From Candidatus Nanopusillus sp. (GTDB lineage Archaea > Nanobdellota > Nanobdellia > Nanobdellales > Nanobdellaceae), in the NCBI GenBank assembly GCA_049414405.1, contig JBMSAQ010000013.1:1-20243 (forward strand): a stretch of DNA of 20,243 bases, given 5' to 3'. The notes under the pieces were generated by a model that did not search any database, was not told the origin of the DNA, and saw nothing but the letters and a program-made list of their open reading frames with translations. Each line of letters begins with the position of its first letter. Positions within the stretch are counted from its first letter, which is position 1. The position numbers were made by a program, and so were the translations under genes. Below are positions 1 to 20,243 of the stretch, piece after piece.

Positions 1-3
1 GCA

Positions 4-144
4 ATGAACGAGATTTTAACATATATTACGCTTTTACTAACTGTGTCGCTTATACTAACCGCTTTCGCTATTATGATAGCATCTATAGCTTTAATTAGAA
101 TTATTAAACTAAAAAAGACAGTTGAAAGCATAGAAAAAGCCTAA
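4..144 (+). CDS. hypothetical small membrane protein (46 aa, one predicted TM helix)
   Basis: Found by hand because it falls below the ORF-track cut-off. ATG at 4, TAA at 142-144. Translation is MNEILTYITLLLTVSLILTAFAIMIASIALIRIIKLKKTVESIEKA, a hydrophobic core followed by a basic tail. Confidence 0.3.
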   Translation: MNEILTYITLLLTVSLILTAFAIMIASIALIRIIKLKKTVESIEKA

Positions 145-191
145 TAAAATAAATTATTTATAATTCTTTTGTTAATTCTTTTATATTTTCC

Positions 192-827
192 TTAATAACT
201 TTCCCATATAGCATCTTTTATCCTTTGTATAATTTTATCTTTCGCCGATGCGACCCTATAATAATTTATCATATGTTTAAATGATGTATATCCCATAAAA
301 ACAACCAATTCCTCAGGCAATAACCCCCTTGATAACATATAATCAATAAATGCATATCTTAAGGAATGTGGGTTAATTCCTAAATTTTCTTTAATGAATG
401 TGTAATAATTCTTTTTATTTATTTTATCTAAAATATCGGAATATTTTTTTAATTCATCATAATATTCAAATAATAACGGAGGTATAATAACTAATCTTTC
501 CATTTTTGACTTTCCGGCTATAATTTTCAATACTTTTTCTTTTTTCTTTAAAAATAATTGTAAACTTTTTATTGCCTCAGTAGATCTTAACCCGTTTGTT
601 AATTGTAAATATGCTATAGAATAATAAAGGAATCTACGAATATCTAATCTTTTACCTTTACCCGTTTGTAACTTTTTATATATAATTTCTAAATTTGTTT
701 TAATTTCCTTTAATGCATCATTAAAAGATATCTCACGGTACCAATGTTTTACCTCGCCACCTTGTTCTTTAATCCTTTTTGCGAATTCATTGAAATATTT
801 AATAAATGCCTTTTCATCATCTTCCAT
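192..827 (-). CDS. tyrosine recombinase / integrase (compact, 211 aa)
   Basis: Box I-like LQLTNGLRSTEAIKSL (catalytic Arg81). Box II-like HSLRYAFIDYMLSRGLLPEELVVFMGYTSFKHMINYYRV (HxxR at 154-157, candidate nucleophile Tyr189/190). The ORF is closed upstream by an in-frame stop at 852-854, so the short length is real. Confidence 0.8.
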   Translation of the reverse strand: MEDDEKAFIKYFNEFAKRIKEQGGEVKHWYREISFNDALKEIKTNLEIIYKKLQTGKGKRLDIRRFLYYSIAYLQLTNGLRSTEAIKSLQLFLKKKEKVLKIIAGKSKMERLVIIPPLLFEYYDELKKYSDILDKINKKNYYTFIKENLGINPHSLRYAFIDYMLSRGLLPEELVVFMGYTSFKHMINYYRVASAKDKIIQRIKDAIWESY

Positions 828-847
828 AATATATTTATTATACCATA

Positions 848-862
848 ACCTTTAATAAAGTC
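848..862 (-). promoter_or_regulatory. putative TATA-like box for the integrase gene (leaderless spacing)
   Basis: The minus-strand reading gactttattaaagg is centred about 28 nt upstream of the ATG at 827. There is no SD-like motif. It abuts the 857-880 palindrome. Confidence 0.35.
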
Positions 863-880
863 TATATTTTTATAGACTTT
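857..880. repeat. perfect inverted repeat AAAGTCTATA-tttt-TATAGACTTT
   Basis: The 10-bp arms at 857-866 and 871-880 are exact reverse complements with a 4-nt spacer. It lies immediately upstream of, and overlaps, the predicted integrase promoter. Confidence 0.7.
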
Positions 881-945
881 GTTAAAAAGGTGGGTTTGGG
901 TTACCCCAAAAATCTCATTAAATCTTTTTGATTTTCTTTAACAAT

Positions 946-981
946 GTCTAGGTTTTTATAGACTTTGGTCCCAAAGTCTAT
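946..981. repeat. second copy of the GTCTA..TTTTTATAGACTTT unit plus inverted repeat ATAGACTTTGG-tc-CCAAAGTCTAT
   Basis: 946-966 matches 860-880 at 19 of 21 positions as a direct repeat. 958-968 and 971-981 are exact 11-bp reverse complements. It is located just downstream of the methyltransferase stop codon (993-995). Confidence 0.7.
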
Positions 982-992
982 GTTTTACAAAG

Positions 993-1985
993 TTAATAAT
1001 TAGATACAAAAATAAGGATCCAGGTTTCCTTTTTTTCACCTTTCTTTTTTTCCATAGATCTTTTCTTTTCTAATTTTTCAACTTTATAGTTTCCTAATAT
1101 ATCTTTAATAAGATTAAAAGCTTTTTCATCAACCTTTAATAAGAATTTTCCTTTAATTTTTGTTAACATATTCGCCATATCTCTAAAATCTTTAATAGTA
1201 AATGTAATCCCATAATAATTATCGGATCTATCTGGATAAGGTGGATCTAAATAAAAAACAGTTTTCTCACTATCATATAATTGAATAACTTTTCTAAAAT
1301 CTAAATTTTCAATTGTTATATCTTGCCAATTTTTTGCAAAATCTAAAATAGCTCTTATTTCTTTTTTAAAAGATATTGCAATGTTTCTTTGTGGATTAAT
1401 TGAATAGCCAAATCCTTTTTTAGGTCCTCCCATAAAAGATGTGTTTACTAAATAGAAAAATAAAGCTGCAGCTTCCAATTCGCTTAAATTTCTATTTTTT
1501 TCTAATAATTCACGCGTTATTTTATTGAAACTACGACTATATGGCAATAAATATAATAAAAAAACAAATTCTTCGGGGTTTTCTTTAACCATTTTATAAA
1601 GTGCGGTTAATTTATCATCAATATCATTATAAATAATATTTGGAAATTTATTTCTATCAATAATTTGAGAAATATAACCACTACCACCGAAAACTTCAAC
1701 AAATGTGTATTTACCATCGCCAACCCGATATAATCTTACTAAAATTTCATTTGCAATCCAATAATCGCCACCAGCATATCGTATTATTTTTTTAATTCCT
1801 TTATTATTAATTAATTGCTCTATTTTTTCTTTTATTGTTTCTAAATCTTTTCCTATATAATGTTTTTTCCTTTTTATTTTATTATTTTCTTTAATAACAT
1901 GTATAACATATAAATATTTTTGATTTCTCCGTTTTTCGGTTAATAAATATCCTTCACTATTACAAACAGGACATATAATTTTCAT
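993..1985 (-). CDS. N6-adenine DNA methyltransferase, Dam-like (D12 class, alpha-type motif order), with an N-terminal ~60-aa CxxC extension
   Basis: Dam-family motifs appear in the canonical order: IRYAGGDYW (compare AGGK), VEVFGGSGY (FxGxG AdoMet site), NIIYNDIDDKLTALY (NDIN..L..Y), and YLDPPYPDRS (DPPY catalytic motif, nt 1236-1247). The N-terminus is MKIICPVCNSEGYL...YLYVIHV...KHYIGK. Confidence 0.85.
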   Translation of the reverse strand: MKIICPVCNSEGYLLTEKRRNQKYLYVIHVIKENNKIKRKKHYIGKDLETIKEKIEQLINNKGIKKIIRYAGGDYWIANEILVRLYRVGDGKYTFVEVFGGSGYISQIIDRNKFPNIIYNDIDDKLTALYKMVKENPEEFVFLLYLLPYSRSFNKITRELLEKNRNLSELEAAALFFYLVNTSFMGGPKKGFGYSINPQRNIAISFKKEIRAILDFAKNWQDITIENLDFRKVIQLYDSEKTVFYLDPPYPDRSDNYYGITFTIKDFRDMANMLTKIKGKFLLKVDEKAFNLIKDILGNYKVEKLEKKRSMEKKKGEKKETWILIFVSNY

Positions 1986-2007
1986 ATTATAAAATTTATA
2001 TTACTTA

Positions 2008-2016
2008 ATAATATAA
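2008..2016 (-). promoter_or_regulatory. putative TATA-like box for the methyltransferase gene
   Basis: The minus strand reads tttatattat, centred about 27 nt upstream of the ATG at 1985. Confidence 0.3.
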
Positions 2017-2038
2017 AATTAATATAAAATGTTTTTCT

Positions 2039-2084
2039 CCAAAAATGGGGTAAAAAGTTATTTACCCAAAAATGGGATAAAAAG
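2039..2084. repeat. two 19-nt direct repeats CCAAAAATGGGRTAAAAAG with 27-nt period
   Basis: 2039-2057 and 2066-2084 are identical at 18 of 19 positions. The related string TTACCC(C)AAAAAT also occurs at 901-913 in the other intergenic region flanking the methyltransferase. Confidence 0.65.
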
Positions 2085-2085
2085 G

Positions 2086-2133
2086 ACTTTATAAACTTTA
2101 TACATTGTATACAGTGTATAAGGTTTATAAAGT
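2086..2133. promoter_or_regulatory. 48-bp near-perfect palindrome containing mirrored TATA-like boxes (divergent promoter/operator, or origin-like element)
   Basis: The outer arms ACTTTATAAAC (2086-2096) and GTTTATAAAGT (2123-2133) are exact reverse complements. The inner 26 nt are self-complementary at 22 of 26 positions, centred on TGTA|TACA (2109/2110). The right-arm TATA is about 27 nt upstream of the ATG at 2155. Confidence 0.55.
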
Positions 2134-2154
2134 TTATACATCATATAATATTAT

Positions 2155-2343
2155 ATGGTAAATGAAGAACCCCCATATGGAACCACTGCGTGGTACTTTT
2201 TTGAAATAGATGAAAGGCAAAGGCAAATATATGGGTTAATATTTGATATAGATACAAAGATAGCAAAAATAAAAGAATTATTGAATGAAATAGATATATT
2301 AAGAGCTCAATTAGAAACTAATGTTAATATAGGAAAAATATAG
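2155..2343 (+). CDS. hypothetical small soluble protein (62 aa), first gene of the rightward operon
   Basis: The ORF has a predicted C-terminal amphipathic/coiled-coil helix (IAKIKELLNEIDILRAQLE). Promoter spacing is appropriate, and the next gene starts 1 nt after its stop. Confidence 0.5.
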   Translation: MVNEEPPYGTTAWYFFEIDERQRQIYGLIFDIDTKIAKIKELLNEIDILRAQLETNVNIGKI

Positions 2344-2344
2344 A

Positions 2345-2866
2345 ATGGACATATTAAATATAATATTGTTAGCTCTAATAACTTTCTATATAATTTATGT
2401 AATATTTATTAAAATAAAAAAGAAAAATTCAGAAATTGGAGATTATGTAGTTGAAAAAATAGCTGAATTATTTGTAATTATGCCAATTCCTATATTTGTT
2501 GCCCTTTATTCTTTAACTCAGTCTACAGTTCTTCTTTATTTAGCTGTAATTTTAGGGATGGCACTTTTATTTATAGAAGGTAAAACAACCAACCTACACT
2601 TATTGAAGGAAATTAAAAACAACACAAATAAGCATAATTTAGAGAAACTCTTTATAAAATTATTTATGAATATACTACCATTTGCATTATCTGTAATGAT
2701 ACTATATAGTCTTTTATTATTAATAATGTTTCCACTAAATATAGTCTTAATAGATACAGTCCTCATGATAATGCCTCTATTAATAGTAATAATAATGGGA
2801 AATATAATGACTTCTATTTTAATGTATAATAATATTAAAAGGCAAAAACAACAAATAAATCACTAA
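2345..2866 (+). CDS. hypothetical polytopic membrane protein (173 aa)
   Basis: Several hydrophobic helices separated by short charged loops. It is tightly packed in a same-strand gene array. The antisense ORF 2536-2766 is judged spurious. Confidence 0.6.
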   Translation: MDILNIILLALITFYIIYVIFIKIKKKNSEIGDYVVEKIAELFVIMPIPIFVALYSLTQSTVLLYLAVILGMALLFIEGKTTNLHLLKEIKNNTNKHNLEKLFIKLFMNILPFALSVMILYSLLLLIMFPLNIVLIDTVLMIMPLLIVIIMGNIMTSILMYNNIKRQKQQINH

Positions 2867-2877
2867 AATATAAAAAT

Positions 2878-3189
2878 ATGTTATTAAAAATAATAAATCA
2901 AAAAATAAAAGAAATGGATGATAAAAAAATGAGAAGTCTTTATGAAACATTCTCATGGCTAATTCTTTTTATATTATTATTTGGTGCAATGTATCATAAA
3001 GCCATAGAAAAGAGTAAAGAATTAGAAACAGTAGATTTAATAATGTTACTTATGGAATCGCTTACATCTGCACCATTTTATATTTTAATAGCAGTAGAAT
3101 TATTATTAATTGTTCTATTTATAGATACCTGGGATAAAATGGTTAAAAAAATTAGAAAAAATAAATTAAAAAATGGCCAAAGTAGATAA
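2878..3189 (+). CDS. hypothetical membrane protein (103 aa, ~2 TM, basic C-terminus)
   Basis: Two hydrophobic segments (WLILFILLFGAMY and FYILIAVELLLIVLFI) and a Lys-rich tail. It starts 11 nt after the previous stop. Confidence 0.55.
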   Translation: MLLKIINQKIKEMDDKKMRSLYETFSWLILFILLFGAMYHKAIEKSKELETVDLIMLLMESLTSAPFYILIAVELLLIVLFIDTWDKMVKKIRKNKLKNGQSR

Positions 3190-3207
3190 AGAAAAATTAG
3201 CAAATAA

Positions 3208-3396
3208 ATGACTAAAATAACGATTAAAATTTCGTATGATAATTACATAGAATATAAACAAATACTCGCAAAAATAGAAGGATTAGCAAAAACTTTAAAT
3301 ATAAATCATTATAGGTTAAGATATCTAATATTAAAAGAATTTGCAAATAATGAAAAATGGCAAAATGAATTAATAGAAAAATTAAAGAAAATATGA
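3208..3396 (+). CDS. hypothetical small soluble protein (62 aa); possible ribbon-helix-helix-like DNA binder
   Basis: The N-terminal beta-like KITIKIS is followed by two predicted helices, which is an RHH-like pattern but not diagnostic. It is the only non-membrane protein inside the membrane-protein island. Confidence 0.45.
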   Translation: MTKITIKISYDNYIEYKQILAKIEGLAKTLNINHYRLRYLILKEFANNEKWQNELIEKLKKI

Positions 3397-3500
3397 ATAT
3401 ATCCCCTATTGATTTATTAGTAATAGCTTTTATAATTAGTGCAATTGTTTTAGCTTTAGAGGATGAAATAGCTGAAAATTGCAAAGATAAAAAACAATGA
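3393..3500 (+). CDS. hypothetical micro-protein (35 aa, single TM)
   Basis: Found by hand. The ATG at 3393 overlaps the preceding TGA as ATGA. Translation is MNISPIDLLVIAFIISAIVLALEDEIAENCKDKKQ, with a stop at 3498-3500. Confidence 0.3.
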   Translation: MNISPIDLLVIAFIISAIVLALEDEIAENCKDKKQ

Positions 3501-3522
3501 AGAATAACTAAGATAAAGAAGA

Positions 3523-3870
3523 ATGGATAAAAAAGATATAAAAAAGCCTATGGAAAAGATTATCATGCCATGTTGTATAAAAGATAATAGAGATAATATA
3601 AATAATAAAGATATTATTGGAGAACAGATAAGTATTATTACTGAAAAATATTTTGAAATATATGTTACTTTTATGTTTTCAAATATTATTATCATTGCTT
3701 TAGTAGATAATATATTAAATATGCCTATAATGAAAAGTATATTTATGTTTATTATGATTTTTGGAGCTATTATTTTAGCACTTATATATTTTTTAGAAAT
3801 ATATGCATTATTAGAAAAATCGAAAAGCAAAAGAGACCAAAATGAATTGTTAAAAATAAATAATGAATAA
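3523..3870 (+). CDS. hypothetical membrane protein (115 aa; charged N-terminus, 2 TM)
   Basis: It is on the same strand as its neighbours and its end overlaps the next start (3863). I prefer it over the antisense ORF 3456-3902, which is low-complexity Ile/Leu/Phe. Confidence 0.5.
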   Translation: MDKKDIKKPMEKIIMPCCIKDNRDNINNKDIIGEQISIITEKYFEIYVTFMFSNIIIIALVDNILNMPIMKSIFMFIMIFGAIILALIYFLEIYALLEKSKSKRDQNELLKINNE

Positions 3871-4366
3871 AAAATGTATAAATAAACAAGAAGAAATAAC
3901 ATATGTAGGTCCTGTCGCTTTACTTTTTTTAATGCTTATTGGTTTTCCATTTTTTCTTGTTTTATTTCATAATTTATTAATTCATGGGCCTAATTTTTTA
4001 AGTGATGAAGGGAGCATAATATCTATAGGTGTTATTTTAGGAATTAATCTTATTATATTTGATTCTTTTATAAGATTAAATACTTATGTAAAAAATGGAC
4101 AAATAGATAAGGAAGAAAAGCATGCAGCTTTTCTTACATATAGTCTCTATTTGGCGTTGTTAAATTTCCCGCTTTTCATCGTTATAATTCTTTTTTTATT
4201 AGATGTTTTGCCAAATACATATAATATAAAGGATATAGTCATTAGTATTTCTACTTTAGGATATCTTTTTATTATAATATTTATTATCATAAAAATAATT
4301 ACTTTTCCAAATAATGAGAATTCTAAAGAGGCTAAAGATTTAGAAAAATATAAAGATGAATCATGA
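3863..4366 (+). CDS. hypothetical polytopic membrane protein (167 aa)
   Basis: About 4 hydrophobic helices and an acidic/basic C-terminal tail. It shares an ATGA overlap with the next gene at 4363-4366. Confidence 0.6.
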   Translation: MNKKCINKQEEITYVGPVALLFLMLIGFPFFLVLFHNLLIHGPNFLSDEGSIISIGVILGINLIIFDSFIRLNTYVKNGQIDKEEKHAAFLTYSLYLALLNFPLFIVIILFLLDVLPNTYNIKDIVISISTLGYLFIIIFIIIKIITFPNNENSKEAKDLEKYKDES

Positions 4367-4785
4367 ATAAAAAAATAATAAAAAATCTTTCTGAAATTCT
4401 TGCAGGAATTACATATTTTATATTACTTTTTAGTATAATATACTATACAATAAAAAATAATTTACCAATATCAATATCCACTATAGCAAAAATAGGATAT
4501 TATATTCCACCTTATATTAAAATACTTATAATGGTATTATTTATTGCATCACTTATAATTAAGTTATATGAAATAAATAAAGATACAAATATAGAAGGTA
4601 AAGATTATATAACAGCAATTATATTAGTTATGTTGCTATCTACACTTACGCTTTTTACATTATATATTATTGGAATAAGTTCTATACCTTTATATCCAAA
4701 TTCATGTACTAATAATAGCACAATAACTCTAATTATAATTGACTTATACTGTCAAAACTTTCTTAACATTGAAAACAAAAAATAA
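4363..4785 (+). CDS. hypothetical polytopic membrane protein (140 aa)
   Basis: Hydrophobic helices and an ATGA-coupled start. It is followed by a 38-nt gap carrying a TATA-like box. Confidence 0.6.
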   Translation: MNKKIIKNLSEILAGITYFILLFSIIYYTIKNNLPISISTIAKIGYYIPPYIKILIMVLFIASLIIKLYEINKDTNIEGKDYITAIILVMLLSTLTLFTLYIIGISSIPLYPNSCTNNSTITLIIIDLYCQNFLNIENKK

Positions 4786-4791
4786 GATTTA

Positions 4792-4803
4792 CTTTATAAA
4801 TAA
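4792..4803 (+). promoter_or_regulatory. putative TATA-like box (ctttataaataa)
   Basis: It is centred about 27 nt upstream of the ATG at 4824, with no SD motif. It shares the CTTTATAAA core with the arms of the 2086-2133 palindrome. Confidence 0.4.
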
Positions 4804-4823
4804 TTATAAACAAAATATATAAT

Positions 4824-5249
4824 ATGGCAGATACAAATTTAACTTATAATATTACAATGATCATAACCCCTGGGGATATATCATCTATATACTACTATCC
4901 TATATTGTTTTTATTCTTAATGATTTTACCAATAATTATTATTTTTGTAACATTAAAGCTTAAGCTATCTGAAGAAGCAAAAATAATTATTTTCTTTTTA
5001 AATTTAGTATTTTCTTTATTTTTGCCTATATTACTTACTGCTATTTATATGGAATTTCAAACATTAACTAATATCTATGGTCAACTTAATCTTTATAATC
5101 AAATAATCTTTAATATTATGACGGTACAAAACTTTATGATGTTTAGTTATCTTATTTCTATATTGTATCAAGGTTTATGGTTATTTATCACAGCATATAT
5201 TTTTGTTAATCTGTTTTTAATGATAGCATATATGATTAAAAAATGGTAA
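4824..5249 (+). CDS. hypothetical polytopic membrane protein (141 aa)
   Basis: About 4 hydrophobic helices. It has its own promoter-like element. Confidence 0.6.
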   Translation: MADTNLTYNITMIITPGDISSIYYYPILFLFLMILPIIIIFVTLKLKLSEEAKIIIFFLNLVFSLFLPILLTAIYMEFQTLTNIYGQLNLYNQIIFNIMTVQNFMMFSYLISILYQGLWLFITAYIFVNLFLMIAYMIKKW

Positions 5250-5250
5250 A

Positions 5251-5261
5251 AATATATAAAT
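5251..5261 (+). promoter_or_regulatory. putative TATA-like box (aatatataaat)
   Basis: It is centred about 28 nt upstream of the ATG at 5284. Confidence 0.4.
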
Positions 5262-5283
5262 CAATTAAAATATATTATATATT

Positions 5284-5571
5284 ATGGTGGGCCTAGTGCC
5301 AAAAAGATTTACTTTTGGCGTAGCAATATGGGCTTTTATAATGAGCTTTACCTTAAATTATACAATATTATATATGATACCTACTATATTAACAGCTCCT
5401 CTATTATCTATTATAGCAATGGCTGGGGTATTTTATATTGTAGCATTAACATGGTACCTTATGCATAGAGTAGATACTTATAACCCATATAATGCATGGA
5501 AAGCATATGTATTGTTAATAATATTTTATGGTGTTATGGCCTTAATCATTTATTTAGCTTTTAGAATATAA
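5284..5571 (+). CDS. hypothetical membrane protein (95 aa, ~3 TM)
   Basis: Hydrophobic helices. Composition is slightly less AT-biased than the preceding genes. Confidence 0.6.
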   Translation: MVGLVPKRFTFGVAIWAFIMSFTLNYTILYMIPTILTAPLLSIIAMAGVFYIVALTWYLMHRVDTYNPYNAWKAYVLLIIFYGVMALIIYLAFRI

Positions 5572-5573
5572 AT

Positions 5574-6005
5574 ATGTTTGAAAAAGAAAAAAACGAAATC
5601 CGGAACTTAATAATAAAACACGTAGTAGAAGAATTACAGAGAAGGCAAAATTTAACTATAGTTAATATAAACCCATTGGAATATGAAATAACTAAAGTAA
5701 TAAGAGAATCTATTAAAAGAAGTTACTATATAAATGATGATAAACAAAGATCTTTAGCCTATAAGATATCATCTGTAGTAAATGATTTATATAGCGAAGT
5801 TTTAGAATTACATATGATTTTAGATTCTGGAACGGTAAAAGATGAACCTACTAAAATGTTATTAGCTCGTGCAATTTGGTATTTATCATCTAAAATATAT
5901 TCATTAACAAATAAGTATGAAACCGTAACACAAGAAAATGCGACTATAAAGCTAAATATACCATTAAATACAAACCAAAATGTTCAAAAACCTCAGGGTT
6001 TTTAA
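5574..6005 (+). CDS. hypothetical soluble helical protein (143 aa); N-terminus resembles that of the 8031-8363 product
   Basis: It starts 2 nt after the previous stop. The shared pattern xRN[IL][VI][LI]xH[IV][LV][DE] is followed, 29 residues later, by a second similar block. Confidence 0.6.
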   Translation: MFEKEKNEIRNLIIKHVVEELQRRQNLTIVNINPLEYEITKVIRESIKRSYYINDDKQRSLAYKISSVVNDLYSEVLELHMILDSGTVKDEPTKMLLARAIWYLSSKIYSLTNKYETVTQENATIKLNIPLNTNQNVQKPQGF

Positions 6006-6762
6006 TAAATTTAATAACCAATTAGATAGGGTATATGTGATATATTGGGAACCCCCATATACTTATTTAGCTGAGGCCCACCCTTTATTATCGGAGGTAT
6101 TTAAAGGTTTTATAGATAAATGGACTATTATTTCGGATAATCAAGAAAAAGAAATATATGCTATAGTATTATTTTATGGTTTGCCGATAACAAAATACCC
6201 AAAAAATGAATTAGATCCTAATTTAGAACATTTAGAAAATGCGACCAGTAAACATGCATATTATAGAAGTGCGATGATATATCTTTTAGAATATTTAGAA
6301 AATTTAGATTATGGGCAATTTAAGTTATTATTAGATTTAATGACTAAAAAAATAGGGGTTCCTGTTAAGGTAAAAGAATTAGAGGGTAAGAATATAAGTT
6401 TACATACCGGAGTATTTAAAGGAAAATTAAATGATATTTATCTTTTAATACAGGAAGGTAAAAATATAGATATAACAGTACCTAGTGGTGTAAGATGGTT
6501 TGGTATTTTTGGATTTTCATATATGTTTAAAATTTTGGGTGAAGCAATTAAGAGAGACCCACGTATGTTATTCTTTTTAATGGCTGGAATATTTTTAGCA
6601 GGTTTAATAATAGCTGGTGTAATATTTATGTATAAAGCTTTTGGTATATTAAATACGGGTTCATCAAATCCAGGAACTTTTACTATAATTGAAGTAAATG
6701 GAACTGAATGTATTGCTATGAATGGTCAATGTGTTTACTATGTAAATCCGGCCGTACCATAA
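5980..6762 (+). CDS. hypothetical protein (260 aa) with a single C-terminal TM helix and a short Cys-containing ectodomain tail
   Basis: A soluble N-terminal domain, then the TM helix MLFFLMAGIFLAGLIIAGVIFMY, then NGTECIAMNGQCVYY. The start is uncertain because it overlaps the previous gene by 26 nt. Confidence 0.6.
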   Translation: MFKNLRVFNKFNNQLDRVYVIYWEPPYTYLAEAHPLLSEVFKGFIDKWTIISDNQEKEIYAIVLFYGLPITKYPKNELDPNLEHLENATSKHAYYRSAMIYLLEYLENLDYGQFKLLLDLMTKKIGVPVKVKELEGKNISLHTGVFKGKLNDIYLLIQEGKNIDITVPSGVRWFGIFGFSYMFKILGEAIKRDPRMLFFLMAGIFLAGLIIAGVIFMYKAFGILNTGSSNPGTFTIIEVNGTECIAMNGQCVYYVNPAVP

Positions 6763-6765
6763 TTT

Positions 6766-7083
6766 TTATAAACTATTTTCTACAATAATAGAATTTTCAT
6801 ATGTTCTCTTAAAAACATAAATCTCTAATTCTTTAGTAAATAATTTTAAAGGTCTTTTAGTGTTATTATCATATTCTAAAATAATGGTGCCTTTTATATA
6901 TTTGTTATTTCCGATAATACTTTTAATTCTTAAACCTAATTGAGATGCTAATTTAGATAAATCACGTCCAAAATATTTAGGAATTTCGGGGATAGCACTG
7001 CCGACCCCAGCATAAATATGTTCTATAAATTTTCTACTCGCAGGGTTTACGGGGGTTGTTATTTTTATTGCTATTTCTCCCAT
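6766..7083 (-). CDS. hypothetical 105-aa protein, the only antisense gene inside the rightward gene array; candidate regulator
   Basis: I place the start at the internal Met (MGEIAIKITTPV..., ATG at 7083-7081). This removes the overlap with the 7118 gene and gives a TATA-like box at the right distance. The function is inferred from position only. Confidence 0.5.
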   Translation of the reverse strand: MGEIAIKITTPVNPASRKFIEHIYAGVGSAIPEIPKYFGRDLSKLASQLGLRIKSIIGNNKYIKGTIILEYDNNTKRPLKLFTKELEIYVFKRTYENSIIVENSL

Positions 7084-7117
7084 ATACTTATATATTTCCT
7101 CACATATATATAAATAT
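7084..7117. promoter_or_regulatory. 34-bp back-to-back divergent promoter region
   Basis: ttatatat (7087-7094) lies about 27 nt upstream of the ATG at 7118 on the plus strand. atttatatatat (complement of 7103-7114) lies about 25-26 nt upstream of the ATG at 7083 on the minus strand. Each TATA box abuts the start codon of the opposite gene. Confidence 0.45.
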
Positions 7118-7567
7118 ATGGTAAAAGTATTTGATAAACCCCAAATTTTTGAAGAACAAACTATTATAGAATTTGATTTAGATGAATCAAAGCCAAACAT
7201 ATCAACAAAGTATTTTTATAATGGGATTGAAGTAAATTATGCAAAATATTATTTATTACATTTGCAAATAAGAGAGGTTGTATTTAAAAAATTTCTAGAA
7301 TTAAAAACAAAGGAAAGTGGAAATAATTATGGAGTTATTTTTACAGGTTTACATATATTCAGAACAAAAATAGAAAGAAATTTACATTTATTAGCCCAGG
7401 CTGATATTGTAAAATTTGAAAAAACTACGGAAATACAAAAAGAAGGCAATAAAATAAGAATAATTTTAAATATGAGAGAAGTTTACCCAAATGTTTGGGA
7501 ATTTAAGCCAAAAGATATAGATAAAGAATTAGAAAAAGGTTTAATTGATTATATTACAAATAGATAA
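7118..7567 (+). CDS. hypothetical soluble protein (149 aa)
   Basis: An ORF with balanced composition and appropriate promoter spacing. The next gene starts 2 nt after its stop. Confidence 0.6.
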   Translation: MVKVFDKPQIFEEQTIIEFDLDESKPNISTKYFYNGIEVNYAKYYLLHLQIREVVFKKFLELKTKESGNNYGVIFTGLHIFRTKIERNLHLLAQADIVKFEKTTEIQKEGNKIRIILNMREVYPNVWEFKPKDIDKELEKGLIDYITNR

Positions 7568-7569
7568 AT

Positions 7570-8034
7570 ATGGAAAATACATATTCCATACCATACAATC
7601 CCAATACTATAGATTTAAGGCATTATATGTTACCCATGATTGCAAATTTAATAAATGAAATAGTTAACTATAAAGTTACTGTATCACGTAATTATGTTGT
7701 TTTAGATAGAGAATATATAAATAAAGTCGGAGAATTAATATCTTTAGCGAGACTATATATAGAGGCATCTATAGAAAAAGCCGAATATAAAAAAGCAAAA
7801 GAATTTTTAAAAGAAAGTAAAGAAAAGCTATTACTTTATGATTTATATATTAAACAAGGAAATATTAGTTATATAACAATATCTACAATTTTAGAAGATA
7901 TAATAGGGATAATTAATAGAGTAACTGGATCATATTCTGCAGGCAGTATTTATGAGGAATCTAATACTGAAGAATTCATAAATAGAGAAGAAAAAGAAGA
8001 CACTAATAAACCTAAAAGACTTGACTTAAGATGA
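7570..8034 (+). CDS. hypothetical soluble helical protein (154 aa), acidic C-terminus
   Basis: It has an ATGA overlap with the next gene at 8031-8034. It shows weak similarity to the 5574 and 8031 products (REYINKV...LYI versus EYEITKV...YYI). Confidence 0.6.
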   Translation: MENTYSIPYNPNTIDLRHYMLPMIANLINEIVNYKVTVSRNYVVLDREYINKVGELISLARLYIEASIEKAEYKKAKEFLKESKEKLLLYDLYIKQGNISYITISTILEDIIGIINRVTGSYSAGSIYEESNTEEFINREEKEDTNKPKRLDLR

Positions 8035-8363
8035 GTTTTTTAAAAGAAAATTTTAGAAATATTGTTTTAAGCCATATTTTAGACTTTGAAATATCTTATG
8101 TTACGGCAAAAACGCATTTAACAACAGACACCATTCAAGAATTAAAACGTAAAATTTTAATGTTGTTATTTGACTACTATAATATTGTATCTTTATTTGA
8201 AAATGATGAAAGAATTAAAAAAGAAAAATTTGATAGCATAAAACAATTTGAAGATACCATTCTAAAATTACCTATCTATTGGGATTCTTTAGATGAGATT
8301 AGGAATGTATATACACAAATCATAAAACGCATTAATGAATATTTATTTAAAGAAGAAACTTAA
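8031..8363 (+). CDS. hypothetical soluble helical protein (110 aa), likely paralog of the 5574-6005 product
   Basis: FRNIVLSHILDFE aligns with IRNLIIKHVVEEL. ELKRKILMLLFDYYNI aligns with EITKVIRESIKRSYYI at identical spacing. Confidence 0.6.
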   Translation: MSFLKENFRNIVLSHILDFEISYVTAKTHLTTDTIQELKRKILMLLFDYYNIVSLFENDERIKKEKFDSIKQFEDTILKLPIYWDSLDEIRNVYTQIIKRINEYLFKEET

Positions 8364-8432
8364 CCAAATATATTAATATATTAATATATTTTTATAGCAA
8401 ATCTAATATACTGCTAACAATAATATAATATT
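8364..8432 (+). promoter_or_regulatory. promoter region of the structural-type module
   Basis: A 69-nt A/T-only intergenic region with tandem atattaat units and TATA-like elements (tttttatag at 8389-8397, ctaatatac at 8403-8411). The latter is about 26 nt upstream of the ATG at 8433. Confidence 0.4.
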
Positions 8433-8840
8433 ATGAACTGGTGGGCAGCAATGTTCATAGATTTGTTGATCGTAATATTAGTAACAGGTATGATAGCAAC
8501 ACTAGCAATAAATATATTGGGTGTATTTGGTACAGCATTATTACCAATGTCAGTAAGGCAATTAGGAAATGGTTTTGATCAATTAGGGCAATTAAACGCC
8601 ACTTATGGAAGTGACCCAGCTGTGGCAGCACTTGTTAATTCATTAAGAAATAATATGGTTACTATAGTAAATGATCAGGTACAGGGAACAACTCAAGCTG
8701 TTACCGGATTAAATCAAGCAATTCAATTCTACATAGGATTAGTACCTGTAGTAGTAATATTAGTAATTGCTGGAGCATTCATTGGAATTGTATTACAATT
8801 CGCTGGTGGAATGTATAGGCAAGTAGCTGTGACAGTCTAA
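8433..8840 (+). CDS. candidate major capsid/structural protein (135 aa) with two hydrophobic helices flanking a polar Gly/Gln/Asn/Thr core
   Basis: The N-terminal hydrophobic segment is FIDLLIVILVTGMIATLAINILGVFGTALLP. The C-terminal segment is FYIGLVPVVVILVIAGAFIGIVLQFAGG. This architecture and the LVP-containing second helix resemble SSV1 VP1-type capsid proteins. The gene has visibly higher GC and different codon choice, its own promoter, and T-tracts downstream. Confidence 0.5.
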   Translation: MNWWAAMFIDLLIVILVTGMIATLAINILGVFGTALLPMSVRQLGNGFDQLGQLNATYGSDPAVAALVNSLRNNMVTIVNDQVQGTTQAVTGLNQAIQFYIGLVPVVVILVIAGAFIGIVLQFAGGMYRQVAVTV

Positions 8841-8848
8841 GGCTAAAA

Positions 8849-8866
8849 TTTTCCTTAATTTTTTCT
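8849..8866 (+). terminator. putative oligo-T attenuator/terminator after the capsid-like gene
   Basis: T-tracts tttt (8849-8852) and tttttt (8859-8864) lie between the stop at 8840 and the next ATG at 8868. Archaeal termination uses oligo-T signals. Confidence 0.3.
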
Positions 8867-8867
8867 T

Positions 8868-9365
8868 ATGTCTAAATATGTATACTTTAAGAATATTTAT
8901 TTTGGAAAAGATTCTTTAGCCAAAATTTTCTATGATAAAGATAAAATAGAAGATTCTTTAGATTATAATGCCGTAGTTGTTTCATTCTTAATAGATGCTG
9001 CAGATATTTTAAATCAAAATGCCATATTATCACGTATTGCATATTATGATGGTACTAACATAAGACCTATTTTAATGGAATGGAATAAAGAAACAATTGC
9101 CGGACGTACTAAAATTTTAATGGATTTAGGTAATATTTATGATAAAAATACAAAAGATTTATTAAAACACTTTTTAAATCAACTAAATGCTGATGATAAT
9201 TATGTAAAATCTTTAGCTTTATATTTAGCTGTTATTATTGCATCTAAAAAAGGTTTGGGTCTACATCATCAACAAATCTACGATAGGATAAATTATCTTA
9301 AATCAATTGGAATAGTTGAATCGGTTGAAAAGGTAAAAAAATTATACGAATTATATAAAAGATGA
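8868..9365 (+). CDS. hypothetical soluble protein (165 aa)
   Basis: An ORF with an ATGA overlap to the 1001-aa gene. I recognise no motifs. Confidence 0.6.
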   Translation: MSKYVYFKNIYFGKDSLAKIFYDKDKIEDSLDYNAVVVSFLIDAADILNQNAILSRIAYYDGTNIRPILMEWNKETIAGRTKILMDLGNIYDKNTKDLLKHFLNQLNADDNYVKSLALYLAVIIASKKGLGLHHQQIYDRINYLKSIGIVESVEKVKKLYELYKR

Positions 9366-12300
9366 GCAATACATTATTATCAAATCAACAGGATAATGTC
9401 CAAAGAATACAATTAATGGATACATCTTCAGCCGTAAATTCTGCTTTAAGTCAATATGGTTATACTTTATCATATGGTGATACTGAAAGACTTAAAAGTT
9501 TACAACCCGGCCAAACTACGACTGTATATGCAACCGGTAATAGATACGGAGCTATATTAGAAGTAACTTATCATAATGATGGTACTTATACTATTAGATC
9601 TACAACCCCATTAAATGTAAGTGGCCAATGGATAGATATAAATCAAACCGTAAGGTCTCCTACAGTTACAGTAGGTTATTCTAGTGGTAATATTCAATAT
9701 ATTGCTACTACAGGATATTCTACTACAGGGAACGTATATTTAAGAGAATCGGGTACTCCAGGTAGTACTACTTTAGCTACATATAATGTTAATGTGAGCG
9801 TACCTATTACACATCAAATAACGGATACAGAAATAAGATTTAGTCCGGGCACCCCTCAAGTAACTACTACTTTACAATCTATAAATATACCTTCTCCAAC
9901 TCAAGAACAATTACAAAATAGAGCAATAACTCAATCACAAATAAACAATAATTTACTTTTTAGTTATTCATCTTTACCTGAAAATAATTTGTGGTTTGGT
10001 TATTCACGCATGCCATCAACAAATACCCAAACTACTAATGTTAATGCTAATAATCAAACAAATTTATTTAATAATCCAATAATTAATACAATAACATCTT
10101 TGCCCGTAATTAGAAACGTATATAATGTAGGTAGAAATGTTTATCATACAATGTCATCTATGGATTGGGGAGATGTTTGGAAAAGGCTTAATCAACCAGA
10201 ATTACGTACGCCATCAGGAGAAAGGGCTAATGTTATTTCTTTTACAATGCCACCAATTGGTCCTGCGAGTGCTACAGGAATTACAAATATATTTAGAGCC
10301 GGTGGAAATACTTTAAGATCTACATCTTTAAGTAGTCCTACGGTAAGGGAATTAGCCAAAGAATACGCTATAAATACTGCCGGATTTACGGCATTAAGTT
10401 TAGGGATTAATGAAGCTCATAGTAGGTTAACAACCGGTGAAGGTTTAACTGCCGAACAAGCAAAGCGAATAATTGGTGAATCCGTTGCTTTTGCGATACC
10501 ATTTACTACATTTGCTAAAGGTTTTTCATTAGCATCTCATCCGGTATTAAGTACTTTTGTAAAAGAACAAACATCACCCACAAAAGCAATATTAGCAAAA
10601 TCTTTATATGATGTGGGTGGTGGTTTTGTATCAGGTACTGGTGCGAGTTTTGTAAGTCAAGGATTTAGTAAAGCAATGGGCTGGAGAGAAGATATTAACC
10701 CATATGAAGCTTTAGCAATGGGTTCATTTACTGGGGGTACTACTGCAGCAATTAGAGGTTTTCAAGTATTACATGCAGCAAAAACTGGAAACTATGGCGC
10801 ATTTGCCACTAGAATAATTCCAGAAGAAATTAAAGATGTGAGTTTAACCCCTATTTCTACTGTGGTTTCTAAAGATGGATCTATAATAACATATTATGCC
10901 GGTAAAGCCATAGGACAGCCACAAATTGGTCAAAAAGTATTAACACAAAAAGATATACCAAATATAAAACCAATTGAATATCAATTTTTAGCAATGGAAA
11001 GATTAGAACCAATTTTGCCTAAAACAGAACCCATAGGAAATGCATTTATGACTACAATGGGTTATAGAGGTGAATTTATAGCACAAGCTGGTGTAAAAAG
11101 AACAATTGGAAAAACAGAAGGTGAACTTATGGGTTTATTTGTACCCACAGAAAAAATAAGTCCTAGAGACTATGAATTATGGGTCCGAGCTAATTTTAAA
11201 GATTTAATTAAAAAACATCCCGAATTTATTCAATCAAAAGACGTACCTAAAGAAGGTTTACAACTTTCAAAACAAATGTTAGAGGGTAAACCCATAAAAG
11301 AAATAGAAAACCCAAATGTTAAAACCCTTAATATATATTATCCATTATCTGAATTACAAACTAGAAATGTAGATTTTAGTAAAAATATAGCCGGTTATAT
11401 TGTGTTTAGGTCTAGAGGGGGTATTAACTTACCTAAAGGAGAACATTATGAATATGTAAAAGAAGGGGTGGGTTTAGCTTATTATGTTGGGGGGGATAAA
11501 AATCAATTAGCTCAAATAGCCACAACATGGGGAATTATGCGTGATCAATATAAAAAAGGATGGTTTGGTACCCATCAATATGTTTCCGTAGGATCCCCAG
11601 AAAGAGGTTTTAATGTATTTGGTTATGGTAAAGCTGTGGATCCAGTAGGGGTGGAATTAACCTTAACTAAAACCATTGAAAGAACAACCAATATAAAAGG
11701 TGTGCCATTAAAAAACAAACAAATAGAGCAAATAGCAGAACAACAATTAAAACAATTATTAGCATATTCCTCTGAGAGAGTAATACCACCTTATTATAAC
11801 CCAAAGGCACCCCCAGCTTTCGGTATACCATCATTAAATATCATTAATGTTAATCAACAATTATTACCAAATTTGAATAACATTATAAGACCTGAATTTA
11901 ATATGGAAAAATTAAAGGAAAGGGTTACCCAAACCATGCCAAAATTAGATGTAGTCCAAACAACGCAAAATGTTAGGCAAAATATAATTTTACCATTTCA
12001 AGGATTAAGATCTTTACAATTACAAGGATTGCAAACCCAACAACGGATAGGTCAACAAAGAATAATAGCACGTGATCTAATAGTAACGTATGATATTTAT
12101 AGAAGTACAATACCAAAACCAATGGTTACTATGGATGTTAAAACTATTAGAATAAACCCTCCACCACCAATAGAACCAACATTCATACCAATAAGACCTA
12201 GAATAGCCCCCATACCACCATCATCAAGGCCTCCTTTCATACCACCATTCTTACCACCAATGGTACCACGCATAGGTCCATCTCAACCAGGTCCACCAAT

Positions 12301-12367
12301 ACCATTAGGCAGAGCTAAAAAGGTTGAATTAGATGTGGTTTATACATTTAATAGGTTATGGGGATAA
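9362..12367 (+). CDS. large structural-type protein (1001 aa): Ser/Thr-rich N-terminal region, Gly/Ala-rich amphipathic core, Gln-rich then Pro-rich C-terminus
   Basis: A long uninterrupted ORF with higher GC. The central segment is GFTALSLGINE...GGGFVSGTGASFVSQGFSKAMGW...GSFTGGTTAAIRGF. The C-terminal segment is PPPPIEPTFIPIRPRIAPIPPSSRPPFIPPFLPPMVPRIGPSQPGPPIPLG. No signal peptide is seen. Confidence 0.75.
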   Translation: MSNTLLSNQQDNVQRIQLMDTSSAVNSALSQYGYTLSYGDTERLKSLQPGQTTTVYATGNRYGAILEVTYHNDGTYTIRSTTPLNVSGQWIDINQTVRSPTVTVGYSSGNIQYIATTGYSTTGNVYLRESGTPGSTTLATYNVNVSVPITHQITDTEIRFSPGTPQVTTTLQSINIPSPTQEQLQNRAITQSQINNNLLFSYSSLPENNLWFGYSRMPSTNTQTTNVNANNQTNLFNNPIINTITSLPVIRNVYNVGRNVYHTMSSMDWGDVWKRLNQPELRTPSGERANVISFTMPPIGPASATGITNIFRAGGNTLRSTSLSSPTVRELAKEYAINTAGFTALSLGINEAHSRLTTGEGLTAEQAKRIIGESVAFAIPFTTFAKGFSLASHPVLSTFVKEQTSPTKAILAKSLYDVGGGFVSGTGASFVSQGFSKAMGWREDINPYEALAMGSFTGGTTAAIRGFQVLHAAKTGNYGAFATRIIPEEIKDVSLTPISTVVSKDGSIITYYAGKAIGQPQIGQKVLTQKDIPNIKPIEYQFLAMERLEPILPKTEPIGNAFMTTMGYRGEFIAQAGVKRTIGKTEGELMGLFVPTEKISPRDYELWVRANFKDLIKKHPEFIQSKDVPKEGLQLSKQMLEGKPIKEIENPNVKTLNIYYPLSELQTRNVDFSKNIAGYIVFRSRGGINLPKGEHYEYVKEGVGLAYYVGGDKNQLAQIATTWGIMRDQYKKGWFGTHQYVSVGSPERGFNVFGYGKAVDPVGVELTLTKTIERTTNIKGVPLKNKQIEQIAEQQLKQLLAYSSERVIPPYYNPKAPPAFGIPSLNIINVNQQLLPNLNNIIRPEFNMEKLKERVTQTMPKLDVVQTTQNVRQNIILPFQGLRSLQLQGLQTQQRIGQQRIIARDLIVTYDIYRSTIPKPMVTMDVKTIRINPPPPIEPTFIPIRPRIAPIPPSSRPPFIPPFLPPMVPRIGPSQPGPPIPLGRAKKVELDVVYTFNRLWG

Positions 12368-12379
12368 TAATATAATAGG

Positions 12380-12790
12380 ATGAGAGCTATAGGGTCATTA
12401 ATATTAAAAGTAACCGTAGTTATATTATTAGTAATATTTATAGGTATTTTAGCGATGGTCTTATCTACAGTTTTTAATACAACATCAATTTTAGCTGGGG
12501 TCGGGTATACGGCGCAATATAGTGCATATGGTATTTCTTATAAAAATTGTTTAAGTAATGCTAATTTTTACGGATATAATGCATCCGTATGTGATAATTT
12601 GCTTAATGTAACAAATAATACGGCAAACACTTTATTATGGACGGGAAATTATGCAGGAACTTTTTCAAATCCTATGTTATGGGCTATAATATTTATTATT
12701 ATAACTGCGGGGTTATATGTTACGTCAATACAGGCAGTACAATTTGGGCAAAAGATAACCGTAGTAAAAACTAGAAGAAAAAGAAAATGA
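12380..12790 (+). CDS. membrane protein (136 aa) with N- and C-terminal hydrophobic helices, a glycosylation-sequon-bearing core and a basic tail; candidate minor structural protein
   Basis: The helices are LILKVTVVILLVIFIGILAMVLSTVF and MLWAIIFIIITAGLYVTSI. The core carries sequons (NAS, NVT, NNT) and the tail is KTRRKRK. It has an ATGA overlap with the 1131-aa gene. Confidence 0.6.
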   Translation: MRAIGSLILKVTVVILLVIFIGILAMVLSTVFNTTSILAGVGYTAQYSAYGISYKNCLSNANFYGYNASVCDNLLNVTNNTANTLLWTGNYAGTFSNPMLWAIIFIIITAGLYVTSIQAVQFGQKITVVKTRRKRK

Positions 12791-15700
12791 TCAAAAAATT
12801 CCTTAAATTATTTGGAATATTTCTTTTAATATTCTTTTCTTATAATGTTTATTCTTTAAACGGATGGCAATATTATAGGCAAATTACAATAAATAACACC
12901 CAAAACCCAAATAATTTAATTGATTATCAGATATTGGTGACTTTAGACACACAATCTTTGATATCACAGGGTAAAATGAAATCGGATTGTGGCGATATAA
13001 GATTCACAGATTCTGATAGAACCACATTATTAAATTATTGGGTAGAATCGGGTACGTGTAACTCACAAAATACTTTTATTTGGGTAAAAGTCCCACTTAT
13101 ACCGGGAAATTCTAATAAAACTATATATTTATGGTATGGAAATCCAAACGCTATAAGTTTAAGTAACGGAGATTTAGTTTTTGAATTCTTTGATGATTTT
13201 GATGGAAATACTTTAAACACATCTAAATGGACCGTGAATGGTTATGATGGGTTTTGGGGGGTTTTTTATAGTGTTTCTAATTCAATGCTTACCATATGGT
13301 CGGATAATAGATGGCGAATTTTAAGAATGAATAGGAATTTTGGACCGAATGATACAATAGCCATCGAAGTAAAATTTAGAAAAACTGCAGCAAGTGCGTG
13401 GCATGTTAATTATTTAGTACAACATAATGGTGCAAATCATAATAGATTAGGACTTAGTGATGAACATTACCCAGGAGATGATATGGGAATACAATTGGTT
13501 GTTAATAATAATTGGTATTATCCGAAAAATTTTGGTTCATTTTCTAATAATGTATGGTATATTTCAAGAATTATAAAAAAAGATAGTACTACTTTATATT
13601 TAGATGTTTTAACTTCAAATAGAGGTTTTATTAATTCATATGAGACTACACAATCGGCATGGTCATCCGTAATATGGACATGGGTTACTTGGCAATTTCA
13701 TAATACTAATGTTACGTATGATTGGGTTTTTGTTAGAAAATATACAAACCCGGAACCAATTATTATTTTAGGATCTGAACATGTGCCTTTAACTTCAACA
13801 ATTTCAGTAAATACATTAACAAATTTCCAATTTAATGTATCTATATATAACCTAATTTCCGAATATGTAAATTACACGGTTTATTTAAATGGTTTAATAT
13901 TAACAACCAATAATATTTCAATAAATGCGTTTCAAACTTTAACAACCCCTCATGAATTTCCTTATTTATTAAATCAATCGGGTACTTATAATTTAACTGT
14001 AATAGCTTATGGGCAAACCTCTAGAGTCACATCTGTTTCAATTGCTATATTTAATATTCAACTAGATCAATTAAATGTAACTTTAGAACCCTATTATACT
14101 TATAATAACATAAACTATACAAATCTTTATAATTCAAACTTAAGGATAACTTATTATTGTATGAGACCTAATAATACTTTAATAATTTATAATAATATAA
14201 CAAATAGAACATTGCAAATTAATTTATCATGTAATTACATACAAACAATAAATAATTTAAGAGTTAATCTTACCCCAATTTTACAAAATAATACTTTAAA
14301 CCATATTAATGGATCATTATTATATGGCAATCAATCATTTAGAAATATAAGCTTTATACCATTATGGAATACATTAAATATAACTTTAACTACAAACATT
14401 CCAGCATTTTCTATATATACATCACCATTAAGTTTAAATTATTCTATAAATGTAAGAGATGTTTTACCAAACGTTGTATGTAATATTACATTATATGATA
14501 ATAATACAATTGTGCAAACACATCAAACAACATTAACAAATGCGTCATCACCAATATATTCATGGACTATATCACAAGCACCAATACATAACCTTAGGTG
14601 GCATATTTATTGTTATAATCCAGTAAATTTAACATATATCATCGATCAAAGGAATGGTACTTTTTACTATAATAGCTTTGATTTTAGAATGGAAGATACT
14701 GGAAATGTACCATCAAATATATCTTATTCATTATCATTAATGTGTAACAATGGTACTACTATTTATTCAAATGCAAATATGACTACTTATACAATATATG
14801 CATGGACTAATGATCAATGTAACTTTATATTAGTATCGCAAAATATTCAGGGTATTACTTATACTATGGGTTATAGTACTAATTTATTATCAAGATATTC
14901 ACATCAATGGCCAATATGTTTAATAAATCCACAATTATTGTATTATAGTAATTTAATAGTAGGTAATCAACCATATCAAGATACATTAATAGCAGTATTA
15001 AATCCACAAACAGGATGTTATTTATTAGGATCTTATCTATATTTATTATCATCTAATGTTTATTACGCACCAATATCGGTAAGAACCGGGGCATTATATT
15101 CAATAAGAGTAAATAATACATTTTTAGCGACGGTTCAAGGGCAGCAACAGCAAGCAATTTCTTTAGATTCTTTAATTAGTAGAGTAATAGCATCAAATAA
15201 TCAAACAATAAATCTTATAGTAGGTTATCCTGTAGTTAATTATACAAACGAAAGTGGAGTACCTAAATTAACAATTATTGCGCCAGCAAATATTTCATCG
15301 GCAATAGTAACTATATACCAAAACAACCAAATATATACCAATTATACTTTTGAATCTATAGGTTTGAATATATTAGATATATATTTAAGAGATTTGCCAT
15401 CTAATTATACATTTAGTTCTACAAACTATGTAGTAGTTAAATTAACATATACCAATGGACTTACCCATACTGTTACCTATCCATTTGATTATCTTGAAAG
15501 AATTGCATTACCGGCATTTTTAGTATATTTCTTATCAATAATACTATTATATACATGGATTAGGACTTTTTCTTATTATCAAAAGTTAATTTTCGCAGGC
15601 TTTGGTTTAGTATTAATATTGGCTTTATTAACATCATTTATAATAGATTCTATCGCACCTTTATTCTTAACTGCAGGTATATTTTTATTCTTTATAGCAG

Positions 15701-16182
15701 ATGTTATAAATAAAACATACTTACCACAATTAACACAAGATCATCCTTTATTTAAACTAATCTATATGGCATTTAAATTCTTTATGGTATTATCTTTTGT
15801 AGGTACCTTTTTAGTATTTTTATTGGGACCTCAGGGATTATATCATATAGGAATTCCCGAAATAGATAAATATATGAATGACATGAAAAGAATAATGGAC
15901 TCTTCAAGCTCTACTATAACAGAAATGCAACGTAATATGTTTTTTGTACCATTCGGTATAGTAATATTAGCAGCCAGTATAATTCAAGCTATATGGTTAG
16001 GAATACAAATAATGGGGGTATTTATATCATATATGATATCGCCATTATCCGTAGTATTAGGACCATTTGCGAATATATTGGCGATGGTAATTCAAGGAAT
16101 ATTAGTATACGGATCAATAATAGTAATAGTAGTGTATATGATAACAATGGTTTTCGCATTGGCCGGAAGAAATCTATTTTAA
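12787..16182 (+). CDS. secreted/anchored adhesin-like glycoprotein (1131 aa): signal peptide, DUF2341-like domain, ConA/LamG-like lectin-type domain, sequon-dense beta-rich region, polytopic C-terminal membrane anchor
   Basis: The signal-like N-terminus is MIKKFLKLFGIFLLIFFSYNVYS. The DUF2341 signature is GWQYYRQITINN...YQILVTLDT...CGDIRFTD...LNYWVE...IWVKVP...IYLWYGNP. The following FDDFDGNTLNTSKWTV is typical of ConA-like/LamG folds. I counted roughly 40 N-x-S/T sequons by hand. About 6-8 TM helices run from about nt 15500 to the end. Confidence 0.8.
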   Translation: MIKKFLKLFGIFLLIFFSYNVYSLNGWQYYRQITINNTQNPNNLIDYQILVTLDTQSLISQGKMKSDCGDIRFTDSDRTTLLNYWVESGTCNSQNTFIWVKVPLIPGNSNKTIYLWYGNPNAISLSNGDLVFEFFDDFDGNTLNTSKWTVNGYDGFWGVFYSVSNSMLTIWSDNRWRILRMNRNFGPNDTIAIEVKFRKTAASAWHVNYLVQHNGANHNRLGLSDEHYPGDDMGIQLVVNNNWYYPKNFGSFSNNVWYISRIIKKDSTTLYLDVLTSNRGFINSYETTQSAWSSVIWTWVTWQFHNTNVTYDWVFVRKYTNPEPIIILGSEHVPLTSTISVNTLTNFQFNVSIYNLISEYVNYTVYLNGLILTTNNISINAFQTLTTPHEFPYLLNQSGTYNLTVIAYGQTSRVTSVSIAIFNIQLDQLNVTLEPYYTYNNINYTNLYNSNLRITYYCMRPNNTLIIYNNITNRTLQINLSCNYIQTINNLRVNLTPILQNNTLNHINGSLLYGNQSFRNISFIPLWNTLNITLTTNIPAFSIYTSPLSLNYSINVRDVLPNVVCNITLYDNNTIVQTHQTTLTNASSPIYSWTISQAPIHNLRWHIYCYNPVNLTYIIDQRNGTFYYNSFDFRMEDTGNVPSNISYSLSLMCNNGTTIYSNANMTTYTIYAWTNDQCNFILVSQNIQGITYTMGYSTNLLSRYSHQWPICLINPQLLYYSNLIVGNQPYQDTLIAVLNPQTGCYLLGSYLYLLSSNVYYAPISVRTGALYSIRVNNTFLATVQGQQQQAISLDSLISRVIASNNQTINLIVGYPVVNYTNESGVPKLTIIAPANISSAIVTIYQNNQIYTNYTFESIGLNILDIYLRDLPSNYTFSSTNYVVVKLTYTNGLTHTVTYPFDYLERIALPAFLVYFLSIILLYTWIRTFSYYQKLIFAGFGLVLILALLTSFIIDSIAPLFLTAGIFLFFIADVINKTYLPQLTQDHPLFKLIYMAFKFFMVLSFVGTFLVFLLGPQGLYHIGIPEIDKYMNDMKRIMDSSSSTITEMQRNMFFVPFGIVILAASIIQAIWLGIQIMGVFISYMISPLSVVLGPFANILAMVIQGILVYGSIIVIVVYMITMVFALAGRNLF

Positions 16183-16188
16183 CCTAAA

Positions 16189-16521
16189 ATGGATCAAATA
16201 AACTATATAAATAATACAATTCAAATGTCCGAAATTGTTAACAAAACATTACAATTTATAACATTTAAAGATATTTATTCATACATATTATTAAATATTC
16301 TTTTAGTCGCTTTAGTGATTGCATTAGAAAGCCAAAGGGTTGAAAATATCGTTATATTATTATTAGAAATAGCTATAATACAATGGTTTTTTGTATTTGC
16401 ATTATTAGGATTATTAAGTATAGGTTATATAGATTTTCCACCAACAGTAATAATACAATATTTTATGGCACCGGCAGTAATATTATTAGTATTAGCTTTA
16501 GTATTATCTAAAGTAACATAG
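16189..16521 (+). CDS. hypothetical membrane protein (110 aa, ~3 TM)
   Basis: Hydrophobic helices. It starts 6 nt after the previous stop, and its stop directly abuts the next ATG (tagATG). Confidence 0.55.
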   Translation: MDQINYINNTIQMSEIVNKTLQFITFKDIYSYILLNILLVALVIALESQRVENIVILLLEIAIIQWFFVFALLGLLSIGYIDFPPTVIIQYFMAPAVILLVLALVLSKVT

Positions 16522-17868
16522 ATGGTATATATAAAGGATATATCAGATATAAGACGTTTAAAATCCGACGACATATTTGAGTTGTTTTCTAAAGGGGAAT
16601 TATATAAAAAAGTATTAGATAAAAAATGGTCAGATAAAAGCAACATTATTAAAAAGTTTCAAAACCCGTTTGATTTTTTAGAAGGTACTGCAGAAACAAT
16701 TAAACAAAGTGTAACATCATCAATTGATGAAGATTATTGGTTATTGGTTTTAGGTGAACCCGGTACGGGTAAATCTACTTTATCCGTAGCATTGTATAAA
16801 CATATTATGTATAAGTTAGGTTATACTTTAGATCAAATTAAAGATCATTTATATATAGATGTTTGTTATTTACCATATGATTATTTAGGCAGGATTAATT
16901 TACATGGTGATGAAATTGAAGAAAAAGGCAAAATATTCCCACATCCTATAATTTTAGATGAGGCTCATAATATGTTTGATTTATTTGCTGAGGGTTCTAC
17001 AAATGTGGCGAGAAAAATATTACAAAGAATATTTGAAATAAGAGAATATAGATTAGTCCATATAGTAAATACACAAATACCTCGCCATATTGCTAAAAGG
17101 GCTTTAGAAAGATTTCATTCATTAATAATTTTATGGAAAGAACCCATATATTTTGGTGATGAAAAAACAAAAGCTTTAGAAGAAACATATCTAAGCTATA
17201 TGCAAAATATTTTAAAAATAAAACCACGGACGGATGAAGGTATTGGGTATTTTTTATGGGGGGTACTTTATGGCGAAAGTTTTACACATGATGTTTTAGG
17301 ATGGATTATAAAGCACGGAGTTAGAATTAGAGAATTAAGAAAAATTCTTATAAGATTTGATCCTAAATTTATTTTCCCTATGACATTAATATTGCATGAG
17401 GTTTCAGATTTAAGACCTATCTATTTTAATATAAAACTATATAATAATGGAATTAAGAAATTATATGATGAATTTGGAATAAAAGGATCTAAAAAAACAA
17501 TATTTTTAAAAGCTTTAACCGAATTAGGTAAATATTTTAATAAGATGGATCCAAATAAAAGAAATGAAAAAGGATATATTGTATTAGATGAACCCATACT
17601 TATAGAAATAGATAGTAAAACAGAATATAAAGTATTAAAAAAAATAGGCCGTGTAAAATTTAATATAGACCTTGAAAAGATCTCTAAAAAAACTAAAAAG
17701 AAAGAAAAAACAAAGACTAAAAAATTAATAGAAACATCCTCTTATTCTGATGAATCTTACGTTAATATTTATAGTATTAATCCTAAAATTTATAATTTCC
17801 TAAAAAGCAATTATATTACATTACAAAAAAGATATAAATTACATGAAGCTATAGGATTTAAGCTATGA
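16522..17868 (+). CDS. P-loop NTPase (448 aa), candidate DNA packaging/transfer or replication ATPase
   Basis: Walker A is LGEPGTGKST (nt 16753 onward). Walker B is PIILDEAH (DEAH at nt 16957-16968). A Lys-rich KKTKKKEKTKTKK segment lies near the C-terminus. Confidence 0.75.
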   Translation: MVYIKDISDIRRLKSDDIFELFSKGELYKKVLDKKWSDKSNIIKKFQNPFDFLEGTAETIKQSVTSSIDEDYWLLVLGEPGTGKSTLSVALYKHIMYKLGYTLDQIKDHLYIDVCYLPYDYLGRINLHGDEIEEKGKIFPHPIILDEAHNMFDLFAEGSTNVARKILQRIFEIREYRLVHIVNTQIPRHIAKRALERFHSLIILWKEPIYFGDEKTKALEETYLSYMQNILKIKPRTDEGIGYFLWGVLYGESFTHDVLGWIIKHGVRIRELRKILIRFDPKFIFPMTLILHEVSDLRPIYFNIKLYNNGIKKLYDEFGIKGSKKTIFLKALTELGKYFNKMDPNKRNEKGYIVLDEPILIEIDSKTEYKVLKKIGRVKFNIDLEKISKKTKKKEKTKTKKLIETSSYSDESYVNIYSINPKIYNFLKSNYITLQKRYKLHEAIGFKL

Positions 17869-18352
17869 TGATTTTCTTTTTCTTTTTCATTATATAGATT
17901 GTATTTATTATATTTATAACGAATATAATAAGAGAACCCACTATATAACCTAAAATATTACCTATGGTTTTTGAAATTATTAAGAATATTACCCAAAATA
18001 TTATAGATGTAATTGATAAATAGATTAACATATGAATAAGAGGGGCTTTTTTGTATAAGATGTCAACTAATTTAAATTGTAATTTTAGTTTTTCTAATCC
18101 TGTTGATAATACCGATTCTTCAGTTAATTTATTTATATTATATATTTTGTTAATTATAGGATATGTTACTTTCCAAAATGCAAAATCTATAAAACTATTT
18201 ACTGGAACTTTAGCGCCATATACATTTATAGTTAATATTGGTCTTTTAGTCAATTTACTAATATAGCTAAATACCGGTAAGAATAATAGAGCACTTACTA
18301 CAATACCTATAATAAAAGAAATTATAAAATTATGATCCATGTTTCCACCCAA
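17858..18352 (-). CDS. hypothetical membrane protein (164 aa, ~3-4 TM)
   Basis: Hydrophobic helices. It overlaps the upstream AAA+ gene, and the start may instead be the Met at 18340. Its 3' end overlaps the convergent ATPase gene by 11 nt. Confidence 0.55.
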   Translation of the reverse strand: MGGNMDHNFIISFIIGIVVSALLFLPVFSYISKLTKRPILTINVYGAKVPVNSFIDFAFWKVTYPIINKIYNINKLTEESVLSTGLEKLKLQFKLVDILYKKAPLIHMLIYLSITSIIFWVIFLIISKTIGNILGYIVGSLIIFVINIINTIYIMKKKKKIIIA

Positions 18353-19766
18353 AAGTACCTTTTACCAAATCTTTAGCCACATTTTCAATTATGCCAGCAT
18401 TTAAATCTGTTTCAGGATCATCTACAATAGTATTTAATTCTAAACCTCTTAACTTTTTAGCTATCATAATAGCAAATGTTCTAGACCTGCCTTTTAAATC
18501 TGAAAGTTTTGATGAGTTATACTTTGCTTTAAATATTTCTTGCTTTATTTGGTTAATCATTGCAATAAAATAAGGCGCACTCATTGTTTTATCTATTATA
18601 TATTTATTTACATCAAATTCTTCATCTATTATACTTATAATTGCTAATCTATCTACAAATGCACTAATTGATCCATGATTTAACCCCCTCTTAGCTAATT
18701 CCCCCTTTAACCATTCTCTCGCATCTTTTATAAAGTCTATTAAATTTTCATGACTAATTTTATCAACATTACCTAAAAATATAAATCCCACATCCCTTTT
18801 AATTACATCTCTCTCAGATTTAGATGAAGCACTTCCTTTTTCTATGTGCCATACCCCTTGTGCTAATCCACTTTCTGAATATGATATAAATTCATCAAAT
18901 TTATCTTTTTCCAAATTTTTATCAAATGCATCTATTACAATATAGTCATTATGAAATATGGCTCCCAATATTCCAGAACGTGCGTCCATAATTAATCTTG
19001 TTCTTGAAGGAAATTTTCCAAATATTGCAATTTTCATAATATTAATTAACTTTACATAAAATGTTGTTTTACCTGTGCCGGGTTTTGTAAATTGTAAAGT
19101 ATGGGTATACTTTGTAAAGTCATCATTTAATTTTATGGGAAATAGTGATAAAACCCTAGGTAAATATATTTTTCTTAATAATATATATTCATCTTTATTC
19201 ATATCAAAGGGGTTTATTCCTATGGCACATAAGAACAAATCAAACCAATTAACTTTATATTTTTCTTTAATTTCTAATAATTCTTTAGTCCTTATTTCAA
19301 CCTTTGCTAAATCCATATAAGATTTTACATAGAATTTATTACGCTTTTTATCTTTTGCAATAATATTTAAATATAATAATCTTGCTTTCATGACCTCACT
19401 TAATATATCGATTAAATCTTTATCGTTTATATCGGGATTATTTCTTTTTAAAGTATCTTCATTAAAAACAACATTAACACCATTTGATAGTTTTGCTATA
19501 AATTCTAAGGGAGATCTTACCTTTATCTCAGTAACCCGTCCAATAAATTCTATAGAACCTTTTCTTAATAATTTTAATATAAATTCTTTTTCCTTTTCGG
19601 GTTTGCTTAAATATATAATATCAACAATATTTAATTTCCAATCATGTATAAATGGCAAATATGGGCTAATACCTTCATATTTTTCTTCAGAAAGATCTAT
19701 ATCTTCAGGTATTGTATTCATAAAAATTGGTTCATTAAAAATTTCTTTTAAGTCATAATCAACCAT
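18330..19766 (-). CDS. AAA+ ATPase (478 aa) with MCM/MoxR/Mg-chelatase-like (helix-2-insert clade-like) motifs; candidate replicative or remodelling ATPase
   Basis: Walker A is FTKPGTGKTT (nt 19062-19085). Walker B is YIVIDAFDKN (compare MCM IDEFDK). The sensor-1-like motif is GFIFLGN. The Arg-finger-like motif is SAFVDRLAIISI (compare SRFDL / ALLDRF). The ~220-aa N-terminal domain is unrecognised. Confidence 0.65.
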   Translation of the reverse strand: MVDYDLKEIFNEPIFMNTIPEDIDLSEEKYEGISPYLPFIHDWKLNIVDIIYLSKPEKEKEFILKLLRKGSIEFIGRVTEIKVRSPLEFIAKLSNGVNVVFNEDTLKRNNPDINDKDLIDILSEVMKARLLYLNIIAKDKKRNKFYVKSYMDLAKVEIRTKELLEIKEKYKVNWFDLFLCAIGINPFDMNKDEYILLRKIYLPRVLSLFPIKLNDDFTKYTHTLQFTKPGTGKTTFYVKLINIMKIAIFGKFPSRTRLIMDARSGILGAIFHNDYIVIDAFDKNLEKDKFDEFISYSESGLAQGVWHIEKGSASSKSERDVIKRDVGFIFLGNVDKISHENLIDFIKDAREWLKGELAKRGLNHGSISAFVDRLAIISIIDEEFDVNKYIIDKTMSAPYFIAMINQIKQEIFKAKYNSSKLSDLKGRSRTFAIMIAKKLRGLELNTIVDDPETDLNAGIIENVAKDLVKGTFGWKHGS

Positions 19767-20202
19767 TTTTTAGCTTATGTTTTAGATATTTTATGCTTTT
19801 TAGTATCACATAAGTTATTGGTGGTGTTAATAAAAGTGTAAGTCCTATTTCTTTTATTAATAATTCAGGTATATATGTAAATATAGAAGCTATATATAAT
19901 GCAAATATTAATAATATATCTATAATTACTGTAAAGATAATTATCGATCTATAATATTCCCATTCTTCTTTATTTTCCATAAGGAAACCTATCCCAATTA
20001 TTGCTGATGTTATAAAGAGTGCAAATGTAACAGCTATGGGGGGAGGCATTTCTTTAATAGTAGCGACTAAACCCATAGGTGCATCTTCAGTTAATCCTAA
20101 TGAATACATTAATAGATATAATATTACCATAATAAACCCTGTAAGTAAAAAAGCTGCTGTAGCCAATCCTAAACTTTCTCTATGGGATAATTCTTTATTC
20201 AC
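19759..20202 (-). CDS. hypothetical polytopic membrane protein (147 aa), GTG start
   Basis: About 4 hydrophobic helices. The start codon is GTG (complement of 20200-20202) and overlaps the upstream stop as GTGA. Its 3' end overlaps the AAA+ gene start by 8 nt. Confidence 0.55.
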   Translation of the reverse strand: MNKELSHRESLGLATAAFLLTGFIMVILYLLMYSLGLTEDAPMGLVATIKEMPPPIAVTFALFITSAIIGIGFLMENKEEWEYYRSIIIFTVIIDILLIFALYIASIFTYIPELLIKEIGLTLLLTPPITYVILKSIKYLKHKLKNG

Positions 20203-20243
20203 TTTTCTAATTTCTTTAATTCTTCTTTAAGCTTTTTCTTTTC
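20199..20243 (-). CDS. 3' end of a further minus-strand gene truncated by the window edge (…EKKKLKEELKKLEK*)
   Basis: Found by hand. The frame is open from the window edge to the TGA at 20201-20199, which is coupled to the next gene's GTG. The tail is charged and coiled-coil-like. Confidence 0.35.
   Translation of the reverse strand, partial: EKKKLKEELKKLEK

Follow-up and report, generated by a model that had tools for sequence, protein, structure and literature searches.

A previously uncatalogued family of integrating mobile elements in Candidatus Nanopusillus and its conserved core

Genomes of Nanoarchaeota measure about 0.6 Mb. These archaea live as obligate ectoparasites, and to our knowledge a single nanoarchaeal virus has been described so far. 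This is Nanoarchaeotal virus 1 (NAV1, NCBI taxid 2661841), reportedly published by Munson-McGee, Rooney and Young in J Virol in 2020 and said to have a circular 35.6-kb genome with 52 ORFs and to come from Yellowstone. In the Pleolipoviridae, genes for a small membrane protein and a large anchored spike glycoprotein occur together with those for another membrane protein and a P-loop NTPase. The major capsid protein of spindle-shaped viruses (Fuselloviridae and the PAV1/TPV1 group) is of the SSV1 VP1 type, small and with two hydrophobic helices. In PAV1 the order runs from ORF121 to ORF676 (lectin), ORF140 (membrane), ORF678 (lectin) and ORF138 (membrane), with ORF375 further on. Members of the pT26-2 family are integrative elements of ~20-38 kb with a syntenic set of two large proteins, many transmembrane (TM) proteins and a ~440-aa ATPase of unresolved role, and seven core genes (t26-5p, 6p, 7p, 11p, 13p, 14p and 15p) are common to all of them (PMC6972569). 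Their integrase is either SSV-like (type I) or type II and targets a tRNA gene, and their hosts are confined to Thermococcales and Methanococcales. A Holliday-junction helicase and a Holliday-junction resolvase are common to rudiviruses (PMC3569270).

The window analysed here is a whole contig of 20,243 bp, which NCBI bins in a Candidatus Nanopusillus metagenome-assembled genome (MAG; Nanoarchaeota). Its GC content of 21-35% fits a Nanopusillus host, which we take to be of low GC. Relatives of the contig were likewise binned in or named Candidatus Nanopusillus, and the contig shares the locus tags of one Nanopusillus MAG with a sister element that has diverged from it, so that a single MAG and a single sample hold two divergent copies. 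The host is thus a nanoarchaeon, and the link to Thermococcales and Methanococcales drawn in the initial annotation has to be dropped. The window contains the following features:

192..827, reverse strand: short tyrosine recombinase (integrase), 211 aa; PHROG 9208 'integrase' E 2e-16, Pfam Phage_integrase E 2e-4
993..1985, reverse strand: D12-class (Dam-like) N6-adenine DNA methyltransferase; Pfam MethyltransfD12 E 5e-18, PHROG 56 E 3e-54
1986..2154, unstranded: intergenic control region between divergent genes; tandem repeats of 27 bp at 2024-2084, palindrome of 48 nt at 2086-2133
2345..4785, forward strand: variable cluster of small polytopic membrane proteins of 173, 103, 115, 167 and 140 aa (hydropathy)
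4824..8363, forward strand: left half of the conserved module, in the same order as in sister element E2 and locus L008 (26-66% identity)
within 4824..8363, forward strand: membrane proteins of 141 and 95 aa
within 4824..8363, forward strand: proteins of 143, 260 (C-terminal TM segment), 149, 154 and 110 aa
6766-7083, reverse strand: 105-aa protein of the left half
8433..8840, forward strand: hairpin membrane protein of 135 aa; a ~55-aa Q/N/T-rich stretch separates its two long hydrophobic segments
8868..9365, forward strand: 165-aa soluble conserved protein, specific to the family (42-49% identity in 4 loci)
9362..12367, forward strand: giant protein 1 (G1), 1001 aa, ATGA overlap with the 165-aa gene
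12380..12790, forward strand: 136-aa second hairpin membrane protein, 4 sequons in the loop
12787..16182, forward strand: giant protein 2 (G2), 1131 aa, 4-nt overlap with the 136-aa gene
16189..16521, forward strand: 110-aa three-segment membrane protein, always between G2 and the ATPase
16522..17868, forward strand: divergent P-loop ATPase of 448 aa (AAA+-like), with which the module ends; Walker A GEPGTGKS, Walker B ILDEAH
17858..18352, reverse strand: 164-aa membrane protein with two segments, its gene converging on that of the ATPase in every element
18330..19766, reverse strand: 478-aa BrxL/Lon-like ATPase-domain protein (Brx478); PF13337 E 2e-8, PHROG 6542 E 4e-23
19759..20202, reverse strand: 147-aa three-segment membrane protein, opening the leftward operon

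Positions 4824-17868 hold a conserved module of 15 syntenic genes, the right half of which is the block encoding products of 135, 165, 1001, 136, 1131, 110 and 448 aa. The module was complete in two other contigs and mostly kept in a third, and its last three genes (G2, the 110-aa protein and the ATPase) recurred as a triad in divergent contigs of metagenomes and Nanopusillus MAGs, more than 15 in all. Because the same gene order recurs in many divergent loci the ORFs are real genes. The initial annotation gave the ORF lengths, strands and junctions of the rightward series 8433-17868 correctly, and also its tail-to-tail convergence on the leftward genes 17858-18352, 18330-19766 and 19759-20202; the start of the conserved block, which it had set at 8364, lies at ~4824. 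None of the left-half genes (4824-8363) belongs to a Pfam, PHROG or NCBIfam family, and those for the 260- and 149-aa proteins are also carried by locus L007. The variable cluster at 2345..4785 additionally holds one small soluble ORF of 62 aa; sister elements carry only scattered homologues of its genes (TM173, TM103, s62 and TM167). Nucleotide identity to E2 was 82-88% for G2 (82-86% over 2.8 kb), the methylase (88%, with 84% aa identity and a different location in E2) and the N-terminal domain of G1, the remaining core genes being 35-55% identical at the aa level. Copies of Brx478 are 77-85% identical and occupy other positions in the sister elements. Judging from these identities, element copies evidently exchange genes as mosaics.

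The window is the conserved core of an integrating archaeal mobile element and not a chromosomal locus, as follows from the integrase, the Dam methylase, the mosaic recombination and the near-absence of the locus from reference genomes; the family had not been catalogued before now. The initial annotation had likewise read it as the core of an archaeal integrating element, with small hairpin membrane proteins, two giants, two ATPases and a surface glycoprotein that carries a domain of carbohydrate-binding type, and this reading stands. The integrase is 44-46% identical to those of the sister elements and matches the short integrases of pGE2 and pMEFER01 (E 1e-15 to 1e-14), with no match to the SSV-type integrase. 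Among 185,579 species genomes only one short Nanopusillus contig carried the family, and there were no housekeeping genes across 20-25 kb. The contig is probably a large but incomplete piece of the element. Sister elements reach at least 33-36 kb, the contig ends 41 bp past the 147-aa gene, and in two further loci (L046 and L047) the 147-aa homologue is preceded by genes of ~258, 64 and 69-77 aa that are missing from the window. The window has no tRNA and no att site, and neither a terminal repeat nor a circular junction was found; one sister contig has a tRNA-Gln inside it, of which no repeat was found. Sister elements encode Hjc, which is not in the window, and TnpB. From its repeats and palindrome the region at 1986..2154 is a candidate operator or origin.

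In G2 an N-terminal signal-like segment is followed by a DUF2341 domain (Pfam, E 6e-31), a variable domain, a sequon-rich beta-type ectodomain and an anchor of 6-7 C-terminal TM helices. The ~875-aa ectodomain has 39 N-x-S/T sequons where ~20 would be expected. G2 had been described as a lectin-domain glycoprotein; the signal, the sequons and the polytopic anchor are there, but the supposed lectin domain is DUF2341, and a ConA/LamG domain was found only in the L007 orthologue (E 6e-23), being undetected in the G2 of the window and not alignable at the corresponding place. Element types differ in the domain that follows DUF2341, which has been swapped relative to L007 in the manner of receptor-binding cassettes, and G2 is a candidate surface adhesin or receptor-binding protein. 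For its DUF2341 a homologous protein exists in 48 rudivirus records, one of them annotated 'putative structural protein', and the G2 head matched the rudivirus protein SIRV4 ORF37 at 97.6% in hhalign; this is a link between domains, since DUF2341 is also present in cellular surface proteins. G1 is basic, with few sequons, and ranges from 1001 to 2020 aa in relatives. A beta domain at the N-terminus and a motif at the C-terminus are conserved, hydrophobic helices rich in Gly/Ala lie in the centre, and the tail is proline-rich; the AlphaFold model of G1 is confident at aa 10-175 only and there was no PDB, fold or profile match.

The 136-aa gene always lies between the two giant genes in the loci compared. 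By hydropathy it and the 135-aa protein have two hydrophobic segments each, in agreement with their earlier description as two-helix proteins. These segments are all that speaks for calling the 135-aa protein 'capsid-like'; it is a candidate virion or envelope protein. It had no match to PDB chains, PAV1 ORF121, SSV1 VP3 or the SIRV4 capsid protein, and no known capsid protein was matched by either hairpin protein in sequence or profile searches. Profile similarity of the two to SSV1 VP3 and PAV1 ORF121 was absent, but with capsid proteins so short and divergent this negative is not decisive. The 165-aa protein had 7 representatives among 1.84 billion proteins and no PDB relative.

Hits of the 448-aa ATPase to AAA families were weak. 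Its AlphaFold model had a pLDDT of 84 and a fold search returned generic AAA+/ASCE matches only, with TM-scores of at most 0.31; no VirB4/HerA/TraG-type ATPase was recognised by Pfam, PHROG or fold search. The family comprises 75 protein clusters, and one homologue is solitary among host genes on the chromosome of Nanobsidianus stetteri. The 478-aa protein had been taken for an AAA+ ATPase; the ATPase domain is confirmed and its type is BrxL/Lon-like, the PF13337 match covering residues 146-413, the ATPase domain only. It matched 48 archaeal virus records by tblastn (E down to 9e-15), is homologous to the conserved core ATPase of rudiviruses and lipothrixviruses, and its closest annotated relatives are virus genes. 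Its homologue SIRV4 ORF8 adjoins a Cas4-like gene. Brx478 is a probable replication/recombination helicase, and it belongs to a second, movable module.

The element is most likely a membrane-containing virus, and we see about an even chance that genes 4824-17868 serve virion formation and host recognition in a temperate virus of nanoarchaea. The two ~135-aa hairpin proteins and other small membrane proteins would then form or line a lipid-containing particle. The signal segment of G2 would direct its export and 6-7 helices would anchor the heavily N-glycosylated protein, its DUF2341 and variable-domain head binding a glycan on the nanoarchaeal surface as the receptor-binding protein. G1, with its glycine-zipper-like helices and proline-rich tail, may be an internal or terminal component that inserts into the target membrane during DNA delivery, and the 448-aa ATPase may power assembly or DNA loading. 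The leftward operon would be part of an exchangeable module for replication and recombination (the rudivirus-type ATPase/helicase, with Hjc in the sisters), the integrase would put the element into the host chromosome and the Dam methylase would protect its DNA. A viral character is suggested by the homology of the G2 head to a rudivirus protein, together with its signal, sequons and polytopic anchor, by the domain swap after DUF2341, by the homology of Brx478 to the rudivirus/lipothrixvirus ATPase, by the lack of a recognised VirB4/HerA/TraG-type ATPase and by a layout that parallels the PAV1 structural region. Against it, no capsid protein, portal or packaging ATPase was recognised, and a scan of IMG/VR with three alignment queries (A1, A4 and A2) returned nothing. 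It is further weakened by the cellular occurrence of DUF2341, the low TM-scores of the ATPase, its solitary homologue in Nanobsidianus stetteri and the lack of an att site, terminal repeat or circular junction. That the elements constitute a new, Nanoarchaeota-specific family of temperate membrane-containing viruses, parasites of a parasite, with a 15-gene morphogenesis module that has no homologue in the described virus or plasmid families, complete genomes of ~35 kb with TBP paralogues and a tRNA of their own, and gene exchange with the rudiviruses of the nanoarchaeon's crenarchaeal host, is proposed tentatively and is somewhat doubtful.

The same absence of a capsid hallmark and of IMG/VR matches would suit an integrative plasmid whose module is a DNA or protein transfer apparatus (secretion, vesicle or conjugation-like), functionally analogous to the one proposed for the pT26-2 family and independently evolved in Nanoarchaeota. 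Its architecture is as in the pT26-2 conserved region, pMEFER01 and pGE2 have homologues of its short integrase, and the glycine-rich helices of G1 recall a t26-6p homologue annotated 'glycine zipper' in pGE2. The ATPase also matched t26-14p at 69% over 326 columns in hhalign, but this is no better than its 55-72% against the unrelated SSV1 B251 (55%) and PAV1 ORF375, so that the tie is at P-loop level; in all other comparisons of 17 module families with 11 pT26-2 families values were at most 8%. As no VirB4/HerA-like fold was found and the detectable homologies lead to viruses, a transfer plasmid, the main rival to the viral reading, is rather unlikely. An improbable reading is that of a strain-variable Nanopusillus chromosomal island, not an autonomous element but perhaps derived from a domesticated one, encoding an adhesin apparatus for the Acidilobus or Sulfolobales host cell. 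Nanoarchaeota need surface contact with their host, G2 resembles a glycosylated adhesin, NCBI places the contig in a Nanopusillus MAG, the ATPase homologue of Nanobsidianus stetteri is chromosomal and one E2-type ATPase cluster is listed for a contig of 113 kb. However, the two divergent copies in one MAG and sample, the lack of the locus in nearly all reference nanoarchaeal genomes, the integrase, methylase, Hjc and TnpB without flanking housekeeping genes in 20-36 kb contigs, and the mosaic exchange between copies all argue against an island. NCBI's name 'BrxL' for the 478-aa protein, its PF13337 BrxL_ATPase match and a DNA methylase on the contig would fit a BREX-like anti-virus defence island, but such an island is scarcely credible: the match is confined to the ATPase domain of a protein that in BREX systems has a Lon protease domain too, no PADLOC BrxL/BREX model was hit, no other BREX gene (BrxA/B/C, PglX or PglZ) occurs in the window or sister loci, and the nearest annotated relatives are virus genes.

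The fit to PAV1 and pT26-2 put forward in the initial annotation holds for layout and is not supported for family membership. The element has in common with the pT26-2 family the two large proteins, many small TM proteins and ~440-aa ATPase, then an integrase. It differs in its host, which belongs to a different phylum from Thermococcales and Methanococcales, in lacking homology to the seven core proteins beyond the P-loop level and in an ATPase that is not recognisably HerA/VirB4-like. When all window ORFs were compared with pMEFER01 by BLASTP the integrase was the only match, tblastn of G2 against plasmids matched neither pT26-2, pGE2 nor pMEFER01, and no core protein was matched in BLASTP and tblastn searches of pT26-2, pGE2, pMEFER01, PAV1 and other phage-collection records. 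As far as sequence comparison goes, the element is linked to the pT26-2 group only by its short integrase, a non-core, exchangeable gene. With PAV1 the element shares a small hydrophobic protein, alternating large lectin-type and ~140-aa membrane proteins and a following P-loop ATPase, but ORF121, 676, 678 and 898 were not similar to its proteins in sequence or profile, the giants reached at most 1.4% in hhalign against the set of SSV1 C792, B251, B277 and A291 and PAV1 ORF676, 678, 898 and 375, and the ORF375 match was Walker A only (22 columns).

With Rudiviridae and Lipothrixviridae (Ligamenvirales) the element shares genes but not family membership. Typical of rudiviruses are a SIRV2-type alpha-helical capsid protein that wraps the DNA, a conserved ATPase annotated 'protease/ATPase', the Hjc resolvase and minor structural proteins. 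The BrxL-like ATPase is homologous in both families, the DUF2341-containing domain is homologous in Rudiviridae, and Hjc occurs in sister elements only. In contrast to Rudiviridae, the element carries genes for an integrase and for many membrane proteins and lacks inverted terminal repeats, a SIRV-type capsid protein (13 small module families against SIRV4 ORF17, hhalign at most 0.4%) and a homologue of the 1058-aa ORF35. SIRV4, which originates from a Yellowstone hot spring, has the gene of its DUF2341-type protein next to a 1058-aa gene; ORF37 shares one domain with G2 and not the remainder. Gene flow is seen between a symbiont's mobile elements and viruses of its host's lineage. Similarity to NAV1 extends to the nanoarchaeal host and to the size of the sister elements; as no phage-collection record matched the module, NAV1 is either absent from that collection or unrelated. 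The gene pattern is the same as in Pleolipoviridae, but the proteins of the element are far larger and gave no tblastn match to any phage-collection record. The family is well sampled, with its triad contigs and ATPase clusters, and its structural module is conserved yet entirely unannotated, providing concrete candidate proteins for DNA movement between minimal nanoarchaeal cells. It represents an independent case of the pattern of giant proteins, membrane proteins and an ATPase whose role is unresolved for pT26-2 and PAV1, and comparison of the three unrelated versions could help settle the function of that pattern.

All-against-all BLASTP revealed a syntenic module of 15 genes, which bears out the conserved core proposed in the initial annotation but not its start at 8364, as the block extends from 4824 to 17868. 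Its genes follow one another as 141, 95, 143, 260, 105 (reverse strand), 149, 154, 110, 135 and 165 aa, the giant protein G1 (1001 aa; 9362-12367, forward), 136 aa, the second giant G2 (1131 aa; 12787-16182, forward), 110 aa and an ATPase of 448 aa (16522-17868, forward). The module is complete in the sister element E2 and, to the limit of its contig, in L008, and is largely present in L007, with identities of 26-66%; the triad of G2, 110-aa protein and ATPase was found in more than 15 contigs. Lengths vary from 1001 to 2020 aa for G1 and from 1131 to 1513 aa for G2. The ORF map agreed exactly with the earlier description of a rightward run of 135, 165, 1001, 136, 1131, 110 and 448 aa (8433-17868), in which successive ORFs overlap or sit no more than 27 bp apart, and with the way this run converges on three leftward genes of 164, 478 and 147 aa (17858-20202).

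Searches of all module proteins against Pfam, PHROGs, NCBIfam and PADLOC found nothing beyond DUF2341, weak AAA matches, BrxL_ATPase, integrase and methylase, and PDB sequence searches (with profiles of the ATPase, G1 and the 135- and 165-aa proteins, and with G2 and the 478-aa ATPase of the leftward operon) gave no useful match. Hydropathy analysis showed two long hydrophobic segments in each of the 135- and 136-aa proteins, and in G2 a signal-like N-terminus and 6-7 C-terminal membrane segments. The G2 ectodomain of ~875 aa contains 39 N-x-S/T sequons against ~20 expected; G1 has few sequons, no strong transmembrane segment and a net charge of +25. The G+C content of the window is 21-35%. 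That of the G1 gene (0.32-0.35) is clearly above the 0.21-0.28 found elsewhere on the contig and accompanies a Gly/Ala/Pro/Thr-rich composition and a proline-rich C-terminal tail.

G1 and NCBI protein ACO2ON_01690 are identical; the latter is encoded on a 20,243-bp contig in a MAG of Candidatus Nanopusillus sp., and the window is therefore the entire contig. In four other assemblies, among them metagenome JGI 3300025374, the ATPase region is present in identical or nearly identical form; that metagenome is also the origin of E2, a divergent paralogous element of 23,551 bp that shares its locus-tag prefix with the window (ACO2ON_01530). The contig is probably incomplete. It ends 41 bp past its 147-aa gene; in L046 and L047 conserved genes of ~258, 64 and 69-77 aa precede the 147-aa and 478-aa genes, in L050 the same block is present and the 147-aa gene absent, and in L047 the block is joined to an E2-type integrase ~8 kb off. 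The sister elements are therefore at least 33 kb long. One sister contig measures 36,204 bp, of which 11 kb lie outside the analysed part, a length that fits the module's missing left half. Neither circularity or circular overlap, terminal repeats nor att-type repeats were found in the window or sister contigs, and there is no tRNA in the window. The following non-coding features were identified:

850-881 and 936-967: two direct repeats of 32 nt, 88% identical, in the gap that separates the integrase start from the methylase stop
2024-2084: intergenic repeats, a 27-bp unit present 2.3 times, within the divergent region 1986-2154 between the methylase gene and a 62-aa ORF
2086-2133: palindrome of 48 nt directly after the 27-bp repeats, with arms 2086-2109 and 2110-2133, 92% complementary
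7072-7128: AT-rich 22-bp repeat/palindrome at the divergent junction of the leftward 105-aa and rightward 149-aa genes

The region 1986-2154 is a candidate origin or operator. Both 32-nt repeats enclose a palindrome, GTCTATA...TATAGAC, and may serve as binding sites for a recombinase or regulator. The 7072-7128 repeat gave weak hairpin-type Rfam matches on both strands, far under threshold.

The locus is a mobile element; the possibility of a core chromosomal locus was rejected on its distribution, integrase and mosaicism. The window has genes for a short tyrosine recombinase (PHROG 9208, E 2e-16) and for a Dam-type methylase, and sister elements additionally encode Hjc, a TnpB and UPF0175. 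Over 20-25 kb of sister elements there are no housekeeping genes, save two TBP paralogues and a tRNA-Gln on one contig. The ATPase was seen in just one short Nanopusillus contig among 185,579 species (one genome each), a set of 1.84 billion proteins contains 7 representatives of the 165-aa protein, and IMG/VR scans with three queries gave no match. DNA identity between the window and the co-occurring E2 is 82-88% in G2 (12782-15615), the methylase (985-1921) and the N-terminal domain of G1 (9394-9910), whereas the remaining core genes show 35-55% protein identity. Such marked mosaicism suggests that two elements of one population recombined recently. Similarly, the 478-aa ATPase of the leftward operon (Brx478; 18330-19766, reverse) is 77-85% identical between elements with cores merely 40-55% identical, and its location varies among them.

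The 36-kb sister contig encodes two divergent TATA-binding proteins, 39% identical (L046 176-745 and 12162-12758), and a high-GC tRNA-Gln(UUG) (L015 13124-13195; Rfam 45 bits), all lying among genes of the element, where no further housekeeping gene is near. Either these genes are encoded by the element or an integration junction lies there. An IS605-type TnpB (Cas12f-like) gene is also found within this element (L046 4386-5540).

The AlphaFold model of the 448-aa ATPase is confident (pLDDT 84). Foldseek against PDB and BFVD returned only generic AAA+/ASCE proteins (RFC, Vps4, ORC, HerA, Zot), the top viral matches being ATV ORF286 and a Nitrosopumilus spindle-virus protein, with a TM on the query of 0.31 at most. 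These generic fold matches leave initiator, assembly and packaging as candidate roles. The G1 model is poor (pLDDT 43), an N-terminal beta domain excepted, and its Foldseek search carries no meaning. A 438-aa homologue of the ATPase, 47% identical, occurs in Nanobsidianus stetteri (contig APJZ01000001.1; L011 10001-11317). Its neighbours are host genes (an AsnC regulator, a split AspRS and a restriction-modification gene), no other module gene being present, and it would be a remnant or, alternatively, the cellular origin of the module's ATPase.

The favoured reading, held with middling confidence, is of a temperate membrane-containing Nanopusillus virus, in which the module would serve the virion and host recognition, and the leftward operon would belong to a replication/recombination module of rudivirus-like kind. 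At its N-terminal head, G2 matches a protein present in 48 rudivirus records, one of them annotated as a putative structural protein; in SIRV4 this protein is ORF37 (581 aa), which lies two genes away from ORF35 (1058 aa). DUF2341 was detected in the window's G2 at E 6e-31, and in the sister contig the rudivirus match spans aa 15-363 (35-43% identity, E to 9e-25). The lectin domain initially ascribed to G2 is its DUF2341 head. A bona fide ConA/LamG domain follows DUF2341 only in L007 (E 6e-23); in the window and E2 type an unrelated domain that Pfam does not assign takes its place (window 13204-13809 compared with L007 11436-14855). This swap is a cassette exchange of the type known from receptor-binding proteins, and the head is putatively receptor-binding. 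Brx478 matches a gene of 48 rudivirus, lipothrixvirus and related records (tblastn, E down to 9e-15), its SIRV4 counterpart being ORF8, which adjoins a Cas4-like gene. Common rudivirus genes include a 'Holliday junction helicase' (PMC3569270), which we infer to be ORF8. No module family proved homologous to the rudiviral capsid protein or ORF35 (hhalign against SIRV4), and an adnavirus was rejected for want of a capsid-protein homologue. A BREX-type defence locus is highly improbable: Brx478 has a BrxL/Lon-like ATPase domain alone, gave no PADLOC match and lacks the partner genes, and this reading was rejected. A domesticated surface island is improbable. As to novelty, the published nanoarchaeal virus NAV1, reported at 35.6 kb, is close to the size inferred for the element. 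The family may be, or include, NAV1, compared here by size alone, and this is the largest uncertainty on novelty.

The main rival to a virus, a DNA-transfer plasmid of pT26-2 type, is the less likely of the two. The comparison covered pMEFER01, pT26-2 and pGE2 from a plasmid collection and PAV1 and SSV1 from a phage collection, with G2 searched by tblastn against both and the other nine proteins of 8433-20202, as one query of 2,784 aa, against phages only. The core proteins gave zero BLASTP or tblastn matches to these five; the tblastn matches obtained were those of the DUF2341 domain and Brx478. When 17 families of the module were compared by hhalign with 11 of pT26-2, a single score exceeded 8%, that of the 448-aa ATPase with t26-14p (69%, E 4e-5, 326 columns). 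The ATPase also scored 55% with SSV1 B251 and 72% with PAV1 ORF375 over 22 Walker-A columns only, which on these alignments is P-loop-level similarity. Neither giant matched t26-5p, 6p or 10p, PAV1 ORF676, 678 or 898, or SSV1 C792, while the positive control (G2 DUF2341 against SIRV4 ORF37) scored 97.6%, so true relatives are detectable. The integrase clusters with its short counterparts in pMEFER01 and pGE2 (E 1e-14 to 1e-15) rather than with the SSV type, and by sequence is the sole real tie to the families first suggested. Membership of the PAV1 or pT26-2 families is thus not upheld, BLASTP, tblastn and hhalign giving no core homologue beyond the P-loop, and the likeness of the module to PAV1 and pT26-2 is therefore one of architecture only.

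Follow-up and report, generated by a model that had tools for sequence, protein, structure and literature searches.

Spindle-shaped viruses of archaea share a signature module that consists of a hydrophobic α-helical major capsid protein and an AAA+ ATPase (10.1101/2025.02.15.638363), and in SSV19 the capsid protein VP1 is built from two 30-residue helices joined by a 9-residue loop (PMC9351363). In the Thermococcales, the core of all spindle-virus families includes large, variable lectin-domain proteins with transmembrane (TM) anchors, two of them per PAV1/TPV1-type core; in the PAV1/TPV1-type block each of the two is followed by a membrane protein of ~140 aa, and the block also holds a P-loop ATPase (PMC12934983). 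The mature VP1 of SSV1 is a protein of 73 aa, cut from a 144-aa precursor. A module of small membrane protein, large spike and NTPase is also present in pleomorphic archaeal viruses (in pleolipoviruses the order is small multi-TM membrane protein VP3, large anchored spike VP4 and P-loop NTPase VP8), so that the shape of a virion cannot be inferred from genes of this kind.

Nanoarchaeota live in obligate symbiosis with other archaea, and for those of hot springs we know of a single described virus, which is a sequence only and has no established virion type. Here we define a family of 20–24 kb elements of Nanopusillus and Nanobsidianus that combines an ATPase of apparent spindle-virus type, mosaic, lectin-like candidate adhesins and a hairpin protein that appears to be transcribed separately. 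This hairpin protein is the best candidate for the main coat protein of a hot-spring Nanoarchaeota element, and offers a concrete target in the search for particles and for the question of how viruses get to cells that live attached to another cell.

The hairpin protein and its gene

The window analysed here is the whole of a 20,243-nt stretch (forward strand, positions 1–20,243) of contig JBMSAQ010000013.1 from Candidatus Nanopusillus sp. assembly GCA_049414405.1, a contig binned within a Nanopusillus metagenome-assembled genome (MAG). On its plus strand, an ATG-initiated open reading frame (ORF) at 8433..8840 (NCBI locus ACO2ON_01680, annotated as a hypothetical protein) encodes a product of 135 aa. 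We find ~25 distinct homologues, all from hot-spring metagenomes or Nanopusillus MAGs, and dN/dS values of 0.13–0.37 in most pairs (0.52 for a 97%-identical pair); on these grounds the ORF is a real gene under purifying selection and not a chance reading frame.

An initial, sequence-only reading of the locus had described two hydrophobic helices separated by a polar linker rich in Gly, Gln, Asn, Thr and Ala and containing one NAT sequon, a description that hydropathy and sequence bear out: Kyte–Doolittle analysis in 19-residue windows places two hydrophobic segments at about residues 1–41 and 92–128, and ~60 residues of polar linker of this composition lie between the hydrophobic halves. An AlphaFold2 (AF2) model (pLDDT 72, pTM 0.43) predicts two long helices, residues 3–58 and 62–134, with the turn of the hairpin at residues 59–61. 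The first hydrophobic helix half (~residues 8–39; 8454..8549) ends in a conserved GVFGTALLPMSVQQLG motif in which P38 is invariant; the Q/N/T/S/G/A-rich region that follows (~residues 40–98; 8550..8726) is the predicted outer half of an antiparallel two-helix hairpin; and the second hydrophobic half (~residues 99–124; 8727..8804), starting at a near-invariant LVP motif (P105), is succeeded by a conserved Arg (YRQV). The sequon, N55-A-T (residues 55–57; 8595..8603), adjoins the predicted hairpin tip. An N-x-S/T occurs at residue 55 or 60 in 21/21 family members checked, and its retention throughout while switching between these two positions suggests selection for an exposed glycan; the hairpin tip is thus a putative glycosylation site.

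The gene is richer in GC than its neighbours, as had been noticed at the outset, its value of 0.360 being the highest of the 28 ORFs (whole window, 0.264). The different codon choice that had been read alongside is weak: the excess sits in codon positions 1 and 2 (GC of 0.496 and 0.363) because Gly, Ala, Val, Gln and Thr make up 50% of residues and Lys, Glu, Asp and Arg 5%, and GC at the third position (GC3) is slightly raised at 0.222, within the range of the other ORFs (0.10–0.26). Codon usage shows no sign of the high expression that had been expected, for which transcription-unit architecture is the sole basis.

Flanking signals

The 69-nt spacer upstream of the gene is 81–87% identical across relatives, compared with 75–80% for the coding sequence itself. 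It contains a perfect 26-nt palindrome (8366..8391; 13+13, with arms AAATATATTAATA and TATTAATATATTT), a putative operator for a dimeric regulator, which is unique in the window, is matched in 0/100 shuffles at up to 3 mismatches and is identical in a 64%-identical relative (L016); more diverged clades (L025, L007 and L032) carry different palindromes at the same position. Overlapping the 3′ arm of the palindrome and ~40 nt before the ATG lies a TATA-like box, TTTTTATA (8389..8396, plus strand), which probably acts as an archaeal promoter element, and a T-rich TATA-like element is found 37–45 nt upstream of the ATG in all clades. The claim that this is the longest dedicated promoter region stands for spacers between two firmly called co-directional genes, and fails for the window at large, where longer spacers occur at 3397–3522 (126 nt), at 828–992 (165 nt, parting the minus-strand, co-directional integrase and methyltransferase genes) and at 1986–2154 (169 nt, divergent).

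Behind the gene, a 27-nt pyrimidine-rich spacer (GGCTAAAATTTTCCTTAATTTTTTCTT; 8841..8867, plus strand; 70% pyrimidine) carries the T-tracts that had been pointed out earlier, a T4 and a T6 run, and may serve as an oligo-T terminator or attenuator. Runs of at least six T occur on the plus strand of the window at 1.28 per kb and in no other co-directional spacer, and a run of at least five T behind the gene is invariant in 9/9 aligned relatives, down to 35% protein identity. Within the long plus-strand block, no gene but the 135-aa one combines a conserved T-tract behind it with an upstream region that is private, conserved and palindrome-bearing, a pattern that suggests promoter and terminator function on its two sides. 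A bacterial promoter and terminator scanner, which is not applicable to archaea, returned promoter-like sites without enrichment and three terminator-like matches (0.6 expected), all inside coding sequence and none at 8841–8867.

Genomic context

The genomic context of the gene is virus-like. On the minus strand, a 211-aa tyrosine recombinase is encoded at 192..827 (phrog_9208 integrase, E = 2e-16; PF00589, E = 1.7e-4, below cut-off). On the plus strand, the 135-aa gene is followed by genes for a conserved 165-aa soluble helical protein that is always found directly downstream (8868..9365); a large, S/T/N/Q-rich protein of 1001 aa with a Pro-rich C-terminus (9362..12367), a candidate virion-surface or host-recognition protein in which a Pfam scan detected no lectin domain; a second TM-loop-TM protein, of 136 aa, with 4 sequons, 2 Cys and a basic C-terminus (12380..12790); a 1131-aa candidate adhesin with an N-terminal, ConA/LamG-like DUF2341 (PF10102, E = 6e-31) and a multi-TM C-terminus (12787..16182); a 110-aa membrane protein (16189..16521); and an AAA+-like P-loop ATPase of 448 aa that probably has relatives in spindle-shaped viruses (16522..17868). 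The element also encodes small, conserved proteins of 62 aa at 2155..2343 and 3208..3396. The 1001-aa and 1131-aa proteins are mosaic among relatives, and the stop of the 136-aa gene overlaps the start of the next, so that the two may be translationally coupled. The 165-aa protein was considered as a counterpart of the fusellovirus nozzle protein SSV1 C124, a candidacy rejected at 0.2% probability.

Three diverged element lineages (20.2, 21.0 and 23.6 kb) share the order 110-[135]-165-large-136-large(DUF2341)-110-ATPase, and all three have a homologue of the 135-aa protein at the same syntenic position; a small hydrophobic α-helical protein is thus conserved across the element family. At 35–42% identity, few genes of the module are as poorly conserved as its own (46–76% for the 165-aa protein, the ATPase and the large proteins). 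One relative (L009) has two adjacent hairpin genes, and in the chromosome of N. stetteri a distant hairpin relative adjoins an ATPase copy among cellular genes, so that hairpin and ATPase co-occur as a pair there as well.

The ATPase suggests an affinity of the module with spindle-shaped viruses. The window protein matches phrog_5484 (E = 0.019, residues 74–184), a group matched by 16/16 members of the ATPase family (best E = 1.8e-5) and containing SSV1 B251 (E = 5e-101) and His1 ORF16 (E = 3e-62). Profile comparison of the family by hhalign gave 54% over 122 columns for B251 and 64% over 131 columns for His1 ORF16, both below the usual 90% threshold, and its best named structural matches in BFVD were ORF286 of Acidianus two-tailed virus and a protein of a Nitrosopumilus spindle-shaped virus, at a TM score of only 0.24–0.45. 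That the 135-aa gene heads a module ending in an AAA+ ATPase of apparent spindle-virus type partly supports the idea that its product functions as a major capsid protein, as do the two-helix architecture of the product, the conserved signals on either side of the gene and the presence in the module of a large, mosaic lectin-domain protein with TM anchors, which parallels those of the Thermococcales spindle viruses (PMC12934983).

Searches for other landmarks of the element were negative. Terminal repeats, which would point to circular, complete genomes, were found neither in the window nor in the 23.6-kb relative; the window gave no matches in Rfam or tRNA scans; Pfam and PHROG scans of window ORFs revealed no recognisable capsid, portal or terminase, and those of 20/28 ORFs, including every ORF >175 aa, no VirB4/VirD4-type conjugation ATPase. 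Homologues of the 135-aa protein were found in neither IMG/VR viral contigs nor GTDB representative genomes, and tblastn searches of 50,697 records from phages and archaeal viruses, with this protein and with the related ATPase as queries, returned no relative.

Relationship to known capsid proteins

The sequence-only reading had proposed an SSV1 VP1-type capsid protein, a kinship that failed every test we ran by Pfam and hhalign. The protein matched neither PF06281 (VP1/VP3) nor PF25665 (His1_capsid) at E ≤ 1; the gathering score of PF06281 is 25 bits, and SSV1 VP1, the positive control, scored 69.5 bits. In hhalign, two profiles of the 135-aa family reached 1.7% and 2.7% against a 23-sequence VP1/VP3 alignment, over 15–27 columns and in helix 2 only, compared with 20% over 53 columns for His1 VP21, the positive control, and 2.9% for the unrelated 136-aa neighbour. 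Against SSV1 VP1 and VP3, His1 VP21 and PAV1 ORF121 individually, no alignment was significant (0.1–0.2% probability for VP21), leaving no detectable relationship by profile search to the SSV1 VP1, PAV1 or His1 capsid proteins. Pfam, PHROG and PDB sequence searches with the protein likewise yielded nothing meaningful and linked it to no proven capsid protein, and BLASTP and phmmer comparisons of all window ORFs with all ORFs of PAV1, SSV1 and His1 gave Walker-A-level or chance matches only.

Several other candidate relationships were set aside. Weak matches to sarcoglycan, tape-measure and MCP-signalling proteins were attributed to a helical, Q/N/A/T-rich composition; Foldseek comparison of the AF2 model with the PDB returned generic helical hairpins (Vipp1/PspA, nucleoporin coiled coils and ESCRT-III, at E ≥ 1) and was uninformative; and a type IV pilin-like (class III) signal peptide, sought by eye at the N-terminus, was rejected, the basic-residue and Gly/Ala cleavage motif being absent.

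Layout, by contrast, provides points of likeness. As in the VP1/VP3 family (PF06281; SSV1, SSV19), the protein is small and has, by hydropathy and in the AF2 model, two hydrophobic α-helices in a hairpin, with a Pro close to where helix 1 ends and another where helix 2 begins, a sequon of the form N-x-T in between (PMC9351363) and a short polar or basic C-terminus; and as in fuselloviruses, the same element encodes an integrase and an AAA+ ATPase that matches phrog_5484. Where VP1 has 30-residue helices and a 9-residue loop, however, the helices predicted here span 56 and 73 residues and are polar in their outer half, and the place of the short, exposed loop of 9–20 residues that marks the family and bears its glycosylation site is taken by ~60 polar, predicted-helical residues. 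There is no hint of the processing by which SSV1 VP1 is cut from its precursor, and whereas VP1 follows VP4 in SSV1, the 135-aa gene heads its module. The likeness to SSV1 VP1 in topology and size class that had been proposed for the protein is borne out in part, mature SSV1 VP1 having 73 residues.

His1 VP21 (PF25665) is also a two-helix hydrophobic protein with one sequon, whose gene, isolated by long spacers before and after, heads a structural block in a genome with a phrog_5484 ATPase; unlike the protein described here, it has 73 rather than 135 aa. PAV1 ORF121, at 121 aa, resembles the hairpin protein in its two hydrophobic segments, its single sequon, its lack of a Pfam or PHROG family of its own and its place at the start of a long co-directional block. 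Neither the hairpin protein nor the large proteins (ORF676/ORF678 in PAV1) show sequence similarity to their PAV1 counterparts, nor does the ATPase beyond Walker A, and only one of the two large proteins of our element has a detectable lectin-type domain, which is DUF2341 and not Laminin_G_3. The succession of small membrane protein, large surface protein and P-loop NTPase recalls the pleolipovirus module too, but no pleolipovirus protein appears in the PHROG or BFVD match lists, and the ATPase matches the spindle-virus PHROG instead. We consider it plausible that the 135-aa protein is a functional analogue of the major capsid proteins of spindle-shaped viruses and represents a new protein family.

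Discussion

We propose, tentatively and at a little under an even chance, that the 135-aa product is the abundant α-helical-hairpin coat protein of a ~20-kb, integrase-encoding virus of Nanopusillus and Nanobsidianus, resembling a major capsid protein without detectable kinship to one. Its hydrophobic parts, in helix 1 the N-terminal and in helix 2 the C-terminal half, would pack side by side with those of neighbouring subunits to form a hydrophobic, possibly lipid-containing shell, with both termini and the conserved Arg facing inwards and the polar helix halves forming an outward antiparallel stalk of ~30 residues with an N-glycan at its tip. The gene would be expressed from its own promoter, where the overlap of the TATA-like box with the palindromic operator would allow an element-encoded dimeric regulator to switch transcription; an oligo-T terminator just behind the stop codon would yield a short, abundant, monocistronic mRNA, and limited read-through would reach the genes for minor structural components, namely the 165-aa protein, the two large, variable surface proteins, the small membrane proteins that accompany these, and the AAA+ ATPase of morphogenesis. 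If the hairpin is indeed the coat protein, hyperthermophilic DPANN archaea also have the module of hydrophobic hairpin and AAA+ ATPase, in a form whose subunit geometry differs markedly. A bolder version, which we think quite improbable, makes the protein the founder of a capsid class unrelated to VP1, whose hairpins of TM half, coiled-coil stalk and TM half would build an unseen type of wall, a hydrophobic inner layer beneath a glycosylated helical brush, and whose hairpin–ATPase pair would have been captured by the Nanobsidianus chromosome; there the pair, next to an AsnC regulator, would serve, for example, vesicle formation or cell–cell contact.

Several observations speak against a coat role. 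GC3 shows no clear expression-linked codon bias; the protein is linked to no proven capsid protein; its gene belongs to the poorly conserved end of the module and its family is absent from IMG/VR; no terminal repeat marks a circular, complete genome; the 60-residue polar insert has no counterpart in VP1; and the 136-aa protein is equally VP1-like in layout, with more sequons and a basic C-terminal tail. This last point underlies the alternative that survives best, unlikely as we judge it: the 135-aa protein is a virion component without being the main builder of the shell, which the 136-aa protein (12380–12790), or both proteins in the manner of VP1 and VP3, would form, while the hairpin would be a part of the envelope, matrix or spike stalk, its coiled coil projecting from the surface. 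The 136-aa protein has a VP1-like aromatic, sequon-rich loop of 60 residues and a tail, KTRRKRK, suited to face DNA, scores like the 135-aa family against VP1/VP3 (2.9% versus 1.7–2.7%) and is equally conserved (63% in L016, 40% in L032); the tandem hairpin genes of L009 are in keeping with a two-protein shell, and two paralogous major capsid proteins are known in several spindle viruses (10.1101/2025.02.15.638363). Its gene, however, has no promoter spacer of its own, with 12 nt upstream, and runs into the start of the 1131-aa adhesin gene, an arrangement suggesting that its product is made 1:1 with a minor protein; its position is that of the ORF140 gene between the two lectin genes of PAV1; and the conserved promoter and terminator pair belongs to the 135-aa gene only.

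It is also conceivable, if rather unlikely, that the hairpin is a non-structural membrane protein of the element with a task in the host membrane, such as a part in egress, in the exclusion of superinfection or in reshaping contact with the host cell, in which case the regulated promoter of its gene would reflect timing and not abundance. A promoter under operator control would suit a switch gene no less than a late one; the sequence turns over faster than in the neighbouring genes, as is common where proteins are in conflict with the host; no capsid family could be linked to the protein; and the TM/coiled-coil/TM layout is unusual among known hairpin major capsid proteins (PMC9351363). Against this, the gene heads, in every lineage, a conserved structural-type block and immediately precedes the large surface proteins; the sequon at the tip is strictly retained; and the composition, with 5% charged residues and enrichment in small residues or Gln and Thr, is that of other putative surface proteins of the block.

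Were the protein instead a true but very distant member of the VP1/VP3–His1 capsid superfamily, its long polar hairpin would have arisen by insertion into the loop of the ancestor, a relationship we regard as very doubtful. In BLASTP, 38 residues align with the SSV1 VP1 precursor at 39% identity (E = 0.033, database size ~150 proteins); the beginning of helix 2 (GLVPV...) is paired in every hhalign run with either the LVPLFY of VP1/VP3 or the LLPLL of His1; LLPxxVxQ closes helix 1 in the two families alike; and 2/13 members touch phrog_11172 (VP1) at E = 1.8, a group in which accepted relatives are themselves barely detectable (His1 VP21, E = 0.029; PAV1 ORF121, no match). Yet the matches to VP1/VP3 are short, hydrophobic and compositionally biased, no Pfam match exists for the protein, and hhalign probabilities of 1.7–2.7% are no better than that of the unrelated 136-aa neighbour.

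Finally, the idea that the element is an integrative plasmid or cellular island, and the hairpin an ordinary membrane protein of Nanoarchaeota or part of a plasmid surface apparatus, is in line with the binning of the contig in a Nanopusillus MAG, the absence of the family from IMG/VR and of a recognisable capsid, portal or terminase from the element, and the ATPase and hairpin homologues among cellular genes of the N. stetteri chromosome, but we consider it highly improbable given the absence of VirB4/VirD4-type ATPases in the 20/28 ORFs scanned, the recurrence of the same 20–24 kb gene set with mosaic adhesin-like genes in three lineages, an ATPase closest to virus families, and a clear relative of the hairpin protein, A0A5P9U6D6, filed among viral proteins in BFVD. 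This 140-aa entry of the viral structure library is a clear homologue by Foldseek (E = 1.1e-6, 38% identity, TM 0.86 over 133 columns) and has the length of the syntenic homologue in two of the relatives (L032 and L034). It probably comes from Nanoarchaeotal virus 1 (taxid 2661841), whose genome is reportedly 35.6 kb, larger than the 20–24 kb contigs described here.

A constrained hairpin family from hot-spring Nanoarchaeota

The ORF at 8433–8840 (plus strand), filed at NCBI as 'MAG: hypothetical protein ACO2ON_01680 [Candidatus Nanopusillus sp.]', is present as the sequence-only reading described it: hydropathy places two hydrophobic stretches at about residues 1–41 and 92–128 of the 135-aa product, around a polar middle rich in G, Q, N, T and A that holds a single NAT sequon (residues 55–57). 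AlphaFold2, given 10 homologues, folds it with moderate confidence (pLDDT 72, pTM 0.43) into two long helices, 3–58 and 62–134. Its GC content (0.360) is indeed the maximum among the window's 28 ORFs, but the 'different codon choice' once read into it is mostly an effect of amino-acid composition: GC3 (0.222) falls inside the spread of the other genes, and the excess falls at codon positions 1 and 2 (0.496 and 0.363) because G, A, V, Q and T make up half of the residues and charged residues only 5%.

Ten relatives at 65–100% identity emerged from 5.8 billion proteins searched with a word index. Five more, reaching down to ~20%, came from a profile search over 1.84 billion cluster representatives, and a scan of metagenomes yielded 18 loci. 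Every relative derives from hot-spring assemblies or Nanopusillus MAGs; IMG/VR and the GTDB representative genomes contain none. The gene is real and under constraint, with dN/dS at 0.13–0.37 for most pairs and 0.52 between the near-identical window and locus L012, no higher than in neighbouring genes (0.12–0.56). P38, G47, L51, Y58, Q82, F99 and P105 are among the invariant or near-invariant residues, and an N-x-S/T sequon occurs at residue 55 or 60, either side of the predicted turn (59–61), in 21 of 21 distinct members. The site has shifted between these positions in some lineages, which points to selection on a putative exposed glycan rather than on local sequence.

Among viral proteins, a Foldseek search of BFVD returned one clear match, A0A5P9U6D6 (140 aa, 38% identity, E = 1.1e-6, TM 0.86). 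Its accession series fits a 2019–2020 deposit and 'Nanoarchaeotal virus 1' has an NCBI taxonomy entry; we think that this virus is its source. The window's Nanopusillus MAG also includes the 140-aa syntenic homologue of locus L032 among its annotated proteins, on a contig with a reported length of 113 kb; this hints that a sister element of this type is integrated.

Kinship with spindle-virus capsid proteins

The sequence-only reading had proposed an SSV1 VP1-like major capsid protein (MCP), and membership of the VP1 family found no backing. The protein matched neither spindle MCP family in Pfam, PF06281 (VP1_VP3) or PF25665 (His1_capsid), at E ≤ 1, and in hhalign comparisons with a VP1/VP3 alignment of 23 sequences, drawn from 113 relatives of SSV1 VP1, the hairpin family profiles reached 1.7% and 2.7% probability, over the start of helix 2 only. 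The controls show that this test has little power for proteins of this kind: His1 VP21, an accepted distant relative, scored 20% with both helices covered, and PAV1 ORF121, widely regarded as the PAV1 MCP, 0.1%. The neighbouring 136-aa TM-loop-TM protein (12380–12790, plus) scored 2.9%. LLPxxVxQ ending helix 1, LVP opening helix 2 and 39% identity to VP1 over 38 residues are likenesses no stronger than any hydrophobic hairpin would give.

Putative signals flanking the hairpin gene

The same reading gave the gene the longest dedicated promoter region. Its 69-nt upstream spacer does top those between firmly called co-directional genes, but spacers of 126 nt (3397–3522), 165 nt (separating the integrase gene from the methyltransferase gene, both on the minus strand) and 169 nt (divergent) are longer. 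At 81–87% nucleotide identity, against 75–80% for the coding sequence, this spacer carries a perfect 26-nt palindrome (8366–8391), unique in the window (no match in 100 shuffles with up to 3 mismatches allowed), whose 3' arm overlaps a TATA-like TTTTTATA (8389–8396) ~40 nt before the ATG. The palindrome is identical in locus L016 (hairpin 64% identical), and different palindromes occupy the same position in distant lineages, with arms of 14 nt (93%) in L025, 19 nt (84%) in L007 and 11–12 nt in L032. Such turnover at a fixed site suggests a putative operator that would co-evolve with an element-encoded dimeric regulator.

On the downstream side, the stop codon is followed by TAAGGC and then a pyrimidine tract; the 27-nt spacer (70% pyrimidine) is the only co-directional one with a run of at least six T's, and a run of at least five is invariant in all nine relatives, down to 35% protein identity. 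Oligo-T tracts are the archaeal termination signal, and this one is a putative terminator. Conservation of the upstream palindrome and TATA-like region and of the T run therefore supports the earlier proposal of a dedicated promoter plus attenuating T-tracts, on evidence beyond what that reader could know.

A syntenic module with mosaic large proteins

The 20,243-base window, with a GC content of 26%, spans a whole contig, and hot-spring assemblies in ENA and JGI contain the same element. Family scans recognised few genes in it: a tyrosine integrase (192–827, minus), a Dam-type methyltransferase (993–1985, minus), an 1131-aa protein with a DUF2341 (ConA/LamG-like) domain (E = 6e-31), a 448-aa P-loop/AAA-like ATPase (16522–17868, plus) and a 478-aa BrxL/Lon-like ATPase (18330–19766, minus; PF13337, E = 1.8e-8; phrog_6542, 'protease', E = 3.6e-23). 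The remaining ORFs scanned gave no family, and many encode small membrane proteins.

Three diverged lineages—the window (20.2 kb), L016 (a 21.0-kb contig) and L032/L034 (a 23.6-kb contig; hairpin 35%, ATPase 53% identical)—share one gene order: 110 aa, hairpin (135–140 aa), 165 aa, large protein, TM-loop-TM (120–136 aa), large DUF2341 protein, membrane protein of ~110–126 aa, ATPase. The PAV1 map (ORF121, then ORF676, ORF140, ORF678, ORF138) parallels this module. The two large proteins, at 9362–12367 and 12787–16182 in the window, 10948–18455 in L016 and 1306–9619 in L032, are mosaic between these otherwise syntenic elements. The first has 1001, 1646 and 1124 residues, respectively, and the second 1131, 716 and 1513; identities run from 33% to 76% in a pattern opposite to that of the neighbouring small genes. 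The 1131-aa protein is 66–76% identical in L032, and its N-terminus reaches only 33% in L016, the reverse of the hairpin gene; the elements therefore recombine, exchanging large-protein genes. Both large proteins behave as proteins for host recognition would, and they parallel a pair of highly variable TM-helix proteins with lectin domains that belongs to the conserved core of Thermococcales spindle viruses (PMC12934983). The 1001-aa protein ends in a strongly proline-rich tail, PPPPIEPTFIPIRPRIAPIPPSSRPPFIPPFLPPMVPRIGPSQPGPPIPLG (12097–12367), and its homologue in locus L008 is split into two ORFs of 753 and 243 aa.

The module's ATPase

Of 185,579 species representatives, those with a homologue of the 448-aa ATPase all belong to Nanopusillus or Nanobsidianus stetteri, which fixes the host group. 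Its affinity to spindle-virus ATPases is suggestive rather than proven. The window protein matches phrog_5484, which includes SSV1 B251 (E = 5e-101) and His1 ORF16 (E = 3e-62), weakly (E = 0.019, residues 74–184), but all 16 sampled family members match it (best E = 1.8e-5), as they do only one other PHROG, 2630, of unknown function. With hhalign the family profile gave 54% for B251 (122 columns) and 64% for His1 ORF16 (131 columns); with PAV1 ORF375 nothing aligned but the Walker A motif, and a profile search of the PDB returned P-loops only. In BFVD, the good AlphaFold2 model (pLDDT 84, pTM 0.85) found Acidianus two-tailed virus ORF286 as best named match (E = 1.8e-5) and, lower in the list, a Nitrosopumilus spindle-shaped virus protein, at low TM-scores (0.24–0.45) and with generic AAA+ proteins close behind.

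On the N. stetteri chromosome (L030/L039, 9466–11826) an AsnC regulator is followed by an ATPase homologue (47% identical) and then, on the other strand, by a TM/polar/TM protein of 124 aa. The two make up a chromosomal 'hairpin + ATPase' pair, possibly a remnant or a domesticated module. The 124-aa protein is 35% identical to a 113-aa ORF in locus L009 (75–1861), whose neighbours there are an AsnC gene on one side and, on the other, the distant hairpin-family member P0014.

What the hairpin protein may be

Our preferred reading, held tentatively, is that a virus family infecting hot-spring Nanoarchaeota uses the 135-aa protein as an abundant structural component of hairpin type, spindle-MCP-like in function but from a new sequence family. 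In SSV19 VP1, a 9-residue loop that points outward joins helices of 30 residues each (PMC9351363); the 135-aa geometry differs by ~30 extra polar helical residues per side, which would make the subunit an elongated hairpin bearing a predicted stalk. Pleomorphic archaeal viruses, too, have a small-membrane-protein/spike/NTPase module, so the module does not fix the virion shape.

Against an MCP role, the hairpin gene is among the module's least conserved: in L008 it is 42% identical, against 73% for the 165-aa protein (8868–9365, plus) and 70% for the 1001-aa protein, and in L032 35%, against 40–76% for the other module proteins. It is conceivable, if unlikely, that the product sits in the virion while another protein is the main shell builder. 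The 136-aa protein, with its four sequons and basic C-terminal tail, matches VP1 topology equally well, but its gene has no separate promoter and the stop codon overlaps the start of the gene for the 1131-aa candidate adhesin, suggesting low, coupled expression that resembles PAV1 ORF140. We give a lower probability to a non-structural membrane protein, and a slighter one to a variant nested within the structural reading, a true VP1 relative beyond the reach of the profile test; a plasmid or cellular membrane protein is very improbable.

Other features of the element

The 478-aa BrxL/Lon-like protein, which may be the element's replication or maintenance ATPase, has a homologue (28% identity) in the related element L027. 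Two 62-aa proteins (2155–2343 and 3208–3396), without a family assignment, are among the element's best conserved (75–81% identity in L016, 63–76% in the distant L007) and may act as small DNA-binding regulators. A Holliday-junction resolvase (Hjc, PF01870), absent from the window, occurs in the diverged sisters L007 (1232–1561, minus) and L032 (16045–16374, minus). Candidate origin, regulatory or attachment sequences are a 24-nt inverted repeat (2090–2113/2115–2138) in the 169-nt divergent region 1986–2154 and, downstream of the integrase gene in spacer 828–992, a 32-nt direct repeat (850–881/936–967) with an internal inverted repeat, AAAGTCTATA...TATAGACTTT.

Follow-up and report, generated by a model that had tools for sequence, protein, structure and literature searches.

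A candidate receptor-binding spike with a sequon-rich stalk and a multi-helix base, encoded by a NAV1-like element of Candidatus Nanopusillus

Introduction

What is the role, in a nanoarchaeal sequence, of a protein that joins a lectin-like head to a stalk crowded with N-glycosylation sequons and ends in several hydrophobic helices? The window analysed here is a 20,243-nt stretch of DNA from Candidatus Nanopusillus sp. (GCA_049414405.1 JBMSAQ010000013.1:1-20243). A preliminary description, made from the sequence alone, had proposed that one of its open reading frames encodes such a protein, and that the product serves in host recognition or adhesion on an enveloped or membrane-derived particle.

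Architecture of the encoded protein

The open reading frame (12787-16182, + strand) begins with an ATG at 12787 that overlaps the stop codon of the upstream gene (ATGA), and its stop codon ends at 16182. The 1131-aa product consists of a signal peptide, a DUF2341 beta-sandwich, a ConA-like jelly roll, a beta-rich stalk of ~570 aa and a C-terminal helical block (Table 1). The proposed layout of lectin-like head, glycan-rich stalk and multi-helix hydrophobic base was supported, with the stalk glycans counted as sequons, that is, as potential only. Structures were modelled in two AlphaFold runs with mean pLDDT of 63 and 69, in which large stretches of the stalk scored below 50. The signal peptide has a K-rich n-region and a hydrophobic core ending VYS, followed by L. 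It was kept across the family at 58-96% identity, even in relatives with a different head.

Table 1. Features of the candidate spike gene and its neighbours. Positions are counted from the first nucleotide of the window.
Feature	Position	Strand	Evidence or remark
Upstream 136-aa membrane protein with hydrophobic segments at both termini and 4 sequons	12380..12790	+	Stop overlaps the start codon of the candidate spike gene
Predicted Sec-type signal peptide, aa 1-23, MIKKFLKLFGIFLLIFFSYNVYS	12787..12855	+	Hydropathy; modelled helix aa 2-23
DUF2341 beta-sandwich, aa 24-130, Cys68/Cys91 pair	12856..13176	+	PF10102, E=6.1e-31; pLDDT 92-96
ConA-like jelly-roll head cassette, aa 131-335, presumed glycan-binding	13177..13791	+	Fold resemblance to GH16, CBM and galectin-like structures (Foldseek)
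Conserved sequon-rich stalk core, aa 336-805, beta-sandwich domains	13792..15201	+	Sequons, Cys pairs, beta-rich model
Base-proximal beta-sandwich S4, aa 806-900	15202..15486	+	pLDDT 84-93 and 77-86 (two models); FN3/CBM-like Foldseek matches
Orphan hydrophobic base, aa 901-1131	15487..16182	+	Hydropathy, AlphaFold models
Downstream 110-aa polytopic membrane protein	16189..16521	+	Co-varies with the base
448-aa P-loop NTPase, Walker A GEPGTGKS, Walker B ILDEAHN	16522..17868	+	Weak AAA-type Pfam matches; same co-varying block

The head

The DUF2341 profile PF10102 matched aa 67-150 over positions 1-83 of its 84 and scored 107.2 bits, where the gathering cut-off is 23.4 (E=6.1e-31). AlphaFold placed a single beta-sandwich at aa 28-120 with pLDDT >92. 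DUF2341 had been placed at residues ~25-120. The domain is present, and that range fits the structural domain, whereas the Pfam range fits the boundaries of the model. The DUF2341 part was 94% identical to that of the viral protein P0002 and 76% to that of P0025 from Aenigmatarchaeota; together with the signal peptide it was 62-66% identical to the Nanopusillus cell proteins P0086 and P0106.

For the following cassette, Foldseek searches with the AlphaFold model returned the GH16 O-glycanases 6t2o and 6t2p (TM 0.55-0.57, probability 1.0) and, also with probability 1.0, the CBM of phage J-1 Dit (5ly8), the galectin-like 1oq1 and the entries 4w65 and 2a5z. The target TM was 0.54-0.59 overall, with mixed pLDDT in the modelled part (47-93). 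The Pfam models Laminin_G, Laminin_G_3, ConA, DUF1080 and GH16 gave no match to the 1131-aa protein at E≤1, while the alternative cassette of the relative P0003 does match Laminin_G_3 (E=9e-23). The ConA-like region of the preliminary description is confirmed by its predicted fold, with FEFFDDFDGNTLNTSKWTV present at aa 132-150, but does not carry the Pfam match to Laminin_G or ConA. A regular-expression search of aa 24-335 found no ExDxxE-type GH16 catalytic motif (E-x-D-x(x)-E).

The cassette, which closes with the motif VRKYTNPEP, was 68% identical to its counterpart in P0025 and 65% to that in P0027 from Paceibacterota (CPR). For the whole head module (~310 aa) the values were 71% and 67%. 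The head was also considered as a target of a diversity-generating retroelement, with its template and variable repeats and its reverse transcriptase (RT), and rejected as such: no direct repeat exceeded 43 nt, none involved the head, and the 10 window ORFs scanned gave no RT Pfam match.

The sequon-rich stalk

The protein has 39 sequons (N-x-S/T, x not P), 26 NxT and 13 NxS, and 33 of them lie in the stalk at aa 336-905 (one per 17 residues, or 5.8 per 100 aa), so that the earlier figure of roughly 40 in ~550 residues was a slight overcount. The enrichment itself was strong. When the residues of the stalk were permuted 5000 times, its composition being kept, 15.4 ± 3.3 sequons were expected (z=5.3) and none of the 5000 shuffles reached 33. 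The head had 5 sequons against 5.9 expected, and the other ORFs of the window had 0-2.9 per 100 aa; the stalk exceeded both its own composition and the rest of the window. The excess was confined to the stalk in all 18 relatives (z=4.3-7.8), with heads and bases at expectation, and 24 sequon columns were shared by 15 or more of the 19 sequences. The view that sequon density is a meaningless compositional by-product of an AT-rich genome, for which the 26% GC of the window and the 14% Asn and 20% Ser+Thr of the stalk might speak, is hardly credible and already refuted at the sequence level by the shuffles, the recurrence of the excess in stalks only, the conserved positions and the 2:1 ratio of NxT to NxS.

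Pairwise identity of the stalk core across relatives had a median of 67% and a minimum of 49%. The core has four consecutive conserved Cys pairs (458/482, 565/609, 653/678 and 711/744), and the Foldseek matches of the beta-rich stalk model were Ig/FN3/MG-like. The sequon excess and conservation, the signal peptide and the Cys pairs point to a potential archaeal N-glycoprotein. NAV1 (Nanoarchaeotal virus 1, see below) carries its own GT1/GT4 glycosyltransferase, Nanopusillus cells bear surface glycans (PMC4935971), and viruses that infect hyperthermophiles carry more sequons on their spikes (PMC10919331).

The hydrophobic base and its linked genes

Hydropathy and both AlphaFold runs gave helices at aa 908-927, 930-950, 957-982, 987-1019, 1024-1049 (amphipathic), 1051-1091 and 1093-1125. 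The models suggest 6-7 membrane- or lattice-embedded helices and one amphipathic external helix, in agreement with the 6-8 C-terminal TM helices first described. Residues L921, Y922, W924, Y931, G964, D972, P987, F1004, N1050, G1092-P1093, I1102 and F1123 were invariant in 20 sequences. In a wider TM-only set, position 972 was D or E; of eight diverse sequences, seven had D there and one had E. The helices also keep NP/GP motifs. No Pfam family, MotA_ExbB included, matched aa 880-1131 at E≤1; an exhaustive HMMER search of 1.84 billion representatives returned same-family matches only, and the helical portion had no fold match in the PDB.

The identity of S4 followed the base type, not the core, and S4 and base appear from this pattern to be one recombination module, inherited together. 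In the related loci L068, L065, L066, L001, L069 and L070, identity was 71, 43, 42, 41, 28 and 26% for S4 plus base and, in the same rank order, 81, 45, 41, 39, 34 and 27% for the 110-aa protein; for the P-loop ATPase it was 80, 55, 54, 55, 37 and 34%. Base, downstream protein and ATPase ranked alike over the six loci, while the upstream genes did not. L068 and L069 were 99.9% identical for 11.4 kb, and their divergence began inside the spike gene: from aa ~816 on, identity was ~50%, and it stayed at that level across the membrane protein and ATPase that follow. This linkage, which 3-4 independent base types underlie, could reflect mere adjacency. The ATPase had no tblastn match in any phage or archaeal virus record.

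Viral setting and mosaic family

By its sequence, the window is a relative of NAV1. The NAV1 protein NV1_37 (MN056826.1) was 52% identical over stalk and base (aa 334-1131, 71% of the query, E=8e-275), and with this homologous stalk and base, and A0A5P9U552 as the top BFVD structural match (E=1e-83), the product belongs with the NV1_37 type. The genes run in the order 140-aa protein, 164-aa protein, giant protein, a first ~125-aa membrane protein, spike, a second ~125-aa membrane protein and ~440-aa ATPase, an order that the window shares with NAV1 and four other elements. The spike keeps its place between the giant protein and the pair of membrane protein and ATPase in L001 (NAV1), L065, L066/L067, L068 and L069, and a gene of 119-127 aa occupies the position of the upstream membrane protein in the related elements. 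Also encoded in the window are an integrase and a D12 methylase, along with a BrxL-like ATPase that NAV1 has too. The viral setting suspected earlier was borne out in that the gene lies within a block syntenic to NAV1. To our knowledge, NAV1 is the sole virus described for Nanoarchaeota. A search of the IMG/VR viral contigs turned up no relative. In its source record, NV1_37, like the genes around it, is listed as a hypothetical protein without annotation.

NV1_37 has the same signal peptide, the syntenic position and a likewise sequon-rich stalk (45 sequons, z=6.9). It differs in its head, a distant DUF2341-like sandwich with an unrelated jelly roll, in one extra duplicated stalk domain and in its base, which is of another type (39-41% identical). 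The 17 full-length relatives formed a mosaic of at least nine unrelated jelly-roll heads, the conserved core (median identity as above) and four base types, with heads and bases assorting independently. The head, as the hypervariable and cassette-swapped portion of the protein, behaves in these alignments like a receptor-binding domain.

The head module is shared with cellular surface proteins of DPANN and CPR organisms, among them P0025, P0027 and, for the sandwich only, P0086 of Nanopusillus (62-66%). The cellular head modules close with the same VRKYTxPEP junction. Unlike the candidate spike, cellular DUF2341 and ConA-like proteins have the module repeated in tandem or combined with other domains, and show no enrichment of sequons (z -0.6 to 1.5). 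Their C-terminus is either a single-pass anchor or free of any anchor, and they lack both the viral stalk and the viral base. The DUF2341 proteins of the host Nanopusillus have an ordinary single C-terminal anchor. DUF2341 also occurs in other archaeal virus proteins: SIRV4 ORF37 and an SBRV1 protein (rudiviruses), and a 1134-aa protein of a Methanomicrobiales caudovirus that adjoins O-acetyltransferase, tRNA and integrase genes.

Comparison with known spikes

By layout, the closest analogue appears to be the fusellovirus tailspike or end-filament protein VP4. VP4 of SSV19 and SSV1 (C792) has, as here, a signal peptide, a beta-rich sequon-bearing ectodomain, a glycan-directed module and a beta-sandwich just ahead of a C-terminal hydrophobic helical bundle. 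The three-helix bundle of VP4 is built into a hydrophobic capsid lattice and is not a simple bilayer anchor; in SSV19, whose tailspike has a putative endo-mannanase core, the capsid protein stacks on it (PMC9351363). Beside this bundle, the multi-pass anchor is less unusual than the preliminary description had it. The unusual features are how large the base is (about 225 aa and 7 helices, against about 70 aa and 3 helices in VP4), its absence of relatives and its co-variation with two downstream genes. VP4 further differs in its endo-mannanase-like core, which is not DUF2341/ConA-like, and in its sequons (2.4 per 100 aa in the whole SSV1 protein, against 5.8 in the stalk here). Comparison of the family profile with SSV1 C792 by hhalign gave a probability of 3%, a tblastn search of 50,697 records from phages and archaeal viruses gave no fusellovirus or pleolipovirus match, and the spike had no match among PDB sequences.

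The pleolipovirus module VP3-VP4-ORF6-NTPase has, as here, the order small membrane protein, spike, conserved protein and NTPase. Pleolipovirus VP4 has a unique V-shaped fold and a single terminal anchor. A VP4-type fusogen was rejected: no HRPV-6 spike was among the top 50 Foldseek PDB matches, and the base here has 6-7 helices, not a single anchor. Among pleolipoviruses, too, spikes from viruses of thermophiles carry more sequons (PMC10919331). Bacterial DUF2341-MotA/ExbB fusions (generic ion-transporter A subunits) also join an N-terminal DUF2341 to a polytopic C-terminal domain (PMC12505986). A MotA/TolQ/ExbB-fused DUF2341 protein was rejected, with no MotA_ExbB match at aa 880-1131 and relatives within the viral family only.

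Discussion

We judge, with a probability of about 0.6, that the gene product is a receptor-binding, tailspike-like spike of a NAV1-type virus of Nanoarchaeota. The earlier proposal of a host-recognition or adhesion protein gains weight from the viral synteny, the hypervariable head of receptor-binding kind and the presence of DUF2341 in other archaeal virus proteins. The signal peptide would send about 880 residues over the host membrane, where the host oligosaccharyltransferase could attach glycans to as many as about 33 stalk sequons; these glycans would shield and stiffen a disulfide-braced string of beta-sandwiches in a hot, probably acidic habitat. The seven-helix base would remain in the membrane and later become part of the virion's hydrophobic shell or envelope, perhaps joined there by the 110-aa membrane protein inherited alongside it; the neighbouring P-loop ATPase would have a role in assembly. 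The distal DUF2341 and ConA-like head would bind a glycan or glycoprotein on the target cell surface, and host range could shift by swapping jelly-roll cassettes, drawn from a pool that DPANN archaea and CPR bacteria also use for their surface proteins.

The protein might instead be a virus-encoded adhesin that resides in the membrane of the infected nanoarchaeon and is not part of the virion, where it could alter attachment to the partner archaeon, mediate cell-cell contact or block superinfection. Its head and signal peptide are close to those of surface proteins from Nanopusillus, Aenigmatarchaeota and Paceibacterota cells, a polytopic anchor is in keeping with permanent residence in a membrane, and its place in the virion is one that we infer. 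We nevertheless regard a resident adhesin as unlikely: in every related element the gene lies in a conserved block that includes the giant protein, small hydrophobic proteins and the ATPase, hypervariability of a distal-tip cassette is typical of receptor-binding proteins, and the host versions are single-pass, the special base being confined to the viral family.

Alternatively, the locus may encode mainly an entry machine, in which base, 110-aa protein and ATPase form a membrane conduit or a fusion or extrusion apparatus, with the ectodomain serving for targeting only; inovirus pIII-pVI-pI and the packaging vertex of PRD1 would be the models for it. This overlaps the spike reading and is compatible with it. 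The co-variation of the three components, the recombination breakpoint inside the gene, and the conserved acidic residue (D972) and NP/GP motifs in the helices would fit. The Ff phage order gIII-gVI-gI runs adsorption protein, small hydrophobic protein, P-loop ATPase, which the order here mirrors, and one of six ATPase homologues matches Zot (E=0.009). That match, however, is weak and limited to one member, the base resembles no known channel or fusogen, and the linkage may be plain adjacency, which makes a mainly entry-related role improbable.

It is very unlikely that the head is a GH16-like depolymerase, clearing the glycan coat of the host, and not a lectin. GH16 endo-O-glycanases are among the best Foldseek matches, and the SSV19 tailspike offers a precedent in its putative endo-mannanase core (PMC9351363), but the head has no ExDxxE-type catalytic motif and no GH Pfam match, and non-catalytic CBM and galectin-like domains match its fold equally well.

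A bolder extension of the spike reading, which we hold only as a doubtful though not negligible prospect, is that base, 110-aa protein and P-loop ATPase form one co-evolving membrane machine and that the heads come from an inter-domain adhesin pool. By analogy, the machine may serve extrusion-type assembly or genome delivery as an archaeal counterpart of inovirus pIII-pVI-pI, and the pool may be used by ultra-small episymbionts (Nanoarchaeota, Aenigmatarchaeota and CPR Paceibacterota) to hold partner cells. If so, the virus may recognise glycans to which its host attaches, possibly including the surface of the host's host.

For NAV1, the analysis gives a hypothetical protein a testable role as host-recognition spike, with domain boundaries mapped as needed for expression of the head and ligand tests. 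The stalk sequons, dense and conserved in position, would serve well as a model of glycan shielding in hot habitats, and the orphan base with its linked partners is a handle on the build of an unclassified archaeal virion. The ~310-aa lectin-like module is 65-76% identical across proteins of a nanoarchaeal virus, Aenigmatarchaeota and CPR, from apparently related hot-spring samples, a similarity that points to a mobile adhesin toolkit shared by the smallest cellular symbionts and their viruses.

Genomic context

The gene of the proposed spike encodes 1131 aa, and its ATG start shares nucleotides with the stop codon of an upstream gene for a 136-aa membrane protein. The closest named homologue was NV1_37 of Nanoarchaeotal virus 1 (NAV1), with 52% identity over aa 334-1131. 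In the window, NAV1 and four metagenomic elements, the spike gene has the same kinds of neighbours in the same order. Genes of ~140 and ~164 aa come first, then one for a giant protein of 1001-2082 aa and one for a ~125-aa membrane protein; after the spike follow a second membrane-protein gene (~125 aa), a gene for an ATPase of ~440 aa and, on the opposite strand, a gene of ~140 aa. The upstream ~125-aa slot has no called gene in the NAV1 record. Other genes of the window encode a BrxL-like ATPase, which NAV1 has as well, a D12 methylase and a small tyrosine integrase; its GC content is 26%, similar to the 27% of NAV1. A spike fragment (P0022) was binned as Candidatus Nanopusillus. From the NV1_37 homology, the NAV1 synteny and this binning, the window is a segment of a viral or proviral genome of NAV1 type. 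No tRNA genes, attachment-site clues or terminal repeats marking a complete circular genome were found in the window, and IMG/VR scans with the spike and with the family alignment returned no relatives.

Features of the window and of the spike protein. Nucleotide positions are those of the window and residues (aa) those of the spike; helices belong to the base.
Feature	Location	Strand
Direct repeat, 32 nt	850-881 and 936-967	
Hydrophobic small-protein genes	2345-5571	+
135-aa protein	8433-8840	+
1001-aa giant protein	9362-12367	+
Spike	12787-16182	+
110-aa membrane protein	16189-16521	+
448-aa P-loop ATPase	16522-17868	+
478-aa BrxL-like protein	18330-19766	-
Signal peptide	aa 1-23	
Stalk	aa 336-905	
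S4 beta-sandwich	aa 806-900	
Helix 1	aa 908-927	
Helix 2	aa 930-950	
Helix 3	aa 957-982	
Helix 4	aa 987-1019	
Helix 5 (amphipathic)	aa 1024-1049	
Helix 6 (long)	aa 1051-1091	
Helix 7	aa 1093-1125	

The giant protein just upstream of the spike has fewer sequons than expected (4 versus 9.6), no signal peptide by eye, a proline-rich C-terminus and no family matches; its counterparts are 1124-2082 aa long and just 24-35% identical. The 135-aa protein is devoid of Lys and Glu and has two long hydrophobic helices with a 65-aa loop between them, in which four of five aligned relatives carry a sequon. Its layout is reminiscent of the spindle-virus capsid proteins VP1/VP3; hhalign detected no similarity to those of SSV1. 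About seven consecutive genes encode small (95-173 aa), very hydrophobic multi-helix products, a density of membrane proteins unusual for a 20-kb element. The BrxL-like protein (PF13337, E=1.8e-8; phrog_6542, E=3.6e-23), with a 491-aa homologue in NAV1, may be an ATPase that serves the element in replication or maintenance. The two copies of the direct repeat share 88% identity, are separated by 86 nt and have a palindromic core (CTATA...TATAGAC); they lie between the integrase and methylase genes and may act in regulation or recombination. GC is 0.29-0.35 over the giant-protein gene and spike head (window 9000-13000) versus 0.21-0.28 elsewhere.

Architecture of the proposed spike

The signal-peptide-like N-terminus claimed in the preliminary description for this reading frame was borne out by sequence and hydropathy, which gave a Sec-type signal peptide of typical form. 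The AlphaFold2 model, built from 52 input sequences, was of moderate confidence (mean pLDDT 63), with very high confidence for a beta-sandwich at aa 28-120; a jelly roll comes next and runs to ~aa 335. Pfam confirmed the DUF2341 domain that had been described at residues ~25-120 (E=6.1e-31), but at aa 67-150; the earlier range is closer to that of the modelled sandwich. The ConA-like region held as a fold, aligning in Foldseek at probability 1.0 and target TM 0.54-0.59 with the GH16 endo-O-glycanases 6t2o/6t2p, 4w65, the phage J-1 Dit CBM 5ly8, 2a5z and the galectin-like 1oq1, but not as a profile, as no ConA/LamG model matched the spike in the Pfam scan. A GH16 enzyme reading of the head is disfavoured, as a motif search found no catalytic ExDxxE there, and the head is therefore read as a probable binding module rather than a hydrolase. 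A PDB sequence search with the full spike gave zero matches, and no DGR-type repeats were found.

Hydropathy and two AlphaFold runs were concordant on the base helices, in agreement with the C-terminal multi-helix anchor described earlier. Positive charges follow helices 1 and 3 and also occur at the C-terminus, a placement that favours an N-out/C-in topology, probably with seven spans if the long helix is counted twice. The base had no Pfam match at E<=1 and no PHROG or NCBIfam family; a MotA/ExbB identity was discarded for want of a family match. Foldseek of the C-terminal model against the PDB matched only the FN3-like S4 and nothing in the helical part. An exhaustive phmmer search of 1.84 billion representatives with aa 805-1131 gave seven matches in total, five of them clear same-family spike fragments and the two weakest marginal, one a repeat protein at E=1e-4 and the other a fragment of 57 aa at E=1e-3. 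A profile search with the base-only alignment, using a word index ill-suited to hydrophobic queries, gave four matches, none outside the family. The base showed no homology to SSV1 VP4, the 110-aa protein or the 135-aa protein. The base is an orphan without known relatives outside the spike family.

Sequon enrichment in the stalk

The spike contains 39 N-x(not P)-S/T sequons, 33 of which are in the stalk, where 15.4 ± 3.3 were expected from 5000 shuffles of the segment's own residues (z=5.3; none of the 5000 reached 33). The roughly 40 sequons in ~550 residues reported previously were thus a slight overcount, while the strong enrichment, above compositional expectation, stands. The head (5 versus 5.9 expected) and base (1 versus 0.5) were at expectation. 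Density was 5.8 sequons per 100 aa in the stalk versus 0-2.9 in the remaining window ORFs. Each of the 18 full-length relatives had the excess in the stalk only (z=4.3-7.8), and 24 alignment columns kept a sequon in 15 or more of the 19 sequences; together with the shuffles, these results reject a composition artefact, which the preliminary description had named as a refuting condition. The cellular proteins that share the head had no excess. Four conserved consecutive Cys pairs lie in the stalk and one more in DUF2341. The stalk matched no Pfam, PHROG or NCBIfam family; its sequons and Cys pairs fit an extracytoplasmic string of beta-sandwich domains.

Modularity of the proposed spike and linkage to downstream genes

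The region-by-region comparison of 17 full-length spike-family members gave two types of N-terminal sandwich, at least nine unrelated types of jelly roll (40% identity clusters), a conserved core (aa 336-805; median identity 67%, minimum 49%) and four types of S4 plus base. Heads and bases assorted independently among these members; the relatives P0003 and P0005 have a common head, yet the identity of their bases to that of the window is 73% and 25%. Over 11.4 kb, ending at spike codon ~500, the DNA of the related metagenomic loci L068 and L069 was 99.9% identical; identity then fell to 76-83% and, from codon ~816 on, to ~50%, a level kept in the genes for the downstream membrane protein and the ATPase. 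This pair is a clean natural recombinant, and its breaks at the two codons mark module boundaries.

Identity (%) to the window of the spike base and the two downstream gene products in related loci.
Locus	Base	Downstream protein	ATPase
L068	71	81	80
L065	43	45	55
L066	42	41	54
L001 (NAV1)	41	39	55
L069	28	34	37
L070	26	27	34

The three identities fall together, whereas those of genes upstream of the spike (24-50%) do not follow the order of loci; the base thus appears to travel with the two downstream genes, although adjacency alone could explain this, and just three to four independent base types are involved. PDB profile, NCBIfam, Pfam and tblastn (versus phages) searches gave only generic P-loop signals for the class of the ATPase, and one homologue had a weak Zot match. 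The Ff phage gene order is gIII-gVI-gI, which the order of spike, small hydrophobic protein and P-loop ATPase may recall, as a lead and not as evidence.

Origin of the head module

The full 312-aa head was 71% identical to a module in P0025 (Aenigmatarchaeota) and 67% to one in P0027 (Paceibacterota). The neighbours of P0025 share 90%-identity clusters with Aenigmatarchaeota proteins, and those of P0027 (RNase Y, UvrC, SecG, FtsH) with Paceibacterota/Minisyncoccia proteins. P0027 (L062 8001-10235) and P0028 are Paceibacterota (CPR) surface proteins with head modules 65-67% identical to the spike's, placed behind repeats that are tail-fibre-like by eye (GIGTTTP...HV.GDITA). These modules suggest inter-domain exchange in one habitat. 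The Nanopusillus cell proteins P0086 and P0106 have the signal peptide and sandwich in common with the spike (62-66% identity), but have one C-terminal anchor in place of a multi-helix base. P0086 and the viral spike P0015 have a common Cys-rich linker (49% identity over 120 aa, E=3e-17). DUF2341 modules were also found in SIRV4 ORF37, an SBRV1 protein and a 1134-aa protein of a Methanomicrobiales caudovirus, and PilY-type pilus-tip adhesins have been linked to DUF2341 (PMC4858521).

Discussion

By layout, the fusellovirus VP4 tailspike is the closest characterised analogue of the spike. SSV19 VP4 combines a core directed at glycans with flexible beta-rich protrusions, a beta-sandwich and, at the C-terminus, a hydrophobic bundle of three helices; the two-helix capsid protein stacks on this bundle, and glycosylation of the tail is heavy (PMC9351363). 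Inspection of the SSV1 VP4 sequence gave a signal peptide, three hydrophobic helices at the end and 19 sequons (z=2.5); no homology to the window spike was detectable. The multi-pass anchor had been called unusual for adhesins; with this fusellovirus precedent it is less so, although the base of the window spike is far larger and an orphan.

The VP4-like layout leads us to propose three functional parts: the head would bind a surface glycan, putative N-glycans on the stalk would act as a shield, and the base, together with its 110-aa partner, would be embedded in the particle's hydrophobic shell or envelope. Excess sequons in spikes of hyperthermophile viruses were noted earlier (PMC10919331), and Nanopusillus is surface-glycosylated (PMC4935971). 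In NAV1, genes for a glycosyltransferase of GT1/GT4 type and a methyltransferase lie downstream of the spike at a distance of a few kb (L001 17783-19722, minus strand); a scan of ten window ORFs showed no counterpart, and the window may be an incomplete genome.

The earlier description of the protein holds with small corrections. The earlier proposal of a host-recognition or adhesion protein of an enveloped or membrane-derived particle is supported in part: the putative adhesion role in a virus is well supported by the NAV1-type genomic context, while the envelope, the glycosylation and a place in the virion are predictions. The spike would be of a kind already known, the archaeal viral receptor-binding spike, of which it represents a new variant.
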